This document shows positions 1 through 64,000 of a stretch of 64,000 nucleotides of DNA, one piece after another. Both the position numbers and the translations under genes were made by a program. The notes under the pieces are model-generated. The model was not told the DNA's origin, did no database searches, and worked only from the letters and a program-made list of their open reading frames with translations. Numbering within the stretch: the stretch's first letter is position 1; every line of letters starts with the position of its first letter. Origin of the DNA: an uncultured Candidatus Saccharibacteria bacterium (GTDB lineage Bacteria; Patescibacteriota; Minisyncoccia; Phycocordibacterales; JAKAEA01); the NCBI GenBank assembly GCA_964520645.1, contig CAZFND010000002.1, positions 9,424 through 73,423 of the forward strand, in the 5' to 3' direction.

Positions 1-54
1 GGTACAAGAAAATATACCAAAAAACGGGAAAAAGTCTAGAGTTGGAGCCTTTCT

Positions 55-786
55 CTACATTTCTAAGATAAATTTCTCGAGCGCTACATCAAAGTCGTGT
101 ATCCCCCGTCGAGCATTGTGATAGATACTAATAAGATTACTTGAGATTTTCTTGAGCTCAGGTAAAGAGAAATTTTGTGCAAAGCCAAGAGACTTTTGAT
201 AGACAAATGGATTAAGTCCTGCTTCAGCCGCACTTTTTGTTTGAAGTGCAAGAAGAGTAGCTTTGATTTGCCAAAAGAGAATGCCATGTATTTCTTCATC
301 AGCTATTTCTCGCTGTTTGGCTTTTGTATACAGCACCCAAAGCTGCTTTTTATCTCTCCTGCCAAGAGCATCGGTAAGGCTAAATATATTGAAGTCTTTT
401 ATTTTAACCGCCCCCACACTAGAGGGTGTATCGAGTTCAAATTCTTGAATCTTCTCAGCATTCTTTTCAAACTTAGTAACTTCGGTTTTATTGAGTTCCC
501 CTTCGAGAAAAACAAATACGTTATCTGAAGCAGCTATATCTTTAATTCTTTTTAAAATTACTTCTTTTGCATCTTTATTTCTAAAGACATTGTCCACCTC
601 GATAATCGACTTACTAGCAAAAAGTCCAAGGCCACTGATATGTTCATCAAGCTCTGCTTCATTGAAGTTTTCATCCGTGATCTTAAGATGTGACGCATCA
701 GGCTTCTTTTTTAATAAAGAATTAACGAGATCATGAAGTTTCTCGCGTGACTTATCTATATTCGAGCCATACAACAAATAAATCAT
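55..786 (-). CDS. holA: DNA polymerase III delta subunit-like (HolA family)
   Basis: 243 aa ORF with delta-subunit-like N-terminus (MIYLLYG...), located directly upstream of polA; family call from overall pattern, no diagnostic motif. Confidence 0.5.
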   Translation of the reverse strand: MIYLLYGSNIDKSREKLHDLVNSLLKKKPDASHLKITDENFNEAELDEHISGLGLFASKSIIEVDNVFRNKDAKEVILKRIKDIAASDNVFVFLEGELNKTEVTKFEKNAEKIQEFELDTPSSVGAVKIKDFNIFSLTDALGRRDKKQLWVLYTKAKQREIADEEIHGILFWQIKATLLALQTKSAAEAGLNPFVYQKSLGFAQNFSLPELKKISSNLISIYHNARRGIHDFDVALEKFILEM

Positions 787-787
787 A

Positions 788-3220
788 TTAGAGTTCTTTC
801 ATACTTCCCCAACTCTCACCTACAGCGCAGTTTGCTTTGAGCACTACACCGGAAGTAGCTTCGAGGGGCAAGATATTTTGCATAATCTCTTTTATTTTTT
901 CACTAAGTGCCTGTACTCGATTATTTTTAATTTCAAAAATAAGTTCATCGTGCACTTGCAGCAAAAGATAAGCCTCTTCATCTAATTGCTGATCTTTTAT
1001 ATAGTCAGTAATTTTTATCATCGCGAGCTTAATAATATCAGCCTGACTTCCTTGAATCGGAGCATTGATAGCCATGCGTTCTGCACTAGCTTTGATAAAG
1101 GGAATTTTAGACTTAATTCCTTCAAAGTATCTTCGACGACCAAACACTGTTTCTGTATATCCATTACGTTCTGTTTCTGCTTTTACGTTATCAAGATATG
1201 TTGCAAGACCGGTAAATGTTTCAAAATAATCATTATAAAACTTTTGTGCCTCTTCACGTTTTGTTTCTTTGCCCAAGTTTGCACGCAAAGCATTTACACC
1301 CATACCGTAGAGAATGCCGAAGTTAATTACCTTTGCTTTGCGACGCATTTCTTTATCTACAGCTTCTGGTGCAACCTTAAATACTCGGGCCGCAACTTCA
1401 GTATGCACATCTCTTCCAGATTTAAATATCTCAATAAGATTTTCATCACCTGAAAGGAAAGCAGCAATACGAAGCTCGATTTGAGAATAGTCAAAAGCTA
1501 CGAGCTTAAATCCTTGTTCCGCAATAAATGCCCCACGAATATTTCTTCCTAATTCTGATTTAATAGGAATGTTTTGAAGGTTTGGATTGATCGATGCCAT
1601 TCGCCCAGTCGCTGCTCCTATTTGGAGGAATGTTGTATGCAGACGACTATCTGATTCAATAAGATTTGGAAGACTATCTATATATGTAGAAAGCAGCTTC
1701 TGTAACTCTCTGTATTGGAGAATAGAAGAAATTATAGGATGTAAGTCACGCATCTTCTCAAGTTCTGATTCTCGCGTCGATGCAGCACCTCCTGCAGTTT
1801 TCTTGAGGCCTTTTACTTTAAGCTGCATTTTTTCAAATAGAATAGAACCAAGTTGTCGTGGAGAATTAATATTGAATTCTTCACCTGCTTGTTCCCAAAT
1901 TTCTTTCTGAAGTTTTTCTAGTTCTTTATGATACTCTACACTTAAGTTTTTTAAATAGTTAGTATCGACTTTAATTCCCCGATCATGCATTGCATCAACA
2001 ACAGGAATAAGAGGGAGTTCTATATCGACATAAATTTTCTTGAGATTTCTTTTTTCTATTTCTGCAAGAATTGCTTCTCGCGCTGGAGCAAATGTTTCTT
2101 GCTTCGTAAATTGTAATATATCCTCAAGCTGTGGCTCCGATTGATTTGAATCAATGACAGAAAGTGCAAGCGCTGTTTCTCTAAGAATTTTTGGATCTAC
2201 ATTCTCTTTTATTTTTGGAAGTGAATTTTGAGAAGCATCAGGTGTGTCGCCAAATGCATCAGTCATTCCCAAGACTTCTTTGACGCGAGTACCAAGCATT
2301 TTAAATTCGAGTCGCTTAAATAGTGTTTCTACCGCTTTAATATCTACTGATTCTTTCCATTCTTTTTCTGGCAAAGAAAATTCTATGGGAGCATCCCGTC
2401 GTATAGTCGCAAGCATTTTTGAAAACAATGCTTCTTCCTCTCCTTCTGTAATAAGAGCAACAATCCGATCTGTGATTCCTGCTTCTTCTTTAAATTTTTT
2501 AGGATCTTTTTTGAGAACTTTGTACATATTCTCAATAGTGCCAAACTTTTGAATAAGAATTGTTGCTGTCTTTTCTCCAATACCTTTTATTCCAATAATA
2601 TTATCTGATGGATCACCTCTCAGTCCTTTGTAATCAGGAAGAAGAAGTGGACCAAAACCATAACGCTCTTTTACTCCCTCTTCGTCATACATGACAGTAT
2701 CTTTAATGCCTTTTCTTAAGGTATACACTTGGACGCGCTTATCATCAACAAGCTGCACCGTATCCATGTCTCCTGATGCAATGACAATGTCTATATCTTT
2801 ATTTTTTTTCATCTGCTCACAAATAGTGCCGAGCATATCATCTGCCTCAAAGCCAGGCTTGTCATATATAGGAATAGAAAAAGCAGTGAAAATATCTCGT
2901 GAACTTATCATCTGTGCGACAAGAGCTTCATCTGCTTTCTTGCGACCAGCTTTATAATCCTTATATGCTTCGTGTCTATATGTTGCCTGAGGCAAGTCGT
3001 AACATGCCACTACATAATTAGGTTTAAGTTCTTCTATTATTTTCAAAATCATTGCTGCAAGGCCATATAGTGCGCCTGTTGGCTCACCCTTACTTGAAGC
3101 AAAGTCAGGCATAGCATGATATGCCCGGTGCAATATTGCATGTGCATCTAGTAAAATGAGTTTCTTGCTGTGGTTCGCCGAAGCTTTTTGCGAAGGCGAC
3201 TTTGTTGTTAGTTTAGGCAT
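788..3220 (-). CDS. polA: DNA polymerase I (5'-3' exonuclease + polymerase domains; no recognisable 3'-5' proofreading domain)
   Basis: 810 aa; N-terminal FEN-type 5' nuclease motifs (ILLDAHAILHRAYHA, GFEADDMLGT); C-terminal family-A polymerase motifs (RRKAKVINFGILYGMG, QVHDELIFE). Confidence 0.85.
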   Translation of the reverse strand: MPKLTTKSPSQKASANHSKKLILLDAHAILHRAYHAMPDFASSKGEPTGALYGLAAMILKIIEELKPNYVVACYDLPQATYRHEAYKDYKAGRKKADEALVAQMISSRDIFTAFSIPIYDKPGFEADDMLGTICEQMKKNKDIDIVIASGDMDTVQLVDDKRVQVYTLRKGIKDTVMYDEEGVKERYGFGPLLLPDYKGLRGDPSDNIIGIKGIGEKTATILIQKFGTIENMYKVLKKDPKKFKEEAGITDRIVALITEGEEEALFSKMLATIRRDAPIEFSLPEKEWKESVDIKAVETLFKRLEFKMLGTRVKEVLGMTDAFGDTPDASQNSLPKIKENVDPKILRETALALSVIDSNQSEPQLEDILQFTKQETFAPAREAILAEIEKRNLKKIYVDIELPLIPVVDAMHDRGIKVDTNYLKNLSVEYHKELEKLQKEIWEQAGEEFNINSPRQLGSILFEKMQLKVKGLKKTAGGAASTRESELEKMRDLHPIISSILQYRELQKLLSTYIDSLPNLIESDSRLHTTFLQIGAATGRMASINPNLQNIPIKSELGRNIRGAFIAEQGFKLVAFDYSQIELRIAAFLSGDENLIEIFKSGRDVHTEVAARVFKVAPEAVDKEMRRKAKVINFGILYGMGVNALRANLGKETKREEAQKFYNDYFETFTGLATYLDNVKAETERNGYTETVFGRRRYFEGIKSKIPFIKASAERMAINAPIQGSQADIIKLAMIKITDYIKDQQLDEEAYLLLQVHDELIFEIKNNRVQALSEKIKEIMQNILPLEATSGVVLKANCAVGESWGSMKEL

Positions 3221-3221
3221 A

Positions 3222-3659
3222 TTATTCTCGTATATCTATCTCTCGGGTGTTTTCGTCTATAAAAGTGAAAAAAATTTTTTGGACTACGTCAGGAATAATA
3301 TCATCAACTTTTTCTGGCCATTCTATAAGAATGAGATTTCCGGGTTCTGAAGTTATTTCGTGCCAGCCAAGTGTTTCGAGTTCATCAGCACGCTCTAATC
3401 TGTATGCATCAATGTGAATAAGATGTGAAAAGGCTTTATTTTCTAATTTATATATTTTTTCTATTACAAACGTAGGACTCGTCACAGTTTCGGTAACTCC
3501 TAATGCTTCTGCAACAAACTGTGTGAACGTTGTCTTCCCTGCTCCAAGATCACCATAGAGACACACAATAGTAGCCGCAGACACATTTTGGGTGAGTGCT
3601 TTAATAAAATCAGTGGCTAGTTGCTGAGTTTGAGCGGGACTATTCGTACGAAATTTCAT
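3222..3659 (-). CDS. tsaE: tRNA threonylcarbamoyladenosine biosynthesis protein TsaE
   Basis: Walker A GDLGAGKTTF, SPTF, HIDAYRL, IEWPE motifs. Start set at ATG 3657-3659 (MKFRTN). The longer ORF to 3755 reads through a GC-rich terminator and is not credible. Confidence 0.7.
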   Translation of the reverse strand: MKFRTNSPAQTQQLATDFIKALTQNVSAATIVCLYGDLGAGKTTFTQFVAEALGVTETVTSPTFVIEKIYKLENKAFSHLIHIDAYRLERADELETLGWHEITSEPGNLILIEWPEKVDDIIPDVVQKIFFTFIDENTREIDIRE

Positions 3660-3680
3660 AGAAGTATAGTACCACAGACA

Positions 3681-3713
3681 AAAAAAGACGCTCGCCGGTG
3701 AGGGCGAGCGTCG
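3681..3713 (-). terminator. GC-rich intrinsic terminator (GACGCTCGCC-ggtgag-GGCGAGCGTC followed by T6 on minus strand)
   Basis: Perfect 10 bp stem plus U-run immediately 3' of the lipoprotein ORF stop. Confidence 0.6.
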
Positions 3714-3730
3714 GGGTGAAGAAACAAAGA

Positions 3731-4024
3731 TCAGTAGTTGCTGGACGGGCGGCATTCGGTGCGGTTGGTGTTGGTGTGGCTGGTCTTGTAGTCGCGGACA
3801 TCCACGTTGATGGGATATCCATTGCCACGACCACCTCCGTGCCAGGTCATGTCCGACCCAAAACGAACCGGGCCGTTACTGCGGACATCCCGCACGTAGT
3901 CCACCCTGGCCCCGTCCTTGTGCAGCTCCTCGTGGAACGAGGTCTCATGGTACACACGGCAGCCGGACATGAGGCTCAGCGACGCAACGATCACAACGAG
4001 AAGCGCGAAACGGGAAGTATTCAT
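3731..4024 (-). CDS. small secreted lipoprotein-like protein encoded in a GC-rich (~60%) insert
   Basis: 97 aa; signal peptide ending LMSG-C (lipobox-like) and Gly-rich mature part. Local GC is far above flanks; own terminator present. Confidence 0.45.
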   Translation of the reverse strand: MNTSRFALLVVIVASLSLMSGCRVYHETSFHEELHKDGARVDYVRDVRSNGPVRFGSDMTWHGGGRGNGYPINVDVRDYKTSHTNTNRTECRPSSNY

Positions 4025-4156
4025 AGACAGAGCTCCCTAAAGGGTTGGTTTCGGATCACTATTGAACTGTGTATATTATACCATATCGGTATATATTGTC
4101 AATGGGTGTATGAGTGGTTTGTTTGTGGCTTCAAACCAAGGTATTATTACTGATAT

Positions 4157-5833
4157 ATGATCCAATTTGACGAAGATAAGCAGAATAAAAAAGTAGACGA
4201 ATTACTCCATGACGAGCAAGAAGAACTCGCGCATACCCTCTCCCGCAAGTACGGCATCAATTATATAGATCTCACTACTGTTGCAGTAAATAGTGATGCA
4301 CTTCGTGTGATTAGTGAAGCTGAAGCACGAGCGGCAAAGCTTGCAGTGTTTGATATTGTTGCCAAGAAAATAAAAGTTGCAGTACAAGCCCCTGAAAACG
4401 AAGAAACAAAAAAGACTCTTGAAATATTTAAAGAAAATGGCTACATCGTGACTTTGTATATGGTTTCACTTCAAAGTCTTGAAAAAGTTTGGGGACGCTA
4501 TGCAGACCTTTCATTCTCAACTCAAACAAAAGGAGGTGCATTTGATATTTCTAGTGAAGAAATTGAGAAATTTTTGCAGAATGTTCATTCTCTAGAAGAT
4601 GTGAAGAAACTTATCTTCGAAACAATTGGCCAAAAGCAGACGTATAAGATTACAAAAATATTAGAAATTATTATTGCGGGCGCTCTTGCTCTTAAAGTTT
4701 CTGATATTCATATGGAGCCTGAAGAAAAAACAGTGCGTATCCGCTATCGACTCGACGGAGTACTTATGGATATTCTCGAACTCGCGAGTGACACCTTTGG
4801 ACTCCTCCTCTCTCGTATCAAGCTTATCGCAGGAATGAAACTCAATGTCACAGGATCTCAAGATGGACGATTTAGTATCGGTGTAGCAAATACAGAAATT
4901 GAAATTCGTGCATCTATTCTACCGAGTGCATACAATGAGTCTATTGTGCTTCGTGTACTTAATCCTGATTCAATTTCAGTACCATTTGAAGATCTTGGAA
5001 TTTCTCCTCGATTACTCAAAATTCTCGAACGAGAAATCAATCGTCCCGAAGGAATGGTGTTGACCACAGGCCCTACTGGATCAGGAAAGACCACAACGCT
5101 GTATGCGTTTATTAAAAAAGTATTTAGTCCTGAGATTAAGATTATTACAATCGAAAATCCTATCGAATATCACGTACCAGGTATTGTGCAAACTCAGACC
5201 GATGCAGACAAAGGCTACACATTCCTCGAAGGACTTCGCTCTGCTTTGCGACAAGACCCTGATGTAATCATGGTGGGAGAAATTCGAGATCAAGAAACAG
5301 CAGAAATTGCTATTAATGCCGCCCTAACTGGTCACTTGGTGTTCTCTACACTTCACACAAATAATGCAGCTGGAACATTCCCCCGCCTCATCGATCTTGG
5401 GGTAAACGCAAAAATTATTCCATCAGCAGTAAGTGTATCTATGGCACAACGACTCGTGCGCAAGCTCTGCCTACATTGCAAAAAAGAAATTCAGCTAGAA
5501 GGTAGAACAAAAGATGTTATTGAAAAAACATTTAAGAGTATAAAAAATCCTGATGAGTACATCGATCATGTTCCAACATCAATTTTTGAACCTGTTGGCT
5601 GTGTTACGTGTAATATGACAGGTTATATGGGACGACTGGGAATTTATGAAGCAATTTTGCGCACCGCAGAAATAGAAAAAGCGATAAAAGATAATCCAAG
5701 TGAACGTGATATATGGAAAGCAGCAGAAAATCAAAATATTTTGAACATGAAACAAGATGGAGTGATAAAAATATTAAAAGGAATCACCTCTTTACCAGAG
5801 CTTGAGCGTGTTGTAGATGTAGAAAATGACTAG
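4157..5833 (+). CDS. pilB: type IV pilus/T2SS assembly ATPase (PilB/GspE family) with C-terminal tetracysteine motif, orphan copy
   Basis: Walker A GPTGSGKTT, Asp box DPDVIMVGEIRD, His box LTGHLVFSTLHTN, CLHC...CVTC zinc motif; N-terminal GspE_N-like region. Confidence 0.8.
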   Translation: MIQFDEDKQNKKVDELLHDEQEELAHTLSRKYGINYIDLTTVAVNSDALRVISEAEARAAKLAVFDIVAKKIKVAVQAPENEETKKTLEIFKENGYIVTLYMVSLQSLEKVWGRYADLSFSTQTKGGAFDISSEEIEKFLQNVHSLEDVKKLIFETIGQKQTYKITKILEIIIAGALALKVSDIHMEPEEKTVRIRYRLDGVLMDILELASDTFGLLLSRIKLIAGMKLNVTGSQDGRFSIGVANTEIEIRASILPSAYNESIVLRVLNPDSISVPFEDLGISPRLLKILEREINRPEGMVLTTGPTGSGKTTTLYAFIKKVFSPEIKIITIENPIEYHVPGIVQTQTDADKGYTFLEGLRSALRQDPDVIMVGEIRDQETAEIAINAALTGHLVFSTLHTNNAAGTFPRLIDLGVNAKIIPSAVSVSMAQRLVRKLCLHCKKEIQLEGRTKDVIEKTFKSIKNPDEYIDHVPTSIFEPVGCVTCNMTGYMGRLGIYEAILRTAEIEKAIKDNPSERDIWKAAENQNILNMKQDGVIKILKGITSLPELERVVDVEND

Positions 5834-5840
5834 AAAACAA

Positions 5841-5875
5841 ATCGAGCAATCTTCAAGATTGCTCGATTGTTTAAA
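5841..5875 (+). terminator. hairpin (ATCGAGCAATCT/AGATTGCTCGAT) after pilB-like gene
   Basis: 12 bp perfect stem directly after the stop; weak T-tract (TGTTTAAAA). Confidence 0.4.
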
Positions 5876-5900
5876 AGGAGTACTATATTGATGTGTGGAA

Positions 5901-6083
5901 TATAAAAATCCACTTCATAAATCTCTAGGCAATACTTTTAACCTGACGTTAGAAGTTAAACATCCCTCTAAGGAGAATCCCAGCGATCACGCCGAGGCGA
6001 GAAAACCAGAGTTTCCTCGAAAAAATGCTATGATGCCATAAATGGCCCTTTGCCTAGAGACTTATATAGTGGATTTTTAAAAA
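5901..6083. repeat. imperfect ~30 bp inverted repeat arms enclosing ~117 nt (palindromic element / candidate structured RNA)
   Basis: Left arm tataaaaatccacttcataaatctctaggcaa pairs with right arm ttgcctagagacttatatagtggattttta (11+11 bp perfect with 4 mismatches between). Confidence 0.4.
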
Positions 6084-6185
6084 AACAGCCTCTTTGATGA
6101 GGTTGTTAGTAGTTTATCACGAAAGGCATTTAGTGTCAACCCCGACTCCCCTCTTGCATGGCTCTAATTATGATAGAATGTCTGT

Positions 6186-7229
6186 ATGACTCAACCTCCT
6201 AATGAGCAAGAAAATAACTTCGAACCTCAAGTTCCGCCTCAAGAAGAGAGCACTTTTCTTGATACTACCCTTCGACCTTCTCGTTGGGATGAATACATTG
6301 GCCAAAAAAATATAAAAGATAATTTAAAAATACTTCTCAAAGCTGCAGAAGAACGCAATCATCCTCCTGAGCACATTCTTTTTTATGGTCCACCAGGTTT
6401 GGGAAAGACAACACTCGCTCATCTTATTGCAAAAGAGATGAAGACTCAGATGAAAGTAACATCTGGCCCAGCAATAGAAAAAGTAGGCGATCTTGCTTCT
6501 GTCCTTACAAATCTCTCTCCCGGCGATATTCTTTTTATAGATGAAATCCACCGACTCAATAAAGCAATTGAGGAAGTATTGTATCCTGCAATGGAATCAG
6601 GATCACTCGATATTATTATCGGCAAAGGACCTTCAGCACGTACAATCCAGCTCGATCTACCACCATTTACCTTGATAGCAGCTACTACTCGAATAGCACT
6701 CCTCTCTTCCCCACTTCGATCACGCTTTTCGGGTGGAGTCTTTCGTCTCGAATTTTATACACAAGAAGAAATTGAAGAAATTGTTCATCGCTCTGCGCAC
6801 ATTCTTGGAATTAGTATTGGAAAAGATGGAGCACAAGAAATTGCACGACGAAGCCGCTTCACTCCCCGCACTGCCAATTATTTCTTAAAGCGCTGCCGAG
6901 ATTTTGCTCAAGTAAATAAAACAGATCTTAATAAACAGACCGTCGACAAAGCACTCGCGCTATTAGGTATCGATGCAATGGGTCTAACTCATTCTGATAG
7001 AACGATTCTCGAAACTATAGTTAAAAAATTTAATGGCGGGCCGGTAGGACTTAATACTATTGCTGCGTCCCTCTCAGAAGAACAAGCAACCATCGAAGAA
7101 TATAATGAGCCCTACCTAATTCAGGTTGGAATGCTCGAGAGAACTTCACGAGGACGAGTAGTCACTGATGCTGGCTACAAACATTTGGGAGTAAAGAATC
7201 CAAATTTAGATCAGGACAAACTTTTGTAA
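6186..7229 (+). CDS. ruvB: Holliday junction branch migration helicase RuvB
   Basis: GPPGLGKTTLA Walker A, DEIHRL, full-length AAA+ RuvB pattern. Confidence 0.9.
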   Translation: MTQPPNEQENNFEPQVPPQEESTFLDTTLRPSRWDEYIGQKNIKDNLKILLKAAEERNHPPEHILFYGPPGLGKTTLAHLIAKEMKTQMKVTSGPAIEKVGDLASVLTNLSPGDILFIDEIHRLNKAIEEVLYPAMESGSLDIIIGKGPSARTIQLDLPPFTLIAATTRIALLSSPLRSRFSGGVFRLEFYTQEEIEEIVHRSAHILGISIGKDGAQEIARRSRFTPRTANYFLKRCRDFAQVNKTDLNKQTVDKALALLGIDAMGLTHSDRTILETIVKKFNGGPVGLNTIAASLSEEQATIEEYNEPYLIQVGMLERTSRGRVVTDAGYKHLGVKNPNLDQDKLL

Positions 7230-7233
7230 GCAC

Positions 7234-7289
7234 GTCCCTCTCCTGGTAAGGAGAGGGTGGCCGACTTCTTAGGAGGACGGGTGAGGCGG
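7234..7289. repeat. GC-rich palindromic element copy 1 (inverted orientation): CCCTCTCCTggtaAGGAGAGGG ... GGGTGAGGCGG
   Basis: Near-identical to copies at 7696-7744, 50628-50663 and 56147-56184. Confidence 0.7.
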
Positions 7290-7293
7290 TGAT

Positions 7294-7644
7294 TCATAGA
7301 GAATTCTGAATGACCTCTATTACCTTCTCAAACTCATTTTTAATATCTATATTCTTAAACCTAAGTACCATGTATCCTTGTTCTTCAAAGAACAAAGTTC
7401 TTTGATTGTCATATATTTTTGATTCAGCCTCATCATGAACTCCCCCATCAATTTCGATAATAAGCTTCGCTGCTGCACAATAAAAATCAACAATGTAATA
7501 TCCAATACTGTGCTGCCGCCTGAACTTAACACCTAAATTTCTATTTCGTAACACTTCCCAAAGCTTTTTTTCATAAAAAGTACCATTTCTTCTTAGTTCT
7601 TGTCTTCTTCTTTTTAATTCTCGAATATTGTGAATCTTTTTCAT
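7294..7644 (-). CDS. DUF559 endonuclease-like (Vsr/restriction-endonuclease fold) small protein
   Basis: 116 aa from MKKIHNIRE; motifs LWEVLRNRNLGVKFRRQHSIGYYIVDFYC...LIIEIDGGVHD typical of DUF559. The ORF-track N-terminal extension to 7809 is translation of the flanking repeat. Confidence 0.6.
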   Translation of the reverse strand: MKKIHNIRELKRRRQELRRNGTFYEKKLWEVLRNRNLGVKFRRQHSIGYYIVDFYCAAAKLIIEIDGGVHDEAESKIYDNQRTLFFEEQGYMVLRFKNIDIKNEFEKVIEVIQNSL

Positions 7645-7695
7645 ATCTTTACTGTACAGAAATAGTAATAAAGAGATCATAAAAATATTATAAAG

Positions 7696-7744
7696 CCGCC
7701 TCACCCGTCCTACGGACACCCTCTCCTTACCAGGAGAGGGACGG
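7696..7744. repeat. GC-rich palindromic element copy 2: CCGCCTCACCC-N12-CCCTCTCCTTACCAGGAGAGGG
   Basis: Inverted copy of 7234-7289 flanking the DUF559 gene. Confidence 0.7.
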
Positions 7745-7784
7745 TATATTTGATTTTCGAAAAGCATACGAGTATAGTTTGTGC

Positions 7785-8315
7785 ATGGCTGGACATAATA
7801 AATGGTCAAAAATTAAACGACAAAAAGGTGCTTCTGACGCACAGCGCAGTAAGCTTTTTAGTAAAATGGTCCGCTTTATTGGTGTAGAAGCAAAGAAAGC
7901 AAAGGGCAATCTCACATCCCCTGGACTCAAATCTGCTATCGACGCAGCGCGCGCTGCCAACATGCCCAATGACACTATCGAACGTGCTATCAAAAAGGCA
8001 ACAACCGACAACTCAGCTGATATGGAATCTATTACCTATGAAGCTTATGGACCTGGAGGCTCTGCCCTTATCATTGAAGCTTTGACGGATAACAGAAATA
8101 AAGCTGCTCAAGAAATAAAATTTATTTTAAGTAAAAATGGAGCATCCCTTGCAGCAATGGGTGCTGCTTCATGGGCATTCACCAAAGAAAATAATGAATG
8201 GGTTGCTCAAACCACCACTCCTCTATCTGAAGAAGATAGTACTAAGCTCGAAGCACTTATAAATGAGCTCGAGGACAACGACGAAGTACAAAACGTATAC
8301 ACTAACGCTGAATAA
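7785..8315 (+). CDS. yebC: YebC/PmpR family transcriptional regulator (short form with internal deletion)
   Basis: MAGHNKWSKIKRQKG, ITYEAYGPGGSALIIE, C-terminal LEDNDEVQNVYTN; ~60 aa shorter than canonical YebC. Confidence 0.75.
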   Translation: MAGHNKWSKIKRQKGASDAQRSKLFSKMVRFIGVEAKKAKGNLTSPGLKSAIDAARAANMPNDTIERAIKKATTDNSADMESITYEAYGPGGSALIIEALTDNRNKAAQEIKFILSKNGASLAAMGAASWAFTKENNEWVAQTTTPLSEEDSTKLEALINELEDNDEVQNVYTNAE

Positions 8316-8317
8316 GC

Positions 8318-8815
8318 ATGAGGATACTTGCTATAGATCCAGGGTACGAACGACTCGGTATCGCTGTACTTGAGAAAAAAGGGGGTTCAAAAAAAGAAGA
8401 ACTTCTTTTTTCTACCTGTTTCTTTACCTCAAAAGATCTCCCCCATCCTACCCGCCTCGCACTTGTAGGAAAAGAAATTGAACGAGTCATCAAAGAATAT
8501 ACACCTACTCAATTGGCGATAGAAACATTGTTTTTTAGTAAAAATACAAAAACAGCTCTACAGGTAGCCGAAACACGTGGAGTCATTCTTTACCAAGCGG
8601 CAGCATCTGGACTAAAAATACATGAGTATTCCCCTGCCTCTATAAAAATTGCAGTAACTGGATATGGCAAAAGTGATAAGGAGCATGTTATAGCAATGGT
8701 AAGCAAACTCATCACACTTTCTAAGAAGATTAAATATGATGATGAATATGATGCAATAGCTACTGGAATCACCTTTTTTGCTACGTATCGTCCGTTATCC
8801 CCAGAAAAAAGGTAA
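8318..8815 (+). CDS. ruvC: crossover junction endodeoxyribonuclease RuvC
   Basis: MRILAIDPGYERLGIAV N-terminus with catalytic Asp; position after yebC is typical. Confidence 0.85.
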   Translation: MRILAIDPGYERLGIAVLEKKGGSKKEELLFSTCFFTSKDLPHPTRLALVGKEIERVIKEYTPTQLAIETLFFSKNTKTALQVAETRGVILYQAAASGLKIHEYSPASIKIAVTGYGKSDKEHVIAMVSKLITLSKKIKYDDEYDAIATGITFFATYRPLSPEKR

Positions 8816-8886
8816 CGTTCTTGCATTTTTTTCTAGATTTGATAAAACGTAAACATTAAAAATAATTAGCTTTGGTTTAACGTTAT

Positions 8887-9105
8887 ATGGCAGGACAATA
8901 TTTTGATGATATAGATTTAAAAGAAGAAACTGATATTGATTTTTTTAGTAAAAAAAGTCCAGATGATGAAGATGACACTGAGGAAGAAATCGATGAAGAA
9001 GAAGATGATGAAATAGATGAAGAAGCAGACCAATTTAGTGATGATGACGAGGAAGAGGATGAATTCGCTGGTATGCACGAAGTAGACGAAGAAGAAATGG
9101 TATAA
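8887..9105 (+). CDS. small highly acidic (D/E-rich) protein
   Basis: 72 aa, >50% Asp/Glu; followed directly by a strong intrinsic terminator. Confidence 0.4.
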   Translation: MAGQYFDDIDLKEETDIDFFSKKSPDDEDDTEEEIDEEEDDEIDEEADQFSDDDEEEDEFAGMHEVDEEEMV

Positions 9106-9116
9106 CTCTCAACAAA

Positions 9117-9145
9117 ACATCCGCCCTAGGGCGGATGTTTTCTAT
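9117..9145. terminator. bidirectional intrinsic terminator (ACATCCGCCC-ta-GGGCGGATGT + TTTTCT)
   Basis: 10 bp perfect GC-rich stem with T-runs on both strands, between acidic ORF (+) and tyrS (-). Confidence 0.7.
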
Positions 9146-10335
9146 TCAACTATTATTTTAATAAATCTTCTCTTCCCTATCTTATACACCCCTGACTGAG
9201 TGACGGTTGTCTCTGGTCCGGATATTTTTTCTCCTGTCTCTACGATAGTAATCGCACCCTCTTTCTCAAGACGTCTGAACTCTGATTTTGATTCTATAAT
9301 TCCCTCTTGGAGCAAGATTGCGGCAAGCATCGTGTTACGTGGCACAGTTACTTCCTTTGTGTCTTCTGGGATTCCACCCTTTTTAAATGTGTTAACAAAA
9401 TCTTCTTCTGCTTTCTGTGCTTTGTCGTGTCCGTGATAGATCGTGACAATTTCTCGAGCGAGTCGCATCTTTGCATCTTTAGGATTTGAGCCAGATTCCA
9501 ATTCTGTTTTAATTTTTTCTATATCAAATAGAGAGAGGTCCGTGCAAAGCGTAAAGTATTTAATAATAAGATCATCACGCACTGACATTACTTTGCCGTA
9601 CATATCACTAGGTTCATCAGTAATGTTGATAACATTTCCCCAACTTGTGGACATCTTTCTTCCATCAGTACCCTCGAGCATCTCGGTGGTAATAATGTCT
9701 TGTTCTACCTGACCATAGTGCTTTTGAATAATTCTTCCTGCTTTAAGGTTGAATAATTGATCAAACCCTCCGATTTCTATATCAGCTTTTACCATTACTG
9801 AGTCATAGCCTTGCATAAGTGGATACAAAAACTCTCGGAGCGATACTTCTTCCCCTTTATCAAAACGATCTTTGAAATTGCGGCGGTTGGACATTTGCTG
9901 TACTGAGAACGCTTCTGCCAATTCTGAAATCTCTCGCAATGTTAATTTTGAAAGCCACGTACTATTGTAGACAAATTCTGCTTTATCGACATCAATAATT
10001 TTTCCAATAATATTTTTGTATTCTTTAAGATTTTCTTGGACCTGCGCTTCGGTAAGCATTGGACGCTTATTCAATTTGTCAGATGCATCCCCCACTTGCG
10101 CAGTGAAGTCTCCAACAATCATTACCACCTTATGGCCCAAATCTTGAAATGCTCGCAACTTGCGAAGTGTAATAGCGCGCCCAATATGAATAGTCTTACC
10201 AGTAGGATCAATACCCAACTTAACTCTAAGTGGAACTCCTGCAGCGAGGCGTTTTTCTAAAGACTCTTTTACAAAGACATCTTCTACTCCTCGTGTAAGA
10301 AGCTCATGAATATCTTGTCGTATACTAGGTGTCAT
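9142..10335 (-). CDS. tyrS: tyrosyl-tRNA synthetase (class I, with C-terminal S4-like domain)
   Basis: HIGR (HIGH-like), KMSTS (KMSKS) motifs, GDFTAQVGDASDK signature region, S4-like C-terminus. Confidence 0.7.
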   Translation of the reverse strand: MTPSIRQDIHELLTRGVEDVFVKESLEKRLAAGVPLRVKLGIDPTGKTIHIGRAITLRKLRAFQDLGHKVVMIVGDFTAQVGDASDKLNKRPMLTEAQVQENLKEYKNIIGKIIDVDKAEFVYNSTWLSKLTLREISELAEAFSVQQMSNRRNFKDRFDKGEEVSLREFLYPLMQGYDSVMVKADIEIGGFDQLFNLKAGRIIQKHYGQVEQDIITTEMLEGTDGRKMSTSWGNVINITDEPSDMYGKVMSVRDDLIIKYFTLCTDLSLFDIEKIKTELESGSNPKDAKMRLAREIVTIYHGHDKAQKAEEDFVNTFKKGGIPEDTKEVTVPRNTMLAAILLQEGIIESKSEFRRLEKEGAITIVETGEKISGPETTVTQSGVYKIGKRRFIKIIVE

Positions 10336-10428
10336 TTCATAAAATTATCATATTTTGCTCGTATTGTCCTGCTTTTTATTGATAATCTCGTCTTATGATG
10401 ATACGATTGAAGACACAAACGTTACTCT

Positions 10429-12855
10429 ATGAGCATCAAATTTTGGAAGCAGTTTATTCTTATATTAACCGTATCGTTTTTAATTATTACGGGATGCGTT
10501 GCCCTCTGGGTGACAACGCTGCGTATTCCTGATTTAAGCTCATTTCAAGATAAAGCTCTCGAACAATCCACAAAGATATATGACAGAACAGGACAAATTG
10601 TCCTCTACAATGTGAACCAAAATGTACGCCGCCAAGTAGTACCTTTTGATCAAATTTCTCAAAATGTAAAAAATGCGACAATCGCTATTGAAGATGAGAA
10701 TTTTTATACTCATAAAGGTATTGAGATTACATCAATTATCCGAGCGATTGTCGCTGACTTAAAGACACTCGAATTTAGCCAAGGTGGATCTACTATCACT
10801 CAGCAAGTAATCAAGAATTCCCTACTAACAACTGACAAGAAAATTTCTCGAAAAATAAAGGAATGGGTACTTGCACTCAAACTTGAACGACAAATGAGTA
10901 AAGACGGTATTCTTAATCTTTACCTCAATAGCACATCGTATGGAGGAAGTTATTATGGTGTTGAAGAAGCAAGTCTTCATTTCTTAGGAAAGTCTTCTAA
11001 AGACTTAACTATTGCTGAGGCTGCATATATTGCAGCTCTCCCTCAAGCACCAAGCCTCTATTCTCCGTATGGAAATCATAAAAACCTCTTAGACGACCGC
11101 AAAAATCGCGTTCTCCTTAAGATGAAAGAGCTTAATTATATTACTGAAGCTCAATACAATGCTGCGCGGGCGGAAGTGGTAACATTCAAACCTCTTGATG
11201 ACCATAGTATAAAAGCTCCTCACTTTGTAATGTATGTAAAGGAATATCTTGTCCAAAAGTATGGAGAAGATGTAGTTAACAATGGAGAACTCAAGGTTAT
11301 TACATCCCTTGATTATGATCTTCAAAAACAAGCAGAAGAAATTACACTCAAGTATGCTCTTGAAAACAAGAAGAATTTTAATGCAGAAAATGCGGGAGTT
11401 GTTGCTATCGAACCATCTACTGGACAAATCCTTACAATGGTAGGTTCTCGTGATTATTTTGATACAAAAATTGATGGTAATTTCAACGTAACTCTTGCTC
11501 ACCGACAGCCAGGATCAGCATTCAAGCCTTTTGCCTATGCTACTGCATTTAATAAAGGGTACACTCCTGATACCGTACTCTTCGATGTGCCTACACAATT
11601 CTCCACAACCTGTGATGCACAAGGTAAGCCACTCAATCCAACAGCAGCGACAACAACCTGCTACAGTCCACAAAACTACGACTTAAAATTCCGTGGACCA
11701 ATGAGTCTTCGCAATGCACTTGATCAATCTATCAACATTCCAGCTATCAAAGTCCTCTATCTAGCAGGAATCAAAGATACACTCCAGACAGCAAAAGATA
11801 TGGGTATTACAAGCCTTGGTGATAGCAATCAGTATGGTCTTACACTTGTGCTTGGTGGAGGTGAAGTATCACCTCTTGAAATGACCAGTGCATATTCTGT
11901 TTTTGCAAACAATGGAATGCGCAATCCATATACTCCAATATTAAAAGTGACAGATAAAAATGGCAAAGTGCTCGAGGAATTCACCCCAAATCCAACACAA
12001 GCAATCCCAGAACAAACAGCACTTCTTATCAACGATGTACTTCATGATAATAATGCTCGACTCCCTCTTAATGGCGCTGGCGCTCCTACCGATTTTCCTG
12101 ATAAAGAAATAGCCTTGAAGACCGGTACAACAAATGATTACAAGGATGTGTGGATTGTTGGTTATACTCCCAAAATTGCAGTTGGTGCATGGGCTGGAAA
12201 TAACAACAATAGTCCAATGGTAAAAAAGACATCAGGAACTATCATCGCTCCTCTTTGGCGAGCATTTATGAATAAAGTATTAGAAAAGTATCCCGCAGAA
12301 ACCTTTAAGCGTCCTGATCCTATCGATCCTAATTTAAAACCAATTCTTCGTGGTGTATGGCAAGGAGATCAAGGAAGTGGAGTTCACTCTATTCTCTACT
12401 GGGTTGATAAAGATAATCCAAAGGGCCCTCCTCCAGCAAATCCTCAGCAAGATCCACAATTTACACTCTGGGAAACACCTATCCAAGCATGGGTAGTAAA
12501 TAATGGTGGAAATGTTCCTTCTCCAATAGAAAATGTATCAACACCTCCACAAACAACAATCATCTCCAATGATCCCAATCCTCATGTAACTATTACTAAT
12601 CCTATTCCAAACGGAGTATATTCACTTAATATTCCCATCATTGTTTCTATTCAGCACACAAATAAATTTCCTATCACAAAAGCCGAGTTGTATATAAATG
12701 GAAAACTTATATCTGTATCAGTAAAAGATCCATATAGTTTTACCTTTATCCCCCGAGAAATCCCCAGAATACGAGAATCAAATACTCTTAAAGTTGTTGT
12801 CTACGATAGTAATAATTCAAAAACAGAAAGCTCGGTAATATTTAGAGCTATCTAA
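10429..12855 (+). CDS. bifunctional class A penicillin-binding protein (transglycosylase + transpeptidase, PBP1A family)
   Basis: N-terminal TM, GT51 motif QGGSTITQQVIKN, transpeptidase SAFKPF (SxxK) and KTGTT motifs. Confidence 0.85.
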   Translation: MSIKFWKQFILILTVSFLIITGCVALWVTTLRIPDLSSFQDKALEQSTKIYDRTGQIVLYNVNQNVRRQVVPFDQISQNVKNATIAIEDENFYTHKGIEITSIIRAIVADLKTLEFSQGGSTITQQVIKNSLLTTDKKISRKIKEWVLALKLERQMSKDGILNLYLNSTSYGGSYYGVEEASLHFLGKSSKDLTIAEAAYIAALPQAPSLYSPYGNHKNLLDDRKNRVLLKMKELNYITEAQYNAARAEVVTFKPLDDHSIKAPHFVMYVKEYLVQKYGEDVVNNGELKVITSLDYDLQKQAEEITLKYALENKKNFNAENAGVVAIEPSTGQILTMVGSRDYFDTKIDGNFNVTLAHRQPGSAFKPFAYATAFNKGYTPDTVLFDVPTQFSTTCDAQGKPLNPTAATTTCYSPQNYDLKFRGPMSLRNALDQSINIPAIKVLYLAGIKDTLQTAKDMGITSLGDSNQYGLTLVLGGGEVSPLEMTSAYSVFANNGMRNPYTPILKVTDKNGKVLEEFTPNPTQAIPEQTALLINDVLHDNNARLPLNGAGAPTDFPDKEIALKTGTTNDYKDVWIVGYTPKIAVGAWAGNNNNSPMVKKTSGTIIAPLWRAFMNKVLEKYPAETFKRPDPIDPNLKPILRGVWQGDQGSGVHSILYWVDKDNPKGPPPANPQQDPQFTLWETPIQAWVVNNGGNVPSPIENVSTPPQTTIISNDPNPHVTITNPIPNGVYSLNIPIIVSIQHTNKFPITKAELYINGKLISVSVKDPYSFTFIPREIPRIRESNTLKVVVYDSNNSKTESSVIFRAI

Positions 12856-13105
12856 TAGCGTGAGGCGCTTTCTTACCCAAAAGATCTTGTAACTCTTTTA
12901 AAATAAGATCTTTTTTCATAAAAATCTCATTCTTAATAAGTGGGTGTGTTTTGAGGTATATACTTCCCTCTTTTACATCTATATCTTTCTCAGATAATTC
13001 TATTGATGTAATTTTTAATATTGCATTAAGAACAGGTTTTTTGAGAGCACCTGGTGTGGCTAATATAAGTTTAAACTTTTCTAAATATGAACCAAGGTTA
13101 TTCAC
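12848..13105 (-). CDS. small DUF721-like protein downstream of dnaN (possible DciA-family)
   Basis: 85 aa, position in dnaA-dnaN operon; weak family-level resemblance only. Confidence 0.3.
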   Translation of the reverse strand: MNNLGSYLEKFKLILATPGALKKPVLNAILKITSIELSEKDIDVKEGSIYLKTHPLIKNEIFMKKDLILKELQDLLGKKAPHAIR

Positions 13106-13108
13106 GTT

Positions 13109-14209
13109 TTATTTGTTTATAGGCATCACGAGATACATAAATGACTTATCATTCACTCCCCTCATAACCAATGGACGGGTGAGGCCATTAAACTCCAATG
13201 AGACGCTGTCAGACTCAATCGACTGTAAACAATCTATGATGTATTTGTAATTAAAGTTGATATCAATATCTTCTCCTTCATATACAGCCTCGAGAGCATT
13301 GGTATTTTCACCAACATCTGCATTTTTTGTCGCTAACTCAAAACTTTTTTCACTTGGGTGAGCTTTTATTGTGAGTTTATTAAACTTATCTGAGAAAATA
13401 GTAGCGATTTTGAACGCATTAGCTAAATCTTGCTTCAAAACAACAATATTGGTTTTGTAATCTTTTGGAATGATTTGTTTGTAATCCGGAAATACTCCAT
13501 CCACTATTCGAGATGTAAGATAAATACCATTGTAGGTAAATGAAATTTGGTTTTTTGTTAGAACAACATCAATATCCCCTTCTGCTGCATCTAAGATTCT
13601 TAGAATATCAGGAACATTTTTTACTGGAATAAGAAGAGAAGTGATATCTTTTGCTCCTTTAGACTTTACTCGCTTCTCTGCAAGACGGAATGAGTCTGTA
13701 GCAACAAAGAGTAGTCCTTCATCATCTGAGTAAATATAAATACTTGAAAGCTCTGGCTTCATACTTGATGTCGCCGAGCTATACCACACAGCTTTAATCC
13801 CCTTCACAAACTCTTTCGCATTGAGTTTAAATGATTTTTCATGTTCAAGAATTGGAATAGTTGGAAAATCTTCAAAGTTAATAGATTTAATAACTGTTGT
13901 ATTGGTGTCAGTAATAATTTTTAAATTATTATCCACAACTTCGAGCGTAATATTTTTTGAGCCAACTATATGAGACACGAAATTATTTACGATAGCTCCT
14001 GGAACGGCAATTCTGCCCTCCTGTTCAACTTTAACAGGTATAACGATCTCTATACCCAAATCAAGATTAGTCGCTCGAATTATGAGATCGTGGCCCTTCG
14101 CTTCAAATAAAATACAACTCAATACTGGTAGAGTAAGATTTTTGCCAGTAATTTTTTCTGCCTTACTTATTGCTTCTGCCAACCGTTCTTTCAGACATTC
14201 TATCTTCAT
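13109..14209 (-). CDS. dnaN: DNA polymerase III beta sliding clamp
   Basis: 366 aa, three-domain clamp pattern, directly downstream of dnaA. Confidence 0.85.
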   Translation of the reverse strand: MKIECLKERLAEAISKAEKITGKNLTLPVLSCILFEAKGHDLIIRATNLDLGIEIVIPVKVEQEGRIAVPGAIVNNFVSHIVGSKNITLEVVDNNLKIITDTNTTVIKSINFEDFPTIPILEHEKSFKLNAKEFVKGIKAVWYSSATSSMKPELSSIYIYSDDEGLLFVATDSFRLAEKRVKSKGAKDITSLLIPVKNVPDILRILDAAEGDIDVVLTKNQISFTYNGIYLTSRIVDGVFPDYKQIIPKDYKTNIVVLKQDLANAFKIATIFSDKFNKLTIKAHPSEKSFELATKNADVGENTNALEAVYEGEDIDINFNYKYIIDCLQSIESDSVSLEFNGLTRPLVMRGVNDKSFMYLVMPINK

Positions 14210-14457
14210 ATTCTTAATATATTATATATAAATACTATTACTACTATTATCACTGTGGATATGTGTATAACTTTATTATGTGGCTGTAAATATAACTTCT
14301 GTGACTAATATTTTTTAAGTATCTTGGGTATAAGTTTTTTTAAGTGTGGGTAGTTTTGTGAATAGTAATTTTTATCCCCATTTTGTTCTTTCTTTTCCCA
14401 CATGTTATATCCTCAGTATCCACATGTTTATCCCCAAACTTATCAACAGATTATTCA
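14210..14457. promoter_or_regulatory. candidate oriC: DnaA-box cluster and AT-rich unwinding stretch in dnaA-dnaN spacer
   Basis: At least 7 matches (7-9/9) to TTATCCACA/TGTGGATAA, e.g. TGTGGATAT 14255-14263, TTATCCCCA 14372-14380 and 14428-14436, TATCCACA 14418-14425, TTATCAACA 14442-14450; AT-only run 14215-14250. Confidence 0.6.
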
Positions 14458-15822
14458 CTATAAGAACATCGACCTGATCTGCTTTATCTCCTGTGCAAGA
14501 AGATGATTGGTTTTCATTTCACTTTTAATCTTCTCACATGAGTGAATAACGGTAGTATGGTCTCGCCCACCCAGCTTCTGCCCTATTGAAGGATATGACA
14601 CATCGAATTCTTCTCGAAGAATATACATAATGAGTTGACGTGGCTTTACGATTTCCTTTCGGCGGGTTTTTTCGTATATACTTGCCTCGTCTATATTATA
14701 GAAATCAGCGATTGTTTTAATAACATCCTTTACTGAAACTGCCTTTTTAGGTTTTGAGTTGTTTTTTATAAGGTTCTTTATCTCCCCTACATTGAGTTCC
14801 TTACCTTTTATCTGAGATTGCATGATGACAGAGTTCAATACTCCTTCGAGTTCTCGAATATTTCCATCTATCGTTGAAGCAATATACTCAACGACATCAG
14901 GAGAAATGTCGAAATTTTGCATTTTTGCTTTAGCTCGCAATATTGCTGCACGTGATTCTTGATCAGGATGTGGAATATCTATGATCATTCCTGCTCCGAA
15001 GCGTGATTTGAGGCGCTCTTCTAGATGCGGAATGTAATTTGGGTGTTTATCAGATGAAAACACAATCTGCTTATTATCATCATAGAGATTGTTAAATAGA
15101 TGGAAGAGTTCTTCTTGAGTTTTCTCTTTACTTGATAGGAACTGAATATCATCCATGATTAATACATCGTACTTTCGGTACTTCTCCTTAAATGTATTCA
15201 TTTTGTTATTTTGGACTGAGTTTATGTAGTCGAGTGCAAAGCGTTCTGATGTAAGGTAGAAGATCTTACGTGATGTTGTTGTTTTGAGATTGTTTCCGAG
15301 AGCTTGAATAAGGTGTGTCTTTCCTCTTCCTGTGTCTCCATAGATGAAAAGAGGGTTGTACGTAATGCCTGGTTTCTTAATAACAGCTTGAGACGCAGCA
15401 TATGCAAGCTCGTTAAAAGGGCCAACTACAAAGGAATCAAAGGTGTAGCGAGGATTTAAGTTATCTTCTTTGTTGATATAGAAGTCATTAAGTGGAAGTT
15501 CGCTTGTTGGGTTGATGGGAAGTTGTTTGGTGTGTTCCTGAGGAGGTTTCTTACCTTCATCTTTAGAGACGATGTATTCAAGGCCACGGATGTCAGCCAT
15601 ATTTCGCAAACACTTGATGATGAACTTGTGGAATTTATTTGATAGCCAGTCTTTAACAAAAACATTTGGAACACTGAGATGTACTATCCCCTCATCTATC
15701 TTAGTGATGTAGGTGTTTTTAAACCACATGTTGAAATTTGCTTTCGAAACATTAAGCTCAATTTCAACAAGCGCATTCTCCCAAAGTTTTTTTGTATCAA
15801 TCATAAGTGGTTGGGGAAACAT
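14458..15822 (-). CDS. dnaA: chromosomal replication initiator DnaA
   Basis: AAA+ Walker [17 protein letters not shown] Walker B, C-terminal DNA-binding helix-turn-helix region. Confidence 0.9.
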
Positions 15823-15970
15823 TTTTAGTATGTTTATTATATATGCTATTTTTTTTTGTAAAACTTGTGGAGGTGGTAGAAGTATGTTAATAACATGTGT
15901 ACAACTGTGGATAAATAAAAAAACACAGACAATTATTTACTTTTTAAGCTTTTTAGCATATACTCATCAC

Positions 15971-16105
15971 ATGTCTAGAACATACAATCCTAAAAAAGGA
16001 AAGCGAGTAAAAACTCATGGTTTCTTAGCTCGACAATCTACCCCTGGTGGAAAGAACACTATAAAGCGCCGACGCGCAAAGGGACGCAAGAAGCTTACTG
16101 TCTAA
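15971..16105 (+). CDS. rpmH: 50S ribosomal protein L34
   Basis: [44 protein letters not shown]; start set at internal ATG 15971. Confidence 0.9.
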
Positions 16106-16115
16106 ACCCGGGTTT

Positions 16116-16454
16116 ATGTTACCGCGGATACGAAGAGTACCCAAAAAACTATTTCAACAGGTAGTAGAACATGGTAAAAGTTACCATTCTACCTATATTT
16201 CTCTGCGTATTATTAAAAATCCGGTGGAAGAACCGAGCAGATTTGCCTTTTCTATTCCCAAGAAGCTTGATAAACGGGCCACTCGACGCAATTACCTTCG
16301 ACGAAAAGGGCTCTCACTTCTTACTCCACATCTTTCTACCTTCCCCACTGGTTTTGTGGGTGTATTCTTTGCAAAGCCTGGGCTTAATACTATTTCTACC
16401 ATTGAATACGGCCAAGAAATAGCTTTTCTTATAGAAAAAGTTTCTCAACTATAA
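16116..16454 (+). CDS. rnpA: RNase P protein component
   Basis: Basic ~110 aa protein directly after rpmH with RnpA pattern. Confidence 0.8.
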   Translation: MLPRIRRVPKKLFQQVVEHGKSYHSTYISLRIIKNPVEEPSRFAFSIPKKLDKRATRRNYLRRKGLSLLTPHLSTFPTGFVGVFFAKPGLNTISTIEYGQEIAFLIEKVSQL

Positions 16455-16480
16455 AGGAATGTAGTATAGTAATTACCATT

Positions 16481-17194
16481 ATGACACACGGATTTTTTGC
16501 CACATTATTTTATATACCTATCTATAACGTTCTTATTTTTGTTATTAATTCTATTCCCGGCCATAGTGCAGGAATCGCTGTTATTGCTGTGACGGTTATT
16601 ATTCGTCTTGTGCTCTACCCCCTTTCTCGAAAATCTATCAAAACACAGCTTCAGATGCGTCAGATTGAGCCGGAAGTTCAAAAAATTAAGGAAAAGGTAA
16701 AAGATCGCCAAGAACAAGCTCGTCAGCTCATGCAGCTTTATAAAGATAAAGATGTAAATCCATTTGCAGGATTATTCCTTATCCTCATTCAGTTCCCTAT
16801 TCTTATTGGACTCTATCGAGTTTTTATTAGTGGTTTGCCAAAGATCGATGCAACACTCCTCTATTCATTCGTTCATATGCCAGCATCTGTAGGAATGACC
16901 TTTCTTGGCATCAATTTAATGCAGAAGAGTATTATTGTCGCTATTCTTACGGTTATCACTCAATTTATTCAGCTCAATCTTGCGCTTCCTTCTGTTAAAA
17001 AAGGAGACGATGCTTCATTTAAAGGTGATCTTGCGTATAGTATGAATATGCAGATGAAGTACATCTTCCCACTCATTATCTTCCCTATTGCTTATATTTC
17101 TGCCGTTATTGGTCTTTACCTTCTTACAAGTAATATCTTTATGATCTTCCAAGAACTCTACGTACGGAAGACACTTAAGAAGCACTATAAATAA
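16481..17194 (+). CDS. yidC: membrane protein insertase YidC (short form)
   Basis: 237 aa multi-TM protein with YidC/Oxa1 core; rpmH-rnpA-yidC synteny. Confidence 0.8.
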   Translation: MTHGFFATLFYIPIYNVLIFVINSIPGHSAGIAVIAVTVIIRLVLYPLSRKSIKTQLQMRQIEPEVQKIKEKVKDRQEQARQLMQLYKDKDVNPFAGLFLILIQFPILIGLYRVFISGLPKIDATLLYSFVHMPASVGMTFLGINLMQKSIIVAILTVITQFIQLNLALPSVKKGDDASFKGDLAYSMNMQMKYIFPLIIFPIAYISAVIGLYLLTSNIFMIFQELYVRKTLKKHYK

Positions 17195-18436
17195 TTATCG
17201 AGTAGTTGTAGCTGTTGAAGTACTAAGTTTGTAGCTCCACAACGTTGAATCTTTTTTGTTGGTAAAAAGGAGATAATTTTCACTATCACTAAGTATTGGG
17301 TTTATTACATCTATACTCTGCTTGTATGCACCAGTAAGGCTTACAATAAGTTGTCCTAGTCCTGTTACGGCGTTTATTTTATAAATGTCATCAGTAAATG
17401 AGACTCTTCCCTGGTACCAGTTGTTAGGATATGTTCCTTCGGGAATAGATGTTGGAATTCCGCAGTAAATAATATTCTTTTCTTTTGTAGACCATACACA
17501 CTTTTCGCTCAAGGTGTTCACAAAAGCTCCCTGAGAAGATCCGGTTTTTATAGTATAGAAATAAAGTCGTGCTGTATCATTTGAATATGCAACTGTAGAG
17601 AGTGAGGGGTTTGCTAGTGTTGTAAGACCAGGAACTCCACCTAGTACTTTTTTAACTGTACCGCTCGTAGAAAGGAAATACATACTTCCTGGTACACCTG
17701 ATGCAGCCTTAGATGTAAGTGCAATTGTATTATCTGACGGCCATGAGGCAAGCCACTCTCCTACAGGAGAACTCCATATTTGAGAAGAAGCTCCCTTTGC
17801 AGAAATAAGTATCCCTCGCGCTCCCCCACTAGTAGTGGTTATATAAAACATCTGTGTCTTTTGAGGAGAAATAGCAAGATTATCAATATTTGTTGACATC
17901 AATGTGCCTTTCAATTCGTTTTTAATAGTTGTGTCTGGAGATGAGCTACTTGTTTTTACTAATTGTGCGTTTAATGTATTAATTACCTCATTATCTGACA
18001 CATATCGTAATACGGTGGTGCTTCCATTATTCATCCAGTATGATTCTTGAATTTTTGGAATTGTAGTATTTGAAATTTTTGTCATTACACCAGTCACTAG
18101 ATCTACATCAAAAATATGACTTGAAGCAAGATCTGCATAGCGTGCTTTAGTTGATGTTTTTGTTTCAAGAACGATACCGTTGCCTGCTGGTTCGGTAGAG
18201 AGATGCATAAGTGCATCTACGGGGATTCTTAGTGTTGTATCTCCACGTACTCCCCCATTATTTTGCCCTGTACCACCATTATTTGTAGCATTACCAGAAC
18301 TACCAAATGGTAAATCGGTATTTGCTTGGTCTAGTGGTGTCTTTGTTGTTGTCTTTTTAAAAAATAAAATATACACAGATACACCGACTGCTAGTACAAA
18401 GAATATGAGACTGATAATAAGTATTTTTTTGAGCAT
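17195..18436 (-). CDS. membrane-anchored beta-rich protein (last gene of T4SS-like operon), function unknown
   Basis: N-terminal TM helix, Gly/Asn-rich linker, S/T-rich beta-rich ectodomain. Confidence 0.4.
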   Translation of the reverse strand: MLKKILIISLIFFVLAVGVSVYILFFKKTTTKTPLDQANTDLPFGSSGNATNNGGTGQNNGGVRGDTTLRIPVDALMHLSTEPAGNGIVLETKTSTKARYADLASSHIFDVDLVTGVMTKISNTTIPKIQESYWMNNGSTTVLRYVSDNEVINTLNAQLVKTSSSSPDTTIKNELKGTLMSTNIDNLAISPQKTQMFYITTTSGGARGILISAKGASSQIWSSPVGEWLASWPSDNTIALTSKAASGVPGSMYFLSTSGTVKKVLGGVPGLTTLANPSLSTVAYSNDTARLYFYTIKTGSSQGAFVNTLSEKCVWSTKEKNIIYCGIPTSIPEGTYPNNWYQGRVSFTDDIYKINAVTGLGQLIVSLTGAYKQSIDVINPILSDSENYLLFTNKKDSTLWSYKLSTSTATTTR

Positions 18437-18440
18437 ATAT

Positions 18441-18857
18441 TTAGAGTTTGATATTGAGTAAGTCGGGTATTCTTGTTAAATCTGGATTAATTGTAGTTAA
18501 GAGTAGATATGAAATAGCGATAAGGAGCATTCCCCACAATGTACGCTGAATAATTGTCTTCCCCTCCAGTTTATTAGAGTATGCATCAGTAGACATATAA
18601 AGAAGCCCGCCATAAATAATAACAACAACAGCAAGTATTGATGTGATACCGATAGCAATAAAGAACATTGCTCGGATATATCCTGGCAAATCTGTAGGAA
18701 CAGGATTGCCCGTATTGTCTTTTATTGGTGCCAAAGGAACGTATGTTGTGTTATCTAATGCTGTTTGTGCCTGAGCAGTTCCAATAAGAATAGTATTAAA
18801 CAAGACTAAGCTGAGCAGTGCTACCATTCCCCATTTTTTTGAGATAGATGTCATCAT
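18441..18857 (-). CDS. VirB2/TrbC-like pilin candidate
   Basis: 138 aa: signal peptide (…GTAQA-QT) then two hydrophobic helices separated by a short polar loop, the architecture of T4SS pilins; found within VirB4 operon. Confidence 0.35.
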   Translation of the reverse strand: MMTSISKKWGMVALLSLVLFNTILIGTAQAQTALDNTTYVPLAPIKDNTGNPVPTDLPGYIRAMFFIAIGITSILAVVVIIYGGLLYMSTDAYSNKLEGKTIIQRTLWGMLLIAISYLLLTTINPDLTRIPDLLNIKL

Positions 18858-19888
18858 TGTGCCTTAAAATTCATTGTTACCCCGCTTCCTGCATACTGAA
18901 GCAATCCTGTTGGAGATTTTATAGAAACACTTACGTTTGATGCCCCACTTGTTCCTTGAGGAGGACGAAGAGTAATCATGTTTGTGCTATTTACTTGAGA
19001 TACAGGACTGCCGTTAATTGACCAGCTGTAATTGAGAAGTGTACCATCGTGAGCTGTTGGTGTACTAAAGTAGTATGGTGCAGCTTTTACTCTAATTTCA
19101 GCGTTCTTCAAATCATATGATGATCCCAATGCTTGATTGTAGCGTGTACCATAAAGTGGATTGTCTTCGTACATAAGGACTACAGGAGCTTGAGGGTTAA
19201 TACTTACACGTCCAATACCTGAGAAACTTACAGCAGAATCTGCTGATGTTACTTTTACAGAAATGTTAAGTGGTCGTAGGATAATAGATCCTTGAAGGCG
19301 AATACTGTCTTTGCCATATCCAGAAGCTGAACCAATAACACCGCTATCAGTTTCCCAGGTGTACACAAGCGTTTTGGGATCTGCCATTACTCCATTGACT
19401 ACATAATTTGGGAGAGCTGCTACGGTGATTTCTCCTTGGTATGGGAAAAGTCCCTTCCCTTTATAAAATGGTGGTGTATATGTATGTGCATCCCACACTA
19501 GATCTACTTCAGCGGGAGAAATAGTGATAGTTTTAATGATTGGAAGTCCAGAAGATGTAATAATTGCTGCCGCAACTTCCTTTGTTGTTCCATTTGCTCC
19601 CGCTTGTACTACTACTGAGGTAAGTCCCTTCCCCGAGTTGATCTTAGTACCATTTATAGACCATATAATTGTCGTGGTATTTAGATCAATAGAAAAACTT
19701 TTAATACTAACTGTTGTATTTTGATTTGGTTTAGGAAATTCAGGATTTATTTGAATAGTAACTGGATCATTACCCGGCAATACTTGTGCCTGGGTACTTG
19801 GAGCAACAACAAATAAGGATAGAGCTATGAAAATTCCTATGACAAACGTGGTTTTGATGTTCATGGGAAGAATAATTGTTCTATACAT
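18854..19888 (-). CDS. secreted beta-rich protein, unknown function (T4SS-like operon)
   Basis: Signal peptide …APSTQA-QV; Ig-like/beta-sandwich composition. Confidence 0.4.
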   Translation of the reverse strand: MYRTIILPMNIKTTFVIGIFIALSLFVVAPSTQAQVLPGNDPVTIQINPEFPKPNQNTTVSIKSFSIDLNTTTIIWSINGTKINSGKGLTSVVVQAGANGTTKEVAAAIITSSGLPIIKTITISPAEVDLVWDAHTYTPPFYKGKGLFPYQGEITVAALPNYVVNGVMADPKTLVYTWETDSGVIGSASGYGKDSIRLQGSIILRPLNISVKVTSADSAVSFSGIGRVSINPQAPVVLMYEDNPLYGTRYNQALGSSYDLKNAEIRVKAAPYYFSTPTAHDGTLLNYSWSINGSPVSQVNSTNMITLRPPQGTSGASNVSVSIKSPTGLLQYAGSGVTMNFKAQ

Positions 19889-19932
19889 TATACTATACCT
19901 TCTATCTATAGCACTGTGTATTACGTATTACC

Positions 19933-20391
19933 CTACTCTGCGTTTTTTCGGGGCACGGTAGCTATTCTTCCTGATGTACCCTGCACAGTGTTTCTGTTGG
20001 GTTTTATGCTTCGCTCGGTGATACCTGGTTGTTTATTATAAATAGCCTGAGTTTTATTTAATGCCTTTTCTCCCATCGGGATTTGTTCTTTTGCTATCTG
20101 TTCTCCATTAATAATAAGAATATTCAACAACACACCCAATGTAATTTCGGGTAGTATACTGAGAATAGGAATAAACCCAATAATAAACGACACCACTACG
20201 CTACCCATAAGTTTATTATTTTTTGTAAAAGGAAAACCTAATTCTCTAAACCAGAAAAAGAAAATAAGCCATGCGAGTACATCAACCACAATGTTTACTA
20301 TTGGAATGAGGCTTATAAGATCAAGCACAGCTGCAGTACAGATCATTGCTAATGCTGTTACGGTAGATATTTTTTTTACTGAGTTACTCAT
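19933..20391 (-). CDS. small polytopic membrane protein (T4SS-like operon)
   Basis: 3-4 predicted TM helices; 4 bp from VirB4 stop. Confidence 0.4.
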   Translation of the reverse strand: MSNSVKKISTVTALAMICTAAVLDLISLIPIVNIVVDVLAWLIFFFWFRELGFPFTKNNKLMGSVVVSFIIGFIPILSILPEITLGVLLNILIINGEQIAKEQIPMGEKALNKTQAIYNKQPGITERSIKPNRNTVQGTSGRIATVPRKNAE

Positions 20392-20393
20392 AG

Positions 20394-22190
20394 TTATGAC
20401 GTCATGTCTTCCTTTGCCTTCTTAATTGCAAGAATTTGAGATGGGTCAGAGGTAATAATTTGATCCTCAGTATATGAAGCAATGATCTTAATGGCGACGT
20501 GCTTTACACCTGCAAAGAAAATTCCCTCCCCCACTGCAGATTCAAGCAACAAATATTTTTCTTCGTCAGTAAGACTGAAGGTTTGTTGAAGTTTGTCTAT
20601 TGATGATGGAGATTGCTTAAGGAGAAGCTGGATAGATGAGTTTGTAATAATAGGAAGTCCGTATGGAGACTTAAGGAAATCATCCACGTCTTGAGTAATT
20701 GTCGCAAGACCGAGGTAATACTTTCGTCCTCGCTTAGCAAGACCAAGCAAGAATGATGCGGTATCTTCTGATTTCATCATCCACCATGCTTCATCAATTA
20801 CGAGCAATCGCTTCTTAATATTCTTTCGAATAGTGTTCCAGATATAGTGAGTCACTATATACATAGCAATAGGCTTAAGTTCATCTTCCATGTCTCGTAC
20901 TGAGAAGACTATGAACTTTTTGTTCATATCTACGTTTGTTGGCTGATTGATGAAGCCTGACCAAGTACCCTTTGTGTATTTAGAAAGTCGCTGAACGAGT
21001 GATCCCCCTCCTTCCATACCACTCAATACCATTTCAAAGTCAGAGAGAAGTGGTGGTTCGTTTTTTGAGAAATCACTTTCTGACGTAATGTCTTTGAGTG
21101 CATATGTTTCGGTGATAGCACGGTCGATAATAGCATCTTCTTCTGGAGTGAGGCCTCCCATCATAATGCGGAAAAGGCCTACAAGATTAATAATATTGGA
21201 TCGCAATACACTTGCTGGAGATTCATCTGGTCCTATAGGAGGAAGATCGAAGGGATTGATGTGGTGTTCTGAGTTAAGAGATATGTTGAAGTAGCGCCCC
21301 CCTGTTGCCTCAGCGAGGTATTCGTATTCTCGTTCTGGGTCAATAACAATAACTTCAGTATCAAACATGAGGGTTCGGAGAATTTCGAGCTTTGTTGTAT
21401 ATGATTTTCCAGAACCTGACTTGGCGAAGGTAATGGAATTGTAGTTTTCGAGAGAAAATCGATCAAAGAGGACCAAGCTTGAGTTGTGACGATTGATTCC
21501 ATAGAGTATTCCCCTATCTGACGTAAGGTCAAATGATACGAATGGGAATAAACTTGAAAGTGGAGATGAATTGAGCTTTGACGTCACAGCTAATTCATCA
21601 TTCAAGAGCGGAGTCATTGTTCTAAATCCTTGTTCTTGTTGGAAAAGTGCAGGCTTTACGTAAATAAGCTTAGATTCAAGCATTGATTTTATTTCCGACT
21701 CTACTTTATCCAATTCTGCTTCTGAATCTCCATAAATAGAAATATAAAGCCCAACATCGAAGAGCTTTTCTTGTGCTTGTTGAAGCTGATCTCGAAGATT
21801 TTCGAGGTCTTGGTAGGCGGTGTCGAGCATTGGGTCTCGGACGAGGCCCTTCTCTTCTCGAATAGATATCTGACTTTGTACTTCAGCTACTTTTTTCTGA
21901 AATTGTCTCAATACTGCTGCTGTTTCGATGGGATTGATATAAATAGAAACGTCGAAAATCTTATCAAGATTGATAATAGGAGAAAACCAACTTTCCATAA
22001 GAAAGCGTGGGTATGAAATAACGAAGAATGTTCGTACTATTTTTTCTCCCAAGTTAAGAGACTTTGGAGATACCTTAAGTGCAGATGGTGCAATAATATC
22101 CTTTAATTCAAGGGCAGCAGCTTCATACATCTGATTTGGAAGGAATTGAAGTGGTTCTTCTTTCTTTTTTAAAAAATCAAAAATACCCAT
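20394..22190 (-). CDS. VirB4/TraC/CagE-family conjugative ATPase (ATPase portion)
   Basis: Walker A FAKSGSGKSYTT, VIDPEREY, Walker B LLVIDEAWWM, TQDVDDF; AAA_10-type domain. Confidence 0.8.
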   Translation of the reverse strand: MGIFDFLKKKEEPLQFLPNQMYEAAALELKDIIAPSALKVSPKSLNLGEKIVRTFFVISYPRFLMESWFSPIINLDKIFDVSIYINPIETAAVLRQFQKKVAEVQSQISIREEKGLVRDPMLDTAYQDLENLRDQLQQAQEKLFDVGLYISIYGDSEAELDKVESEIKSMLESKLIYVKPALFQQEQGFRTMTPLLNDELAVTSKLNSSPLSSLFPFVSFDLTSDRGILYGINRHNSSLVLFDRFSLENYNSITFAKSGSGKSYTTKLEILRTLMFDTEVIVIDPEREYEYLAEATGGRYFNISLNSEHHINPFDLPPIGPDESPASVLRSNIINLVGLFRIMMGGLTPEEDAIIDRAITETYALKDITSESDFSKNEPPLLSDFEMVLSGMEGGGSLVQRLSKYTKGTWSGFINQPTNVDMNKKFIVFSVRDMEDELKPIAMYIVTHYIWNTIRKNIKKRLLVIDEAWWMMKSEDTASFLLGLAKRGRKYYLGLATITQDVDDFLKSPYGLPIITNSSIQLLLKQSPSSIDKLQQTFSLTDEEKYLLLESAVGEGIFFAGVKHVAIKIIASYTEDQIITSDPSQILAIKKAKEDMTS

Positions 22191-22191
22191 A

Positions 22192-22842
22192 TTAGCTTAA
22201 TTTAATTGGTTTTTCGGTCTCACCAGGATTGAAAAGCTTGTAAAATAGTTCGACTACTTCTTCGGTACCAAGCTGTGCGACACGGATACCGCAGCGTGTT
22301 AATCCTTGCTCTACTACAGAAATACGCTCTTCAAGCTGTGCTCTACTCTCTTCAAAGAGTTCATCATCCTTTTTTCGTGCCGCATCCCCTTCCTTCTTTT
22401 TAAATGGATTAAGTGAAAGTGAAGAAGCTCCTGTCTTAAGAAGTGCGGGAGAATATGGAATCACAATAAAGAAACTTTTTGTCATGATATTGGTAGTGTC
22501 TGTAAAGTTCTTGATGAATCCAATATATTCTTGTGTTTGGATTTTCATGAGGTCAGATGCTTGTTTCTTTTTTCGTTCTTCAAGAAGCGCAATATAAGGA
22601 GCAATATTGAGTCGGCGAGATTCGATGAATATTTGGATCGAGAAATCGAGTGAGTTTAATAAATCCTGAAATTGAGTCAAAATAGCTCCCTGCTCGTCTT
22701 CTGACTTAAGCGCAAAGTTGAGAGATGAAGCAAGAATAATAGCTCGCATTGAGCCGTCTTTAAGAATAGCCAAGCCATCTCTAATTTCTTTTATCGGTAC
22801 AAAATCTTGTGTTGATTTTCCAGCAAGAGGTGCCATATTCAA
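22192..22842 (-). CDS. VirB4 N-terminal domain encoded as separate ORF (split virB4)
   Basis: 216 aa with Gram-positive VirB4 N-terminal pattern (PIKEIRDGLAILKDGSMRAIIL…). Its stop TAA sits 1 nt before the ATG of the ATPase ORF; combined length 814 aa matches full VirB4. Confidence 0.5.
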   Translation of the reverse strand: MNMAPLAGKSTQDFVPIKEIRDGLAILKDGSMRAIILASSLNFALKSEDEQGAILTQFQDLLNSLDFSIQIFIESRRLNIAPYIALLEERKKKQASDLMKIQTQEYIGFIKNFTDTTNIMTKSFFIVIPYSPALLKTGASSLSLNPFKKKEGDAARKKDDELFEESRAQLEERISVVEQGLTRCGIRVAQLGTEEVVELFYKLFNPGETEKPIKLS

Positions 22843-22884
22843 TTATTGTATCACTACTTACTATGAATCCCCAGTGAATATCTT

Positions 22885-23319
22885 TTATTCTTCTTCAGGT
22901 TTTTGTGCTGGGGCAGTCCCCTTTGTGTCGAGACTCCATGTCATATCTTTCAATTTGCTATTAGAAATATTTGGGATAATAGAATTGGGACTGTTTGTGA
23001 AATTTACAGGGATACTTTTGGTAACCGTTTCTTCTTTTTTTCTCCAGATATAAAGCTTAGGACCAAAGTAATACGTAATTGCTGATTCGACGACAAAGAT
23101 GAAGGGTTTGTTATTTACTTTATAGAATGCTAACGCTACTGCAAATGCAGCAACAGGAATTATCAGCAAGATTGCTAAATAGAAAGAGATTGGAGATACT
23201 GAGAGATAAATAATCAATGACAACCCTGCCCCACCGATAAGGTAGATAAACTGACGAAATGTTAATGGGCCGAAGATTTTGTCTTCAACTTCAATAAATT
23301 GAGGAACTTGGTACTTCAT
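22885..23319 (-). CDS. PrgI/TcpE (VirB3-like) family membrane protein
   Basis: N-terminal …EDKIFGPLTFRQFIYLIGGAGLSLIIYL… followed by two TM helices, the PrgI-family architecture; immediately upstream of virB4. Confidence 0.5.
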   Translation of the reverse strand: MKYQVPQFIEVEDKIFGPLTFRQFIYLIGGAGLSLIIYLSVSPISFYLAILLIIPVAAFAVALAFYKVNNKPFIFVVESAITYYFGPKLYIWRKKEETVTKSIPVNFTNSPNSIIPNISNSKLKDMTWSLDTKGTAPAQKPEEE

Positions 23320-23348
23320 ATAACCTTATTTTCTCATGAGGCTTACTT

Positions 23349-24095
23349 TTATTCAATCACTTCTCGATACGGATCTTTATTAAGGAGTTCATTACGAGGA
23401 GAACCACTTGGCAATTCTGCATTGTGAGGAGCTTGTGGAAGGTTTTCAGGGATCTTCACGTCTTGTTTTGGCATACTTGTTGTTGCGCTCAGTCGAGTAT
23501 TCATAATAGAAGGCGCTGCTGGGGTCACAGGTCGAGTGTAAGCTGTGGTTACTTGCTTTAAGGGAGTAATATTCTTTACTGCTTGAGCAACATCCTGTGC
23601 GGTAAATTGTGGTTTTGGCGCAGTAGTCATTTGGCTAGGAGTTGAGATAGGCTTTTGTACTTGAGAAAGAAGAATAGATGGCGCACTCTTTTGTGTTTGT
23701 GGCGCGCTCGGTGTGCTATATGTCATCTGAATCTTTTGAGCGTTCATTGCTTGGATAGATGTGGGAGTGGGTTCAGTCTTCTTTGCCTCCCCTTCGAGAA
23801 GTGTATGTGCTGGCGCTAGAATGACATTACCTACATCAAGTACTACACTATTTGCATCTTCAGGGCTTACTTTATAGAGAGAGGTAAGATTTTGTGTAAA
23901 TTCTGTAATTGAGCTTACGCCAACAAGGAGAGCAAATATATTTTGTGAGAATGCATCAAATATAGAATCATCAATTCCATACTTCCCTGCTATAGCGTCT
24001 ACAGACTCTGCTACTTCATCTGACATGATGAAGTCTTGCAATGTGCCAGGAAGCTTTTGAAATGCATCATTTAGTTGTGTTTGAGTGTAATTCAT
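23349..24095 (-). CDS. hypothetical protein with globular N-domain and Pro/Thr/Gln-rich disordered C-terminus
   Basis: ORF in operon; low-complexity composition. Confidence 0.4.
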   Translation of the reverse strand: MNYTQTQLNDAFQKLPGTLQDFIMSDEVAESVDAIAGKYGIDDSIFDAFSQNIFALLVGVSSITEFTQNLTSLYKVSPEDANSVVLDVGNVILAPAHTLLEGEAKKTEPTPTSIQAMNAQKIQMTYSTPSAPQTQKSAPSILLSQVQKPISTPSQMTTAPKPQFTAQDVAQAVKNITPLKQVTTAYTRPVTPAAPSIMNTRLSATTSMPKQDVKIPENLPQAPHNAELPSGSPRNELLNKDPYREVIE

Positions 24096-24101
24096 AGTGT
24101 T

Positions 24102-26690
24102 TTAACCAACAAAATTATTTGACGGTGGTGTCTGAGGTGCTGGTTGTGGGTTATTTGCTGCTGTTTGTGTAGGTGCGGGTTGAGGAGCCGCCGCAGGTGC
24201 TGCATTTGCTGTTTGGTTAGTTTGTTGTGCTGTTGGGTTATTGAGATTGATCAATTTATCACGAGTCTCCTTACTTATTTTTTGATTTTTAGTAATAGCT
24301 AAGATATCTTGTTTATCAAAATATTTATTAATTTTAGGGTTCAAAAGAAGATCAGATGGTAAGTCCTTAAGAAGATTTTGCTCAATTTTTTGAACGTCCT
24401 CAGCTTTAATTTCCTCACCTTTTACAAGTTTGTCTCTAAGTTTATCTTCTGCTGCAGCAAGTTTTTCTTCCTGATTAAGTTTCTTTGATCGTGTCTTATC
24501 AAGGAAGTCTTGAGCAGCTTGCTTATGACCTTCTACTGTACTTCTAAATCGAACATTAAATCTTCCAGGAGTTGCTAACTGAGCAGCATACTTTTTCTGT
24601 TCCTCTTCTATCTCTCGTGCTTTTGCTCTCTCATATGATTTAAGCTTGGTTTCTGCTTCCTTAATTGCATCTGTACGTTTTTTGAGTTCTACAGGATCAG
24701 TTACTCCATTTGCTACAACTTCTGTATAATCAGATTTTGCTTTCTTTATAGCTTCTTTACTATTTGTAATATTCTGTAGAGTTTCATCTGAAGCCTTGCC
24801 TACACTTAGAATATCATTTTCTCCTTGCTTCTTACGTGTTTCTAATACAGCTTTATATCCCCCTACCCCAGTATTAGTATTCAAGCCAAATTTTTCTCCT
24901 GTCTTTGTGTTTCGAGCGTCAAAGCTTGCTTTAGCAAGTTTTTCGGCAGTGGCAAGTTTTGCTTCAGCTGTTTTTCGAGTTATTGCATTTGCTGAAAGCG
25001 CATCTTTTCTCCATTGTTCTTCATTACTCTTTAGAGTTGTAAGAGCTCGTTTACCTACTGTATTACGCAATGCTGCTGCTGTAGCGCCGGCTGTTGCACC
25101 TCCTGCTGCACGTTTAGAGTATGAAGTAATTCTGTCTGTTCCCCACTTTCCTACTGTACCCACTATTGCTGCACCTTGAGTTGCATAGCTTTTTGCAACA
25201 TTTGTTGCCACATGAATGAAGACGATAACAAGAATAAAGTTGATCACAATACCCGTGTTGCTACCCACAGAGTCTACATTGAGTGCGTCGGAGAACCCGC
25301 CACTTGCCCCCGTCATTTTCTTAAGATTATCTAAGAGTATAAAGAGTACCCAGAAGAGTGCCATAAAGAGAGGAGCAAAAATAAGCTGGCCCATGAGGGT
25401 ATCCCACCATTTTTTTGCTGTTGCCTGAGTTGCAGGGAGCGTCCACGCCACAAAGGCTATAGGAGATAGAACAAGAAGGACAATAAGGACGACAAATCGT
25501 AGGACAAACAACCAGGCAATAGTAAGAAACGTAAATGCTGTAATAAGCATGAAGACAGATCCTCCTATAGCAATAAGAAATATCTTGTCATAGCCTGTTT
25601 GTGCGGATGCTTTTGATGGATCAAGCCCCATTCCTCCGTAGATAGTTGCAAGGCCAACTGAGTTCATGATTTTTCCTCCAAATCCTTTACACTGAACGCC
25701 TGCAAATTTCTCACATGCATATTGGGTGTTTTGGTCTACTGCGAGCGCTCTATAAAAACCTAGGGTTACAATGTTTGAGGCATCGATTGCTGCTTTTGTA
25801 AAAAAGAGACTGAAGTTAATAAGAAGACCAATAATAATTATTTTTATAAGAGTGTTTTTTGTTGCCCCAGTCAATCTTCCTAGGATAATAAGCACGGTGA
25901 TATACAGCAGGGCAAAAATAAATATCATATTTGCTAGATCTCGAAAAACTGTCCAGGCTGTAGTGATTGAAGGTGCTCCTTTTATAAACTCAGCCATGTT
26001 AAGGACAGTATATGTAAGGATTTGGTTTAGAATAAGAGCACAGAGGCCAAGTATGTATCCACAGAGTGTCAGGATAATATAAGCAACTCCTGCAACAACC
26101 TGCTTTACACATATCCACCAATTGATAAATGGAATTCCATAACTAGTACCAAAACATACGTTTTCTTGAGATGATTTTGCATTGCTGACATCTTGTTGTG
26201 TTGCTGCGTTTCCATTATTTACCTGATTGTTGTGTGCTTGAGCAGCAACTAAATCTGTGTTTGCACCAGCATAATCTCCTTGCTGAGCCTTATTTATTGC
26301 ACTATCACTAAGAGTTTGCACCTGAGTTGCTTGTCCTTGTGCTAGGGTTACTTGCCTATTTGCCGAATCAAGGGCTCGTTGAGCATTATCACAATTAGTG
26401 TTTGTTGTACACGCAGTTCCACTGAGGTTTGGGTATGCATCACGAGCTTGTTGTGCATTATTTGCAACTATTTTTGCATTTTGTAGATTTGTATTTGCAG
26501 TTGCAACTTGTTGGGCAGCAGCAGCTTTTATTTGATCAACTTTTACTGTATCAACTTGAGGTGTGGGTGTTGAGGGTTGTGTTGTTTGAGCTTCTGCTTG
26601 ATTTAATAAAAGTGTAGAGAAGTTGAAAGGCGCAGCAAAAGTGCTGATGAGAAGAAGTGCTGTAAATAATGATGTAAGTATTTTTTTCAT
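24102..26690 (-). CDS. VirB6/TrbL-like polytopic membrane protein with Q/A/N-rich N-tail and charged coiled-coil plus P/Q/A-rich C-tail
   Basis: 862 aa; signal peptide, ~7-8 TM helices in residues ~180-520, long K/E-rich helical region, terminal PQ-rich repeat. Confidence 0.5.
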   Translation of the reverse strand: MKKILTSLFTALLLISTFAAPFNFSTLLLNQAEAQTTQPSTPTPQVDTVKVDQIKAAAAQQVATANTNLQNAKIVANNAQQARDAYPNLSGTACTTNTNCDNAQRALDSANRQVTLAQGQATQVQTLSDSAINKAQQGDYAGANTDLVAAQAHNNQVNNGNAATQQDVSNAKSSQENVCFGTSYGIPFINWWICVKQVVAGVAYIILTLCGYILGLCALILNQILTYTVLNMAEFIKGAPSITTAWTVFRDLANMIFIFALLYITVLIILGRLTGATKNTLIKIIIIGLLINFSLFFTKAAIDASNIVTLGFYRALAVDQNTQYACEKFAGVQCKGFGGKIMNSVGLATIYGGMGLDPSKASAQTGYDKIFLIAIGGSVFMLITAFTFLTIAWLFVLRFVVLIVLLVLSPIAFVAWTLPATQATAKKWWDTLMGQLIFAPLFMALFWVLFILLDNLKKMTGASGGFSDALNVDSVGSNTGIVINFILVIVFIHVATNVAKSYATQGAAIVGTVGKWGTDRITSYSKRAAGGATAGATAAALRNTVGKRALTTLKSNEEQWRKDALSANAITRKTAEAKLATAEKLAKASFDARNTKTGEKFGLNTNTGVGGYKAVLETRKKQGENDILSVGKASDETLQNITNSKEAIKKAKSDYTEVVANGVTDPVELKKRTDAIKEAETKLKSYERAKAREIEEEQKKYAAQLATPGRFNVRFRSTVEGHKQAAQDFLDKTRSKKLNQEEKLAAAEDKLRDKLVKGEEIKAEDVQKIEQNLLKDLPSDLLLNPKINKYFDKQDILAITKNQKISKETRDKLINLNNPTAQQTNQTANAAPAAAPQPAPTQTAANNPQPAPQTPPSNNFVG

Positions 26691-26693
26691 CGT

Positions 26694-28709
26694 TTATTTT
26701 ACAATTACCGTTCGAATCGCCGTAGTTGCTGGTAATCCCCCACTGTCCTTCACGTCATAATTGATGACATACGTACCCGGAACTGTTGTATTTACTGTAC
26801 CTGTTACTACTACTTGCGCAGTGAGTGTTGCTTCGTCATCAGTCTCATCCTTTGCCACATATCCTGGTTCTGTGAATGTTGAGTTCAGTGGAATTGTCAT
26901 CTGGGTTTGTCCTTTCAAACCTATAATTGGAGGGTTGTTAGCAAAGACTTCCATTTCGGGAATAGTAAGATATTCAACTTTATTATATGTAGATTGAATT
27001 CGAACATAGCGTCCTTTTATATTTGGGGGAAGATTAAGGGTATATGGATTTTGATAGTTTTGTATGAGAACATCACTTGTCCAAATAGGCAGTGCACTTC
27101 CTCCTGAACGATTTCCCTGACTGTCACTTGGTGCAGTGTCGAACACTTGAACAACAAATGTAAGTTTCGTACCAAGCCCATATGACCATGGGTCATGTCG
27201 CTGATAAACAACAATTTTACTGAGGTCAAATAGTTTGTTCAAATCTACTTCAATCCATTGAGCTGGATTACTAGGAGGTCCGAAATATTCATTCATTGGT
27301 CCTGTATATCCTACATATGCTTGCCAATCTGCTTGATCACCATTTACAAGTTTTGAAGGATAATAACCATTACTACCGCTATCTTTACGGATACTTGATG
27401 CATATACTGATTTATTTAGTGCAACATTCACCTGAGGTTGGACATATGTTGATCCACTAGGAGTACTAATTGCTATATCTTCTGGTTTATATGATTGAAC
27501 TTGGTTAACATTATCCTGATAAGTATTGTATGAAGAAGAACAAGCAGCTTGAGCATCATTGGTAATCTGACCTATATTAGTATTAGATGATGAAGTTTGT
27601 TTACATGCTGATTGAAGGACTTGTTGTACAGTAGGTGGTGTGTGTGTACCTCCCCCTCCTCCTGAAGAGCGATTTGCACCAAGCAATCCCCCAGCACCAC
27701 TAATAACTGTCTGGAAGAGTTGGTTGGCAAGAGCATTAAAGATTTTATCAAGATCATCTGCAAGGCCAAGCTGCTCAGCGGGTACATCGAGCTGATTTTG
27801 GAGTGTGCCACCAATCACCTTTCCTGGTGTTTGTATCTGGCAATCATCTCCAGGAGAGCGTCCTCCAAAGCTTGCATTGTTACCTGCTACTCCAAATGAT
27901 CCTGATCCTCCATATTGGTTATAGCTTGTTCCATCTGCTGATGTACATTCTGACCATGAAAGGAATCCCCCACCCCAACTAAGTTTTGCAGCTTCAATTC
28001 CTTGTCGGCCACCAATTCGAGCACCCATTTTTGACGATGCTTTAAGGTAACTTCCGTATGGATTGTTATTATCACTCACACTAATTTTAAACCAGTCATC
28101 CCAGGTTTGTTGTTCGAAGTTGGTGATGGCACCATCAATGTTGTTGAGAACTTGTGTGAGTGTACAACGTGGAGTCCCAGGACCTTCTGAACCGTATGAA
28201 TAATCGAGCGCAAGTTGAAGTTGAATTTGTAGTTTAAATGGACTACAGAGAAATGCGAGATCAGAGCCCAAGATGAATTCTCCAGCAATTTGGTCTGCTA
28301 TATCGAGGGCAAATTGGCCGGGATTGCTAATAAATGCGGGTTTACCTTCAAATCCAGAGTTGATCCAAGTAACGATTTGCTGAGTCATTTGTTGAAGGAT
28401 AAATTTTCCAATTGCGAGAGCTAGACCGTGCTCGATACAGTCCTTCATGAGTGTTGATTGACTTGCTCCTGCTTGGGCTCCAGAGGTAAAGATCTGTCCA
28501 GCAGCAGATACTGGTACTGAGAGTGCTGCTGCGGCAGCAGATGCAGTAGTGTTCAATCCTACCGCTGCAAAAAATTGTGGAAGACAACTTGAGAAGCCGG
28601 CTTCTGCCTTTTTGGGTGGCATAGTAAGAAGACTAAAAGGCACTACAAGTATAATTGCGAGGAAGAGGCTTATTATTTTTTTATACATTGATACGTGCAT
28701 ACTCTCCAT
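26694..28709 (-). CDS. large secreted protein with discoidin (F5/8 type C)-like and C-terminal DUF5011-type Ig-like domains
   Basis: Signal peptide; region …QWIEVDLNKLFDLSKIVVYQRH…GRYVRIQ resembles F5/8-type-C; C-terminus …TVPGTYVINYDVKDSGG…RTVIV resembles DUF5011. Confidence 0.45.
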   Translation of the reverse strand: MESMHVSMYKKIISLFLAIILVVPFSLLTMPPKKAEAGFSSCLPQFFAAVGLNTTASAAAAALSVPVSAAGQIFTSGAQAGASQSTLMKDCIEHGLALAIGKFILQQMTQQIVTWINSGFEGKPAFISNPGQFALDIADQIAGEFILGSDLAFLCSPFKLQIQLQLALDYSYGSEGPGTPRCTLTQVLNNIDGAITNFEQQTWDDWFKISVSDNNNPYGSYLKASSKMGARIGGRQGIEAAKLSWGGGFLSWSECTSADGTSYNQYGGSGSFGVAGNNASFGGRSPGDDCQIQTPGKVIGGTLQNQLDVPAEQLGLADDLDKIFNALANQLFQTVISGAGGLLGANRSSGGGGGTHTPPTVQQVLQSACKQTSSSNTNIGQITNDAQAACSSSYNTYQDNVNQVQSYKPEDIAISTPSGSTYVQPQVNVALNKSVYASSIRKDSGSNGYYPSKLVNGDQADWQAYVGYTGPMNEYFGPPSNPAQWIEVDLNKLFDLSKIVVYQRHDPWSYGLGTKLTFVVQVFDTAPSDSQGNRSGGSALPIWTSDVLIQNYQNPYTLNLPPNIKGRYVRIQSTYNKVEYLTIPEMEVFANNPPIIGLKGQTQMTIPLNSTFTEPGYVAKDETDDEATLTAQVVVTGTVNTTVPGTYVINYDVKDSGGLPATTAIRTVIVK

Positions 28710-28712
28710 GTA

Positions 28713-29714
28713 TTATCCAACTAAATGGGCAAACGAATACCCTGGCTCCCCTTGCCCAAAGACTATCCCCTGTAATTTAAAGTATAAATTTACTGCCTGG
28801 AAAATAACTCCAGTATCCGTTGCTACATCTTGATATCGCTTTACTGCAGCAAGTGTAATAACAGGATCCTTGAGGAGCTTAGCAAGACCTTGATCTACCT
28901 CTATTACCTGGCTGAAATTATTGAGGATATTTATGTGAAGTGATACCGCACTACTTGGAACAGGTACGGAGAGAAATCCCTTAAGCATATTTTGGTATGA
29001 TGTGATGATTGCATTTAGTTGGGCAATATCCTTTGGATCTTGGCTATCAACTGCGCGTTCAATAATAATCAATTCATTTTCAGGATTTTTGGGAGCGTTA
29101 GTCAAAATGACTTGGCCCATTGCATTGCCATATGCGCGAAGTGCATCAGCAGAATTTGAAGAATCGATTCTAAAATCTTTTTGGGTGTATGTTTTTGCAG
29201 ATGAAACACCAAATGTAGTTCGTCCGATGATATTTGCTGCTATTTCTTCTTGAATTTCAGGTGTAATGTTTCCACCAGTCTTGCGAAGACTCATATAGTC
29301 ACTAAATACTTCTCGAGCGAGTGCTTGAGTTGCTGTTTCATCTTTTGATGAAGTAGTTGTTGTGGCTGCAGTTGCAACAGTTGATCCCCCATTATTCTTA
29401 TCTTTAGGACCTTTTACAAGAGGGTTTCGCTCAGCTTTTATTTCTGCACCATCTGATGTGCCGTCTCCATCTGTGTCAGCCTTACGAGGATCTGTACCAA
29501 TGAGCACCTCTTCCCAGTCAGGAAGACCATCATTGTCTGAATCTTTTGTATTTACCTCAGTTTGAATATTATTTTCAGGAATTACTGAAAGAATTTGTTG
29601 TCGTGAACTTATTGTTGTAGATTTTGGAGAATAAAGAGCCGCAAAAACAATACCGCCTACTGCAGCCACACATGCAATAATGATTGGTATAATTTTTTTT
29701 GAAGGTAAGGCCAA
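28713..29714 (-). CDS. membrane-anchored protein with thrombospondin type-3 (Ca-binding) repeats; first gene of T4SS-like operon
   Basis: N-terminal TM; DSDNDGLPDWEEV…DTDGDGTSDGAE repeats. Confidence 0.45.
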   Translation of the reverse strand: MALPSKKIIPIIIACVAAVGGIVFAALYSPKSTTISSRQQILSVIPENNIQTEVNTKDSDNDGLPDWEEVLIGTDPRKADTDGDGTSDGAEIKAERNPLVKGPKDKNNGGSTVATAATTTTSSKDETATQALAREVFSDYMSLRKTGGNITPEIQEEIAANIIGRTTFGVSSAKTYTQKDFRIDSSNSADALRAYGNAMGQVILTNAPKNPENELIIIERAVDSQDPKDIAQLNAIITSYQNMLKGFLSVPVPSSAVSLHINILNNFSQVIEVDQGLAKLLKDPVITLAAVKRYQDVATDTGVIFQAVNLYFKLQGIVFGQGEPGYSFAHLVG

Positions 29715-29796
29715 GGTATTGCAATACTATTTCCATATATTATAGCAGCTCATGGGGAAATGTTGTTAATTTCCTGGGGATAAATCGTGATATACT

Positions 29797-30900
29797 GTGG
29801 ACATGTATCGAAAAATTTATTTTTTCTACGGTGTGATTCTATTTTTCTTACTTTTTACGGGTTTTGCATCTATTGAGTCAGTGCATGCACAGGTTTCTTC
29901 AAATAATTTTCTATTTACTAGAAGTTTGAAGCTTGGAGACAATAACAATGATGTAATAATGCTTCAAAAAGTGTTAAACAGTAGCCCAGATACCCAGATT
30001 GCCTTCTCAGGAGTGGGGTCACCAGGCCAAGAAACTACTTATTTCGGCCTATTAACCCAACGAGCGGTCATAAAATTCCAAAATAAGTATGCTTCAGAAG
30101 TTCTTTTCCCCGGAGGGTTTGTGTCAGGAACTGGCTTTGTAGGGCCATTAACTATCAAAAAACTCAATAATGTATCAGGTATTTTTATTGTATCACAACA
30201 AAATAACCAAAATATACTTAATCCTAGACCTATTTTTGATATTTATAGTACAGATAAGAAAATCCAAGATGCTCAAATTTCGATAGTTCAACAAAACAAA
30301 AATACCCAAAATAAGCCCGATGTAAGCGCTATTTTTAATGATCTCTATAGAGTAGCCATCTATACACTCTCTAAATATAGTGGCGTAAGTGGTAGTACTT
30401 TCACGATAAACGGGGCTGGATTTGATACAAATGGCTCAAACACAGTGTATTTTGGTGGAACATACTCTATAAATGCGACAGTAGTAAATGAAAATGTACT
30501 TTTAGTAAAGATTCCACAAATTCCTGCAGGAAGATACGATCTAGCCGTAAAAAGTAGCTTTGGAATAAGTAATACTAAGTTTTTTGTTGTGACTACTCCC
30601 TCCTCGCCTCAGGTAAGTGTGGCTTCAATTAGCCCTAGTACCGTACGTTTTGGGGATACTATCACGGTAACTGGCGTAGGATTTACCACTAAAAACAATG
30701 AAATTCAAACTAATTTAGGAATTTTTAAGAATATCGGCTCTCCTGATAGCAAAACTATGACATTTACGTTTTCCCCAGAAGTTCTTAGAGATGCAATTGC
30801 AAGCGGAAGGAGTTATAATCAAACGATGAAAGTTACCCTCTATGTAGTAAATGATAATGGTATAACCGTTACCCCTCAATCTTTTAATGTTTCTTTTTAA
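29797..30900 (+). CDS. secreted protein with peptidoglycan-binding-like domain and IPT/TIG-like beta-sandwich repeats
   Basis: Signal peptide …VHA-QV; PG_binding_1-like segment (VIMLQKVLN…GLLTQRAVIKFQ); repeated GxTFTINGAGF / TITVTGVGF modules; divergent from operon promoter. Confidence 0.45.
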   Translation: MDMYRKIYFFYGVILFFLLFTGFASIESVHAQVSSNNFLFTRSLKLGDNNNDVIMLQKVLNSSPDTQIAFSGVGSPGQETTYFGLLTQRAVIKFQNKYASEVLFPGGFVSGTGFVGPLTIKKLNNVSGIFIVSQQNNQNILNPRPIFDIYSTDKKIQDAQISIVQQNKNTQNKPDVSAIFNDLYRVAIYTLSKYSGVSGSTFTINGAGFDTNGSNTVYFGGTYSINATVVNENVLLVKIPQIPAGRYDLAVKSSFGISNTKFFVVTTPSSPQVSVASISPSTVRFGDTITVTGVGFTTKNNEIQTNLGIFKNIGSPDSKTMTFTFSPEVLRDAIASGRSYNQTMKVTLYVVNDNGITVTPQSFNVSF

Positions 30901-31285
30901 TTACATGCTCTTCCTTAATATCATTAAAAAATCATTTGTAGTAACGCTTATTACCCTATTTATCTTTTTCTTTAGTGTGGCTCCTGTATGGGCACAAGGT
31001 GTAAATCCATTCAATTTTGGTGGAATAGTAGCTTTTTCCTATCTTTGTACATGTTCACTCAATTGGGTTGTTACGATTGTTGGTCCTAAGCCTGCTATAT
31101 TGAGTTATTATTACACACCTCAATTTGCGAATTTTCAGCTTCCGCGTATGGGAGTATGGACATTAGGAACATACACACCTGGTGCTGTATGTCTTGATTG
31201 GTATCCCGGATTTCCACCTTTTTGTGCTCCTTCATGGATGGTTCCCTTTGGAACGATCTTACCTCTCGTAGGAACGAGTTTATAA
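30887..31285 (+). CDS. small secreted Cys/aromatic-rich protein
   Basis: Signal peptide …APVWA-QG, 6 Cys in ~95 aa mature part; start may be ATG at 30905. Confidence 0.35.
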   Translation: MFLFNYMLFLNIIKKSFVVTLITLFIFFFSVAPVWAQGVNPFNFGGIVAFSYLCTCSLNWVVTIVGPKPAILSYYYTPQFANFQLPRMGVWTLGTYTPGAVCLDWYPGFPPFCAPSWMVPFGTILPLVGTSL

Positions 31286-32065
31286 AACTCTCGTTAATTC
31301 CTTCCACTTCTCAAGGGGCACATCTTCTGCTCGTGCTTTAGGCGAGATATTTAATTTCTCAAATAGTTCCAATAAGTTTTGATTGGGAAATAATTCTTTG
31401 ATATTCCCCATCAGCATTTTGCGTTTGTGGGCAAATCCTTCTTTAATAAGTGTGAAGAATTTTTCTTCTGAAATATCAGTGAAGAAATCTTTTGAAATAT
31501 TTTCTATTAATAAAATAGCGGAATCAACATTTGGTTCTGGAGAGAAATATTTTGCTTTAACTGTTTTTATATATTTAGGTTTTCCATATGCTTTCACACT
31601 TAATGAAAGAATACTTTCTTTTTCATCACGTGCCACTATTCTTTCGGCTACTTCTTTTTGAACTAAAAGCACCATGCGAGAAGGTTGATGCATTTCAGTC
31701 AGAAACTTTCTTAAAAGTACTCCCGTAATATAGTACGGAATATTCGCTGCTAATTTGTAAGTATAAGAATACTGACTGAGTAATGAATCCAAATCTATTT
31801 CAAGAATATCTCCAGAAATTAATTCTAACTTTTTTTGTTCTATCTCTACTTTGAATTTTTCTTGAAGAATAGGTATAAGTTCTTCATCTTTTTCCACGGC
31901 AATTACCTTCCCTGCTTGAGCGAGCAAGACTTCGGTAAGTGCTCCTTTACCTGGTCCAATTTCTAGAACTACATCTGAGCCAGTAAGCTTCGCTGCGTCT
32001 TGAATAAGTCTGAGGGCTTCTTTTGATTTTAGAAAATTCTGACCGAGAGATTTTTTTGCGTACAT
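31280..32065 (-). CDS. rsmA: 16S rRNA (adenine1518/1519-N6)-dimethyltransferase RsmA/KsgA
   Basis: GQNFL, SAM-binding EIGPGKGALT, full KsgA pattern. Confidence 0.85.
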   Translation of the reverse strand: MYAKKSLGQNFLKSKEALRLIQDAAKLTGSDVVLEIGPGKGALTEVLLAQAGKVIAVEKDEELIPILQEKFKVEIEQKKLELISGDILEIDLDSLLSQYSYTYKLAANIPYYITGVLLRKFLTEMHQPSRMVLLVQKEVAERIVARDEKESILSLSVKAYGKPKYIKTVKAKYFSPEPNVDSAILLIENISKDFFTDISEEKFFTLIKEGFAHKRKMLMGNIKELFPNQNLLELFEKLNISPKARAEDVPLEKWKELTRVL

Positions 32066-32066
32066 G

Positions 32067-34016
32067 TTAGTCGAAATAAATAGTCTTTAAGCTTGTGCGT
32101 CGACTATTCTTTTTTGTTTCAGCTTCAACAAGTTCATCATCCATTTCCACCATAAATTCTGAAGGAAGATTCATTTGCTTTGAACCAAAGATAGTTCGCA
32201 TACCTGCATATGTCAAGAATAACTTTTTGCGAGCACGAGTGAGTGCAACATAAAAGAGTCGGCGTTCTTCCTCGGTGTCTGTATTCTTATTGTTGTCTCC
32301 CATTCGCTGATGAGGGAAAAGATTTTCTTCAAGCCCAGTAATAAATACGTAATCAAATTCAAGACCCTTGGCTGCATGTACGGTCATAAGCTTTACTGCA
32401 TCTTGGTTCTTAATGAGAGAATCTTGATCGGTAGCAAGTGCGGCATCAGCTAACAAGCTCTCAATACCTTCTTGTGGAGTGAGACCATCATATTTTGTGG
32501 CAAGAGTTACGAGTTCCTTACTGTTTTCTATTCGCTCCAAATCTTCTTCAGTTCCCAACTTTTTGAATGACTCTTCGATACCAGTTGCTTTAATAATAAA
32601 CTTTATTGTCTCACTTGGTTTGCTCTTCTCACTTATTTCTTTTATTGAATTCAATATAGTATAAAAATCATCTATCTTTTTCTTTGTTCCAGCAGGAAGT
32701 GTGTCTTTCTGATCAGAAAGAACTTTTAAGAGTGTAACTTTCCCAATACCTCGTGCAGGTACGTTAATAACACGTTTAATATCAGATAGTGATTCAGGAT
32801 TGAGTGCTGCACGAAGATACGAAAGAATATCTTTTACTTCTTTTCGTTCAAAAAATCGTACACCAAGTACTTGATGTGGAAGACTGTGCGTGAGCAATGC
32901 TTCTTCAAGAACACGAGACTGGAAGTTGGCTCGGTACAAAATAGCGATTTCTCGAGGTGACACTCCTTTTTTAATTAATTCCTCTGTTTTTTCGGCAATA
33001 AAGTCTGCTTCTTCTGCTTCATCGTATCCCGTGAAGACACCGATCTTTTCTCCCTCTCCGTTTTTTGTGAACAGTTTTTTCTCACGTCTCATCTTATTCT
33101 TCTCGATGATTCGGTTGGCTGCGGTAAGAATTGTTTGGGTTGAGCGATAATTTTCTTCAAGTAAAATCACTTTTGCTTCTGGATAATCTTTTTCAAAGTT
33201 AAGAATATTTTGAATATCAGCACCTCGCCATGAATAGATCATCTGATCGATATCCCCCACTACACAAATATTGCGTTCTTTTTTTGCCAACAATTTTGCA
33301 ATACTATATTGCACTTTGTTTGTATCTTGATATTCATCGATGTGAATGTATTTCCAAATATTTTGATAATGAGTGAGAACTTCTTCGTTGTCACGCAAAA
33401 GAATAACTGTCTTTAATAGTAAATCATCAAAATCAAGGGCTTTTTCTTTCTTAAGTGCCATTTCATATTTCTGCCAAATGTCTGCCACAATTCTCTGGAA
33501 ATATTGATTCCCTACTTTTGCTGCATATGAGCCTGCTGTTTCGAGATTTCCTTTTTCTCGAGAAATAGTATTGAGTATTTTCCCTGGTTCAAATTGCTTT
33601 GGATCAAGACCTGCTTCCTCAACTGCTTCTTTTACAGCTCGCTTAGAATCATTACGATCAAAAATAGCAAAGTGTCGAGGAAGACCAAGTACATGGGCAT
33701 TCTCCTTAATAATGTGTACTCCAAGAGAGTGGAAAGTACTTAAGAATGGTCGCTCATTGAAAGAGATAGGAAGATTGAGTTCTTTATCATCTTCCATAAG
33801 CTTTTCTACACGCTCACGCATTTCTTTCGCCGCTTTATTCGTAAATGTAATTGCAAGAATATTTTTTGGCTCAACTCCGTCCTTGATAAGTGAGAGGATT
33901 CGGTGAGTTACGGTTTTTGTCTTCCCAGCTCCTGCTCCAGCAAGAATAAGAAGCGGTCCATTCTTATGAATGACCGCTTCTTGCTGCTGCTGATTTAACC
34001 CTTCGAGATATTTCAC
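32067..34016 (-). CDS. pcrA: ATP-dependent DNA helicase PcrA/UvrD family
   Basis: Motif I AGAGAGKTKT, DEYQDTN, and other SF1 motifs (VGDIDQMIYSWRGA etc.). Confidence 0.85.
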   Translation of the reverse strand: MKYLEGLNQQQQEAVIHKNGPLLILAGAGAGKTKTVTHRILSLIKDGVEPKNILAITFTNKAAKEMRERVEKLMEDDKELNLPISFNERPFLSTFHSLGVHIIKENAHVLGLPRHFAIFDRNDSKRAVKEAVEEAGLDPKQFEPGKILNTISREKGNLETAGSYAAKVGNQYFQRIVADIWQKYEMALKKEKALDFDDLLLKTVILLRDNEEVLTHYQNIWKYIHIDEYQDTNKVQYSIAKLLAKKERNICVVGDIDQMIYSWRGADIQNILNFEKDYPEAKVILLEENYRSTQTILTAANRIIEKNKMRREKKLFTKNGEGEKIGVFTGYDEAEEADFIAEKTEELIKKGVSPREIAILYRANFQSRVLEEALLTHSLPHQVLGVRFFERKEVKDILSYLRAALNPESLSDIKRVINVPARGIGKVTLLKVLSDQKDTLPAGTKKKIDDFYTILNSIKEISEKSKPSETIKFIIKATGIEESFKKLGTEEDLERIENSKELVTLATKYDGLTPQEGIESLLADAALATDQDSLIKNQDAVKLMTVHAAKGLEFDYVFITGLEENLFPHQRMGDNNKNTDTEEERRLFYVALTRARKKLFLTYAGMRTIFGSKQMNLPSEFMVEMDDELVEAETKKNSRRTSLKTIYFD

Positions 34017-34035
34017 TCAAACACTATATCACCAC

Positions 34036-34569
34036 TTATTTAAAAGACAAAAATGTGGATTTTTTTACGGCAAAAAGAGTAAAAAATTGAATAACTCTCA
34101 CCAAAAATCTAGAAAATGTAGATGATTCTTGTGGTGTAAGGATTGCTCGGCCGACTTCGGTTTTTGTAATATCAATTTTTTCTTCTGCCACAACCTGACT
34201 TTTTTCAATTTCTATCACAGGAGCTCGAAGTGTTGCTTCGTAGTCGTTAAAAAATGTATTATCCTGGCGAATTTCTTCTTGGAGTTCTTTTGGAAGTGGA
34301 ACTACAGGAGTTTTTTCTAGAAGGAGCTCTAATTGAAGTTTGCGGATATCGAGTTTGCGAATTTCATTTTCTAGAGCTGCTCGCTTGGTCTTTGTTCTCT
34401 TTTTTTGTTCAAGTTCCTTAATGAGTGCTTTTGTTTCATGAATTTTGTGCTGAAGGTCTGCCAATTCACGTTCAAACTCTGTCCAATGTTCAAGTACGTC
34501 CTCTTTTTTTACTTTTAATTCTTTAAATTTGGTGACCATGTGATGCGAGATATTCTTATTCTCTATCAT
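34036..34569 (-). CDS. hypothetical coiled-coil protein
   Basis: K/E-rich heptad-like sequence; exact start uncertain. Confidence 0.3.
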   Translation of the reverse strand: MIENKNISHHMVTKFKELKVKKEDVLEHWTEFERELADLQHKIHETKALIKELEQKKRTKTKRAALENEIRKLDIRKLQLELLLEKTPVVPLPKELQEEIRQDNTFFNDYEATLRAPVIEIEKSQVVAEEKIDITKTEVGRAILTPQESSTFSRFLVRVIQFFTLFAVKKSTFLSFK

Positions 34570-34826
34570 ACTCTATTTTTTATTTTTTGTGGAAGTCATT
34601 TTTTATCCCCAAGGGTGTGGATAGCAGTCGATTGACATAAGATTCTCATAGTTTATAGTTACTGAGTCATCTAATTTTCGATGACTCAGTGCAAATTCCG
34701 ACCGCTTTTTTATGGCTTAATGAAGCCATTTTATACCGACACACTGTTTTATCCCTTAAAATTAGGCTTATTTTACGCATTCCCCAGGATCCTAAGCAGT
34801 CTGTTCAAAAATCTTCGACTGTTTGG

Positions 34827-35846
34827 GTGATAAAAGTGATATTTATAGGGCTTTTTACGGTCCAGATGAGTATACCGCATACCGTAGAAGCTAGTATTAT
34901 ATCTATAATTAGCCATATATTCTCCCCTACGACTGTAGCGGCTGAGGAGAGTAATGGTGATACTTCCCAAAAAATGGCTCTATTAGAGGCTCCTGTTAAC
35001 CCTACCGCTACTGGAAGTATCCCTTCTCCTAAGGTAAGTGTAGTGGATAATGCCCTTATGCCAGAAGGAGTAGTGCCGCCTACTGCTGCTATTTCTCATA
35101 CTCATGAAGATGATAGTGAAAGTAATGCTATTACTACCTATACCGTAAAAGCAGGAGATAATATCTCTACAATAGCCGAAAATAACGGTATTTCTATAAA
35201 CACTATACTCTGGGCGAATAATTTAAAGAGAGACGTTACTCTTAAGGTAGGTCAAAAGCTCGTTATCCTACCTATTTCAGGTATTAGTCATAAAATAGTA
35301 TCAGGAGATACCCTTCAGGCTATTGCTATCAAATATCATGGTGATGCAGCAGAAATTGCGGCATACAACGATATCGTAGACAGTAAACTTCAAATTGGGG
35401 ATATTATTGTTATCCCTGATGGTGAACCTCTCGCAAAACCATCAACAGGTATTAGTGTTACTACTCCTGTTTCAAATATATCTAATTCTGGATATTACAT
35501 CCGCCCTATCAAAGGTGGTACAAAGACGCAGGGTATTCATGGAAGTAATGCTGTCGACTTAGCAGATGCCTGTGGAACGCCTATTTATGCAGCAGCAGCT
35601 GGAAATGTGATGATTAGTAAGAGTAGTGGATTGTGGGATGGTGGCTACGGTAACTATGTAGTAATTAGTCACCCTAATGGTTCTCAGACCCTATACGCTC
35701 ACATGACCAAGGCGATCGTAAGTGAAGGTGACTCTGTAACTCAAGGCCAAATGATAGGTACTATTGGTGCAACAGGTAAAGTAGCTGGTGCTACAGGATG
35801 CCACGTTCACTTTGAGATTAGAAACGGTGGTAGAAATCCTTTCTAG
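34827..35846 (+). CDS. LysM-domain M23 family peptidase
   Basis: LysM motifs (YTVKAGDNISTIA…; HKIVSGDTLQAIA…) and M23 catalytic region (GIHGSNAVD… HVHFEI). ORF extends up to 34689 (GTG); probable start GTG 34827-34836 before signal-like segment. Confidence 0.7.
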   Translation: MIKVIFIGLFTVQMSIPHTVEASIISIISHIFSPTTVAAEESNGDTSQKMALLEAPVNPTATGSIPSPKVSVVDNALMPEGVVPPTAAISHTHEDDSESNAITTYTVKAGDNISTIAENNGISINTILWANNLKRDVTLKVGQKLVILPISGISHKIVSGDTLQAIAIKYHGDAAEIAAYNDIVDSKLQIGDIIVIPDGEPLAKPSTGISVTTPVSNISNSGYYIRPIKGGTKTQGIHGSNAVDLADACGTPIYAAAAGNVMISKSSGLWDGGYGNYVVISHPNGSQTLYAHMTKAIVSEGDSVTQGQMIGTIGATGKVAGATGCHVHFEIRNGGRNPF

Positions 35847-37411
35847 CCAATTCTTTTCGGTCTATATTGCAGGGCTTCGAGGATCGCCGTGCTATCAATA
35901 ATGTCTTTTCCGCTCAAATCAGCAATGGTTTGAGCTAATTTCATAATACGGTGATGGGCTCTTCCAGATAAATTGAGCTTTTCAGATGATGTATTGAGTA
36001 TTTGTTTTGCTTCGGTCTCCATATTGATATAGCGAGATATCTCTTTTGCATTCATTTCGCTATTAAGAGTAATCTTACGGTGATTATCTTTGAATCGTTC
36101 TAATTGTCTAGATCGAGCTTTTTCGATGCGCTCACGTATTTGCGCAGTATTTTCTCCTGAAGATACTTTCTCAGTAAGTGCCGAGTGCTTTACTGCTGAC
36201 ACTTCTGTCCATAAATCGATTCTATCTATAACTGGCCCTGATATTTTGCGCTGATACTGGGCAATACGCAGGCTTGTGCAGGTGCAATCCTTTTGAGTAC
36301 TACCATAGTAGCCACACGGGCATGGATTCATGGCTACGACGAGGATAACATGTGCCGGAAACGTCGATGTTCCTCGTGCTCGAGAAATAGTTACTACCCT
36401 ATCTTCGAGTGGCTGGCGAAGTGAATCGATGACCAACCGATTGAATTCGGGAAATTCATCCATGAATAATACTCCCCGATGGGCCAGGGTAATTTCGCCG
36501 GGCTTTGGAAATGTTCCTCCACCTACTATAGAAATGTAGGATGATGTGTGATGGGGAGATCGAAATGGTGGATCAGTTACCAAATCATCTTTTAATATTC
36601 CTGCTACTGAGTGGATGGAGGTAACTTCAAGCACTTCTTCAAATGAAAGATGTGGAAGAAGATGGCAAAATGCTTTTGCGAGCATAGTCTTTCCTGTCCC
36701 TGGTGGGCCGTACATAGCAATGTTGTGTCCGCCGGCCGCTGCTATCTCCAATCCCCGCTTTGCTCCCTCCTGCCCATAGATATCACTAAAGTCGACATCT
36801 ATTTGTTTTGAAACATAATTAATTTCTGTTATTTCTTGAGGAGTAATTTTTAATCGTTCTTTTGGCTCCTGACCTTCTTTAACACGCTCTTTCTTTTCAT
36901 TAATGTGATCAATAATTTCTGTCAGTGTATGCGCGCCATATATAGTAATTCCTGAAATAAGTGCAGCTTCACGAGCGTTTTCTATTGGCAAAAACAGTTC
37001 GGTAAAGCCTGCCTTTACAGCTTCACGTGCGAGAGGTAGGACTCCCGTAATTGGTCTCAATTCTCCATCAAGTGAAAGTTCTCCCAAGAATAATTTTTTC
37101 TCTGGGTCGAAACGAATTTCATCTGAAGCAGCTAAGTATGACAGTGCGATCGGAACATCAAAGTGTGGACCTTCTTTCTTAATATCAGCAGGAGCAAGAG
37201 AAATAATTACTTTTTGATTCTTACTCTTCGGAGAGACATATCCCGAATTTTTGATTGCAGCAGAGACTCTGTCTCGGGATTCTTCTACAGCTTTGTCAGG
37301 TAGCCCAACAATTGTAAACGAATGTAGACCTCGTGAGAGGTCTACTTCAATAGAAATAATGGTTGCTCTAACAAGATTTGCTTGTGCACTATATACTTTT
37401 GAAAAGCTCAT
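35843..37411 (-). CDS. comM: YifB/ComM family Mg-chelatase-like AAA+ ATPase
   Basis: Lon-like N-domain, Walker A YGPPGTGKT, LFMDEFPEF, C-terminal ChlI-like region. Confidence 0.8.
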   Translation of the reverse strand: MSFSKVYSAQANLVRATIISIEVDLSRGLHSFTIVGLPDKAVEESRDRVSAAIKNSGYVSPKSKNQKVIISLAPADIKKEGPHFDVPIALSYLAASDEIRFDPEKKLFLGELSLDGELRPITGVLPLAREAVKAGFTELFLPIENAREAALISGITIYGAHTLTEIIDHINEKKERVKEGQEPKERLKITPQEITEINYVSKQIDVDFSDIYGQEGAKRGLEIAAAGGHNIAMYGPPGTGKTMLAKAFCHLLPHLSFEEVLEVTSIHSVAGILKDDLVTDPPFRSPHHTSSYISIVGGGTFPKPGEITLAHRGVLFMDEFPEFNRLVIDSLRQPLEDRVVTISRARGTSTFPAHVILVVAMNPCPCGYYGSTQKDCTCTSLRIAQYQRKISGPVIDRIDLWTEVSAVKHSALTEKVSSGENTAQIRERIEKARSRQLERFKDNHRKITLNSEMNAKEISRYINMETEAKQILNTSSEKLNLSGRAHHRIMKLAQTIADLSGKDIIDSTAILEALQYRPKRIG

Positions 37412-37461
37412 GTCTAAAGTATAGAACAGGAGACATGAAGAGAACTTCAAGAAAAAATCAA

Positions 37462-37818
37462 TTATTTCTTCATATGCTCTTTGCAGGTAGGAGCTGCAGG
37501 ATTGGCTTCAAGCCGGTCTTGTTCGATTTGTTTATTGCACACTTCACACAATCCATAGGTATTGGTATCTATTTTTGTGAGTGCAGCATCAATTTCTCGG
37601 AGGCGAGTTTCGAGCTGAGTCACAAGTGCAGTATTTTCTTCGTAAGATTCAATACGGTCTGCTGTTTCATTTTCATCGGGAAGGTCGGTTTCCATATCTC
37701 CAGGCACTGCTACCCAATTTTCTGGATCCTTTGCATCTTTGATAATGCCAACTCCCTTTAATTCACTAATAACTAACGCTCGTTCTTCTTCAAGTTTCTT
37801 TTTGAAAGGTGTATTCAT
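37462..37818 (-). CDS. DksA/TraR-family C4 zinc-finger protein
   Basis: C-terminal CEVCNKQIEQDRL…CKEH zinc-finger after coiled-coil. Confidence 0.55.
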   Translation of the reverse strand: MNTPFKKKLEEERALVISELKGVGIIKDAKDPENWVAVPGDMETDLPDENETADRIESYEENTALVTQLETRLREIDAALTKIDTNTYGLCEVCNKQIEQDRLEANPAAPTCKEHMKK

Positions 37819-37853
37819 GCCTCACATGATAGCAAGTCCCCTTGGTAATGCAA

Positions 37854-38837
37854 CTATCGGCTGTATTGAGATGTAATAAGTCGAGTAAATACTTCTTTGA
37901 GTGTGGCTTCGTTGGTCGTTATAACAATAGTTTGTTTGTCGGGAAGTGAGTACATGAGTATTGGCTGCTGACTAGCATTTTTGAGTACACGTACATCTTT
38001 GTTTTGGACGACAAGGTCAGAAAATGTTGATGAAGCTTCTGGTGCAAAGCTCCACAAATCTTTACTGATTGTTTTTTCCCATGCTACCATCCCAGCAAAT
38101 GCATTTTCGTATGACGATGTTTTTAAAATAATAAATGGTTGAGGATTTGTCTGAAGCTGAAGTCCCATAACATATTCAGGCGTAAGTGATCGAATAAGTG
38201 CTGAGGGCATGTTTGTATAAAGTCGTGTAGCAATATCTTGTCCTCCGAGTGCCATTTTTGTTCCTGAAGTAGTGCTTGCAACAAAGAAGTTGAATCGTAT
38301 CAATCCGTTTGATCCTCCTTTTTGTTCGGCTTTTTGATCAGAAATAATTTGTTGAATGGACTTTTGATTGTCTACCGTAACATCCAGAAATTGTTCTGTT
38401 GCCAGAATCGTACTCACATTTGTAAGTGGTGGAGGTGGTGTTGGTTTACGAAATTGTATGAGTAAAAATGCACCAAATCCTGCAATACCAGCAAGTACTA
38501 ATATGCCACTTAAAAAGAGAATAGATATATTCTTTTTATCATCTTCAGGTTTGAGATTTACTGGCTTTGGATGAGCCTGTTGTTCTGCAACGGCTACTTT
38601 TGTTACCGAAACATTATTTTGAGTTACAACTTCTGCAATATCACTTTGGTAGGTGCGAAGATTTTTTATGATATGTTCTGAGTGTAAATCTTCTATTGAA
38701 TCATGTATTGATGCATGGGGAGCTTGAGGAATAACATTTGAAGCCTCAAGTGTATTGAGTGCATTTCCATTTACATCAACTGTTGGATAGAGTGGCTTAC
38801 CGGCAATACCATTTGGATTTTGTTTTTGTTCATCCAT
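37854..38837 (-). CDS. single-pass membrane protein, unknown function
   Basis: TM at ~110-130; no recognisable motif. Confidence 0.35.
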   Translation of the reverse strand: MDEQKQNPNGIAGKPLYPTVDVNGNALNTLEASNVIPQAPHASIHDSIEDLHSEHIIKNLRTYQSDIAEVVTQNNVSVTKVAVAEQQAHPKPVNLKPEDDKKNISILFLSGILVLAGIAGFGAFLLIQFRKPTPPPPLTNVSTILATEQFLDVTVDNQKSIQQIISDQKAEQKGGSNGLIRFNFFVASTTSGTKMALGGQDIATRLYTNMPSALIRSLTPEYVMGLQLQTNPQPFIILKTSSYENAFAGMVAWEKTISKDLWSFAPEASSTFSDLVVQNKDVRVLKNASQQPILMYSLPDKQTIVITTNEATLKEVFTRLITSQYSR

Positions 38838-38865
38838 AGTCCACTTTACTATACCACGATCTTGC

Positions 38866-40971
38866 CTACGGTTGTTTTATGAATTGTGGATCAGCTTGCT
38901 TAATAGAAAGATTGATTCGTTTCTTTTCATCAATCTCTTTTATGATCACCGGTACCTTATCCCCAACTTTTAAATATTTAGAAACATTATCGATCCTAAA
39001 AGGAGCAATTTCAGATACATGCACGAGACCTTCTGCATTGGGGCCAATTCTTACAAAAGCACCAAATTCTGCTATCTTTATAACTTCCCCTGTAAAGCGC
39101 TCACCTGGTTTGTACTCTTTTGTCATGCCAGCAATAATGTCGCCAGCTGCTGTAGCTGATCCGTTTTTTCCCGTAATAAATACAGTGCCATCATCTTCGA
39201 TAGTAATATCTGCTCCCGTTTTTTCTTTAATTCCCTTCACCATCTTTCCTCCAGGTCCAATTATCATGCCAATCTGATCAGGATTGATTTTAAGAGCAAT
39301 GATTTGAGGTGCATTAGGAGAAATGTTATTTCGTGGACGTGCAATTTCTTTTTCTATCACATCTAATATCTGCATACGTGCGGTATGTGCTTTCTCTAAT
39401 GCTTCTTTCAAAATCTTTACCGGAATCCCACTAATTTTTACATCCATTTGAATTGCTGTGATACCGTTTCGAGTGCCTGCAACTTTAAAGTCCATGTCTC
39501 CATGATGATCTTCTGGCCCTTGAATATCAGTAAGGAGCACATATTCTGTTGGTGAATGAAGCATCAGTCCAGAAGCAATACCTGCAACAGGAGCACTGAT
39601 TGGCACTCCAGCGTCCATAAGAGCAAGTGTTGATGCGCACACAGAGGCCATAGAAGTCGATCCATTTGATGCCATTGATTCTGATACTATACGGATAGTG
39701 TATGGAAATGTTTCTTTTGATGGAATAACGGGAACAAGTGCTTTTTCTGCGAGAGCGCCATGCCCTACCATTCTTCGATTTGTCCCTCCTACTCTTCCAG
39801 TTTCTCCAGTTGAGAATGGAGGAAAGTTGTAGTGATGCATAAATCGCTTTGCTGTTTGTTCTTCTATACCATCGATAAGTTGGGCATCTTGTGGGCCACC
39901 AAGTGTAAGTGCAGAAAGGACGTGCGTTTCTCCGCGATAAAATATTCCTGATCCATGAAGGATTGGAGAGATTCCTCCAGCTTGTGCATAGAGTGGTCGG
40001 ACTTCATCAAGGCCTCTTCCATCTGCTCTTCGCTTGTTGTTAATAGCTTCTGCGTGAATGAGAGAATTTACTTGTTCTTCATAATACTCATCTGCAAGAG
40101 TATGTGAATGGTCTGGAAATGTTTGTTTATATAATTCGAGCCATGACTTTTTAGAATGTTCTAATGCTTCTTTGCTTGAGTGTGAAGAAAAAATAGTATC
40201 TCTAAGTGTAGGTGCTATCTTTTCTTTAAAAAGAGAAATGAGTTCTTGTGGAATTTCTGGTTTAGGAAGACTGATTTTGGGTGTACTAAACTCTTTAATA
40301 ATTTTCTGTTGAAATGCTTGAAGCTTCTCTATCTCCTCTATAGCACGATCGAGTGCTTCTCCCGCACGTGCATTGCTTATTTCCCTACTTCCCACTTCAA
40401 TCATATTAATATTTCCATCTTTTCCGCATGCAACTAAATCAAATTCATGATCTGGGTGTTCTCGTGTTGTATAAGTAGGATTGATGTCAAAAGAAGTGTT
40501 GTTTTTATTTTTTCCTATTCTGATAGCACTTACCGGACCATTCCATGGTATTGGCGATGTTCCAAGAGCAAGAGATGCTGCAAGTACACCAAGTACATCA
40601 GGATCATCCTGATCGATAGAGAGAACAGTAATAATAATTTGCACTTCACGGCGAATCCACTGATCAAACAATGGTCTAATAGTACGATCTACAATTCGTC
40701 CACTTAAAATGGCTTCATCTGAAGGCTTGCCTTCTCGTCGCATGAATCGTGAGCCGAGAATTTGGCCTGAAGCATAAAATTTTTCTTCGTATTCTACAGT
40801 AAGAGGAAAAAAGTCTGCATCTTTGTCAGACTTCCCCATTACCGCTGTTGCCATCACTACGGTATTCCCATAAGTAATCATTACTGATCCATGGGCCTGA
40901 TTTGCTAAATCATTAAATTCTGCTGTAAGTGTTTTTCCACCGATTTCAAGAGAATATTGTTTTTTTTGCAT
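38866..40971 (-). CDS. pnp: polyribonucleotide nucleotidyltransferase (PNPase)
   Basis: 701 aa with two RNase PH domains, KH (IGPGGK) and S1 C-terminus; rpsO upstream. Confidence 0.9.
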   Translation of the reverse strand: MQKKQYSLEIGGKTLTAEFNDLANQAHGSVMITYGNTVVMATAVMGKSDKDADFFPLTVEYEEKFYASGQILGSRFMRREGKPSDEAILSGRIVDRTIRPLFDQWIRREVQIIITVLSIDQDDPDVLGVLAASLALGTSPIPWNGPVSAIRIGKNKNNTSFDINPTYTTREHPDHEFDLVACGKDGNINMIEVGSREISNARAGEALDRAIEEIEKLQAFQQKIIKEFSTPKISLPKPEIPQELISLFKEKIAPTLRDTIFSSHSSKEALEHSKKSWLELYKQTFPDHSHTLADEYYEEQVNSLIHAEAINNKRRADGRGLDEVRPLYAQAGGISPILHGSGIFYRGETHVLSALTLGGPQDAQLIDGIEEQTAKRFMHHYNFPPFSTGETGRVGGTNRRMVGHGALAEKALVPVIPSKETFPYTIRIVSESMASNGSTSMASVCASTLALMDAGVPISAPVAGIASGLMLHSPTEYVLLTDIQGPEDHHGDMDFKVAGTRNGITAIQMDVKISGIPVKILKEALEKAHTARMQILDVIEKEIARPRNNISPNAPQIIALKINPDQIGMIIGPGGKMVKGIKEKTGADITIEDDGTVFITGKNGSATAAGDIIAGMTKEYKPGERFTGEVIKIAEFGAFVRIGPNAEGLVHVSEIAPFRIDNVSKYLKVGDKVPVIIKEIDEKKRINLSIKQADPQFIKQP

Positions 40972-41010
40972 GAGCTAAGTGTAGCAAAAAATGTTTTGAT
41001 ATAGCAAAAG

Positions 41011-41601
41011 TTATGCTTTTACTTCTGGTTCTTGATCAGGAGCTTTCTCTTGTGTTTGAGATCGAGGCTTAAATCGTCGTTCTGGGCGTGAGTTGTATCC
41101 CAAGAGATATTTGCGAGGATTTGTTGAAAGATCAATGAATTCATCTGCTGATTCTTTGAGCTTTTGTGATGTTGATTGTCCAAATGACACTACTTCTACC
41201 TGGCAGCCTTCATTTATTTTCAAATATTCTACAAGAGGCACGAAGTCTCCATCCCCTGATACAAGTATTACGGTATCAAGCTTAGGTGCCATTTTGATAG
41301 CATCTACGGCAAGACCTACATCCCAGTCAGCTTTCTTAGCACCACCAAAAAAGACTTGAAGGTCTTTTGTTCGAGCTTCAATTCCCATTTTTTCTAATGC
41401 TTCAAAAAAGTTTTTCTCATCCCCTGATTCTGTGGTGATGACATAGGCCATTGCTCGAATGAGCGCTCGGCCAGCGAGGACATCTTTTACTACTTGTCCA
41501 AAGTTAACACGTGTTTGATATAAATTTTTTGCACTATGATATAAATTTTGTGTATCTATGAAAATACCAACTCGTTGTTCTTTATGTTTAATTACGGTCA
41601 T
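41011..41601 (-). CDS. NYN/LabA-like (DUF88) domain protein
   Basis: VGIFIDTQNLYHS and VILVSGDGDF motifs. Confidence 0.6.
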   Translation of the reverse strand: MTVIKHKEQRVGIFIDTQNLYHSAKNLYQTRVNFGQVVKDVLAGRALIRAMAYVITTESGDEKNFFEALEKMGIEARTKDLQVFFGGAKKADWDVGLAVDAIKMAPKLDTVILVSGDGDFVPLVEYLKINEGCQVEVVSFGQSTSQKLKESADEFIDLSTNPRKYLLGYNSRPERRFKPRSQTQEKAPDQEPEVKA

Positions 41602-41664
41602 GTATATGTCTACTATTAATAAAAATAAAAGCGCGATCTTTATGGTATCACGCTTTTATCTCTA

Positions 41665-41937
41665 TTACGATTTTTTCTTTAGATTGAGCTTCTTAAGAAG
41701 TGCAGTATATCGCTTTGGATTCTTCTTCTGAAGATAGTTGAGGTGACTTTGTCGCCCTGCAACCATTTGGAGTAATCCTCGGCGTGAATGCTTATCATTA
41801 CTGTTTTTCTTCAAATGCGCAGTGAGCTCTTCGATTCTCTTAGTCAAAAGAGAAACCTGAACCTCAGGAGAACCTGTGTCAGTGTCGTGAATGGCTGTTA
41901 ATTTAATCGTTTTCTGTTTTTTTGTCTTACTTAACAT
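41665..41937 (-). CDS. rpsO: 30S ribosomal protein S15
   Basis: MLSKTKKQK…[25 protein letters not shown]…[10 protein letters not shown]; start at ATG 41935-41937. Confidence 0.85.
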
Positions 41938-41992
41938 GATTGTAGATAATAGCATAAAAGCCAAAAATGTGCAAGGATGATATACTATTTGC

Positions 41993-42925
41993 ATGGATTT
42001 AGAGCTTTTAAAGAAGGATTTCCTTGATTATACCGAGATAGAAAAAGGTAGAAGTCTTAAGACTCGAAGGAACTACGATCACTATTTAACCGTGTTTTTA
42101 AGCCATACTAAGCTCAAACACCCCCAAGATATTACCGATGATGTCCTTCGAGAATACCGCCTCTGGCTCAACCGTCAGCCTGCTCGGCTTAAGGAAGGCA
42201 CACGAGCTTATGAAGGAATTCACGAAAATCTCAAAAAAAGAACTCAAAACTATTATTTAATCGCACTTCGAGCATTTCTTAAGTATTTAGTGCGACGAGA
42301 TATTACGTCATTGTCGCCAGAACGTATAGAATTAGCCAAAGTTCCTGAGCGCTCTCTCGATCTCATCTCCTCCGAGGAGCTTGATCGACTCATGAAGGCT
42401 CCCGATGGTGCAGACCTTAAGAGTTTGCGTGATAAAGCAATACTAGAACTCTTTTTCTCTACCGGACTTCGTGTATCTGAGCTCTGTTCCCTTCCTCGAG
42501 AGCTTGATATCAAGAAAGATGAATTCTCTGTGCGAGGGAAAGGCGGAAAGGTTCGGGTTGTTTTTCTTTCAGAAAATGCTCGCCAAGCACTAGCTGCATA
42601 TCTTAAAGAAAGAAAAGATATGGATGATGCTCTCTTTGTGCAGATTTCCAAAAATCAGAATGATAAACAATCTCTCAGACTTACTGCGCGCTCTATCGAA
42701 CGCATCATCAAACATTATGCAATTAAAGCAGGAATATCAAAGAAAGTGACTCCTCACGTAGTACGACACAGCTTTGCTACAGATTTACTCCAGAATGGCG
42801 CTGATTTGCGCTCAGTCCAAGCCCTCTTAGGTCATGCCAATATTGCTACGACACAGATTTATACCCACGTTACCGATAAGCACCTCAAAGAAATTCACAA
42901 GAAGTTCCATAATAAAGGAAAATAA
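41993..42925 (+). CDS. xerC: tyrosine recombinase XerC/XerD family
   Basis: R…K…HxxR…Y catalytic residues ([24 protein letters not shown]). Confidence 0.8.
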
Positions 42926-42939
42926 CTTATGATAGTGGG

Positions 42940-43719
42940 ATGAAAATCATCTCATGGAATGTGAATGGCCTGCGCGCTCTCCACAAAAAGGGCAATTTTG
43001 CATGGATTATCAACGAATCTCCAGACTTCTTCTGCTTACAAGAGGTAAAAGCAAGTCCAGATCAGCTCGTAGACGAGATTAAGGTATTACAAGGCTATAC
43101 TGCATACTTTGATTATTCAAAAGTGAAGAAGGGATACAGTGGTGTCGCTATTTATACTAAGCACACACCTCTTAAGGTGGATTATGGAATGGGAATAGAG
43201 GAATTTGATCTAGAAGGTAGATTGTTAGCCCTACATTACAAAGATTTTGTTTTGTTTAATATTTATTTTCCTAATGGAGGAGGAGGTCCTGTTCGCTTAG
43301 ACTATAAACTCAGATTTTATGATGCTTTCTTAGCGTATATAGAGAAAATAAGAAAGACAGGTAAGAAAATAATCTTTTGTGGTGATGTAAATACCGCGCA
43401 TGAAGCAATTGACCTAGCTCGACCAAAGGAAAATGAAGAAAATACTGGCTTTTTGCCGGAAGAGCGAGCGTGGATTGATGAGGTGGTCAATCATGGATAT
43501 GTAGATGTCTATCGGCACCTCTTCCCTACCAAAAAGGATGTCTATACCTATTGGGACATGAAGAGTGCAGCACGAGAGCGAAATGTCGGATGGAGAATAG
43601 ATTACTTTTTTGTCTCAAATGATCTTGTAAAGGACATAAAAAACGTAACAACTCACACAGAAATTTTGGGATCTGATCACTGTCCTTTAGAGCTTGAGTT
43701 CAAAAAGTCTCTAATCTAG
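42940..43719 (+). CDS. xth: exodeoxyribonuclease III (Xth)
   Basis: MKIISWNVNGLRA…, SDHCPL C-terminus. Confidence 0.85.
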   Translation: MKIISWNVNGLRALHKKGNFAWIINESPDFFCLQEVKASPDQLVDEIKVLQGYTAYFDYSKVKKGYSGVAIYTKHTPLKVDYGMGIEEFDLEGRLLALHYKDFVLFNIYFPNGGGGPVRLDYKLRFYDAFLAYIEKIRKTGKKIIFCGDVNTAHEAIDLARPKENEENTGFLPEERAWIDEVVNHGYVDVYRHLFPTKKDVYTYWDMKSAARERNVGWRIDYFFVSNDLVKDIKNVTTHTEILGSDHCPLELEFKKSLI

Positions 43720-44018
43720 GCTGTGTATATTGACACGGGCTTGACAAGGACATTGTACAGATTTTGAAATGTCTTTTATATGTTGACATAAATGATGAGG
43801 GTGATATTCTTATACCAGAACAAAGGTGAAGAACACGAGAAGATATAGGATGTTGGGTGTCGTAATGCTGGAGATCGCGCATTGTCGCTCAGCATATTAC
43901 CTACCTACTAACATGAATCTTATCAAGTTCACTAACCAAGAGTTCATTTTTTTACGGCAGTGTCCTTAACCAATTTCTGGGGGATGCTGCTTTTTTTTGG
44001 CTGAAAATATATATAAAA

Positions 44019-44047
44019 TAACGAGCCTAATCGGCTCGTTATTTTAA
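44019..44047. terminator. bidirectional terminator (AACGAGCC-taatc-GGCTCGTT + ATTTT)
   Basis: 8 bp stem with A/T runs both sides, between convergent xth and cca. Confidence 0.55.
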
Positions 44048-44052
44048 TAATC

Positions 44053-45540
44053 TTATTCTACAAAGTGCTTTTTCCGTATTTCTTCTATCTTTTTCTCGTC
44101 TTCTAGCTCTTTTGACTCTTTTCCCTTTTCACCCAATGCTTTAAGCTCTGCTTCTGGTAATATAATCAGCTCTTGAGCCCTTTTTTTTAAATATTCTGGG
44201 GTATTAAGCTTGGGATCTTCGAGTACTTCTTCAAGGAGTGCATGAAGTACATATCCAATCTTAGGTCCTGGTGTTACATGTGTAACATCCATAATCTTTT
44301 TGCCATCAATCTTCAACATGCCTACAGAAATTGGATCACGTAATACTTCTTCGATCATTGCATGATATTTGCGAAGTCGGTATGGACTTTCTTTGGGTCT
44401 GCCGGTCCCTATACGGTCCGCCACGCGAAGATTCATGAGGTCCCATACATTATCACTACCCACATTCACGATGAGCCTTCTAACGGCAGAATTGGTGATT
44501 GTTTCGGTATCAGAGAAAAACATATGCCATCGAACAAGTTTCACTATCTTATCCATCATCTTCTGGGGGAACTTGAGATTAGTAAGAATGTTTCGTGTGA
44601 AACGTGCTCCTACTACCTCATGGCCATAGAAGGTCCACTTTACTTTACCAGGAGTCTTGCGACGGGTGTCTGGCTTACCAATATCGTGAAATAGAGCCGC
44701 AAGACGGATATCAAGAGGCCATTTCTTGTCTGCGGTAAGCTGCACAGAGCGAAGGAGGTGTTCCCATACGTCGTATTGGTGCACCCCACCCTGATCAATG
44801 CCTATTCCAAGCTCTAGCTGTGGAACAACATACTTGAGAGTATCGCACTCGTGCATAAGCTCTAGTCCCCTTTTAGGATAATCTGACATAATGATTCGGC
44901 TAAACTCATCTCGGATTCTTTCCTTTGAGACTGCTTCAAGCAAATAAGCGTTATTTTTAAGGGCTTTTTGTGTTTCTCCTTCAATAGCAAAGTTGAGCTC
45001 ACATGAGAGTCTAATAGCTCGTAGAATTCTTAAAGCATCCTCTGTAAATCTGTCATGAGCGTTCCCTACTGTACGTATAATCTTAGCCTCCAAATCTTCT
45101 TGTCCTTTATAAAGGTCAATAAGTTGGCCTTTAAATGGATCAAGGCCAATTGCGTTAATCGTAAAGTCACGTCTCTTAAGGTCATCATCGAGGTTCTTGC
45201 TAAAGGTTACACTGTCTGGACGTCTTTTATCTGAATACCCTGTTTCTAGGCGATATGGAGTGACTTCAATTACTTTAAGACTTTCATCAATCCCCTCTGT
45301 CTCATTGACTATCCCTACTGTACCAAAGGAGTTTTCATAGAATGTCTCTTTGAAAAGCTTGATGATTTCTTCAGGGACAGCATTGGTTGTTATGTCCCAG
45401 TCCTTAGGCTTTCTGTCCAATACAAGATCTCGTACACATCCCCCTATTAAATAAGCTTCAAAACCAGCATCTTTCAGTGTCTTTGCTGTTGTTAGTACTT
45501 CTTCAGGTATTTTGTTTATCAGTGTTTTAGCTGAGTTCAT
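44053..45540 (-). CDS. cca: CCA-adding enzyme / poly(A) polymerase family with HD domain
   Basis: GGCVRDLVLDRKPKDWDITT nucleotidyltransferase motif, HD motif region (FHDIGK). Confidence 0.75.
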   Translation of the reverse strand: MNSAKTLINKIPEEVLTTAKTLKDAGFEAYLIGGCVRDLVLDRKPKDWDITTNAVPEEIIKLFKETFYENSFGTVGIVNETEGIDESLKVIEVTPYRLETGYSDKRRPDSVTFSKNLDDDLKRRDFTINAIGLDPFKGQLIDLYKGQEDLEAKIIRTVGNAHDRFTEDALRILRAIRLSCELNFAIEGETQKALKNNAYLLEAVSKERIRDEFSRIIMSDYPKRGLELMHECDTLKYVVPQLELGIGIDQGGVHQYDVWEHLLRSVQLTADKKWPLDIRLAALFHDIGKPDTRRKTPGKVKWTFYGHEVVGARFTRNILTNLKFPQKMMDKIVKLVRWHMFFSDTETITNSAVRRLIVNVGSDNVWDLMNLRVADRIGTGRPKESPYRLRKYHAMIEEVLRDPISVGMLKIDGKKIMDVTHVTPGPKIGYVLHALLEEVLEDPKLNTPEYLKKRAQELIILPEAELKALGEKGKESKELEDEKKIEEIRKKHFVE

Positions 45541-45620
45541 GAGACAATTCTATGATATTTTTTGATTTTTCCCTAATTTAAGGTTATTATACACAACATT
45601 GTTTTTGTTAGTTGTAATTT

Positions 45621-45692
45621 GCGCCCGTAGCTCAACGGATAGAGTACCGGTCTTCGGAACCGTGGATGTGGGTTCGATTCCTGCCGGGCGCA
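45621..45692 (+). tRNA. tRNA-Arg (anticodon TCG)
   Basis: Manual cloverleaf: acceptor GCGCCCG/CGGGCGC, T-loop TTCGATT, anticodon loop CTTCGGA; 27-43 mismatch lowers confidence in anticodon call. Confidence 0.6.
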
Positions 45693-45782
45693 CAGTATTC
45701 TTTGGAAAAAGAATATAAATAATATATTCGTTTACGAAGTTTTGGCGGGCGTGTCCCGCCGAAGTTCGCAGAGCGAACGTAG

Positions 45783-45853
45783 GCGGGTATGGTTTAGTGG
45801 TAGAATACGTCCTTGCCAAGGATGAGACGGGAGTTCGATTCTCCCTACCCGCA
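45783..45853 (+). tRNA. tRNA-Gly (anticodon GCC)
   Basis: Acceptor GCGGGTA/TACCCGC, anticodon loop TTGCCAA, T-arm GGGAG-TTCGATT-CTCCC. Confidence 0.75.
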
Positions 45854-46214
45854 CAAGCTCAACAAAAAGACGGCCTACAATAGGCCGTCTTTTTGTATAT
45901 GTCTTTGTCCCCACCTCTTTATTAACACTTTCTATATAATTAGCCACAATCCTGTGGAAAACTGTGGATAACTCTGGGGATATGTGTATAAAAGACACAT
46001 GGTAATGTCTTTTGACTTCCCTACCATCAAGTCGTCAATTTGATAAAAGAGCTATATTATTAGCCGTGTTTTATAAGACAGAGTGAGTAATTCAAATACG
46101 TTTCACGTGAAACCATATATTGTGTTATTTATGAAACATTTAAGTTAATTTGATGAAAAATTTATGCCTGTACTAGTACTCTAGAGCTATTAGTAATAGG
46201 TAATAATAAGTTTC

Positions 46215-46640
46215 ATGTCAAACAAAACCAAGCAAAACAAGGGGGATAGGCGCACAAAAAAGCGTAAAATAGGTGATCTAGGGGAGAATATAGCAGTAAC
46301 GTTTCTTATGAAACAGGGTTTTGACGTAGTAGATAGGAATTACTTAAAGAAATATGGGGAATTGGATATTGTGGCTATAAAGGGGGAAATCTATCATTTC
46401 ATAGAGGTAAAGAGTGTTTCATGTGAAAGCTTTCCAGATGTTAATCATGAAACAGATAGCTATAGGCCAGAGGATAATGTCCATGGGTATAAGCTTAAAA
46501 GACTGTCAAAGACAATTCAGGCCTATATCCTTGAGAAACAGGTCTATGAAAGGGAATGGCAGTTTGATATTGCTGTTGTATATCTCAATACAATAACGCG
46601 TACAGCCAGGGTGAAACTCTTAGAAGACATTATTTTATAA
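46215..46640 (+). CDS. yraN: YraN family (UPF0102) endonuclease-like protein
   Basis: GDLGENIAVTFLMKQGFDVVDRNY…GELDIVA…IEVK pattern. Confidence 0.6.
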   Translation: MSNKTKQNKGDRRTKKRKIGDLGENIAVTFLMKQGFDVVDRNYLKKYGELDIVAIKGEIYHFIEVKSVSCESFPDVNHETDSYRPEDNVHGYKLKRLSKTIQAYILEKQVYEREWQFDIAVVYLNTITRTARVKLLEDIIL

Positions 46641-46684
46641 GCTTTTTTTGATATTTCACACTCCTGTGCTAGTATTCATGGAAT

Positions 46685-46757
46685 CGGAGTGTGGTGTAAC
46701 GGCTAACATTCCTGTTTTGGGAACAGGCGACTCCGGGTTCGAATCCCGGCACTCCGA
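46685..46757 (+). tRNA. tRNA-Pro (anticodon TGG)
   Basis: Acceptor CGGAGTG/CACTCCG, anticodon arm CCTGT-TTTGGGA-ACAGG, T-arm CCGGG-TTCGAAT-CCCGG. Confidence 0.75.
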
Positions 46758-46763
46758 CACGTA

Positions 46764-47081
46764 ATGTCTAAAAAGTTTCAAAAGAGGGTAGAGGATTTTG
46801 TGTGTGAGAAATGTGGTTTTGCTATGAAAAGTAATGGTTTTACCAACCATTGCTCACAATGCCTATGGTCAAAACATGTAGATGTTAATCCAGGGGATAG
46901 GGAAGCAGTGTGTGGTGGCCTTATGCAGCCTGTAGATTTTGTAAAGGAGAAGCTCAATTACATGATCACTCATCAATGCACTGTCTGTGGGTATCAGAAG
47001 AGAAATAGGCTTGCTCCAGAGGACAACTTTGATAAGGCTCTTGAAATTGTAAAGAAAAAGGCAGATAAATTGCTAGGATAA
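46764..47081 (+). CDS. RNHCP-domain zinc-ribbon protein
   Basis: FVCEKCG…FTNHCSQCLWSKHVD…GDREAVCGGLM…CTVCG; pattern of RNHCP family. Confidence 0.45.
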   Translation: MSKKFQKRVEDFVCEKCGFAMKSNGFTNHCSQCLWSKHVDVNPGDREAVCGGLMQPVDFVKEKLNYMITHQCTVCGYQKRNRLAPEDNFDKALEIVKKKADKLLG

Positions 47082-47108
47082 TAGTTTTTTGATATAGTAT
47101 TTCTCATT

Positions 47109-47179
47109 GCGGGATTAGTTTAATGGTAGAACTACAGTTTTCCAAACTGTTGGCAGGAGTTCGATTCCCCTATCCCGCA
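47109..47179 (+). tRNA. tRNA-Gly (anticodon TCC)
   Basis: Acceptor GCGGGAT/ATCCCGC, anticodon arm ACAGT-TTTCCAA-ACTGT, T-loop TTCGATT (one A-C mismatch in T-stem). Confidence 0.65.
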
Positions 47180-47192
47180 CAGAAAAACAAAA

Positions 47193-47216
47193 AATCAGCT
47201 CTAGGCTGATTTTTTG
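47193..47216. terminator. hairpin AATCAGC-tctag-GCTGATT + TTTTTG (bidirectional)
   Basis: Follows tRNA-Gly on + strand and overlaps the stop codon of minus-strand membrane gene. Confidence 0.5.
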
Positions 47217-47812
47217 TTTGATCTCTTTTTACCTTCGAGAGCCTGTAGCACTGTTTCTCCGATAATGATCACTGAAGAGATAATGAGTATGATAGCGGCC
47301 ATCCAGAGCCATGGTTGAGAGGGGACATTGATCATGTGCTCTATGTGTCTATGTACAAACCCTATAGCAAAGGCACTCCACCATCCCACTTGAGAAATAG
47401 TTGATGCAACGGCCATTCTAAATTGCTCTCGAGCAGGAAGGGCATCAACGTCACCTAGTTTCTCCACATTTTTCTTAATAAAATGTAGAAATACACCATT
47501 TACTGCGACCAAGCCTACAAAGAAGAGCTTTATCATCGTAAGGTTGTCGATATATCCCTTAAGCGTAATAAGGCCAATACCTGAGAGAATAAGACCGGTG
47601 AGGCCAAGCCAGATAAGCTTTGTAGAGACATTTGCTACTTGATGTACTTGAGAAAGCTTCATGTGCTTTACCATCCACATGAGGCCAAACGTGTCTATGG
47701 TAATAACACTTCCTATAGCAATGATAAAAGAAATAACATGAATAAATAAGAAACCATAAAAAAGTGGTGTATCCATACTAAAAGTATAGCAAAAAAATAT
47801 TAAAATAAACAA
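47201..47812 (-). CDS. polytopic membrane protein, unknown function
   Basis: ~6 TM helices. Confidence 0.4.
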   Translation of the reverse strand: MFILIFFCYTFSMDTPLFYGFLFIHVISFIIAIGSVITIDTFGLMWMVKHMKLSQVHQVANVSTKLIWLGLTGLILSGIGLITLKGYIDNLTMIKLFFVGLVAVNGVFLHFIKKNVEKLGDVDALPAREQFRMAVASTISQVGWWSAFAIGFVHRHIEHMINVPSQPWLWMAAIILIISSVIIIGETVLQALEGKKRSNKKSA

Positions 47813-47824
47813 GAATAAAAAGAA

Positions 47825-47860
47825 GTAACAAAAAGCCTCACTCCAAGAGTGAGGCTTTTT
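47825..47860. terminator. bidirectional intrinsic terminator AAGCCTCACTC-caa-GAGTGAGGCTT flanked by A7/T5
   Basis: 11 bp perfect stem; downstream of hup (minus strand). Confidence 0.65.
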
Positions 47861-47878
47861 GTGTAAGAGGGAATAAGA

Positions 47879-48151
47879 TTATCTTACAGAATCCTTAAGA
47901 GCCTTTGCTGCTCTAAACTTAGGTACTCGCATTGCGGGTACATCTACCATTTCCCCCGTTCGAGGATTTCGAGCCTTTCGAGCTGCTCGCTGCTTTGCTG
48001 AGAAAATACCAAGACCTGCAATAGAGATTTCGTCGCCTTTCTTAAGCCCAGCAACTATTGTCTCAATCATTGTCTCGACTGCTTGCTCGGCCTGAACTTT
48101 TGTTCCACCAAGCTTTGCATGAACTGCGTCTACGATGCCTGCTTTATTCAT
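47879..48151 (-). CDS. hup: DNA-binding protein HU
   Basis: MNKAGIVDAV…GLGIFSAKQRAARKARNPRTGEMVDVPAMRVPKFRA. Confidence 0.85.
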   Translation of the reverse strand: MNKAGIVDAVHAKLGGTKVQAEQAVETMIETIVAGLKKGDEISIAGLGIFSAKQRAARKARNPRTGEMVDVPAMRVPKFRAAKALKDSVR

Positions 48152-48256
48152 AAACTTATATTATTAAAGTTATTAATTCGACTTTGTAATGCTAATATAA
48201 TTATATATGAAGCCATTTTTCAAGCTAGTCCTTAAAAAATTACAAAACAAAATTAG

Positions 48257-49786
48257 CTACCTTGCAAATTCTATGATTCTTGTCTCTCGAATGACGGTAA
48301 CTTTGATTTCTCCAGGGTACTTGAGCTCACTTTCTATGCGCTGTGCAATGTCTCGAGCAACACTCTTTGCTTCAAGATCTGACATGTCGGCTGGATTGAT
48401 AAAAACCCTTATTTCTCGCCCTGCTTGGAGAGCATAGGCTTTTTCTACTCCCTTGAATGTTGTAGCAATTTTCTCTAAATCTTCGAGACGCTTGAGGTAA
48501 TTTTCGACAGTATCACGTCGTGCACCTGGTCGTGATCCAGAAATAGCATCTGCTGTTTGGACAATGACTGATTCAACAGTTTCATATGGATATTCATTGT
48601 GATGAGCCTGCATTGCCTTTATAATCTCCTCTGATGCACCAAACTTCTGAAGGATTCTTCGTCCGATTTCTACGTGAGTACCTTGTACTTCATGGTCTAC
48701 TGCTTTACCAATGTCATGGAGGAGGGCACCAGCTTTGGCTACTGAGACGTTTGCTCCCAATTCTTCTGCAATAATTCCTGCAACATGGGACATTTCTATA
48801 GAGTGCTGAAGAACGTTTTGGCCATAACTTGTTCTAAAATATAATCTTCCCAAAATGTGAACAATTCTAGGGTCCAAGTTGAAGACCCCACACTCGTATA
48901 CTGCAGCTTCACCCTTTTCTTTAATAGTTTTATTGATTTCATTCTTAGCCTTTTCTACCATTTCCTCAATCTTTGCTGGCTGAATACGGCCATCAGCAAT
49001 GAGTAATTCGAGAGCAACTCTCGCAATCTGTCTTCGTACAGGATTGAATGAAGAGATAGTGATAGAGCCTGGAGTATCATCTATGATAATTTCTACACCA
49101 GTTGCACGCTCAAATGCCTTTATATTTCGCCCTTCTTTTCCAATAATCTTACCTTTTATTTCATCTCCAGGAATTGGTACACTTGTTGCCATAACATCGG
49201 AAGAAACAGAGTTTCCAAGGCGTTGTATAGCGGTCGTAAGGATTTCTTGAGCTCTTTTTTCTAATTTTTCACTAGCCTGATGTTCTAATTTTTGAAGACG
49301 TACTAAGATATCCTCTTCATAATTCTTACTTGCAACCTTAATAAGCTCTTCTTTTGCTTCTTCTGTGCTTAGTCGGGCAATTTTTTCTAATTCTTTGAGC
49401 TTATTACTTTCAAGGCCATCTACTTTTTCTTTAATAGCCTTAATTTCAGCGATTTTTTGCTTAAGATTTTCAACTTCTCCATCAATATCTGTTTGTCGTT
49501 TGTCTAATAATTCTTCTTTTTTAATCAATCGGTCCTCAGTTTTCTTAAGCTTTTCTTCTTTTTCCTTTATTTCTAGCCGTACTTCACGAAGTGTATCGAG
49601 GGATTTCTTTTCAGCTTCAGCTGTTATTCTTTTGGCTTCTTCCTCGGCACCTCCTAATAAATGTTTGATATCTACTTCAATTGAGCTCTTTTTACGAAGC
49701 GCAATGAATATCCGCAAAAAATATCCTCCGACGACTCCACACACACTAGTGAGGAGTACTAAGAGGAATGCTAATGGTAATGACAT
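48257..49786 (-). CDS. rny: ribonuclease Y
   Basis: N-terminal TM, coiled coil, KH (IIGKEGRNIKA) and HD (LLHDIGKA) domains. Confidence 0.85.
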   Translation of the reverse strand: MSLPLAFLLVLLTSVCGVVGGYFLRIFIALRKKSSIEVDIKHLLGGAEEEAKRITAEAEKKSLDTLREVRLEIKEKEEKLKKTEDRLIKKEELLDKRQTDIDGEVENLKQKIAEIKAIKEKVDGLESNKLKELEKIARLSTEEAKEELIKVASKNYEEDILVRLQKLEHQASEKLEKRAQEILTTAIQRLGNSVSSDVMATSVPIPGDEIKGKIIGKEGRNIKAFERATGVEIIIDDTPGSITISSFNPVRRQIARVALELLIADGRIQPAKIEEMVEKAKNEINKTIKEKGEAAVYECGVFNLDPRIVHILGRLYFRTSYGQNVLQHSIEMSHVAGIIAEELGANVSVAKAGALLHDIGKAVDHEVQGTHVEIGRRILQKFGASEEIIKAMQAHHNEYPYETVESVIVQTADAISGSRPGARRDTVENYLKRLEDLEKIATTFKGVEKAYALQAGREIRVFINPADMSDLEAKSVARDIAQRIESELKYPGEIKVTVIRETRIIEFAR

Positions 49787-49984
49787 GTTAAAGCGATACT
49801 TCGCCTTTTATACTGTAGAAGTAAGAGTAAATAGAATATGAAGTTTCAGTATGTTGGAATTTTTCATTCGAGTTTCTTGAGTACAATTACTGCCGCGCAT
49901 CAAAGCAAAGCCATCAATTAAATCTGATTAATGGCTTCATCATACAAGAATTATGAAACATTGTCTAATTAGACAGAAAAGATA

Positions 49985-50554
49985 CTAGAAAACTTTGTCG
50001 ATAATACCGTATTTCTTAGCCTCATCTGCGTCCATGAAATAGTCACGGTCAACATCTTTCTCTATCTGAGCAACAGATTTGCCGGTATTTTCTGCGAGAA
50101 TCTTATTAAGTCGCTCTCGAGTCTTGATAATTTGCTTTGCGGTAATCTCAATATCAGAAGCACGTCCTTCGGCACCGCCCCAAGGCTGGTGAATCATGAT
50201 TTCTGAGTTTGGAAGGGCAAATCGCTTACCTTTCTTACCAGCAGAGAGGAGAAGTGCGCCTGCAGAAGCTGCAATCCCTACGCACACAGTAGAAACATCA
50301 GGCTTAATGTGGTTCATGGTATCAAGAATAGCCAACGCAGATGTTACTGATCCTCCAGGAGAGTTGATATAAAGAGAAATATCTTTCTTTGGATCTTCTG
50401 ATTGAAGGAAAAGAAGCTGGGCGATGATAATATTAGCTACATTGTCGTCTATTGGGCCAGCAAGGAAAATAAGTCGCTCTCGGAGCAATCGTGAGTAAAT
50501 GTCATAGGCTCGCTCGCCAAATTGTGATTTTTCGATAACTGTTGGGATTAACAT
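49985..50554 (-). CDS. clpP: ATP-dependent Clp protease proteolytic subunit
   Basis: [11 protein letters not shown] (Ser), IMIHQP (His) catalytic motifs. Confidence 0.9.
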
Positions 50555-50627
50555 AGGTTATTTATATATATAAGTGAATGGGGACAGTATACTATTGGGG
50601 AGAAGTTTTGCAAATTATGCATAAATA

Positions 50628-50663
50628 CCGCCTCACCCTAGCCCTCTCCTTACCAGGAGAGGG
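50628..50663. repeat. GC-rich palindromic element copy 3 (CCGCCTCACCC-tag-CCCTCTCCTTACCAGGAGAGGG)
   Basis: Same family as 7234-7289/7696-7744/56147-56184. Confidence 0.7.
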
Positions 50664-50683
50664 AAGTCTTAGCTTTTACTGTA

Positions 50684-51067
50684 GTGTTACGCTATAATCT
50701 TCTCATGACTCGATTAATTTCATTTATCGCTGGTATAGTACTTATTATTTTCTCAGTTGGGTATAGTTATTTATTTGGTAAAACGCATGATAGTCTTGAG
50801 GTTCTTACAATAGCAGGAATTCCTTTAATTATAGGTTTGTTTTTATCTCTTGTTCCTGCTATTTCTTATCTATTTAGAAATAATAAAAATCTTACTAAAA
50901 GTGTACACCCAGCAATAATATGGGGAATTTGGTTAGTTTTGTATGTTACTACTCCATTATCTGGTAATTACATGTTTATTGTAGGAAATGCCGCTCGAGT
51001 TTTCTTTGTGGTAGGAGTTTTATCTTTAATTACTTACCTAATGAATTCAAGAAAGAACACTAATTAA
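50684..51067 (+). CDS. small membrane protein (4 TM), unknown function
   Basis: Hydrophobic ORF; start codon uncertain. Confidence 0.35.
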   Translation: MLRYNLLMTRLISFIAGIVLIIFSVGYSYLFGKTHDSLEVLTIAGIPLIIGLFLSLVPAISYLFRNNKNLTKSVHPAIIWGIWLVLYVTTPLSGNYMFIVGNAARVFFVVGVLSLITYLMNSRKNTN

Positions 51068-51070
51068 TAC

Positions 51071-51826
51071 ATGCGTCTCCATCGATTTTTCATAGAAGAG
51101 CAGCTTCGCAATAAAAAAGAGATTACTATCTTGGAAGAAGAGCTTCTTCATCAGCTCAAGCATGTATTCAGGCTTAATGCTGGAGACAAGCTTATTCTTC
51201 TTGATAATTCTGGCTATGAGTACATGTCAGAAATCCTTTTGCTTACGAAGAGCAAAGCTGAAATAAAGATACTTAGTTCTGATCTTTCAGAAAACATTCC
51301 CAATACAGATAAAGAAGTGTGGCTTTTTGCATCTTTAATAAAGAAAGATAATTTTGAATGGATTATAGAAAAAACGACAGAACTTGGAATTTCGCATATT
51401 GTCCCAGTAATATCAGCTCGTACAGAAAAGAAAGAACTTAATATAGAACGAGCGCATAAGATTATAAAAGAAGCATCTGAACAGTCAGGAAGGGGAATAA
51501 TGCCTCTTTTACATGATACGAGAAATTTAGAGGATGCTATTGCGCATGCTCAAGAGCAAAATATTAATTTAATAGCATTTCATCTTGATGGTGATGCTTT
51601 TAATTTAGATCATGTATTACATAACCAGAGTAAGTTAGAAAAATCTTTAGGCATTTCATCGGAACATAAAAAATCGGGAATTCTTATTGGCCCAGAAGGA
51701 GGATGGAGTGATAATGAAATTCTATTATTTAAAACAAAAAATATACCCATCTATTCTATGGGCAAACAAGTGCTAAGAACTGAAACAGCGGCGATTGCAA
51801 TTTGTGCACTTATCTTATTAAAATAA
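51071..51826 (+). CDS. rsmE: 16S rRNA (uracil1498-N3)-methyltransferase RsmE
   Basis: MRLHRFFIEE N-terminus, PUA-like then SPOUT domain pattern (GPEGGWSDNE). Confidence 0.7.
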   Translation: MRLHRFFIEEQLRNKKEITILEEELLHQLKHVFRLNAGDKLILLDNSGYEYMSEILLLTKSKAEIKILSSDLSENIPNTDKEVWLFASLIKKDNFEWIIEKTTELGISHIVPVISARTEKKELNIERAHKIIKEASEQSGRGIMPLLHDTRNLEDAIAHAQEQNINLIAFHLDGDAFNLDHVLHNQSKLEKSLGISSEHKKSGILIGPEGGWSDNEILLFKTKNIPIYSMGKQVLRTETAAIAICALILLK

Positions 51827-51836
51827 ATACAGTATA

Positions 51837-52049
51837 ATGTTGAGTATGAAAAGCATAAAATTAGTATCTTTATTAGCAGTTGTATTTGTAATTGTAGACA
51901 TCATCATTCTTACTATTTTAAAAATAATGGGAAGTATTGATGCGACTCAATATACAGATACACTGACTAAATCATTAAGTATACTTGGTGTTGTCTATGT
52001 CGGTGTTCTTGTAATTTCTCTTGTTCTAAGTTTCTTCAGTTCTAAATAA
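51837..52049 (+). CDS. small two-TM membrane protein
   Basis: 70 aa hydrophobic ORF. Confidence 0.3.
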   Translation: MLSMKSIKLVSLLAVVFVIVDIIILTILKIMGSIDATQYTDTLTKSLSILGVVYVGVLVISLVLSFFSSK

Positions 52050-52130
52050 TTGACTTATCTTATTTAAGTTGTATAGTGTTATTGGAGTGAGTTTAATTAT
52101 ATAATCTTCATTAAGAAGGGAGTGTACCTT

Positions 52131-52409
52131 TTGACGACTGACTACAAAGAGTTTCCGACTGGCAGTAAGTGGGAGAGAGAGTATCGACAGAGAATCAAGG
52201 CAATTGTTGATCGAGCAAGGGCAGAAGAGGAGGCGAAGAAGGCAGGAATACCCAATACCACCGTTGAGATCAATCCTGAGCAGCAACCTCAGACACCAAT
52301 GCCGCCTCGATCGAAGATATCTCCCCAAAAAGTCTTGGCAATTTTGGGCGCAGAGAATCCGAAGATCCGTTGTGCTCGTCGTAGGACAGATGATCTTCCG
52401 AAAAAATGA
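52131..52409 (+). CDS. small basic protein (paralog 1) in GC-elevated islet
   Basis: TTG start 9 nt after SD AAGAAGGGAG (alternative GTG 52122); C-terminal KVLAILGAENPKIRCARRR shared with paralog 2; own GC-rich terminator. Confidence 0.4.
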   Translation: MTTDYKEFPTGSKWEREYRQRIKAIVDRARAEEEAKKAGIPNTTVEINPEQQPQTPMPPRSKISPQKVLAILGAENPKIRCARRRTDDLPKK

Positions 52410-52418
52410 ATACCAATA

Positions 52419-52450
52419 GGCCCGGGATGTAATCCCGGGCCAGTTTTTAT
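52419..52450 (+). terminator. GC-rich intrinsic terminator GGCCCGGGAT-gtaa-TCCCGGGCC + AGTTTTTAT
   Basis: 9-10 bp perfect stem plus T-run. Confidence 0.7.
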
Positions 52451-52557
52451 GTAAAGATCGTTACAAGTTGTTAATTGACTAAGTGTTTTTTAGTTGTAAA
52501 CTCTACAATAGATTTCTAAGGTATTATTCATTCACTTTCTTGTTGAAAGGATTCGGC

Positions 52558-52872
52558 ATGGCGAAGTGTCCTCGATGTGGCATGGAGCGGAAGAGAGGGC
52601 GACACATCTGCATCAATCCCACGGTTCCTCCTCGTTTGTCCAAATCGCAACGAAAGCTGAAGAAAGCAAGGGAAAGAAGAAGGGAAGAGGCTGCTGAACG
52701 TGAACAAAGAGTGGCAGCACTCATACAGAGCCAAAAGGTAGATCCTAATGAGCTTCGTTCTTGGAAATTTACCAAAACGCAGCTGCCACCCAAGCAACCG
52801 CCTTATGCAAAGGTTGTTGCAATTCTGAAAGCTGGAACACCTGCCGAAAGACAAGCACGAAAACGTGCGTAA
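52558..52872 (+). CDS. small basic zinc-ribbon-like protein (paralog 2)
   Basis: MAKCPRCG… N-terminus after AAAGGA SD; Arg/Lys-rich; C-terminal KVVAILKAGTPAERQARKRA similar to paralog 1. Confidence 0.45.
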   Translation: MAKCPRCGMERKRGRHICINPTVPPRLSKSQRKLKKARERRREEAAEREQRVAALIQSQKVDPNELRSWKFTKTQLPPKQPPYAKVVAILKAGTPAERQARKRA

Positions 52873-52886
52873 TCTGTTCAATCACA

Positions 52887-52916
52887 AACCCCACGCATGT
52901 GCGTGGGGTTTATTTT
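52887..52916 (+). terminator. GC-rich intrinsic terminator AACCCCACGCA-tg-TGCGTGGGGTT + TATTTTAT
   Basis: 11 bp perfect stem plus T-run. Confidence 0.7.
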
Positions 52917-52927
52917 ATATTTAGATT

Positions 52928-53989
52928 TTATTTTTGACTCTCCAACATCAGTATTACTTTTTCGCGGGTGAGAGTTGTATTGAGATATGTATTGATTGCG
53001 AGGGGATCGGCATCTTTGTATTGTGCCATGAGATGCTTAGCTTCGTGCTCAATAGTTTCTTTGTCGGCACTAATTTTTTCTTGAACAGCTATTGTATCAA
53101 GAATGACACTAAGCTTTGCTCGCTTTTCTGCATCGGGCAACCATTCTTTTCGTAAATCTTCAGGAGTCTTTTTGATATGCTTTAGGTAGTCTTCTACTTT
53201 GAGGCCCATACCCATGATATCTCCTTCAAACTGAGCAAACATTCTCTGAAGTTCGTTATCTATAAGTATTTGGGGAAGCTTAACATCGGTATCTGCAACG
53301 AGTTTTTCAAGAAGTTTAATTCGCTTCTTTTCTTTTGTGCGATGTTCTTTTTCTTTAAGAAGATTTTCTTTTGCTTTTGCCTTAAAGTCTGCAACATCAG
53401 TAAAGTTACCAAGAGTTTTTACAAACTCATCGTTGAATTCGGGCATATGCTTTGCAGTCTCTTCTTCAGAGTGATTGTGACCGGCATCTTTATTTACTTT
53501 ATGAAATTCTTGATGCGCTTTTTGTTTTCGTACTTCGGTAATAACATCTTCAATCTCTTTGTCAGTCACTTCGATCTTTTCATCTTTTTCTGCCATTTCT
53601 TTCTTGGCAATTTTTTTAAAATCAGGAAGTTTTACTTCAGGCATGACTGCAATTTTGATTTTGAATTCGATAGGATTGCCAGGAGCGAGCTTGGTAATTC
53701 CAATCTGTGGGCGACCAATAAAGTTGGGTGCATTTTTTTCAATAATCTCAGGAGCAACATCTTTGAATGCCATTTCTGCAGCTTCTTCAAGAATGTAAAT
53801 TTCTCCAACTTTTTCTACCAATACTTTTTCTGGAATATGACCCTTTCTAAATCCAGGAACATTGATACTCTCGCCAATATCTTTGAGAGCTTTTTTTCTA
53901 TATTCAGGAATAGCAGCAAGAGTAATTTCACCCGTGATTTCTACTTCAGAATTTTCTGTTTTTGTTACTTTTATGTTTTCGTATTTCAT
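52928..53989 (-). CDS. tig: trigger factor lacking the central PPIase (FKBP) domain
   Basis: N-terminal ribosome-binding domain with GFRKGHIP signature joined directly to C-terminal chaperone domain; 353 aa vs ~430 canonical. Confidence 0.7.
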   Translation of the reverse strand: MKYENIKVTKTENSEVEITGEITLAAIPEYRKKALKDIGESINVPGFRKGHIPEKVLVEKVGEIYILEEAAEMAFKDVAPEIIEKNAPNFIGRPQIGITKLAPGNPIEFKIKIAVMPEVKLPDFKKIAKKEMAEKDEKIEVTDKEIEDVITEVRKQKAHQEFHKVNKDAGHNHSEEETAKHMPEFNDEFVKTLGNFTDVADFKAKAKENLLKEKEHRTKEKKRIKLLEKLVADTDVKLPQILIDNELQRMFAQFEGDIMGMGLKVEDYLKHIKKTPEDLRKEWLPDAEKRAKLSVILDTIAVQEKISADKETIEHEAKHLMAQYKDADPLAINTYLNTTLTREKVILMLESQK

Positions 53990-54010
53990 ACTAGCGTTTC
54001 TTTAGTGTTC

Positions 54011-54547
54011 TTATTTTTTATATTTAGTTTGGTAGAGTGAGATAGATTTTTTTACCGCTTCGAGTGCTGCCTTTTTGTCCATAACACTATTGATAGTAAC
54101 AGGAGCAGGCTTACCCTTGAGTTGCTTGTATGTTTCAAAGAAATGAGTAAATTCTTTGATCATGTGCTTGTTGAGATCAGGAAGATCTTGAGTATCATCC
54201 CATCGCTTATCTTCAACAGGGACAGCAATAACTTTGTAATCAGAATCTCCAGAATCAGTCATATCCATCACTGCTACAGGGCGCACTCTTACAAGAATAC
54301 CTGGAGCGAGAGGGAATGTAGTGAGGACGATCACATCAAGTGGATCTCCATCATCCCACAATGTCTGTGGAACATATCCATAATCAAATGGGTAGGGAGC
54401 GTACGAATAATTTGCTCGATCAAGTGCGATGAGACCTGTTTCTTTGTCGATCTCATACTTGTTAAAAGAACCCTTTGGAATTTCGATAATCGTATTAAAT
54501 TCCTCTGGAATTTTTTTACCGGCTGAAACATCGTGCCATAGATTCAT
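54011..54547 (-). CDS. ppa: inorganic pyrophosphatase
   Basis: Family I PPase pattern (DPLDVIVL, YKVIAVPVED). Confidence 0.85.
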   Translation of the reverse strand: MNLWHDVSAGKKIPEEFNTIIEIPKGSFNKYEIDKETGLIALDRANYSYAPYPFDYGYVPQTLWDDGDPLDVIVLTTFPLAPGILVRVRPVAVMDMTDSGDSDYKVIAVPVEDKRWDDTQDLPDLNKHMIKEFTHFFETYKQLKGKPAPVTINSVMDKKAALEAVKKSISLYQTKYKK

Positions 54548-54574
54548 GATATTTTTTAATTATTTTGTAATTAA

Positions 54575-55792
54575 TTATTCTGCGTCTACGTTTGCGTTGA
54601 AGTCTTTCAAATCTTTGAACCCCGCGTCTGCATCTGCAGGTTTTTTACCTTCTCCTTGTGCACTTCCTAGATTTTCTCCTTTTACTGATTGGATATCAAT
54701 TCTCCATCCTGTGAGCTTAGCTGCAAGGCGAACGTTTTGTCCTCCTTTACCAATAGCGAGAGACTGCTGATCTTCTGATACTTGTACTTGAGCTGTTTTT
54801 TCAGCTTCATTTACAGAGACACTTAATACTTTTGCAGGAGAAAGAGCATCTTCGATAAATTGCTTTGGATCTGCTGCCCATTCAATAATATCAATTTTTT
54901 CTCCACCGAGTTCACTCATAACTGTAGATACCCGTACTCCTCGCTGACCTACAAGAGATCCAACAGGATCAATATGAGAGTCAGTTGAATGTACTGCAAT
55001 CTTTGTTCGAGATCCTGCTTCACGAGCAACTGCTTTTATTTCTACAGTTCCAGCTGCAATTTCGGGAGCTTCAGTTTCAAAAAGCTTGATTAAGAATTTT
55101 GGATGAGAACGTGAAAGTCTCAAAAAGATTCCACGAGGAGTTTCTTCTACTCTGTAGAGATATGCTCGAAGTCGTTCACCTTGTCGATATCGTTCACCAG
55201 GAATTTGTTCTTCATAAGGAAGAATTCCACTTGCGCGGCCCATATCAACGAAAATGTTTCCTCGTTCGATTCTCTGAACAGTTCCAGAGACAATTTCACC
55301 TTCTCGCTTTCCGAATTCTCCAAGAACAGAAACTTTTTCTGCTTCACGAATCTTTTGGATAATAACCTGCTTTGCTGTCTGAGAAGCGATGCGGCCATAA
55401 TCATCTTTCATTTCAAGAGGGAAAACTACTTCTTCATCAATCTGAGCGTCCTTTTTAATTTTTCGAGCATCATTTAAGAGAATATGATGTTCTGGGTTGA
55501 AAATAATTTTATCATTCTCATCTTCTTTGATTTCAGGAATTTCGGGGATAGAACCGTCTTCATTTGGCATGATGATGTCTTTTTCATCCACGACAATTTT
55601 GACCTGATAGAATTCAGTCTTACCTGATTCAATATCAAATTTTGCCCGGACAATCTGTCCTTTTTTACCGTAGTCCTTTCGGTATGCGGTAGCGAGGGCA
55701 GCTTCAATAGCTTCAAGAATCTTAGCTTTTGGAATGCCTCGTTCTTCTTCGAGCTGATCGAGCACAGAGTGTATTACTTTTAAGTCAAACAT
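54575..55792 (-). CDS. nusA: transcription termination/antitermination factor NusA
   Basis: N-terminal domain, S1 and two KH domains (IGKGGQNVRLA). Confidence 0.85.
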   Translation of the reverse strand: MFDLKVIHSVLDQLEEERGIPKAKILEAIEAALATAYRKDYGKKGQIVRAKFDIESGKTEFYQVKIVVDEKDIIMPNEDGSIPEIPEIKEDENDKIIFNPEHHILLNDARKIKKDAQIDEEVVFPLEMKDDYGRIASQTAKQVIIQKIREAEKVSVLGEFGKREGEIVSGTVQRIERGNIFVDMGRASGILPYEEQIPGERYRQGERLRAYLYRVEETPRGIFLRLSRSHPKFLIKLFETEAPEIAAGTVEIKAVAREAGSRTKIAVHSTDSHIDPVGSLVGQRGVRVSTVMSELGGEKIDIIEWAADPKQFIEDALSPAKVLSVSVNEAEKTAQVQVSEDQQSLAIGKGGQNVRLAAKLTGWRIDIQSVKGENLGSAQGEGKKPADADAGFKDLKDFNANVDAE

Positions 55793-55899
55793 TATAATTT
55801 TTATTAATTTTTTAAAAAAAATGGCCCGCCGTGAGGCGAACTTGATTCCATAATAATAGGCTGGATTGGCGATTTTGTCAATCTTTAGTATTTAACCAA

Positions 55900-56100
55900 A
55901 AAATAGCCCCCGTCGACACTTGTCGAACGGGGGCAGAGATGTGAGCTTCACGGGATGCGGGAATGTCTGGCTTTGCGTAAGCCCGCGCTTACGATACCTG
56001 CCAGGATCACCAATGCGGTCAGGAACAGTCCCATTGTCTTCACTCCATGAATAAGCCAGCGCGCAACCGTGCGCGCTTACAAAAGAGCTTACGTACTCGA
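55900..56100 (-). ncRNA. candidate GC-rich structured RNA (unknown class) with promoter and intrinsic terminator, upstream of nusA
   Basis: Minus strand: TTGACT-N17-TACATT promoter near 56105-56135; several GC-rich hairpins; ends with GCCCCCGUUCGACA-agug-UCGACGGGGGC + U6 at ~55905-55941. No credible ORF. Confidence 0.3.
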
Positions 56101-56146
56101 GCAATGTAACATTGTATTTGATAATAGTCAAGTTATATAACCATAA

Positions 56147-56184
56147 CGCCTCACCCCTGGCCCCTCTCCTTACCAGGAGAGGGG
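56147..56184. repeat. GC-rich palindromic element copy 4 (CGCCTCACCC-ctgg-CCCCTCTCCTTACCAGGAGAGGGG)
   Basis: Same family as other three copies. Confidence 0.7.
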
Positions 56185-56261
56185 AAGTGGTTTTGTACTT
56201 GTCCCCACAGTCCTACAATCAATAGAAGAGTAAATTTGTTATACTTAAAGAAACTATCTCT

Positions 56262-58010
56262 ATGCATATTGAAGAAACACAGTTACTTAATTTTATTTTA
56301 GACTCGGGGCTTGTTTCTCGCTCAGATGTAGAAGCTGCACGTGATGAGGCTCAGGCGCAGGGAACAAGTGTCGGTAAGCTTCTTGTACAACAAGGAAAGC
56401 TCACTGACAATGAACTTCGTCGTATGCAGGCGTATGTGCTCGGTATCCCTTTTGTAGACTTGAAGGGTCAAAAGCTTGATATAGAAGTACTATCTCTCAT
56501 TCCAGAGCCTATTGCTCGCAATCACACTATTGTTGCCTTTAAAAAGACTGATGTATCTCTTGAGGTTGCTATGCTCGATACCGAAGACCTTTCTGCTATC
56601 GACTTTATCAAAAAGAAGACACGACTCAAGATTTTGCCTCGACTTACTGACAATGAGTCCATGAAAGCTGCACTTGTGCAGTATCAGAAGAGCTTGAAGG
56701 CAGAATTTGGAGATATTATCCAAAAAGAAGTAGGTTCACTTACGACAGCACTCAATAAAGAGGAAGTAAGTTCTGAAACTGATCTTAAAAAGCTCGCTGA
56801 AGATTTGCCTGTTGTGCGAGTGGTGGATACATTGCTTAAGCATGCAATTATTCAAAATGCATCTGATATTCATATCGAGCCAATGGAGACAGAAGTGCTT
56901 GTGCGCTATCGAATAGATGGATTGCTCCATGATGCCATGGTACTTCCTGCAAATGCCGGACAATCTATCACTGCCCGTATCAAAGTGCTTTCCAACTTAA
57001 AGCTTGATGAAAAGCGATTGCCTCAGGATGGACGATTTAAAATAGAATCAAATAATGAAAAAGTATCTTTTCGTGTATCTATTCTCCCAACATACTATGG
57101 AGAAAAGACGGTAATGCGATTGCTCCGAGAAAGTGTTTCTGGCTTTACTCTCGAATTCCTTGGATTTCATGGAACGGGTCTTGAAAAGATTCATGATGCA
57201 ACAAAGCTTGCTACGGGAATGATTCTTACAACAGGTCCTACAGGATCAGGAAAGACTACTACGCTCTATACTGTACTCGATATTCTTAATACACCTGATG
57301 TAAATATTTCTACTATTGAAGATCCTGTTGAATACCAGATGAAACGAATCAATCAGACTCAAGTTAAGCCTGATATTGGATTCACGTTTGCTTCAGGGCT
57401 TCGATCACTCGTACGACAAGATCCGGATATTATTATGGTGGGGGAAATTCGTGATAATGAAACAGCATCTCTTGCAGTAAACGCTGCGCTTACGGGACAC
57501 TTAGTGCTTTCGACATTGCACACCAACTCTGCAGCAGGAGCTATTCCTCGTCTTATTGATATGAAAGTAGAACCATTTCTTATTGTTTCTACGGTGAACG
57601 TAATTATCGGTCAGCGTCTTATTCGAAAACTTGCAGGAGAAAAAGAAGAATATTTTCTTACTCAAGCCGAAATTGCTCAGTTAGGAAAATCAATTGATCT
57701 TGAGAAAGTTCTTACATTCCTTGTTGAAGAGAAAGTAGTAAAGGCGGGAACAACATGGGACAAAGTTCCGTTCTATCGTCCTAAGCCATCATCAGAAACT
57801 GAAGATGGATTTAAGGGACGAGTAGGAATTCATGAAGTGCTCAAAGTATCTCCTTCAATTCGTGAACTTATTATGCAAGGAAAGACTGCTCAGGACATCG
57901 AAGCGCAAGCGCGCAGTGAAGGTATGATGACTATGATAGAAGATGGAATATTTCAGGCAGTACAAGGATTAACAACAATAGAAGAAGTTCTACGAGTCAT
58001 AACAGAATAA
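56262..58010 (+). CDS. pilB: type IV pilus assembly ATPase PilB (GspE family), operon copy
   Basis: GPTGSGKTTT, DPDIIMVGEIRD, LTGHLVLSTLHTN; no tetracysteine motif. Confidence 0.8.
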   Translation: MHIEETQLLNFILDSGLVSRSDVEAARDEAQAQGTSVGKLLVQQGKLTDNELRRMQAYVLGIPFVDLKGQKLDIEVLSLIPEPIARNHTIVAFKKTDVSLEVAMLDTEDLSAIDFIKKKTRLKILPRLTDNESMKAALVQYQKSLKAEFGDIIQKEVGSLTTALNKEEVSSETDLKKLAEDLPVVRVVDTLLKHAIIQNASDIHIEPMETEVLVRYRIDGLLHDAMVLPANAGQSITARIKVLSNLKLDEKRLPQDGRFKIESNNEKVSFRVSILPTYYGEKTVMRLLRESVSGFTLEFLGFHGTGLEKIHDATKLATGMILTTGPTGSGKTTTLYTVLDILNTPDVNISTIEDPVEYQMKRINQTQVKPDIGFTFASGLRSLVRQDPDIIMVGEIRDNETASLAVNAALTGHLVLSTLHTNSAAGAIPRLIDMKVEPFLIVSTVNVIIGQRLIRKLAGEKEEYFLTQAEIAQLGKSIDLEKVLTFLVEEKVVKAGTTWDKVPFYRPKPSSETEDGFKGRVGIHEVLKVSPSIRELIMQGKTAQDIEAQARSEGMMTMIEDGIFQAVQGLTTIEEVLRVITE

Positions 58011-58011
58011 T

Positions 58012-59229
58012 ATGCCAAAATTCACCATTCATAGTGTAAATAATGCAGGAGAAGAACATACAGAAGTATTAGAAGCCAAAGACCAAATGGCTATCTATAA
58101 TGATCTTAAGTTAAAGGGGGAGACACTTGTTTCTGCAGAAGAAATAGATCCTGCAAAAAAGAAAAGTGTTTTTCAAATGGAATTGTTTGGTCGTGTAAAG
58201 CTTCATGACAAAATTGTTTTTGCTCGAAACTTGGGAGCAATGATGGAAGCTGGACTTTCGATGTCTCGTTCGCTTACTGTGATAGAACGTCAAACAAAAA
58301 GTAAAAGATTTAAGAATATTATTTCTACGCTCAATAAAAGTATTGGTCAGGGTAATACCCTAAGTGGAAGTATGGTGCAATTTAAAGATGTTTTTCCTCA
58401 GCTTATGATATCGATGATAAAAGCTGGGGAAGAGTCGGGATCTATTGCCCAATCACTGCGAACTGTAGCTAATCAAATGGAAAGTACCTATAAACTGACA
58501 AAAAAGATTCAGGGAGCAATGATGTATCCAGGTATTATTGTGTGCGCAATGATTATTATCGGGTTCTTTATGTTGACCTATGTTGTGCCAACGTTGAGTG
58601 CCACCTTTAAAGATCTCAATGCAGAATTACCTATTAGTACGAGAATAGTGATGGGAACAAGTGATTTTATTGTGGCCCACTATCTTATTACCATTCTTGG
58701 TATTCTTGGTGCGGGAATTGCACTCTATCTATCTTCTAAAACATCATGGGGTAAGCGCGCTCTCGATTTTATTGTGCTGCATATACCTATTATTTCTCCG
58801 TTAGTAAAAGAGGTTAATGCTGCCCGAACAGCGCGTACTCTTTCTTCACTTCTTTCTGCGGGTGTAGATGTGGTGATTGCTACACAGATTACAAAGGACG
58901 TACTTCAAAATTCTTATTACAAAGAAGTGCTCGAATTGGTACGAACTAAGATTGAAAAAGGTGAATCAATCGCAGAAATTTTTGCTCAAAAGGAATATTT
59001 ATATCCATTATTTGTTGCTGAAATGATCTCTGTCGGAGAGGAAACAGGTCAACTTTCACAAATGCTCTTAAGTGTTGCTGTTTTTTATGAAAATGAAGTC
59101 GATCAAAAGACAAAAGATATGTCTTCTATTATTGAGCCATTCCTCATGATATTCATTGGATTGGTAGTAGGATTTTTTGCAATTTCGATGATTAGTCCAA
59201 TTTATTCTTTGGGCAATCATATTAATTAA
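58012..59229 (+). CDS. pilC: type IV pilus inner-membrane platform protein PilC (GspF family)
   Basis: 405 aa, duplicated GspF domain with 3 TM segments, directly after pilB. Confidence 0.8.
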   Translation: MPKFTIHSVNNAGEEHTEVLEAKDQMAIYNDLKLKGETLVSAEEIDPAKKKSVFQMELFGRVKLHDKIVFARNLGAMMEAGLSMSRSLTVIERQTKSKRFKNIISTLNKSIGQGNTLSGSMVQFKDVFPQLMISMIKAGEESGSIAQSLRTVANQMESTYKLTKKIQGAMMYPGIIVCAMIIIGFFMLTYVVPTLSATFKDLNAELPISTRIVMGTSDFIVAHYLITILGILGAGIALYLSSKTSWGKRALDFIVLHIPIISPLVKEVNAARTARTLSSLLSAGVDVVIATQITKDVLQNSYYKEVLELVRTKIEKGESIAEIFAQKEYLYPLFVAEMISVGEETGQLSQMLLSVAVFYENEVDQKTKDMSSIIEPFLMIFIGLVVGFFAISMISPIYSLGNHIN

Positions 59230-59230
59230 T

Positions 59231-59683
59231 ATGAAGCAGCATCAGGGATTTAGCATTATAGAAATACTCATTGTTCTTGGTATTATGGCTATTTTAACGG
59301 GAATAACATTTAGTGTGTTTTCGAGTGTGAAAAAAGCCCAGGCGCTTGAAAAAGATCGAGATTCAATTATAGAGGTATTGCGCCAAGCTCGGAGCCAAAC
59401 ACTTTCTTCAAAAAACGCATCTCAATACGGTGTGCATATTACTTCATCTCAAATTACATTGTTTACCGGTACATCATATTCTGTAGGCAATAGCTCAAAC
59501 CAAGATTTTATTTTACAGGGATCAGACACTATTGTAACTATTAGTCTCACGGGAGGGGGAAGTGATGTTGTCTTCAATCGTCTTACAGGAGAAACCAATC
59601 AAAATGGAACAATTACAATTTCTTCTCCTAGTACATCACAAACAAAAACTGTTACAATATACAAAACAGGTTTAGTAGAATAA
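59231..59683 (+). CDS. type IV pilin-like protein (class III signal peptide)
   Basis: N-terminus …HQG-FSIIEILIVLGIMAIL (G/FxxxE prepilin cleavage/methylation motif). Confidence 0.6.
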   Translation: MKQHQGFSIIEILIVLGIMAILTGITFSVFSSVKKAQALEKDRDSIIEVLRQARSQTLSSKNASQYGVHITSSQITLFTGTSYSVGNSSNQDFILQGSDTIVTISLTGGGSDVVFNRLTGETNQNGTITISSPSTSQTKTVTIYKTGLVE

Positions 59684-59684
59684 T

Positions 59685-60164
59685 ATGCGTCATTCATCAC
59701 AACGTGGCATGGGACTTATTGAGATCGTCATAGGCTCAGCTATTATTGTGACTGGGATTTTGGGTTTAATTTCTGCGTACGCTACGTTTGTAAATTATGC
59801 GTTTTCTACTCAGCATAATGTAGAAGCGGCATTTATTGGCGAAGAAGGATATGAAGCTCTCACCTTTTTACGAGATGCAAGTTGGAATAGCAATATTAAG
59901 AGTCTTTCTACCACTACAACATATTCACTCTTGTGGACGGGGAGTGCTTGGGCTACTACAACAGTGCCACAATATGTAGATGGACTCTTTTTACGGCAGT
60001 TTACTATTACCGATGTTGTGCGTGATGGAAGTGATCGTATTGCAAGCTCAGGTACCTACGATCCAAATACAAAGAAAGTGACCGTCACAGTAGCATATTG
60101 GCAAGGACATGCGACAACAACCCAAACACTCTCAAGTTATATTACAAATCTCTATGGCAATTAA
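59685..60164 (+). CDS. minor pilin-like protein
   Basis: …QRG-MGLIEIVIGSAIIV prepilin-like N-terminus. Confidence 0.5.
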   Translation: MRHSSQRGMGLIEIVIGSAIIVTGILGLISAYATFVNYAFSTQHNVEAAFIGEEGYEALTFLRDASWNSNIKSLSTTTTYSLLWTGSAWATTTVPQYVDGLFLRQFTITDVVRDGSDRIASSGTYDPNTKKVTVTVAYWQGHATTTQTLSSYITNLYGN

Positions 60165-60648
60165 TATTCGTAACAACAAAGGATTTTCGTTGGTAGAAAT
60201 GCTCATTTATGTGACATTGCTCGCTACCATTCTTCTTTTAGTCATCAACACCGTTCTTTCATTTAGTTCTTCATATCGACAATTGGCGGCGCTTCGAGCA
60301 GCGGAGCACTCTGGTATTGATGCGATGGAGCGTATTACACGTGATATTCGCCAAGCCAGCAGCGCAGACACTTCTATAGCAGGTGCACTTACGCTAGTTG
60401 CTACATCTAACAGTGTTTCTACAACTACTCGATTCTATGTTCAGAATAATGTCCTAAATGTAGATATAAATGGCACATACTATGGCCCACTTACTACCTC
60501 AAATGCTTCAGTAACAAATATTACGTTTACACTTCTTACGAATTCTACATCTAAGGCTGTAAAAGTAGATATGACCGTGCAAGGAATAAGTGGCACAGTA
60601 ACAAAAACAAAGACGTATCATTCAACAATTGTATTAAAAGGATCATGA
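60154..60648 (+). CDS. minor pilin-like protein
   Basis: Start ATG 60154 gives MAINIRNNKG-FSLVEMLIYVTLLA prepilin motif; overlaps previous gene by 11 nt. Confidence 0.5.
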   Translation: MAINIRNNKGFSLVEMLIYVTLLATILLLVINTVLSFSSSYRQLAALRAAEHSGIDAMERITRDIRQASSADTSIAGALTLVATSNSVSTTTRFYVQNNVLNVDINGTYYGPLTTSNASVTNITFTLLTNSTSKAVKVDMTVQGISGTVTKTKTYHSTIVLKGS

Positions 60649-62402
60649 TCAAAAAAAATCCACAATCAGGACAGGCAATGCTTACCGCAGTAATCTTTTT
60701 TCTGGTTATTTCTTCGACGGTAGTACTTGGTGTTGCTACTCCTATTTTAAAGCAAGCACGTATCTCTCGAGATTTAATTTATTCAAAACAAAGTTATCTC
60801 TTAGCTGAAGGAGGATTGGAAGATTCATTGTATCGAGTGAAGAATAATATGGCTATTGTTTCTGGAGAGACTATCGTTGTAAATGGCTATACTACAACAC
60901 TCACTATTATTAATACTTCAACAGGAAAAACATTAATTGCTGAATCTGATCGTGATGGATATGTTCGAAAAATGGAAGCAGATATTGTTCAGGGTGCCGG
61001 TGTTGCCTTTAACTATGGAGTCCAGGTAGGTACAGGAGGTTTTGTTATGGCCAATAACTCTAATGTTCAGGGAAATGTGTATGTAAACGGTGACATTACA
61101 GGTTCTAACGGAGCGTATATTACAGGAACGGTTATTGCAGCAAATACCGCAGCTCAAACAACAGATCAGGCAAATGAGACACCTAGTTCAATTAGCTCAT
61201 GTACTGCATCAAATTGTATTGATTTTAGAAAAACTTCAAACGTACGAGATGTTGCACAAAGTTTTCAAGTGTCTACCTCAACGCCGATCAATAAAATTCA
61301 GCTTTATGTTAAAAAAACAGGAACACCTGGAAATGTGACCGTAAATATTGTGACTGATTCAAGTGGATCACCAAGCTCAAACGTTTTAGCTCAAGGAACA
61401 CTCAGTTCTGCAGCGGTGACTACGAATTTTGGGTGGATAGATGTTGTGCTAACAACAAATCCAGGATTTGTACCTGGTACAACATATTGGATTGTGACCA
61501 ATAATGGTACACAGAGCTCAACAAATTATTACACAATAGGTGCAAATACTTCGTACATAAGTGGGGTTACAAAAATTGGTCAGTACAATAGTAGTTGGCA
61601 GGATACAAGTCCTTCAGGTTTGGATATGTATTTCAGGCTTTATTTAGGTGGTCTTACTGCTACAATAAATGGAGTAACTATAGGTACGGGTTCAACAGGG
61701 GATGCTTGGGCGCACAATGTTACAAATTCTACAATCCGAGGTTCCTTGTATTGTCAGACAGGTAGTGGAAATAATAAATCATGTAATACAAGTAGAACCG
61801 ATCCTTCACCAACTGCATTTCCTGTTTCAGATGCTAATATTCAGCAATGGAAGGATGATGCTTCAGCGGGTACTCTCTATACTGGTAATAAAACTCAAAA
61901 TGGTGGAAGTCTTGGTCCGATAAAGATTACCGGCAACTTAACACTTTCAGGGAACATCACGCTTACTGGAACCGTGTGGGTGCAAGGAAATATTACAAGT
62001 AGTAATAATGCGAGTGTGCAACTTGCTGCTGGATATGGTGGCAATAGTGGTGTAATTGTTGCAGATGGAAGAGTTAGTCTTAGTAACAACGTTACATTTA
62101 GCGGTTCTGGCCTAACAGGAAGTTATATTATGTTGCTCACTACTAGTGATTGTCCGACAAGTGCATCATGTGGCGGTAGTTATGCTATTGATGTATCTAA
62201 TAATGTGGGTGCCGTTATTTTGAATGCGCAAAAAGGTACTCTTCACTTTAGTAATAATGCTACGACAAAAGCTGCTACAGCAAATACTATTAGTCTTGAT
62301 AACAATGCTTCCGTTATTTATGAATCTGGATTGGCAGATCTTAACTTTTCAAGTGGCCCATCTGGTGGATGGAATGTGACATCATGGAGTGAAGTTCAGT
62401 AG
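60645..62402 (+). CDS. large minor-pilin-like protein lacking Glu+5 (GspK/PilX-like)
   Basis: 585 aa; N-terminal hydrophobic pilin-like helix (…G-QAMLTAVIFFLVI) without E5; S/T/N/G-rich beta-rich body. Confidence 0.4.
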   Translation: MIKKNPQSGQAMLTAVIFFLVISSTVVLGVATPILKQARISRDLIYSKQSYLLAEGGLEDSLYRVKNNMAIVSGETIVVNGYTTTLTIINTSTGKTLIAESDRDGYVRKMEADIVQGAGVAFNYGVQVGTGGFVMANNSNVQGNVYVNGDITGSNGAYITGTVIAANTAAQTTDQANETPSSISSCTASNCIDFRKTSNVRDVAQSFQVSTSTPINKIQLYVKKTGTPGNVTVNIVTDSSGSPSSNVLAQGTLSSAAVTTNFGWIDVVLTTNPGFVPGTTYWIVTNNGTQSSTNYYTIGANTSYISGVTKIGQYNSSWQDTSPSGLDMYFRLYLGGLTATINGVTIGTGSTGDAWAHNVTNSTIRGSLYCQTGSGNNKSCNTSRTDPSPTAFPVSDANIQQWKDDASAGTLYTGNKTQNGGSLGPIKITGNLTLSGNITLTGTVWVQGNITSSNNASVQLAAGYGGNSGVIVADGRVSLSNNVTFSGSGLTGSYIMLLTTSDCPTSASCGGSYAIDVSNNVGAVILNAQKGTLHFSNNATTKAATANTISLDNNASVIYESGLADLNFSSGPSGGWNVTSWSEVQ

Positions 62403-62430
62403 GATATACATGATGTGCTACAATATTTGA

Positions 62431-63195
62431 ATGAAGAAATCGAAAAAGATTATTGTCGGTAATTGGAAAATGAATCCGGCGACAGAAGAAGATGCTCTTA
62501 AAATAGTACGAGGCATCAATCGGGGAATTATAGAATCAAAAAATGTAGAAGCGGTGGTTTGTCCTTCATTTCTCCATTTAAATTTGGTTCAAAGAAATAA
62601 TAAAGATAGAAAATTTACTGTAGGTGTTCAAAACATATTTCAAGAAGAAAAAGGCTCATATACAGGAGAAGTATCAGTAGGAATGGTGAAGGATGCCGGA
62701 GCTAAATATGTCATTCTTGGTCATTCAGAAAGCCGAAAATTGGGAGAAACTGATGAAGTTATAAATAAAAAGATTCATCTCGCACTCGCTCATGAGATTA
62801 CTCCCATTATTTGCATCGGTGAAGCTAAGCGTGATGAAGAAGGTCATTATCTAGGATTTATAAAACAGCAGCTTCAACAAGCCTTGCGAAGAGTAGGACC
62901 AAGTCAGCTGAGCTCCCTAGTTATTGCCTATGAGCCTATTTTTGCTATTGGTGCAGCAGAAGCTATGAAGCCAGGAGATGTGCACGGTATGACTATTTTC
63001 ATCAAGCGCACGATTATGGAGCTCTTTAAGATAAAGATGGTGTCACTTCCTATTTTGTATGGAGGCGCTGTAGACCCTACTAATGCTCATGCCATTCTTA
63101 CCAATGGAGATGCAGATGGATTGCTTATTGGACGACAGAGTCTTGATGCGACAAGCTTTTTAGAAATAATCAACATTGCTCGAGCAATAAAATAA
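62431..63195 (+). CDS. tpiA: triosephosphate isomerase
   Basis: Family pattern incl. catalytic region (ILGHSESR, IGEAK…E, AYEPIFAIG). Confidence 0.85.
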   Translation: MKKSKKIIVGNWKMNPATEEDALKIVRGINRGIIESKNVEAVVCPSFLHLNLVQRNNKDRKFTVGVQNIFQEEKGSYTGEVSVGMVKDAGAKYVILGHSESRKLGETDEVINKKIHLALAHEITPIICIGEAKRDEEGHYLGFIKQQLQQALRRVGPSQLSSLVIAYEPIFAIGAAEAMKPGDVHGMTIFIKRTIMELFKIKMVSLPILYGGAVDPTNAHAILTNGDADGLLIGRQSLDATSFLEIINIARAIK

Positions 63196-63196
63196 T

Positions 63197-64000
63197 ATGA
63201 AGTATAAAACACTGAAAGATATTGGAGATATTACCGGGAAAAGAGTCCTCGTGCGTCTTGATTTCAATGTTCCAATTAAAGATGGAAAGGTTGTCGATGA
63301 TTTTAGAATTATTAAATCTCTACCTACTATCAAATTTCTGCAAGATAACAATGCAAAAGTTATTATCTTAGCTCATATAGAAGGGGATGAGCATTCTCTT
63401 AAACCTGTATTTGAAGTATTGAAATCCCATATCCCAACAATTTCTTTTTGTGAAGACTGCATAGAAGAAGGAGACAAGCATTCGCTTGAACTTAAAAATG
63501 GGGATGTGATGTTGTGCGAAAACTTAAGACTCTATGATGGAGAGAAAAAAAATGATCCTGAATTTTCTGCTAAGCTTGCATCACTTGGAGATCTCTATGT
63601 AAACGATGCCTTTTCTGTATCGCACCGCAAGCATGCGTCTGTCGTCGGAGTAGCTAAGCTATTGCCGGGGTTCCTTGGCTTACAATTTGAAGAAGAAATC
63701 ACTAATCTTTCAAAATGTTTTAAACCAGAACATCCATTTGTATTTATATTAGGAGGAGCAAAGTTTGCCACCAAGTTGCCATTAGTCCAAAAGTTTCTTC
63801 CTCTTGCTGATTACATATTTATAGAAGGTGCTCTTACTAATGACTTTTTTAAAGCAAAAGGGTTAGAAGTTGGAGTTTCTCTTGTTTCTTCAGAACCGAT
63901 GGATATCACGTCACTTATTAATAATCCCAAAATTCTGCTTCCATCTGATGTAGTTGTGCAATCAAGTAGAGGAGTTGAAACAAAGTTAGCAACAGATGTG
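63197..64000 (+). CDS. pgk: phosphoglycerate kinase (5' part, runs off window)
   Basis: N-terminus …KRVLVRLDFNVPIKDGKVVDDFRI…, no stop before window end. Confidence 0.8.
   Translation, partial: MKYKTLKDIGDITGKRVLVRLDFNVPIKDGKVVDDFRIIKSLPTIKFLQDNNAKVIILAHIEGDEHSLKPVFEVLKSHIPTISFCEDCIEEGDKHSLELKNGDVMLCENLRLYDGEKKNDPEFSAKLASLGDLYVNDAFSVSHRKHASVVGVAKLLPGFLGLQFEEEITNLSKCFKPEHPFVFILGGAKFATKLPLVQKFLPLADYIFIEGALTNDFFKAKGLEVGVSLVSSEPMDITSLINNPKILLPSDVVVQSSRGVETKLATDV

Follow-up and report, generated by a model that had tools for sequence, protein, structure and literature searches.

A GC-rich island between tsaE and pilB in a Patescibacteria genome is probably a native, positionally conserved lipoprotein gene with a base composition of its own

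The short GC-rich island that separates tsaE from pilB in the 64-kb stretch of DNA analysed here (the window) is most likely a native gene, namely an insulated, positionally conserved and fast-evolving lipoprotein gene, presumably highly expressed, whose GC content is maintained in a gene-specific manner. This reading is built on the anatomy of the unit, the conservation of its position, its GC offset, and the purifying selection on and co-divergence of the genes that occupy the same position in relatives, all of which are observed. Conservation of position, combined with a GC content at third codon positions (GC3) that stays high at synonymous saturation, indicates that the composition is maintained and bears no trace of a foreign origin.

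Composition and coding content of the island

Positions 3681-4030 of the window have a GC content of 58.9%, compared with 38.6% for the window as a whole, and the highest 300-nt GC value of the entire 64 kb falls into this island (0.613, z = 5.8). This bears out the jump in composition between tsaE and pilB that was reported in a preliminary description of the same DNA. The GC-rich stretch extends from about 3681, in the terminator of the gene described below, to about 4050, in its 5'UTR. The sole other stretch of the window above 50% GC is located at 55891-56230 (52%). It was considered as another conserved slot and rejected, as this second peak is not conserved upstream of pilB2 in three near relatives.

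The island holds an ORF of 97 aa on the minus strand (3731..4024, stop codon included) with a GC content of 59.5%, distributed over codon positions 1, 2 and 3 as 0.55, 0.47 and 0.77. This periodicity is significant (chi2 = 19, p = 7.5e-5). The GC3 of polA, tsaE, pilB and ruvB amounts to 0.26-0.29 and that of the 69 non-overlapping ORFs of the window to 0.30 on average (sd 0.07); relative to its flanks, the GC3 of the 97-aa ORF is offset by +0.49. The comparison of codon usage (GC3 of 0.77 in the ORF vs 0.28 in the host) likewise confirms the deviation in composition.

The N-terminus of the predicted protein, MNTSRFALLVVIVASLSLMSG followed by Cys, matches a PROSITE PS00013-type lipobox rule ({DERK}(6)-[LIVMFWSTAG](2)-[LIVMFYSTAGCQ]-[AGS]-C, with the Cys at position 15-35); a lipoprotein signal additionally calls for a hydrophobic h-region preceded by an n-region of positive charge. 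The signal peptide comprises residues 1-21 (4024..3962, minus strand) and is followed by the lipobox Cys at position 22 (codon 3961..3959, minus strand). The lipobox segment IVASLSLMSGC corresponds to residues 12-22, and an Arg at position 5, within the first seven residues, lies in the n-region. Among 5000 shuffled versions of the island, only 11 contained an ORF that had such a signal and was 60 aa or longer. Judged by sequence criteria, the 97-aa ORF is a protein-coding prolipoprotein gene, and signal peptide, lipobox and GC3 periodicity uphold the earlier view of the island as a real small lipoprotein gene on the minus strand with its own terminator.

Following export by Sec, the product would receive a lipid on Cys22 and be processed by signal peptidase II; a very hydrophilic polypeptide of 76 aa would remain, anchored in the cell membrane on its outer side. 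In this mature part (8.8 kDa, pI 8.0, GRAVY -1.22) the residues R, G, H, D, N, Y, S and T are frequent, while L, I, A and M together make up only about 5% of it. It is probably poorly structured; a single-sequence AF2 model of the 97-aa protein reaches a pLDDT of 49.9 and is unreliable. The signals of the gene suggest that the lipoprotein is lipidated and has a role at the surface, where it is probably an abundant, highly expressed component.

Transcription signals and neighbouring genes

A sigma-70 promoter of the lipoprotein gene is found at 4075..4102 (minus strand), consisting of TTGACA, a 16-nt spacer and a TG-extended TATAAT. With 12 of 12 consensus positions it is the sole full match on both strands of the 64-kb window, in which three sites score at least 11/12. 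A Shine-Dalgarno (SD) motif, GGGAG (4033..4037, minus strand), can be read in the sequence 8 nt 5' of the ATG. The earlier account of the island included neither this promoter nor the SD motif.

Behind the ORF, at 3680..3712 on the minus strand, lies an intrinsic terminator, composed of a 10-bp stem (3712..3687) and a run of seven T (3686..3680). The stem is perfect, as previously stated, with eight G-C pairs and a 6-nt loop. Its folding energy of -20 kcal/mol places the terminator among the three strongest combinations of a hairpin and T6 in the window; the two others of like strength are located at 55943..55898 and 52446..52401. As a terminator of this type also occurs at the corresponding position in relatives (see below), we do not follow the earlier suggestion that the terminator style is alien to the host. 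The consensus promoter and SD would drive expression of the 97-aa prolipoprotein, and the terminator would stop its transcript just short of tsaE. By its signals, the lipoprotein gene thus appears to be an insulated monocistronic unit.

Both neighbours named in the preliminary description were recovered with domain models. The pilB-type ATPase (PF00437, E = 4e-112; 4157..5833, plus strand) is transcribed divergently and bounds the slot on the right. On the other side, tsaE is read as a gene of 145 aa (3222..3659, minus strand) with a PF02367 match over residues 6-140 (E = 8e-35). Relatives' TsaE proteins align from residue 1 of this version and the public protein collection holds exactly these 145 aa; the longer 177-aa ORF (3222..3755) is spurious, and the apparent extension of tsaE had rightly been called an artefact.

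Directly after the slot terminator follows an extended -10-like element, TGgTACTAT (3666..3674, minus strand), a putative promoter of tsaE-polA that is separated from the ATG of tsaE by 6 nt. In 76 of 86 relatives a TANNNT element ends 4-9 nt (mostly 6-7 nt) before the ATG of tsaE, with the form TGnTAnnnT (e.g., ATGCTAATAT), and an SD-like motif is present before tsaE in only 10 of 86. This pattern suggests that tsaE probably has its own promoter and that the tsaE-polA mRNA is leaderless.

The slot between tsaE and pilB in related genomes

Using PilB as query, 80 loci were fetched from species-representative genomes and a further 80 from metagenomes (L001-L160). The genome loci all belong to Patescibacteria MAGs of the Parcubacteria, Paceibacterota or Zambryskibacteria type. 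The best PilB identity to the window is 70-71% among the genome contigs and does not exceed 64% among those from metagenomes. The gene order, with polA and tsaE transcribed away from pilB and ruvB, is conserved in 135 related Paceibacteria-type loci.

The distance between tsaE and pilB is 39-134 nt in eight genome loci and 396-2079 nt in 66, and these long gaps are GC-rich relative to their own locus. Loci with a gap of at most 390 nt, in which the slot is empty, number eight in the genome and nine in the metagenome set. Where the gap exceeds 390 nt, it contains a single small ORF whose product has a signal peptide, as detected by a home-made heuristic, in 63 of 66 loci of the genome set and 48 of 52 of the metagenome set (111/118). 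About two thirds of these ORFs possess a lipobox Cys, the remainder an SPI-type signal. Approximately 93% of the slot genes are located on the strand of tsaE; four genes of the genome set and three more of the metagenome set are on the opposite strand.

The GC3 of the slot gene is higher than that of pooled tsaE, pilB, polA and ruvB in 62 of 63 genome loci, by +0.24 on average and +0.47 at most (Wilcoxon p = 5e-12), and in all 48 metagenome loci, by +0.23 on average (p = 1.6e-9). Both sets together yield 110 of 111, a number that represents about 100 assemblies and not 111 independent cases, as the sets overlap and some metagenome contigs are MAG contigs (e.g., L004/L081 and L023/L099). The offset of +0.49 in the window is the extreme of this distribution. 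In 52 of 63 loci the GC-richest 300 nt of the 8-13-kb locus fall on the slot gene.

The transcription signals recur as well. In 57 of 60 relatives the slot gene is preceded by a promoter of at least 10/12, mostly 17-70 nt from the ATG; about one third of these promoters score 12/12, often with the TG extension. Between the stop codon of the slot gene and tsaE, 55 of 60 relatives have a G+C-rich hairpin followed by a T-run. These hairpins and the two comparable sites elsewhere in the window indicate that the terminator is of a style native to the host. In Paceibacteria-type genomes the slot nearly always holds one small, strongly promoted and fast-evolving gene for a secreted protein or lipoprotein. 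The window gene shares its position, orientation and promoter/terminator architecture with the beta-sandwich lipoprotein family of the slot.

Relationships and evolution of the slot proteins

No relative of the window protein emerged from sequence comparisons. Neither Pfam (E up to 1) nor NCBIfam (E up to 10) contains a family for it, and a word-indexed search of 5.8 billion protein clusters gave no match. An exhaustive phmmer search of 1.84 billion representatives found no true homologue; two matches with E around 1e-5 were rejected as repeat-summed artefacts in repetitive proteins of 940 and 2009 aa. Homologues were likewise absent from PDB sequences, from plasmids and phages (tblastn) and plasmids at the DNA level (blastn), from scanned metagenome and viral contigs, and from 163 related loci and their slot proteins (tblastn, phmmer), including the slot proteins of the nearest relatives (PilB identity 68-71%). 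A paralogue was not detected by tblastn in the window or in the 163 loci. In TRF the slot gene displays only a 15-nt unit in 2.1 copies (score 41), hence no significant tandem repeats. The window protein is thus a sequence orphan, whose link to the slot genes of relatives is positional only.

Among the relatives, BLAST single linkage unites 33 (+5) of 63 slot proteins in one family. Its members have in common a domain of some 100 aa at the C-terminus (VxVxN...LxxGxSxTL...WxI), and the long ones carry a helical linker rich in Lys and Glu. No Pfam or NCBIfam model covers this main family, and the sources name its members only "hypothetical protein". About 20 of the 63 are BLAST singletons, to which each of the four nearest relatives contributes, and the window protein is unmatched like them; many singletons are short proteins in which G, R, Y, H, D and P are frequent. 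Compared with the slot beta-sandwich family (A1), the window protein is aligned by hhalign at the lipobox only (probability 3.7%), and hmmsearch with the A1 profile gives E = 0.64 in a database of 64 sequences.

Identity of the slot domain rises with that of PilB (Mantel rho = 0.34, p = 0.001), from about 18% at a PilB identity of 60-70% to about 39% at 80% or above. At the 68-71% that separate the window from its nearest relatives, a short protein under low constraint would be expected to have diverged beyond recognition, and divergence and replacement would look alike here.

Rates of substitution were obtained from 30 non-overlapping close pairs of relatives' slot genes. In synonymously unsaturated pairs dN/dS of the slot gene is 0.07-0.22; for the pair L041/L058, for example, dN and dS are 0.089 and 0.40 in the slot gene, 0.048 and 0.31 in tsaE, and 0.009 and 0.27 in pilB. 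Slot genes have a dN 4-10 times as high as pilB (p = 3e-8), without a significant difference in pS between the two (p = 0.14). We interpret a dN/dS below 1 with unraised pS as an indication of real proteins under weak purifying constraint and not of hypermutated DNA; hypermutation was rejected on the same grounds. Most pairs have a dS above 1, yet GC3 is high in both partners, which indicates a stationary state rather than an import that has not yet been ameliorated. Recombination with a breakpoint in the slot occurs as well, as evident from the pair L037/L057, in which dS is 0.18 for tsaE vs 2.5 for pilB and the slot proteins differ in length, with 32% identity.

Alternative explanations

In AT-rich genomes, islands of high GC usually turn out to be RNA genes, and the strong promoter and terminator would suit a structured non-coding or dual-function RNA that is not primarily a protein gene. 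Such an RNA is nevertheless highly improbable, given the codon-position periodicity, the signal peptide and the dN/dS well below 1 of relatives' slot genes; furthermore, the segment has no Rfam match at gathering score (the best is suhB with 21 bits vs 41, overlapping the terminator), and the folding z-score of the transcript is only -1.2 against composition-matched shuffles. The plus strand contains an ORF of 151 aa (3698..4153), which is longer than the lipoprotein gene and is listed for the 74.6-kb NCBI contig in the public protein collection (P0149) along with the 145-aa TsaE and PilB, the 97-aa product being absent there. That this ORF should be the real gene is extremely improbable. Its codon-position GC within 3731-4024 (0.77/0.47/0.55) is the mirror image of that of the minus-strand gene, its GTG start lies inside the terminator hairpin, from where it runs across the divergent promoter region to end 4 nt before pilB, it belongs to no Pfam family, and in about 93% of loci the slot genes of relatives share the strand of tsaE. 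It is an antisense shadow ORF and not a gene. Public gene calling chose the antisense strand and thereby left the lipoprotein gene unannotated, which also limits searches of protein databases for such genes; slot genes may be systematically prone to wrong-strand calls.

As to its origin, the preliminary description had proposed a recent acquisition from a high-GC donor or, alternatively, an assembly chimera. The former would account for a GC3 of 0.77 in a host with 0.28, a codon usage like that of a genome with 60-65% GC, and the orphan status of the protein within its clade, provided that amelioration had not yet taken place. However, a GC-rich gene is kept in this position in low-GC relatives (63/66 and 48/52 loci), 110 of 111 with a slot gene display the same enrichment and the promoter/terminator architecture is common to them, while slot genes co-diverge with PilB and retain their high GC3 after synonymous saturation. 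The 97-aa protein has no detectable counterpart in a high-GC organism, plasmid or phage, in any of the collections searched, and the region lacks an integrase, a nearby tRNA and a significant border repeat. An 8-bp direct repeat, TTCATAGA, over the start codons of the slot gene and of tsaE was considered as an insertion scar and dismissed as chance, about four such 8-mers being expected in 750 nt. We regard recent acquisition as very unlikely. An assembly chimera, in which a GC-rich fragment of another organism was spliced into the contig, is suggested by the abrupt change of composition inside a MAG contig, and yet is almost inconceivable. The segment is a complete transcription unit; its GC-rich part is exactly one CDS with its terminator, set between an AT-rich promoter and SD of the host type and the tsaE promoter. 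Both flanks are syntenic with relatives, and the pattern recurs in about 100 assemblies from different studies and assemblers. A replacement of the cassette within the clade, in which the slot served as a recombination junction and the ancestral beta-sandwich lipoprotein gene of this lineage gave way to a GC-rich secreted-protein gene of other Patescibacteria, either unrelated to it or arisen de novo, is somewhat unlikely in our view, and would be compatible with a native slot as the origin of this particular allele. The singletons among the slot proteins, all four nearest relatives included, the breakpoint in L037/L057 and the slot genes on the opposite strand point in this direction. Against it, the slot domain has already fallen to about 18% identity at a PilB identity of 60-70%, and divergence past recognition explains the orphan equally well; moreover, a donor allele of the 97-aa gene was not found in the metagenome and viral contigs, related loci and slot proteins searched.

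Nature and possible cause of the GC bias

In the reading preferred here, a native gene under mostly vertical descent, the slot gene would be kept at a stationary GC equilibrium by a gene-specific force, either selection on how the unit's DNA or mRNA is composed or locally biased repair or conversion. From the flanks to the slot, third-position frequencies shift from 0.31 to 0.16 for A, from 0.32 to 0.23 for T, from 0.19 to 0.29 for C and from 0.18 to 0.32 for G. Codons ending in G and in C both gain in all amino-acid families, A-ending codons are halved, and GC2 is raised, too; the enrichment extends to all codon positions. A GC3 gradient is absent from the first 120 codons of tsaE and the first 200 codons of pilB, which indicates that the bias is bounded by the transcription unit. 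A gradient caused by regional recombination or gBGC was rejected for the same reason. Two further candidates were likewise rejected: high expression as a general cause of GC-richness, because an HU-like gene (47879..48151) has a GC3 of 0.32, and a trait of secreted proteins, because other genes of this kind in the window have a GC3 of 0.24-0.31.

We infer that the cause is specific to the gene. Selection on composition, e.g., for transcript stability or for avoiding spurious AT-rich signals, could be responsible and is ranked first; conversion that is locally biased and tied to recombination in the slot could be an alternative and is ranked second. Neither the locus nor the phenomenon turned up in our full-text searches of the literature, and we know of no earlier description of a composition pressure on one gene in an AT-rich genome. 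Experiments have shown genic G+C to be a possible target of selection in its own right, independent of codon preference (Kelkar, Phillips & Ochman 2015, PMC4478552, building on work in E. coli from 2012). The uniform gain of G- and C-ending codons in the slot gene, with no subset of 'optimal' codons, is the signature expected from such selection. In those experiments, however, the pressure is genome-wide and the species are GC-rich or GC-neutral, while the slot presents a single gene in an AT-rich genome.

Comparison with known systems and implications

Close counterparts of the window gene are the members of the slot beta-sandwich family in Zambryskibacteria and Parcubacteria MAGs (A1/A2), with which it shares position, strand, promoter/terminator architecture, lipoprotein signal and elevated GC. 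Acquired genomic islets resemble it in their sharp deviation of GC and codon usage, bounded within tens of bases, and in encoding an orphan protein. Unlike these islets, the slot is occupied in relatives, its deviation is clade-wide and stationary, and mobility genes, a tRNA and a donor are missing.

Lpp/OprI proteins (Braun's lipoprotein and its like; PF04728, NF040598) are very small and abundant lipoproteins as well, encoded by monocistronic units whose promoter and intrinsic terminator are both strong. By analogy, the slot product may act as an abundant membrane-tethered component of the envelope, its abundance being suggested by the signals of the gene. The window protein nonetheless does not match either Lpp/OprI model, lacks the alanine-zipper coiled coil, and has a polar mature part rich in His, Arg and Gly. 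An outer membrane to which such a protein could be tethered is not known from Patescibacteria. The Vsp/Vlp/Vsa proteins of Mollicutes are fast-evolving surface lipoproteins of host-dependent bacteria with small genomes, and a comparable role is possible for the slot product. In contrast to them, the slot gene is present in a single copy and without significant tandem repeats, and the locus has no phase-variation machinery or invertible promoter.

As a tentative generalisation, Paceibacteria-type Patescibacteria may carry, at a fixed locus, a rapidly evolving surface lipoprotein gene under a strong promoter, with a stationary composition of its own, with GC3 up to 0.5 above that of the genome, borders within tens of bases and largely vertical descent. 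If this holds true, it would provide a natural case of gene-specific selection, or of biased repair or conversion, acting on G+C content, and a counter-example to equating a compositional outlier with horizontal transfer. Filters for HGT or chimeras that rely on composition would wrongly flag or remove a native gene with a GC3 offset of +0.49. A single gene with a GC equilibrium other than that of flanks less than 100 nt away would likewise constitute a clean natural test of selection versus biased conversion. Finally, a fast-evolving and probably very abundant surface lipoprotein encoded beside a pilus ATPase is a candidate for interactions at the cell surface or with a host.

The slot and the tsaE start in related loci

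The gap between tsaE and pilB, which in the window is occupied by the GC-rich gene of the 97-aa lipoprotein (3731-4024, minus strand), is a slot that was compared among the related polA-tsaE/pilB-ruvB loci retrieved with PilB. In eight species-representative genomes (loci L011, L018, L045, L048, L052, L056, L061 and L072) it is empty, tsaE and pilB being separated by only 39-134 nt. Loci L037 and L057 differ at a synonymous divergence (dS) of 0.18 for tsaE versus 2.5 for pilB, and their slot proteins, 230 and 128 aa long, share only 32% identity. The disparity in dS, together with the dissimilarity of the slot proteins, implies a recombination breakpoint within the slot in this pair. A complete locus of the Paceibacteria type, with polA, tsaE, slot, pilB and ruvB, is present on an 8.7-kb contig (L024, JBEBJM010000020.1) of a metagenome-assembled genome (MAG) labelled Nitrospira sp., in which this contig is probably mis-binned.

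The 8-bp direct repeat TTCATAGA includes the tsaE start codon in its copy at 3655-3662 and that of the lipoprotein gene in its copy at 4020-4027, and both copies read TCTATGAA on the minus strand. Because about four 8-bp repeats of this kind are expected by chance in the 750-nt region, we treat it as either a coincidence or a shared initiation context. The tsaE upstream region was surveyed in the window (3657-3674) and in the related loci (L001-L160), with 86 loci counted. An extended -10 element (TGnTAnnnT) has its 3' end 4-9 nt, mostly 6-7 nt, upstream of the tsaE ATG in 76 of these, and a Shine-Dalgarno-like motif precedes the gene in only 10. Judging from these upstream sequences, tsaE appears to be leaderless throughout the clade.

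The public gene calling of the contig retained a 151-aa antisense shadow ORF (P0149; 3698-4153, plus strand) and omitted the 97-aa lipoprotein ORF. GC-rich genes in AT-rich MAGs may systematically be called on the wrong strand.

A second GC peak in the window

The second GC peak of the window (52% GC) contains a further GC-rich mini-unit (55898-56131), divergently oriented to a second pilB-type ATPase gene (pilB2, from 56262 onward), the first gene of a pilC/prepilin operon. It comprises a TG-extended promoter-like site (56131-56103, 9/12 match), a minus-strand mini-ORF (55948-56034, 57% GC) with a GGAG Shine-Dalgarno sequence, encoding the hydrophobic 28-aa peptide MGLFLTALVILAGIVSAGLRKARHSRIP, and a hairpin + T6 terminator (55943-55898) which, at -23.9 kcal/mol, is the strongest of its kind in the window. 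The mini-unit has no match in Rfam and no conserved counterpart upstream of pilB2 in the three near relatives compared. The third very strong terminator of the window, likewise a hairpin + T6 (-21.1 kcal/mol), is located at 52401-52446 on the minus strand.

Follow-up and report, generated by a model that had tools for sequence, protein, structure and literature searches.

A DUF559 endonuclease gene bracketed by inverted intrastrand triplex motifs between ruvB and yebC, and the linkage of this gene family to triplex motifs across bacterial phyla

In REP/RAYT systems (REPtrons, REPINs), one small nuclease-type gene lies between inverted, GC-rich, structured repeats that are also dispersed through intergenic DNA. 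Intrastrand triplex motifs (TMs), earlier named PIT elements, are a repeat class described from E. coli and other bacteria (Holder et al., 2015; PMC4666352). The E. coli consensus (TM_ECO) is CCCTCNCCC-N3-6-GGGNGAGGG-N3-GGGNGAGGG, with 23 copies in K-12, and single-stranded TM_ECO was shown by CD and NMR to form a triplex in vitro, while a stable triplex was observed neither in duplex DNA nor in vivo (Holder et al., 2015; PMC4666352). The same study reported that TMs had no link to mobile elements and that their flanking genes had no common function, found TM loci to be unstable and hypervariable between E. coli strains, discussed the recruitment of repair enzymes by non-B DNA, and cited earlier work in which these motifs had neither promoter nor terminator activity in E. 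coli (PMC4666352). Although catalogues of TMs, compiled over years, list thousands of copies in hundreds of genomes, no function, origin or partner protein has been assigned to them. The DUF559 proteins form a very large family that still carries the label of unknown function, and the EDxHD family of nucleases, the fold type considered below, includes proven homing enzymes (PMC3239194; PMC3384342).

Here we describe a DUF559 gene bracketed by inverted TMs in a 64-kb window (the whole stretch of DNA that was analysed, 64,000 nucleotides, with a G+C content of approximately 38-40%), and we compare it with loci of the same gene family in other genomes. Proteins of this family, repeats of this class and the REPtron concept have each been described before. 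No report of a DUF559-TM association was found in open-access papers and bioRxiv, and the joining of the three is apparently new.

The cassette between ruvB and yebC

A segment of 510 bp sitting between ruvB and yebC is a compact TM-DUF559-TM cassette (Table 1). Its two flanking elements are inverted relative to each other, with the hairpins outermost and the boxes on the side of the gene. The window has four copies of the 22-nt hairpin CCCTCTCCT-tacc-AGGAGAGGG and two exact copies of the box CCGCCTCACCCGTCC, compared with 0.00 and 0.01 expected from shuffled sequence, respectively. Folded as DNA, the left TM gives -14 kcal/mol (z=-3.0), and the right TM gives -14 kcal/mol (z=-3.2) with both of its hairpins seen, the folding tool modelling hairpins only. 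The two elements are not of equal length: the left one spans 57 nt and the right one 48 nt, the difference coming from the linker that separates box from hairpin (21 nt vs 12 nt). The earlier note on this DNA had reported the same element of about 50 bp on both flanks in inverted orientation with hairpins outermost; the repeat, its orientation and its hairpin are borne out, while the two arms turn out to be unequal.

Table 1. Coordinates of the cassette, its neighbours and the solo triplex motifs in the 64-kb window; for TMs the strand is that of the G-rich strand.
Feature	Position	Strand	Details and basis
ruvB	6186-7229	+	
Outer inverted-repeat arms	7233-7263 / 7713-7743		31 nt, 97% complementary; inverted-repeat search
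Left TM	7233-7289	+	Inverted repeat, shuffle counts, full-motif scan
Left TM, pyrimidine arm	7236-7244		CCCTCTCCT, followed by loop GGTA
Left TM, purine arm	7249-7257		AGGAGAGGG
Left TM, linker	7258-7278		21 nt
Left TM, mirror box	7279-7286		GGGTGAGG, then CGG
Inner inverted-repeat arms	7274-7289 / 7696-7711		16 nt, 100% complementary
DUF559 (EDxHD/Vsr-like) endonuclease gene	7294-7644	-	116 aa, ATG start; Pfam, NCBIfam, alignment, PDB match, AlphaFold model
AT-rich spacer, right TM to start codon	7645-7695	-	Presumed promoter/leader of the DUF559 gene, from sequence
Right TM	7696-7743	-	Inverted repeat, shuffle counts, full-motif scan
Right TM, box complement	7696-7706		CCGCCTCACCC
Right TM, linker	7707-7718		12 nt, with mini-hairpin GTCC-tac-GGAC
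Right TM, hairpin	7719-7740		
yebC (YebC/TACO1 family)	7788-8315	+	
Solo TM	50628-50663	-	CCGCCTCACCC-tag-hairpin; 3-nt linker; hairpin 50642-50663
Solo TM	56147-56184	-	3-nt linker; 10-bp stem; hairpin 56161-56184

The gene product matches Pfam PF04480 (DUF559) with E=5.9e-36 (score 123.1 bits, cutoff 20.6; the match spans positions 3-107 of the 109-position profile), in agreement with the 116-aa DUF559 gene that the earlier note had placed between ruvB and yebC. The only other Pfam match of the protein is to the related MTES_1575 nuclease family, and no transposase domain was found with Pfam. The NCBIfam model of YcjD, PRK09767, is matched with E=9e-29 at 100 bits, below the equivalog cutoff of 218, so the window protein is a member of the family and not an orthologue of YcjD. 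In an alignment of 42 sequences, D53, E64, D66 and H70 are invariant and D71 is conserved; the catalytic signature is an upstream Asp followed by E-x-D-x3-H-D, which the window protein reads as EIDGGVHD. PDB entry 3HRL aligns to the window protein at the sequence level with E=2e-19. The AlphaFold model (pLDDT 90.2) retrieves with Foldseek the structures 3HRL (E=1e-6), 3R3P, which is I-Bth0305I (E=1e-4), and 1VSR (probability 0.95). By its predicted fold and its residues the window protein is very likely a metal-dependent endonuclease of the Vsr/EDxHD type, and very likely an active one. Two further claims, that the layout is REPtron-like and that the nuclease fold is unlike that of RAYTs, also hold: a nuclease gene is bracketed by an inverted dispersed repeat, paralogues elsewhere carry their own repeat types, and the Vsr/EDxHD-type DUF559 protein has no HUH transposase match.

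The repeat is more than a palindrome, and belongs to the known intrastrand triplex motif (TM/PIT) class. At 80 DUF559 loci of other genomes the flanking sequences differ, yet the build recurs: a pyrimidine arm, a loop of 3-9 nt, a complementary purine arm and, 3′ of the latter, a G-rich box. Because this box mirrors the purine arm, the element qualifies as an intrastrand triplex motif. On single-stranded DNA the box (G/T/A) would fold back onto the hairpin as a third strand, forming a purine-motif triplex in which the valid triads are G*G-C, A*A-T and T*A-T. All four window copies have a perfect stem of 9-10 bp with a 4-nt loop, and in all four the arm AGGAGAGGG and the box GGGTGAGGC give 8/9 valid triads. 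Examples of purine arm and box are GGAGAGGG and GGGTGAGG in the window, AGGAGGGG and GGGGTGGT in L003, and GGGGAGGA and AGGAGGGG in L015. A perfect whole-arm mirror was present for 72% of 257 hairpins; the corresponding figures were 19-25% when a direct repeat was sought and 9% when the partners came from other loci. A reading of the box as a direct repeat was ruled out by the mirror score, the fit being 160 to 7 in favor of the mirror. When triad bases were counted with the linker fixed at 3 nt and the side chosen by G positions only, box bases facing an arm A were T in 164 cases, A in 132, C in 10 and G in 8, while those facing an arm G were G in 938 cases vs 13 others. Read from sequence, this base usage is the code of an antiparallel purine-motif triplex. 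The linker between purine arm and box measures 3 nt in most copies, with a second class of 10-28 nt that often holds a small hairpin (80 loci). The earlier note missed both that the element is a known intrastrand triplex motif and that its box is the third strand.

Other identities were considered for the element. Rfam at gathering thresholds returned only tRNAs and one unrelated match for the whole window and nine DUF559 loci, and a permissive Rfam scan of 7150-7850 gave only chance-level matches; a described RNA family was rejected accordingly as the element's identity. An intrinsic terminator was also rejected, since none was called at 7100-7900 and T-runs are absent after the hairpins. No consensus sigma-70 site was called in 7645-7695. 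Foldseek also matched the window protein to mitoribosomal proteins of Toxoplasma and Tetrahymena that have the same fold, which would suit a protein that binds the TM as RNA, in the manner of RAP-like domains, and regulates its own or neighbouring transcripts. We regard such a role as very unlikely, given that the acidic and histidine residues of the catalytic site are invariant, that no Rfam family matches, and that the equal use of A and T facing arm A fits the DNA purine-motif triplex shown in vitro.

Exactly four elements were found in the window, even by a relaxed scan, and exactly one DUF559 gene (tblastn, 64 kb); the repeat copy number is thus four in 64 kb of the source genome. The first solo TM (50628-50663) lies in a divergent spacer between a putative ClpP-like gene, identified by eye from its translation, and a + strand gene starting at 50706, and its hairpin, including the loop, is identical to those of the gene-flanking copies. 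The second (56147-56184) lies 80 nt upstream of a + strand gene starting at 56264. Both solo TMs have the short 3-nt linker vs 12 and 21 nt in the gene-flanking TMs, so the flanking arms were not simply copied to give the solo elements.

Triplex motifs beside DUF559 genes in other genomes

The association was examined in 80 DUF559 loci (83 genes, 974 kb) from genomes with a G+C content of 28-71%, including Patescibacteria, Bacteroidota, Chloroflexota, Cyanobacteria, Proteobacteria, Verrucomicrobiota and others. These loci contain 257 pyrimidine-loop-purine hairpins vs 16 purine-loop-pyrimidine hairpins, and 179 of the 257 lie within 200 nt of a DUF559 gene. The density is 1.98 per kb near the gene vs 0.088 per kb elsewhere, a 22-fold enrichment that is specific to DUF559, each locus also holding approximately 15 other genes. 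Full TMs (hairpin plus mirror box) numbered 291, vs 8 in block-shuffled sequence. A TM was present within 300 nt of 73/83 DUF559 genes, on both sides in 49 of these 73, while no TM was found for the other 10. As a control, 80 metagenomic loci fetched with RuvB (412 kb) yielded only 10 pyrimidine-loop-purine hairpins. Five of these were in L108, the only control locus with a DUF559 gene, and four were within 200 nt of that gene. The link between DUF559 genes and TMs is general and strong across phyla, and the enrichment of the element next to DUF559 genes, which the earlier note had named as a test of its proposal, is found in both data sets.

The spacing of the two nearest TMs points to a defined unit, the TM-to-TM distance across the gene being almost always 340-570 nt, as in a compact cassette. 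Where TMs were present on two sides, 38 of the nearest pairs were inverted and 14 were direct. Hairpins are outermost, as in the window, in 21 flank layouts, and boxes are outermost in 17-18. These opposite layouts are about equally common, and are therefore not predicted by a single simple end-recognition model; a weak signal relating layout to protein phylogeny (p=0.01) does not account for them. That both flank orientations exist in other genomes had been missed by the earlier note.

The layouts bear on two other explanations. TMs could be expression or insulation signals of a small gene, the upstream one serving as a portable RBS or leader and the downstream one as a hairpin that stabilises the mRNA or ends transcription, and not substrates of the protein at all. 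Such signals would be in keeping with the G-rich, GGAGG-like box found 0-60 nt before the start codon in many loci, with the compactness of the cassette, and with the three C-orientation TMs of the window, each of which lies 43-80 nt ahead of a + strand gene. However, the similar frequencies of both layouts leave no fixed promoter/terminator polarity, the hairpins lack a following T-run or a terminator call, and promoter and terminator activity was absent in E. coli in the work cited by Holder et al. (PMC4666352). Expression signals would also leave unaccounted for both the mirror rule of the box and the choice of this one gene family, and we consider them unlikely to be the explanation. Alternatively, the cassette could be an invertible switch, in which the inverted TMs serve as recombination sites for programmed flipping of the gene. 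DUF559 was reported to be 14-fold enriched among predicted targets of programmed inversion (PMC9881135), and the arms are inverted repeats of 30-50 bp. That enrichment, however, is to be expected for any gene with inverted repeats on its flanks. No recombinase gene adjoins the cassette in the window; the presumed promoter lies inside the invertible segment, so that flipping would not switch expression; and inversion keeps the layout unchanged, so that the two layouts would be unaccounted for. We give very little weight to a switch.

Protein and repeat also appear to be matched in type. DUF559 pairs with the same TM core type are more similar to each other than other pairs (permutation p<0.001), and a core type is common to 7/10 pairs at 70% identity or more vs approximately 20% at 40-50% identity. 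In L013, two paralogues each have their own TM type, GGAGGGG and GGGGGAGG, and the same holds in L045. The distal hairpin is identical in stem and loop to the gene-proximal hairpin at the same locus in 9/83 cases, vs 1/5312 across loci, and the hairpins of the window's solo TMs likewise match those beside its DUF559 gene exactly. Taken from sequence comparison, these data suggest a specific pairing of nuclease and TM type, with a signal that is partly confounded by host phylogeny.

In E. coli and Neisseria the same neighbours are found. In E. coli K-12 the 3′ end of ycjD is 168 nt away from TM_ECO number 9 (1,351,204-1,351,239). The stop codon of the gene is itself overlapped by a degenerate TM, and the interval between this TM and number 9 contains a partial duplicate of the ycjD 3′ end. 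The chance of such proximity between a TM and ycjD is estimated at about 0.003, given 18 TM loci in 4.6 Mb. In N. gonorrhoeae, NGO0050, a family member that has been crystallised, has three TMs within approximately 500 nt. The ycjD gene is present in 3343/5426 complete E. coli genomes, with eefRABCD at that site in the others. According to a published survey, exchange between ycjD and eefRABCD has happened at least twice, ycjD being found in phylogroups A, B1 and C and eefRABCD elsewhere (PMC12817139). TM_ECO counts are available for 56 E. coli strains (Holder et al., 2015, Table S7; PMC4666352). The counts are 13-30 in K-12, B, HS, 55989, IAI1, W, O104:H4 and similar strains, 1-2 in CFT073, UTI89, IHE3034, S88 and 536-type strains, 10-11 in O157 and O55, 13 in 042, and 6-7 in IAI39, SMS-3-5 and CE10. 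We take these strains to belong to phylogroups A, B1 and C, to B2, to E, to D and to F, respectively. High TM_ECO numbers thus coincide with ycjD, a hint that comes from very few independent lineages and is confounded by phylogeny. Groups D, E and F are reportedly without ycjD, yet have 6-13 TMs.

Mobility of the cassette and its possible mechanism

Among the closest available relatives by RuvB (65-77% identity), the gene order ruvB-yebC-ruvC is kept, and the contents of the ruvB-yebC gap vary. In L083 the gap is approximately 8 nt, while L082 has an unrelated insert of 720 nt, L084 one of approximately 1.6 kb and L086 one of approximately 410 nt; neither DUF559 nor a TM was found at the ruvB-yebC position of these four loci. 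The insertion is therefore probably not ancestral. An ancestral and invariant insertion was the other outcome that the earlier note had named as refuting its proposal, and neither of its two tests refuted it. In L049 (Desulfuromonadales) and L067 (Geobacter), a TM-gene-TM unit of approximately 485 bp is common to both, with 78% nucleotide and 84% protein identity, and no match was found beyond the cassette over 8 kb, even with tblastx. Moreover, a 1533-aa methyltransferase ORF in L028 and its orthologue L033 contains an in-frame DUF559 domain whose junction peptides are encoded by TMs. As far as sequence comparison goes, the cassette-only homology of L049 and L067 and the in-frame insertion in L028 point to a moving unit. 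At the window cassette no target-site duplication was seen, the bases outside the two arms reading AAGCA and GTATA, and no recombinase gene adjoins it. Plasmids were rejected as the usual vehicle, with a relative in only 34/72,556 plasmid records, several of which are chromosomes filed as plasmids.

These observations also bear on whether the protein has any direct stake in its flanking repeats. The linkage might be a by-product, with TMs acting as recombination hot spots that capture small genes and DUF559 being merely abundant. The hypervariability of TM loci between E. coli strains (PMC4666352) and the differing inserts at ruvB-yebC in relatives would both be expected of hot spots, but the enrichment is specific to DUF559 among the approximately 15 other genes per locus, the TMs of the RuvB control cluster only at the DUF559 gene, and protein clade and TM type co-vary. 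Chance capture is accordingly hard to credit. Alternatively, DUF559 might be a repair nuclease of the host that removes or processes obstacles formed by triplexes or hairpins at TMs, as at stalled forks, gene and repeats being linked only by co-inheritance or co-transfer. The protein shares its fold with Vsr, a repair nuclease, and both the instability of TM loci in E. coli and the recruitment of repair enzymes by non-B DNA (PMC4666352) are consistent with such a role. A repair enzyme acting in trans, however, needs no substrate within approximately 50 nt on both sides in many phyla, and cassette-only homology in unrelated contexts, together with the in-frame insertion in L028, speaks for a moving unit. 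A pure repair function is in our view improbable. Expression signals, repair, switching, chance capture and RNA binding are all less well supported than a nuclease-repeat pair.

We consider it probable that the cassette is such a pair, REPtron-like or homing-like and selfish (or domesticated), with the TMs as the substrate of the nuclease. That the protein binds and cuts TMs, and how the unit spreads, are inferences. The nuclease would recognise TMs of its own type, whether in the duplex or, where the DNA is transiently single-stranded, in the form of a folded hairpin or triplex, and would cut at or beside them. New sites would then receive a copy of the whole cassette, or of just the TMs, through repair or strand transfer, with TMs serving as ends or as homology arms, and solo and paired TMs elsewhere in the genome would be non-autonomous copies or targets. 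Two routes are candidates: a homing-type route, in which the gene is copied into TM sites, and a REP-RAYT-type route, in which the repeats are mobilised in trans.

A broader proposal is that stand-alone DUF559/EDxHD proteins and TMs form selfish nuclease-repeat pairs throughout bacteria, a second REP-RAYT-like system with another fold and a triplex, whose enzyme is structure-specific and reads the folded triplex. We put this forward tentatively, as a possibility that falls somewhat short of an even chance. If true, cassettes of this kind can insert not only between housekeeping genes but also, in frame, within coding sequences, and the origin and spread of PIT/TM repeats in E. coli, cyanobacteria, Neisseria and candidate-phyla bacteria would be accounted for. 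It would add a second example of a nuclease with a dispersed structured repeat, mechanistically distinct from REP-RAYT. The link to TMs gives both the motifs and the DUF559 family a testable role. With ycjD and 23 copies of TM_ECO both present in E. coli K-12, and with natural lineages of the species that lack ycjD, standard genetics and oligonucleotide biochemistry are feasible. A triplex-reading nuclease, if real, would also be of interest as a tool.

Comparison with known systems

Among described repeats, TM_ECO/PIT elements are closest to the window motif. Both have a C-rich arm, a loop, a G-rich arm, a second loop (3 nt in TM_ECO and in the solo copies of the window) and a second G-rich block, and both are intergenic and multicopy, occurring singly or as inverted pairs; the solo copies of the window fit this description. 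The published search for TMs was limited to a second loop of 1-6 nt (3 nt in TM_ECO), while the gene-flanking copies of the window, with 12 and 21 nt, are a long-linker variant. The near-symmetric E. coli motif cannot show the mirror relationship between arm and box, whereas the asymmetric arms in other phyla do. Furthermore, no associated gene or mobile element was found for the published TMs, in contrast to the window motif, which brackets a nuclease gene.

Among described proteins, YcjD and NGO0050 (3HRL) are, like the window protein, stand-alone DUF559 proteins of about the same size with TMs nearby, although E. coli ycjD has TMs on one side only. Vsr has the same predicted fold and the same histidine/aspartate logic of the active site, nicks a single strand and reads a distortion of the DNA; identity to the window protein is only 17-18%, however, and no dcm-type methyltransferase lies beside the window gene. 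I-Bth0305I (PDB 3R3P) shares the catalytic fold, as modelled (TM-score 0.73 on the target), and the conserved residues, and shows that an enzyme of this fold can make a gene mobile by cutting at a specific site. That enzyme, a multidomain dimer encoded in a phage group I intron, recognises a unique gene site, whereas the window protein is a free-standing core of 116 aa associated with a dispersed repeat. Rfam found no intron family, and the window gene is intergenic, with no intein host gene.

REP/RAYT systems remain the closest parallel in organization. As in REPtrons and REPINs, one small nuclease-type gene lies between inverted, GC-rich, structured repeats that are also dispersed intergenically, paralogues each have their own repeat type, and, by analogy, single-stranded folded DNA is the likely substrate. 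RAYTs are HUH tyrosine transposases of the IS200/IS605 type, unlike the window protein, whose Vsr/EDxHD fold is PD-(D/E)xK-derived. The window repeat has a third-strand box and lacks the GTAG foot of REPs, TM copies so far number tens per genome and not hundreds, where REPs typically exceed 100 per genome, and the TMs occur in two flank layouts around the gene.

The ruvB-yebC junction and triplex motif position

Compared with three RuvB-retrieved loci from other genomes (L082, L084 and L086), the ruvB-yebC junction of the window (7230-7787) is a variable spot in this lineage. The gap between the two genes is about 8 nt in one relative, while in other relatives the two genes are separated by an ORF6N-like gene (from a translation read by eye), by an oppositely oriented gene of 404 aa or by a spacer of 410 nt. 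Directly 3′ of ruvB in L108, a further RuvB-retrieved locus, lies another DUF559 gene with four triplex motifs; L108 comes from a distant relative (RuvB identity 53%), and the arms of its motifs differ in sequence from those of the window.

At 175 aa, the YebC-family protein of the window is short; it matches part of the Pfam domain that covers the second and third YebC domains, over positions 1-55 of the 160 in the profile. This short form looks typical of the lineage, because lengths in relatives are similar.

In three window copies of the triplex motif, the box precedes the hairpin on the + strand, and all three are followed, at a distance of 43-80 nt, by the start codon of a + strand gene. 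With three cases only, this spacing may result from preferential insertion, from a role in regulation or from chance. The window also contains a GC-rich island on the minus strand (genome G+C, 38%). Reading by eye, the island has a hydrophobic ORF of 28 aa, MGLFLTALVILAGIVSAGLRKARHSRIP, with a strong hairpin and a T-run after it. The island could be a gene of foreign origin for a small toxin-like or membrane peptide.

Coordinates of the features discussed
Feature	Sequence	Position	Detail
Box-then-hairpin triplex motif	window	7696-7743	downstream + strand gene start 7788
Box-then-hairpin triplex motif	window	50628-50663	downstream + strand gene start 50706
Box-then-hairpin triplex motif	window	56147-56184	downstream + strand gene start 56264
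YebC-family gene	window	7788-8315	
GC-rich island	window	55900-56080	minus strand
DUF559 gene with four triplex motifs	L108	3442-4013	
Type IIG-like restriction-modification methyltransferase ORF	L028	5883-10484	1533 aa; orthologue in L033
ycjD downstream region	L081 (E. coli K-12)	NC_000913.3 1,351,040-1,351,830	
Half motif near fabI	L162	about 1095-1115	

The DUF559 domain and its fold in other protein contexts

The methyltransferase ORF of L028, a DUF559 locus from another genome, contains a complete DUF559 domain in frame, with one methyltransferase motif on each side. Triplex motifs encode the junction peptides around the domain (PHPNPLPAGEGT ... LPSPPGRRAGEEG), and the arrangement looks like a cassette insertion within a protein with the reading frame kept. 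In a fold search, the matches to the AlphaFold model of the window DUF559 protein included, besides nucleases, several mitoribosomal proteins from Toxoplasma and Tetrahymena; some eukaryotes thus also employ this fold to bind RNA.

The E. coli ycjD site and TM_ECO copy number

In E. coli K-12, the stop codon of ycjD, a DUF559 gene, coincides with a degenerate triplex motif, followed by a duplicated ycjD 3′-end fragment and then by intact TM_ECO number 9. Strains with eefRABCD at the ycjD site retain a half motif, CAAGGGGGAGGTTGGGG, near fabI. Table S7 of Holder et al. (2015, PMC4666352) lists TM_ECO copies by E. coli strain; when the strains are sorted by phylogroup, A, B1 and C have 13-30 copies per strain, B2 has 1-2, and D, E and F have 6-13. 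In a phylogroup-level comparison, confounded by phylogeny, TM_ECO copy number follows the presence of ycjD reported by phylogroup (PMC12817139).

Follow-up and report, generated by a model that had tools for sequence, protein, structure and literature searches.

The window analysed here, a 64-kb stretch of DNA, contains a minus-strand cluster of 11 co-directional ORFs (17195-29714), which encodes VirB4, TrsD-like, PrgI/VirB3, VirB6-like and VirB2-like proteins together with five conserved envelope or surface proteins. The cluster is most probably the Paceibacteria-class version of the chromosomal type IV secretion system (T4SS) of Patescibacteria, which would be derived from the MPF-FATA type of T4SS found in conjugative elements of monoderms, inherited vertically beside oriC and employed as a machine of the epibiotic lifestyle. 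A chromosomal, relaxase-free T4SS near the replication origin of nearly all ultra-small Patescibacteria (CPR) is already known from work published in 2023–2025, so the window copy is an ordinary member of this system.

Position of the cluster beside the replication origin

An earlier sequence-only reading had placed an 11-gene, T4SS-like operon on the minus strand after rpmH-rnpA-yidC. The ORF layout of the window agrees with this, except that the upstream end of the operon lies at 29714 rather than 28713. The intergenic spacings are -4, 1, 2, 3, 3, 4, 6, 29, 42 and 44 nt. The packing is thus as tight as claimed, but the "overlaps of 1-4 nt" are a single 4-nt overlap and otherwise short gaps. 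The tight spacing and shared orientation fit translational coupling. Beyond the operon start lie two divergent plus-strand ORFs (29797-30900 and 30887-31285).

The cluster and the divergent pair occupy the interval between yidC and rsmA, with dnaN, dnaA, rpmH (15972-16105), rnpA and yidC on one flank and rsmA/ksgA and uvrD/pcrA on the other. The flanks are thus core genes, as described earlier, and not the relaxase, VirD4 or integrase genes of an ordinary integrative and conjugative element (ICE). Six DnaA boxes with at most one mismatch cluster in the dnaA-dnaN spacer (14254..14448), ~2.7 kb from the operon end, and a perfect box is present at 15906; the window holds 35 DnaA boxes against 18 expected. 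The cumulative GC-skew minimum falls at ~14-17 kb, and the DnaA-box cluster is likely oriC. All cluster ORFs are intact, and their G+C (0.37-0.42) equals that of the flanks.

Conservation across related loci

The comparison set comprises 80 related loci from Zambryski-, Taylor- and Campbellbacteria and other Patescibacteria MAGs. Synteny was counted in those 40 loci that are complete across all 21.8 kb, each from another GTDB species. dnaA, yidC, virB4, trsD, prgI and the genes for two envelope proteins of 413 and 344 aa (g413 and g344) are found in 40/40 loci, followed by the genes for the VirB6-like protein (39), the pilin (38), the 671-aa surface protein g671 (38), RsmA (36) and the 333-aa protein g333 (33). 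For nearly every match, relative position and strand agree with those of the window gene. The synteny check proposed for the yidC-rsmA junction thus finds the cluster conserved in nearly all of these loci.

The median identity is 81% for VirB4, 64% for TrsD, 64% for DnaA, 53% for DnaN, 53% for RsmA and 46% for YidC, where the VirB4 value is somewhat inflated relative to its neighbours since the 80 loci were picked by VirB4 similarity. Compared with the core genes, the VirB4 and TrsD identities indicate strong purifying selection. Gene order and site are kept in nearly all 40 loci and VirB4 is more conserved than DnaA, which marks the locus as ancient, fixed and vertically inherited. The earlier description of the cluster as "inserted" is misleading, as the same yidC/rsmA site is occupied in 36-40 of the 40 loci and the G+C matches the flanks.

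Core components of the secretion apparatus

The VirB4-type ATPase (20394..22190, minus strand, 598 aa) matches PF19044 (P-loop_TraG; E 7e-27), AAA_10 and DUF87, and its score against NCBIfam conju_CD1110 (375.8 bits, cut-off 325; profile positions 165-733 of 752) places it in the VirB4 family, as had been proposed. The Walker A (GSGKS) and Walker B (VIDEAW) motifs are intact. VirB4 has more than 8000 homologues; the best 120 of these are 82-100% identical, and those with a named source belong to Paceibacterota, Parcubacteria and other Patescibacteria. Together with the sources of the related loci, these names mark the genome as that of a Paceibacteria-type Patescibacterium. Among VirB4 proteins encoded on plasmids of monoderms, which share 29-35% identity with the window protein, the nearest are from Clostridium, Bacillus and Streptomyces; the NCBIfam models that fit best are CD1110, of the C. 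difficile CTn2 type, and the one for the Mycoplasma ICE VirB4. These model and plasmid matches point to an MPF-FATA affinity; the Patescibacteria VirB4 clade is reported to be monophyletic and nested in MPF-FATA (PMC12102498).

The ATPase lacks the usual N-terminal domain, which is encoded as a gene of its own, the TrsD-like protein (22192..22842, minus strand, 216 aa; NCBIfam VirB4_plasma 1.3e-12). This protein also matches CD1110 positions 2-118 and TrsD NF041427 (3.5e-5), and its stop codon is separated from the virB4 ATG by one nucleotide. trsD is a separate ORF in 76/80 related loci, and 149 of the top 150 representative homologues consist of this domain alone. VirB4 is hence "split", as had been noted, but this is the normal state in relatives and no sign of damage.

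The PrgI/VirB3-like membrane protein (22885..23319, minus strand, 144 aa) matches PF12666 above the gathering score (E 1.7e-11), in agreement with the earlier assignment. The VirB6-like extended polytopic membrane protein (24102..26690, minus strand, 862 aa) has a signal peptide and a transmembrane core (~aa 200-560) that is conserved, whereas its low-complexity N-terminal and charged C-terminal regions vary. The window copy lacks a direct Pfam match, but PF04610 (TrbL) is matched by 6 of 52 orthologues, and PF19590 (TrbL_3) or PF19597 (TrbL_4) is present in homologues. In a Foldseek search of its AF2 model (pLDDT 86, pTM 0.83) against the PDB, the top six matches are TrwI/VirB6 of R388 (probability 0.87-1.0), with moderate TM values of 0.29-0.49 and E of ~0.02-0.2, which supports the proposed VirB6 likeness.

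The VirB2-like pilin (18441..18857, minus strand, 138 aa) carries a signal peptide and two hydrophobic helices. The window copy has no Pfam match of its own and shares 23-42% identity with 57 syntenic orthologues. Of these 58 aligned sequences, 52 match PF18895 (T4SS_pilin) and three match TrbC/VirB2, which strengthens the earlier pilin candidate. The identities of the window pilin and the VirB6-like protein are thus putative and rest on orthologues and homologues, for the latter also on the moderate-TM structural match. The window pilin is a short form devoid of a C-terminal extension; orthologous pilins of relatives bear polymorphic C-terminal extensions, a polymorphism that may be a novel observation.

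VirB8-like or VirB1-like proteins were not identified within the operon. A LysM and peptidase M23 cell-wall hydrolase (34689..35846, plus strand; Peptidase_M23 3.9e-27, LysM 5e-23) lies 3.4 kb past the cluster and is a possible VirB1-type helper; VirB1-like proteins containing M23 and LysM domains have been reported in Patescibacteria (PMC12102498).

Accessory and surface proteins

The adhesin-type modules noticed earlier are present, namely F5/8 type C with an Ig-like domain, TSP3 repeats and TIG. The last operon gene encodes g413 (17195..18436, minus strand), an N-terminally membrane-anchored protein conserved along its whole length, which is probably a beta-propeller as judged from weak fold matches (TolB, E 0.026). 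g344 (18854..19888, minus strand) appears to be a secreted protein of Ig-like beta-sandwich repeats, with a signal peptide recognized by inspection, a weak PKD_6 match and a match to the Hoc Ig domain (E 0.003). A scan of pooled g413 and g344 orthologues gave propeller-type matches (DPPIV_N in two, PD40 in one and DUF5050 in one) and weak Ig-type matches (BiPBP_C in six, PKD_3 in one and Ig_3 in one); as the pool carries no per-gene attribution, the former were assigned to g413 and the latter to g344 by domain logic.

Two further proteins remained without an assignment in family profile searches. The small polytopic membrane protein (19933..20391, minus strand, 152 aa) is encoded directly downstream of virB4, and ~27 of 39 related loci have at this position an ORF of 110-280 aa with at least one, mostly 2-4, predicted transmembrane helices. 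The soluble 248-aa protein (23349..24095, minus strand), which has neither signal peptide nor transmembrane helix, combines a conserved N-terminal region of ~100 aa with a disordered Pro/Thr/Gln-rich tail; a counterpart of ~165-600 aa lies between VirB6 and PrgI in 38/39 loci, free of transmembrane helices in all but one.

The surface protein g671 (26694..28709, minus strand; Pfam F5_F8_type_C and Bact_surface_Ig-like) has a conserved Cys-containing N-domain (~aa 90-340), whereas its C-terminal modules vary, F5/8 type C (lectin) occurring in 6/36 orthologues and Ig-like in 3/36. The N-domain was found solely in Patescibacteria-type sequences; its homologues have no Pfam match, and the low-confidence AF2 model of g671 (pLDDT 63) gave no fold match. 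The first operon gene encodes the membrane-anchored g333 (28713..29714, minus strand), which combines calcium-binding TSP3 repeats (PF18884 TSP3_bac, 2.5e-12) with a conserved, mainly helical C-terminal domain; a PDB profile search matched through the repeats only. For the five accessory proteins, roles are guessed from topology and weak domain hints. Outside the operon, the divergent secreted 367-aa protein (29797..30900, plus strand; PF01833 TIG 1.4e-10, weak peptidoglycan-binding match PG_binding_1 0.0014) is peripheral and partly conserved, being present at the same relative position, mainly on the opposite strand, in 17/40 loci. The adjacent small secreted Cys-containing protein (30887..31285, plus strand, 132 aa), which matches no family, is lineage-specific (4/40 loci).

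Alternative functions

As the sequence-only reading had stated, no relaxase, VirD4-type coupling protein (T4CP) or phage gene is found among the ORFs of at least 150 aa scanned across the window, and a tRNA was not found at the cluster borders. The absence of a recombinase holds for the cluster but not for the window, whose sole tyrosine recombinase (41993-42925) has a XerC/D look. An ICE that was inserted recently or is decaying, and that has lost its relaxase, T4CP and integrase or has them just beyond the cluster, could draw on this recombinase and on the CD1110-type VirB4, a family elsewhere typical of monoderm ICEs and plasmids. Yet the recombinase lies 10 kb from the cluster, with core genes in between (uvrD, a ComM-like gene, pnp), and adjoins an exonuclease III-family gene, and a mobile origin is hard to reconcile with intact ORFs, flank-like G+C, the shared core-gene junction and a VirB4 more conserved than DnaA. 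This reading is effectively refuted and next to impossible. A working conjugation or DNA-export apparatus served from elsewhere in the genome is very improbable. With just 64 kb of the genome in view, a T4CP or relaxase may be encoded beyond the window, and VirD4-like homologues occur in 2,918 Patescibacteria genomes, mainly far from virB4; relaxases, however, were detected in just 103/3,035 Patescibacteria genomes (PMC12102498), and in Southlakia the T4SS genes are essential whereas the distant T4CP homologue is not (PMC12102498; PMC10633639).

It is improbable that the cluster is a DNA-uptake machine like ComB (Helicobacter) or Ced (Sulfolobales), importing host DNA or nucleotides that the organism cannot synthesise. 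VirB4 weakly matches the DNA-import ATPases CedB (E 1e-9) and CedD (2e-4), but only in the shared P-loop region and far below cut-offs. Nucleotide synthesis is missing in Patescibacteria (PMC10633639), and T4SS genes of the class ABY1 co-localise with comF, recG and radA (PMC12102498), but the cluster itself holds no competence genes. Moreover, deletion of comEC in Southlakia abolishes competence and not viability, so the essentiality of its T4SS does not act through ComEC-dependent uptake. A minor possibility is an organelle for adhesion only, in which VirB4 assembles a VirB2-type pilus that displays adhesins and translocates no cargo; the missing T4CP, the pilin, the several lectin, Ig-like and TIG modules and the role of VirB4 as pilus-assembly ATPase in other T4SSs (PMC12102498) favour it. 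The extreme VirB4 conservation suits adhesion and cargo translocation alike. Against adhesion only, the window already encodes a complete type IV pilus system for adhesion in the separate operon reported earlier (56262-62402), and the T4CP-less Ptl and Brucella VirB systems still secrete proteins (PMC12102498).

Proposed model and comparison with known systems

For the preferred reading, a Patescibacteria T4SS of the epibiotic lifestyle, we propose that hexamers of the VirB4/TrsD motor would dock onto the PrgI membrane anchor and the VirB6-like channel or platform protein in the single membrane, where they would power the removal of the VirB2-like pilin from the membrane and its assembly into a short pilus or conduit across the wall. 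The propeller-like g413, the Ig-like g344 and the calcium-binding g333 may form a wall-spanning scaffold, while g671 would display interchangeable lectin and Ig modules toward the host-cell surface. The apparatus would serve host-cell contact and the transfer of protein or other cargo across the interface, and would not transfer its own DNA. The origin-proximal site may raise expression through gene dosage. The component checks and the published reading (PMC12102498; PMC10633639) agree with the earlier view of a chromosomally fixed T4SS lacking relaxase and T4CP; its use is probably other than self-transfer and most likely cell-cell or host interaction.

This function is inferred from homology to the distantly related class Saccharimonadia. 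Tn-seq by Wang et al. 2023 showed that epibiotic growth of Southlakia requires the homologous cluster (PMC10633639), and by analogy the window cluster is probably essential as well. Quinonero-Coronel et al. 2025 describe exactly the arrangement seen in the window: Patescibacteria virB4 neighbours TrsD, PrgI, VirB6 and VirB2-like genes, relaxases are nearly absent, and the T4SS genes of Paceibacteria lie close to dnaA, dnaN, rnpA, ksgA and rpmH (PMC12102498). The Southlakia (Saccharimonadia) cluster SEML1_0004-0019 directly follows dnaA, dnaN and recF, and shares the order VirB6-PrgI-TrsD-like-VirB4 with the window cluster (PMC10633639).

Gene layout and position near the probable replication origin

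The operon comprises eleven co-directional ORFs on the minus strand, which run from 29714 to 17195 and encode, in this order, proteins of 333, 671, 862, 248, 144, 216, 598, 152, 344, 138 and 413 aa. The junctions within the operon measure -4, 1, 2, 3, 3, 4, 6, 29, 42 and 44 nt. Beyond its first gene lie two divergent ORFs on the plus strand (29797–30900 and 30887–31285). The downstream flank of the operon contains yidC (16481–17194) and rpmH (15972–16105, read directly from the sequence), together with rnpA, dnaA and dnaN. The upstream flank of the cluster is formed by rsmA/ksgA and a UvrD/PcrA helicase gene. A cluster of six DnaA boxes, each with no more than one mismatch, lies at 14254–14448 in the dnaA–dnaN spacer, and the minimum of the cumulative GC skew falls at approximately 14–17 kb, which places the end of the operon approximately 2.7 kb from the probable oriC. 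A perfect DnaA box is also present at 15906.

DnaA-box-like sequences also occur elsewhere. One, with a single mismatch (29775–29783), is located in the 82-nt divergent intergenic region (29715–29796) between the first operon gene and the gene for a 367-aa protein, and may be due to chance. Four others, one of them perfect, lie at 45940–45991 between tRNA-Gly (45783–45854) and tRNA-Pro (46685–46758), distant from dnaA. A consensus scan for promoters and terminators was uninformative because promoter-like sites were fewer than in shuffled sequences and terminator-like sites were within about 1 SD of them.

Core components of the secretion apparatus

The sequence-only reading had proposed a type IV secretion system (T4SS)-like operon next to the origin, and the follow-up recovers such an operon, with VirB4, a TrsD-like protein, PrgI, a VirB6-like protein and a VirB2-like pilin. 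Its placement of the 598-aa ATPase in the VirB4 family also holds. The protein matches Pfam P-loop_TraG (7e-27), AAA_10 and DUF87, and scores 375.8 bits against NCBIfam conju_CD1110 (curated cut-off 325) over profile positions 165–733 of 752. Both Walker motifs (GSGKS and VIDEAW) are intact in the translation. The missing N-terminus is encoded by the preceding ORF, whose 216-aa product covers positions 2–118 of the same profile and matches the NCBIfam models for Mycoplasma ICE VirB4 (1.3e-12) and TrsD (3.5e-5). The two genes are joined as TAA-T-ATG. A reading of the split VirB4 as damage is not borne out, as, of the 150 best representatives homologous to the 216-aa protein, 149 are stand-alone proteins (157–443 aa). 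Judged from these sequences, the two-gene VirB4 is ancestral and a separate N-domain gene the rule. A frameshifted pseudogene is ruled out because the two-gene state is conserved.

The 144-aa protein is assigned to PrgI/VirB3 by PF12666 (E 1.7e-11, 44.9 bits versus a gathering score of 27). The 862-aa and 138-aa proteins have no family match in direct Pfam and NCBIfam scans, even at E values up to 10, and their identities were settled through orthologues and homologues. The 862-aa protein has a conserved transmembrane core (approximately aa 200–560), and homologues of this core are annotated as TrbL_3 or TrbL_4; 6 of 52 syntenic orthologues match TrbL/VirB6. Its AlphaFold2 (AF2) model has a pLDDT of 86 and a pTM of 0.83, and the six best PDB matches of the model are TrwI/VirB6 chains of the R388 T4SS (probability 0.87–1.0, TM 0.29–0.49). 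These three indirect sources (the annotation of homologues, the orthologue matches and the predicted fold) point to a polytopic protein of the VirB6 type. The 138-aa protein carries a signal peptide and two hydrophobic helices, is encoded 1.5 kb from virB4 and was aligned with 57 syntenic orthologues at 23–42% identity. In this set of 58 sequences, PF18895 (T4SS_pilin) is found in 52 and TrbC/VirB2 in three, the window copy being without a match. By orthology, it is predicted to be a VirB2-like pilin. No ORF has a Pfam, NCBIfam or PDB-profile match to a VirB8-like (NTF2-fold) bitopic protein.

Conservation and origin of the locus

Of more than 8000 scored VirB4 homologues, the top 120 are 82–100% identical, and those with a named source come from Paceibacterota, Parcubacteria or other Patescibacteria. 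The nearest VirB4 proteins outside the phylum are encoded by plasmids of Clostridium, Bacillus and Streptomyces (29–35% identity, CD1110 family), which fits an MPF-FATA origin. As judged by homologue identity and family, VirB4 appears to group with Patescibacteria VirB4 proteins, with MPF-FATA as the nearest group outside the phylum. The other characters of the Patescibacteria clade are also found: a stand-alone TrsD beside virB4, no relaxase or T4CP nearby (within the 64-kb window), and a dnaA, dnaN, rnpA, rpmH and ksgA context.

When one genome per GTDB species was scanned, 80 loci were obtained; they come from MAGs of Zambryski-, Taylor- and Campbellbacteria and of other Patescibacteria. 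Synteny counts and median identities were taken from the 40 loci with full 10-kb flanks and compared with window positions 13109–34016. This is the synteny check that had been suggested for the yidC–rsmA junction, and it returned the same genes in the same order in nearly all of the 40 loci; almost every match agrees with the window in relative position and strand. dnaA, yidC, virB4, trsD, prgI and the genes for the 413-aa and 344-aa proteins are present in 40/40 loci, dnaN and the VirB6-like gene in 39/40, the pilin and 671-aa genes in 38/40, rsmA in 36/40 and the 333-aa gene in 33/40. The median amino acid identity is 81% for VirB4, 64% for TrsD and 50% for PrgI, compared with 64% for DnaA, 53% for DnaN, 53% for RsmA, 46% for YidC and 27–39% for the accessory proteins. 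VirB4 is thus more conserved than each neighboring housekeeping protein measured, with a gap that is somewhat overstated since the loci were picked by VirB4 similarity.

The G+C content of the cluster equals that of its flanks. Together with the synteny in the 40 loci and the conservation, this indicates that the cluster is an ancient, vertically inherited chromosomal locus. The word "inserted" in the sequence-only reading is therefore inappropriate: the same position between yidC and rsmA is occupied in related loci, the composition is that of the flanks, and VirB4 exceeds DnaA in conservation. The compared sequences also speak for strong purifying selection on the cluster. An ICE or a recent insertion is ruled out by synteny, composition and conservation.

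Accessory envelope proteins

Four families of accessory envelope proteins (413, 344, 671 and 333 aa) equal the core genes in synteny. Their conserved parts gave no family match in Pfam or NCBIfam, and passages of PMC12102498 contain no mention of these genes. The 671-aa protein (26694–28709) carries F5/8 type C and Ig-like modules (Pfam). Its conservation is confined to an N-domain (approximately aa 90–340), and the C-terminal modules differ among orthologues. Neither a Pfam family nor a recognizable fold was found for the N-domain (AF2 pLDDT 63, no Foldseek match); because of this low-confidence model and the empty Foldseek search, a VirB5-like identity is unsupported. Alignment with orthologues reveals four nearly invariant Cys residues and a WINSGF-G-P motif in the N-domain. 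Its homologues are hypothetical proteins, the named ones almost all from Patescibacteria, and the modules that follow it vary by genome, with F5/8 type C lectin, Ig-like, InlB B-repeat and Big_7 among them.

The 333-aa protein contains TSP3 calcium-binding repeats. A pooled Pfam scan of the 413-aa and 344-aa orthologues gave weak β-propeller and Ig-type matches; the scan does not attribute matches to genes, and the assignment of the propeller to the 413-aa and of the Ig fold to the 344-aa family is ours. Further hints are TolB (E 0.026) for the 413-aa family, and Hoc (E 0.003) and a weak PKD_6 for the 344-aa family. The 152-aa protein has multiple transmembrane segments and the 248-aa protein is soluble. 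Neither has a family match, and positional counterparts occur in approximately 27/39 and 38/39 related loci, respectively. Of the divergent genes, the one for the 367-aa TIG protein is present in 17/40 loci and the one for the 132-aa protein in 4/40. Profile searches against PDB sequences with the pilin, VirB6-like, 671-, 413-, 344- and 333-aa families and the pilin tails returned only coiled-coil, calcium-repeat or Ig noise.

A cell-wall hydrolase with LysM and peptidase M23 domains is encoded at 34689–35846 on the plus strand, 3.4 kb past the cluster. tblastn finds this gene in 7/40 loci, its position being at the edge of the fetched flank. Passages of PMC12102498 describe VirB1-like proteins of Patescibacteria that contain M23/LysM, so the LysM-M23 protein could be the wall-opening enzyme of the T4SS.

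Polymorphic pilin extensions

The window pilin (18441–18857) is a short form. The syntenic pilin of relatives is usually approximately 300 aa and up to approximately 500 aa long, which is two to three times the window copy (for example, in related loci, L011:13287–14162, L016:13236–14174, L054:12876–13733, L014:13269–14252 and L029:13517–15016). These longer pilins share the signal peptide and two-helix module, which is followed by a polymorphic C-terminal extension. Among the 41 orthologues with a locatable end of the pilin module, 34 have tails longer than 80 aa, and at least 14 unrelated sequence groups can be distinguished among these tails. In the largest, which has 11 members (10 of them aligned), H, H, D and H-W-H residues are invariant and Cys pairs are also present, a pattern that we take to resemble LAS-type zinc peptidoglycan peptidases. 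Conserved His/Asp motifs of this appearance are seen in the two largest tail groups, while searches of Pfam and PDB sequences gave no match for a LAS-type peptidase. Going by these tails, the T4SS pilus of Paceibacteria could display enzymes or adhesins.

Absence of mobility genes and proposed function

In line with the sequence-only reading, Pfam scans of the large ORFs detect no relaxase, VirD4-/TcpA-type coupling protein or phage gene in the window. The window contains a single tyrosine recombinase gene, at 41993–42925. This gene lies 10 kb from the cluster, beyond core genes, and adjoins an exonuclease III-family gene. Its product looks XerC/D-like; a role as ICE integrase is ruled out by distance and context. 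The other large ORFs of the window are housekeeping genes by Pfam: polA, tsaE, ruvABC, tyrS or trpS, a PBP gene, a ComM-like gene, pnp, cca, rny, clpP, tig, ppa and nusA.

The separate type IV pilus operon reported earlier is confirmed at 56262–62402 on the plus strand. It begins with a PilB/GspE-type ATPase gene and also contains PilC, pseudopilin-like genes and a gene for a 585-aa protein without a family. A second, solitary PilB/GspE-type ATPase is encoded at 4157–5833 (plus strand). Saccharibacteria reportedly use two distinct type IV pili, and the two ATPases are consistent with this.

The following mechanism draws on established T4SS biology and on PMC10633639 and passages of PMC12102498. 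VirB4 and its separate N-domain would dock on a platform of PrgI/VirB3 and the VirB6-like protein in a single membrane, where VirB4 would power the assembly of a VirB2-like pilus or conduit across the wall. The propeller-like (membrane-anchored), Ig-like and calcium-binding proteins may form or stabilize the wall-spanning part, and the 671-aa protein would display its exchangeable modules of the lectin and Ig type to the surface of the host. Such a machine would serve host-cell attachment and exchange rather than self-transfer. Homology and strong sequence conservation suggest that the locus is needed for growth on a host cell. The earlier proposal of a fixed T4SS used for something other than self-transfer is supported, and passages of PMC12102498 describe such a system almost identically.

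The sequence itself shows the parts list, the tight co-directional arrangement, the lack of DNA-processing genes in the window and strong purifying selection. Conjugation would have to be served by coupling protein and relaxase genes at a distant place in the genome; neither a relaxase nor a coupling protein of the VirD4 or TcpA type is encoded in the window, and passages of PMC12102498 put the number of Patescibacteria genomes with a relaxase at only 103 of 3,035, which makes this highly improbable. A decaying ICE is scarcely credible, as synteny, composition and conservation are all against it. The marks of an ICE or a conjugative plasmid that were checked are absent: the cluster has no neighboring relaxase, T4CP or integrase gene, no tRNA is present at its borders, and the same site is kept in 36–40 of the 40 related loci.

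Two readings concern what such a fixed machine would do. We judge a DNA importer like ComB or Ced very unlikely, and an organelle serving adhesion alone unlikely. A further idea, which we regard as rather doubtful, extends the host-contact machine: the pilus of Paceibacteria would be a display scaffold instead of a bare filament, and the pilin tails and the modules of the 671-aa protein would form a host-range-determining, wall-breaching tip and shaft that opens the host envelope. With the pilus as a scaffold of this kind, the short pilin of the window would be a minimal form whose hydrolase acts in trans, for example the nearby LysM-M23 protein.

Relationship to known systems

The T4SS of Patescibacteria belongs to the small number of machines that occur in most classes of this very large radiation of ultra-small, host-dependent bacteria, and it is essential in the one species tested. 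The window adds no new kind of system; it adds quantitative points, namely the conservation of VirB4 relative to DnaA, the separate N-domain and the syntenic accessory families. What gives it interest is the question of how systems of this class function, together with the conserved accessory proteins and the polymorphic pilin tails, which lack a family match here. Once a co-culture of Paceibacteria with a host becomes genetically tractable, the accessory families would be worth targeting, as would the variable pilin and lectin modules.

The closest description is the survey of 3,035 Patescibacteria genomes by Quinonero-Coronel et al. (2025, Microb Genom, PMC12102498). As given in passages of that paper, 2,425 Patescibacteria VirB4 proteins make up one monophyletic clade within MPF-FATA, TrsD, PrgI/VirB3, VirB6 and VirB2-like pilin genes adjoin virB4, and VirB8 is rarely found outside class ABY1. 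In Paceibacteria and Microgenomatia, dnaA, dnaN, rnpA, ksgA and rpmH are enriched around virB4, and the authors suggest a gene-dosage effect of the dnaA/dnaN neighborhood. Compared with the Paceibacteria arrangement in these passages, the window is alike in its VirB4 of MPF-FATA affinity, adjacent TrsD homologue, PrgI/VirB3, VirB6-like protein and VirB2-like pilin, in the absence of a relaxase or T4CP nearby, and in its location beside dnaA, dnaN, rpmH, rnpA and ksgA. Nothing essential differs; the window has a single short pilin instead of a pilin array, and no VirB1 homologue is recognized in the operon.

In Southlakia epibionticum ML1, the T4SS (SEML1_0004-0019) is essential for epibiotic growth on the host by Tn-seq, with only the NTF2-like gene being dispensable (Wang et al., 2023, Cell, PMC10633639). 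This system is likewise origin-proximal (directly after dnaA, dnaN and recF) and shares the core order VirB6-like, PrgI, TrsD-like, VirB4, the PF18895 pilins and a cluster without relaxase or coupling protein. However, Southlakia belongs to class Saccharimonadia, and its cluster includes a pair of VirB6-like genes, a divergent array of six pilin genes, proteins of the lysozyme-like and PEGA types and an NTF2-like (VirB8-like) protein, whereas the window cluster has one pilin and propeller-like, Ig-like, TSP3 and lectin-bearing proteins.

The MPF-FATA conjugative T4SSs of monoderms (pCF10 Prg, pGO1 Trs, C. difficile CTn2 and the Mycoplasma ICE) share a CD1110-family VirB4, PrgI/VirB3, a VirB6-type protein and a separate TrsD-type N-domain (as in pGO1), and encode no outer-membrane core complex. 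They are mobile, carry a relaxase, T4CP, oriT, VirB1 hydrolases and VirB8-like proteins, and lack a VirB2 pilin; the window locus, by contrast, is fixed in the chromosome, has no DNA-processing genes and encodes a VirB2-like pilin. The T4CP-less Bordetella Ptl and Brucella VirB systems also have no VirD4-type coupling protein and serve contact with another cell instead of DNA transfer, but they belong to the MPF-T type of diderms, have a VirB7/9/10 core and secrete known protein substrates. The Patescibacteria systems are a recognized T4SS subgroup in a 2025 FEMS review (PMC12857230). The system described here is already known, and the window holds a typical Paceibacteria member of it, clean and complete.

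Follow-up and report, generated by a model that had tools for sequence, protein, structure and literature searches.

In the window, by which we mean the whole 64,000-nucleotide stretch of DNA that was analysed, virB4 is encoded by two consecutive genes (ORF1 and ORF2), and the initial annotation was right to regard this as a genuine two-cistron split and not as a sequencing frameshift: all 79 related loci are split (79/79), and the two pieces abut on fused relatives. Very probably this is a standard origin-proximal T4SS locus of the Patescibacteria, in which the VirB4 motor is made as a TrsD-like protein of ~214 aa and a 598-aa protein with the rest of the N-terminal domain and the ATPase, the two rejoining as one protomer. 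The arrangement is already known, was published in 2025 and is normal in most Patescibacteria, and the locus does not represent a new type of system.

Genomic context and layout of the two genes

The features of the locus are listed in Table 1. The T4SS operon ends at ~17195, where it adjoins dnaA, dnaN and yidC, and is therefore placed next to the replication origin. No domain of a relaxase or of a coupling protein (T4CP/VirD4) turned up when the ORFs of at least 120 aa from 13.1 to 34.0 kb were scanned with Pfam. The PrgI-family protein is the expected membrane anchor and partner of the VirB4 N-terminal domain, and has a marginal match (E 0.025) to positions 26-125 of 894 of NCBIfam model NF045975. 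A small ORF occupies the same slot as the 152-aa gene in two Candidatus Colwellbacteria loci (L087, L088).

Table 1. Features of the split virB4 locus and its surroundings, in window coordinates
Feature	Position	Strand	Basis or remark
dnaN	13109..14209		DNA_pol3_beta
dnaA	14458..15822	minus	Pfam Bac_DnaA, E 2e-65
yidC	16481..17194		60KD_IMP
152-aa predicted membrane protein, same operon	19933..20391	minus	2 nt past ORF2 stop; weak DUF4112 match only
ORF2, 598-aa VirB4-type ATPase without first N-terminal sub-domain	20394..22190	minus	stop included
ORF2 residues 225-581, predicted VirB4 C-terminal RecA-like ATPase domain	20448..21518	minus	4AG5, TrwK, Pfam
Walker A (P-loop) AKSGSGKS, ORF2 residues 256-263	21402..21425	minus	aligned to P-loops of 4AG5 and TrwK
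ORF2 residues 1-224, conserved N-terminal peptide (MGIFDFLKKKE...), linker, second half of VirB4 N-domain	21519..22190	minus	
Junction: TAA of ORF1 (22194-22192), spacer T (22191), ATG of ORF2 (22190-22188)	22188..22194	minus	read directly
ORF1, TrsD-like protein, 214 aa	22192..22836	minus	ATG start 22836; frame open from TTG 22842 (216 aa)
PrgI-family (VirB3-like) membrane protein, directly upstream of ORF1	22885..23319	minus	Pfam PF12666 PrgI, E 1.7e-11

Read directly on the minus strand, the junction is ...AAACCAATTAAATTAAGC TAA T ATG GGT..., with the TAA of ORF1 one nucleotide ahead of the ATG of the 598-aa ORF, as originally described. ORF2, which is shifted by +1 with respect to ORF1, has a TAA in its own frame three codons 5' of its ATG (TAA GCT AAT ATG), and there is no long homopolymer at the junction, the longest run nearby being A5; both points had been made in the initial annotation and are borne out by the sequence. 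The lengths of 216 and 598 aa given there (814 aa together) hold for the mechanical ORFs, but the true start of ORF1 is probably ATG 22836, judging from a public gene call (P0001, 214 aa, 100% identical to ORF1) and from the ORF1 homologues, which all begin MA....K.TQ in agreement with this start, and this gives 214 aa and a sum of 812 aa. The 1-nt gap is not unusual for this tightly packed operon, since its other junctions measure -4, 2, 4 and 6 nt. No Shine-Dalgarno-like motif was found upstream of ORF2 in the 3' end of ORF1, which is uninformative about coupling because none was found for any other gene of the operon either.

Assignment of the two gene products

The best curated model for ORF2 is the monoderm CD1110-type VirB4 model of NCBIfam (NF045971; 375.8 bits with a cut-off of 325, E 4e-112), of which it covers positions 165-733 of 752, and in NF045975 it covers positions 288-893 of 894. 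Residues 225-581 align with the C-terminal domain of Thermoanaerobacter VirB4 (4AG5, E 3.4e-41) and also with TrwK residues 446-735, and the Pfam matches of ORF2 are P-loop_TraG, AAA_10 and DUF87, together with TraC_F_IV, positions 299-351 of which match ORF2 residues 120-173. As the 4AG5 domain aligns only to residues 225-581, the cut lies inside the VirB4 N-domain. The original division into an N-domain ORF and an ATPase ORF thus stands insofar as an N-domain piece is found on ORF1, but residues 1-224 of ORF2 are still N-domain. The ORF2 polypeptide does not have a complete N-terminal domain, as it starts at position 165 of NF045971, while positions 2-118 are found on ORF1.

ORF1 matches the N-terminal ends of the full-length VirB4 models (positions 2-118 of 752 in NF045971 and 102-233 of 894 in NF045975) and positions 13-143 of 201 of the TrsD/TraD model NF041427 (E 3.5e-5), and stays far short of the curated cut-off for every NCBIfam model that it matched. 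The similarity to the staphylococcal TrsD proteins is very remote, with 23.7 bits for NF041427, whose cut-off is 200, and a weak hhalign match between the ORF1 family and pSK41 TrsD (E 0.015, probability 3%). Pfam PF26593 ('TraC-like') is precomputed on P0001 and on all 120 best homologues, while our local Pfam scan of ORF1 gave a sub-threshold TraC_F_IV match only, with PF26593 absent. Searching PDB chains with the ORF1 sequence returned chance-level matches only (E 0.7 or worse), so that profiles and fold comparison were needed to see the relationship with VirB4. With the predicted structure of ORF1, which is of modest quality (pLDDT 67.6), the top 14 Foldseek matches in the PDB were all TrwK/VirB4, and these were the only credible ones. 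Taken from these profile and predicted-fold matches, ORF1 corresponds to the first ~215 residues, i.e. the first sub-domain, of the N-terminal domain of single-chain VirB4, and the NCBIfam matches, fused relatives and fold matches agree with the earlier description of the small ORF as VirB4 N-domain-like. Its size class (~200-230 aa) and its position between the PrgI (VirB3-like) and VirB4 ATPase genes fit TrsD/TraD, and the small ORF of the initial annotation probably belongs to this already named family (Pfam 'TraC-like').

Both pieces show homology well beyond what chance would give, and ORF1 has more than 7800 homologues, the best 120 of which are all 209-233 aa long, and a profile search gave 3021 clusters at 50% identity, with 149 of the best 150 being stand-alone proteins. 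Some TrsD homologues have long low-complexity or disordered C-terminal tails, up to 443 aa, a hint at functions that the small protein may have gained for itself.

Collinearity with single-chain VirB4 proteins

In Candidatus Colwellbacteria a fused VirB4 of 797 aa is encoded in the same dnaA-proximal PrgI...yidC-dnaA locus, and ORF1 residues 5-211 match its residues 2-214 (E 6e-50), with ORF2 residues 29-594 matching residues 230-796. ORF1 and ORF2 also line up end to end on plasmid-encoded proteins of C. sporogenes (866 aa) and Myxococcus (858 aa), and do not overlap on any full-length model or fused relative; on the naturally fused relatives the two pieces abut, with no missing or duplicated residues. 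A model of the concatenated ORF1 and ORF2 matched full-length TrwK with an E-value of 1e-26 over 814-898 alignment columns, although the AlphaFold model is of moderate quality (pLDDT 73, pTM 0.52) and has a global TM-score of ~0.39 to TrwK. On their single-chain VirB4 relatives the two halves fall in the same order and without overlap, and this applies to both sequence and predicted fold for the single-chain VirB4/TraC proteins compared (TrwK of R388, PDB 7O41 and 8RTD; the CD1110/Tn916-type; the fused Colwellbacteria forms), the difference being that here the chain stops and restarts past the first ~215 residues. In the concatenated model the pLDDT drops below 50 at residues 212-240, exactly the junction, and the break is accordingly predicted to fall in a variable, disordered linker within the VirB4 N-terminal domain.

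The fused Colwellbacteria proteins have a linker that is ~20 residues shorter and is without the MGIFDFLKKKE peptide, and we infer that this fusion is a secondary reversal of the split. Two proteins of ~600 aa with 77-88% identity to the fused lineage (P0291 and P0387) were considered as cases of recent fission and rejected, as both begin upstream of the junction, and P0291 was also rejected as a split gene, since the gene is broken by a scaffold gap of Ns.

These alignments bear on the idea that ORF1 is an independent accessory factor, such as a regulator, chaperone or adaptor descended from the VirB4 N-sub-domain, which might act at another stoichiometry or on some of the ATPase subunits only, and not a stoichiometric half of every protomer. 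In published work TrsD figures as a component in its own right, without an assigned function (PMC12102498), its Gracilibacteria homologues lie away from virB4 (PMC12102498), and some homologues have the disordered tails described above; in addition, genes inserted at some junctions (see below) show that expression of the two can be uncoupled, and the finding that VirB3 binding in R388 is confined to the central VirB4 subunits (PMC9259494) makes unequal use of the N-module conceivable. Against this, the region missing from ORF2 is the one found on ORF1, and the two do not overlap on any full-length model, a whole lineage runs with both parts joined 1:1 covalently in the same locus, and the concatenated model runs collinear in fold with TrwK over its entire length. 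We therefore consider an accessory role unlikely, and favour the two products as halves of one VirB4 protomer.

Conservation of the split among related Patescibacteria

We compared the junction in 79 related Patescibacteria loci from different MAGs, in which the closest relatives of ORF2 are 70-87% identical, and in every one of them a gene of ~212 aa stops and a gene of ~600 aa restarts. The gap between the genes ranges from -4 to 481 nt with a median of 5 nt, and is 30 nt or less in 70 of the 79 loci; it is 1 nt in 13, 4 nt in 14, and six have an ATGA overlap. The relative frames of the two genes are spread over all three possibilities (40, 25 and 14 loci), and stop codons and spacer lengths differ as well. 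The N-terminus of ORF2 is kept as M-[SG]-[IFL]-[FL]-[DS]... from the ATG onward, and the C-terminus of ORF1 (...NPGETEKPIKL) is conserved up to the stop codon. This pattern of sequence conservation shows the split to be old and fixed in evolution, with each half having its own conserved stop and start.

A single 1-nt indel from sequencing or assembly, or a recent pseudogenising frameshift in one virB4 gene of ~812 aa, was considered as an alternative. Such artefacts do occur, one being the run of Ns behind the apparent split of P0291, and in Clostridium plasmids a 25-nt indel separates fused and split forms. However, as stops, spacers and frames vary over the 79 loci, which are independent and come from many studies and assemblers, no single indel can be a shared artefact, and thousands of homologues of ~212 aa, the conserved ends of both proteins and a junction without a homopolymer speak against it too, leaving this explanation with a practically negligible probability.

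Programmed ribosomal frameshifting or stop-codon readthrough could likewise yield one fused VirB4 polypeptide, given that the frames are close together with ORF2 at +1, and that in the Colwellbacteria the protein clearly works as a covalent fusion. We found no conserved slippery motif or other shared junction motif in the 79 loci, and neither the frame relation nor the spacer is conserved, some junctions even containing a complete gene; at our locus the TAA three codons ahead of the ORF2 ATG leaves almost no window for a shift, and ORF2 has an ATG and an N-terminal peptide whose conservation points to independent initiation, which together make recoding very improbable. The 1-nt spacing makes tight translational coupling of ORF1 and ORF2 plausible, although such coupling is not obligatory, because eight of the 79 relatives carry 115-481 nt between the genes, with a complete extra gene inserted in four of these.

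Relation to known systems

Among the T4SS components of Patescibacteria, TrsD was reported as the most frequent one, with remote homology to the N-terminus of VirB4 (Quinonero-Coronel et al. 2025, PMC12102498). The same study counted 2272 TrsD homologues in Patescibacteria, of which 1664 adjoin virB4, described an origin-proximal chromosomal location with no relaxase or coupling protein beside virB4, and reported trsD as essential in Southlakia epibionticum (PMC12102498). VirB4 of such systems would belong to the monophyletic Patescibacteria clade nested in MPF_FATA, and both the 70-87% identity of ORF2 to its closest relatives in the 79 loci and the CD1110 type of its best curated model are consistent with this. 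The T4SS locus of Ca. Southlakia epibionticum (SEML1_0006-0019) is essential, and the epibiotic lifestyle depends on the Patescibacteria T4SS (Wang et al. 2023, PMC10633639). The locus described here has the same order of PrgI/VirB3, TrsD-like and VirB4 genes, the same chromosomal dnaA-adjacent site and likewise no relaxase or coupling protein nearby, and the closest homologues of ORF1 are Patescibacteria proteins of ~212 aa; nothing substantive differs from the published systems, and the window is one more example. The collinearity of TrsD plus the short VirB4 with single-chain VirB4 is not spelled out in that study, and the Colwellbacteria fusion is not reported there (PMC12102498).

The staphylococcal plasmids pGO1 and pSK41 (MPF_FATA, pGO1 subclass; NF041427) also have a small gene, for TrsD/TraD, between those for a VirB3-like protein and a VirB4-type ATPase (TrsE/TraE), with pSK41 having a TrsC-like gene, a trsD of 227 aa and an ATPase of 672 aa, and a gap of 14 nt between the last two. 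There the machinery is plasmid-borne and serves conjugation, with a relaxase and coupling protein, whereas the locus studied here is chromosomal and probably non-conjugative. There are also megaplasmids in Bacillus thuringiensis, Clostridium botulinum and Miltoncostaea on which PrgI, a TraC-like protein (257-337 aa) and a DUF87 ATPase (620-661 aa) are encoded in the same order with the same split position; the genes of these triplets overlap by 11-14 nt, and in the C. botulinum/C. sporogenes pair a 25-nt indel at the corresponding boundary separates the split state from the fused one. They differ from our locus in being plasmid-borne in Bacillota and Actinomycetota, in having longer N-fragments, and in an identity to ORF1 of only 21-31%. 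In VirB3-VirB4 fusions (the Mycoplasma ICE ATPase of NF045975 and some MPF_T systems) one chain mirrors the order prgI, ORF1, ORF2, and compared with the three separate polypeptides here they display the same modularity in the opposite direction. Across these systems, detachment of the sub-domain is fixed in most Patescibacteria and several monoderm plasmid lineages, and appears reversed in the Colwellbacteria.

Implications for the Patescibacteria T4SS

In our preferred scheme the ORF1 and ORF2 polypeptides would associate non-covalently to give a complete VirB4 protomer. In the R388 structure the N-domain of VirB4 is wrapped by VirB3, and dimer contacts are made through the N-domains (PMC9259494); the TrsD-like piece would supply the docking surface for the PrgI/VirB3 anchor encoded just upstream, and may mediate N-domain contacts between protomers as in R388. 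In this operon, which has no Shine-Dalgarno motifs, the stop-T-start arrangement probably allows terminating ribosomes to reinitiate, which would keep the two halves near equimolar. By analogy, free TrsD could conceivably load onto only some of the VirB4 subunits, or be exchanged or regulated independently, so that its detachment would be non-neutral, a suggestion to which we give little credence; if true, this would mean that the pilus-bearing, non-conjugative, essential T4SSs gain an assembly or switching step that is absent from single-chain VirB4 machines.

For annotation, we recommend treating the short 598-aa VirB4 and the upstream 'hypothetical' protein of 214 aa as a single functional unit (TrsD-like plus VirB4), and not as a pseudogene or an assembly error. 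Finally, the presence of split and fused VirB4 lineages in the same locus constitutes a natural experiment on the docking of the VirB4 N-domain to VirB3.

Two adjacent genes encode VirB4

ORF1 and ORF2 are arranged head to tail on the minus strand, with a single T (22191) as spacer (see table). The initial annotation is right on the junction sequence, on the TAA that precedes the ATG by three codons in the ORF2 frame, on the lack of a long homopolymer and on the layout of the two ORFs, but its start of ORF1 needs correction: the public call of the identical protein P0001 is 214 aa, and the N-termini of all ORF1 homologues read MA....K.TQ. Judged from these sequences, translation almost certainly begins at ATG 22836, and the two products then total 812 aa.

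Coordinates of the features (positions without a handle refer to the window; L-handles are loci of relatives)
Feature	Coordinates	Strand	Length	Remark
dnaN	13109..14209			beside T4SS operon
dnaA	14458..15822			beside T4SS operon
yidC	16481..17194			beside T4SS operon
Operon protein	17195..18436	minus	413 aa	no Pfam match
ORF2	ATG 22190 to 20394	minus	598 aa	VirB4-type ATPase (predicted)
ORF1	TTG 22842 (frame open) to TAA 22194-22192	minus		TrsD-like
PrgI-family, VirB3-like protein	22885..23319	minus		immediately upstream of ORF1
Operon protein	23349..24095	minus	248 aa	no Pfam match
Large operon protein	24102..26690	minus	862 aa	no Pfam match
Predicted surface protein	26694..28709	minus	671 aa	F5/8 type C + Ig-like domains
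Predicted surface protein	28713..29714	minus	333 aa	TSP3 repeats
Junction spacers with inserted gene	L017:6645-7066; L030:6627-7091; L033:6633-7099; L063:1497-1978			
AT-rich junction spacers	L010:6642-6764; L022:1613-1728; L050:6645-6839; L056:6648-6861		115-213 nt	
Fused VirB4 gene, Ca. Colwellbacteria	L087:1147-3540			GCA_016192405.1

ORF2 is predicted to be a VirB4-type T4SS ATPase: with the NCBIfam profile NF045971 (CD1110 family) it reaches 375.8 bits (cut-off 325), in an alignment that begins only at position 165 of 752, its residues 225-581 match the crystallised Thermoanaerobacter VirB4 C-terminal domain (4AG5, E 3.4e-41) and also residues 446-735 of TrwK, the VirB4 of R388, and residues 256-263 form the Walker A motif. 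ORF1 matches the N-terminal ends of full-length models (NF045971 positions 2-118, NF045975 positions 102-233 of 894) and also the TrsD/TraD family profile NF041427, while matches of both ORFs to Pfam TraC_F_IV are sub-threshold yet collinear (ORF1 168-209 to positions 134-175, ORF2 120-173 to positions 299-351). ORF1 (214 aa) is probably a member of the TrsD family. Its homologues number more than 7800, and the 120 best all come from Patescibacteria MAGs, stand alone, measure 209-233 aa and carry Pfam PF26593 'TraC-like'. Some TrsD-like proteins, such as P0145 (356 aa), P0205 (432 aa) and other matches of 300-443 aa, have long Pro/Ala/Gln/Thr-rich low-complexity C-terminal tails following the conserved domain, which are missing from ORF1 of the window.

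The split is conserved and collinear with single-chain VirB4

Both genes were located in each of 80 related genomic loci, and in all 79 with downstream DNA the stop of the ORF1 homologue is followed by a nearby ATG opening a separate gene of ~600 aa. The two genes are 4 nt apart in 14 loci, 1 nt apart in 13 and overlap as ATGA in 6 (gap ≤30 nt in 70/79); relative to ORF1, ORF2 lies in the +1 frame in 40 loci, in the +2 frame in 25 and in the same frame in 14; and the ORF2 N-terminus is conserved as M-[SG]-[IFL]-[FL]-[DS]-..KK.....LPQEIY. Neither a shared sequencing artefact nor a recoding signal at the junction can account for this, since stop codons, spacers and frames vary while the restart is conserved. 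When 1.84 billion cluster representatives were searched with a profile, 3021 clusters matched, and 149 of the best 150 were short stand-alone proteins.

The sole long match among these 150 was P0211, a 797 aa 'ATP-binding protein' of Candidatus Colwellbacteria, in which residues 2-214 correspond to ORF1 residues 5-211 (39% identity, E 6e-50) and residues 230-796 to ORF2 residues 29-594 (57% identity), so by alignment ORF1 and ORF2 abut on a full-length VirB4. Its gene context is as in the window: PrgI, VirB4, a small ORF, then yidC, rnpA, rpmH, dnaA and dnaN. Searches with P0211 identified a fused lineage of at least 116 clusters at 90% identity (P0211 and P0273-P0391, 775-807 aa), with named members from Colwellbacteria, Parcubacteria or Patescibacteria; its linker is ~20 residues shorter, replacing '...PIKLS-stop / MGIFDFLKKKEEPLQFLPNQMYEAAALE' of the split forms. 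The fused state in Colwellbacteria is probably a secondary re-fusion. An apparent split VirB4 within this lineage (P0291, 600 aa, L088:1540-1650, GCA_964368705.1) was rejected as an artefact, its gene being interrupted by a run of N, which is a warning for automated censuses of split versus fused genes.

Beyond the phylum, fused proteins of a C. sporogenes plasmid (866 aa; ORF1 to 68-234, ORF2 to 283-842) and of Myxococcus (858 aa) are likewise collinear with ORF1 and ORF2, and the C. botulinum sister plasmid pCBG is in the split state (257 + 620 aa), with a 25-nt segment differing at the homologous boundary. pCBG (L082:4450-4700) and the C. sporogenes AM553 plasmid (L086:3950-4200) are near-identical plasmids; the segment AAAAAAAGAATGCTATTTAAAAAGA after GGAGG provides a Shine-Dalgarno-spaced ATG and a stop in pCBG, whereas its absence in AM553 gives the single protein. 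On sequence, the pair reads as a clean case of fused/split interconversion at one boundary. Taken with the split in every locus counted and the conserved restart, the collinearity of the halves with single-chain VirB4 supports the genuine two-cistron VirB4 proposed initially.

The proposal of a cut between N-terminal domain and ATPase holds for the two pieces but not for the position: the cut lies inside the N-terminal domain, since the match to the 4AG5-type C-terminal domain covers ORF2 only from residue 225 onwards. A model of concatenated ORF1 and ORF2, built on an alignment including natural fusions (pLDDT 73, pTM 0.52), has its sole long low-confidence stretch near the join at residues 212-240, i.e. 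the junction, and the break is thus predicted to sit in a disordered linker. The model matches full-length TrwK with E 1e-26 over 814-898 alignment columns, at a global TM-score of only ~0.39, and its domain orientation is therefore unreliable.

In R388, VirB3 wraps the VirB4 N-terminal domain, and VirB4 subunits touch one another through their N-domains (PMC9259494). In VirB3-VirB4 fusion proteins the domains follow the same order as the genes prgI, ORF1 and ORF2 here (NF045975 coordinates). Most likely, a complete VirB4 protomer would form by non-covalent association of ORF1 and ORF2, in which ORF1 supplies the membrane-proximal part touching VirB3/PrgI.

Junction insertions and translational coupling

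The 1-nt spacer is compatible with termination-reinitiation, which makes the translational coupling suggested initially plausible, but not as a requirement: the junction measures 115-481 nt in eight relatives, and tight coupling thus appears dispensable. No Shine-Dalgarno motif was recognisable at 12 start sites in or beside the T4SS operon (window 17195-29714, minus strand), where leaders are A/T-rich.

Four of the long junctions, all in Patescibacteria, contain an inserted same-strand gene of ~115-135 aa belonging to Pfam PF05635 ('23S rRNA-intervening sequence protein', a four-helix bundle; E 6e-33 and 1e-35). Three of these inserts share 71-74% DNA identity, and those of L017 and L030 are bordered by terminal inverted repeats of 29-33 nt, which gives them the look of a small mobile cassette. 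The four AT-rich spacers contain internal inverted repeats (in L050 a ~115-nt imperfect palindrome), and may represent terminators or else insertions of a hairpin or MITE-like kind.

Comparison with known systems

A survey of 3035 Patescibacteria genomes (Quinonero-Coronel et al. 2025, PMC12102498) placed their VirB4 in a monophyletic clade nested in MPF_FATA, usually chromosomal, often near dnaA and without relaxase, and counted 2272 TrsD homologues, 1664 of which adjoin virB4; in Ca. Southlakia epibionticum the TrsD homologue gene is essential (Wang et al. 2023, PMC10633639). The window agrees with this picture: the operon has dnaA, dnaN and yidC (13.1-17.2 kb) as direct neighbours, making the T4SS locus origin-proximal as reported for many Patescibacteria, and scans from 13 to 34 kb gave no domain of a relaxase or coupling protein. 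Elsewhere in the window (45621-47180, plus strand), four tRNA genes (Arg-TCG, Gly-GCC, Pro-TGG, Gly-TCC) lie within 1.6 kb, unrelated to the VirB4 split.

The prototype TrsD of pSK41/pGO1 occupies the same position as ORF1 (VirB3-like gene, trsD of 227 aa, 14-nt gap, 672-aa ATPase), although sequence similarity is very remote, and megaplasmids of Bacillus, Clostridium and Miltoncostaea carry similar PrgI, TraC-like and ATPase triplets. A two-gene VirB4 is the published norm for Patescibacteria, with long-known counterparts in Gram-positive plasmids, to which this analysis makes small additions: it shows explicitly that the two pieces are collinear with single-chain VirB4 from end to end, predicts that the break falls in a disordered linker, and identifies a Colwellbacteria lineage in which the gene at this locus is fused.
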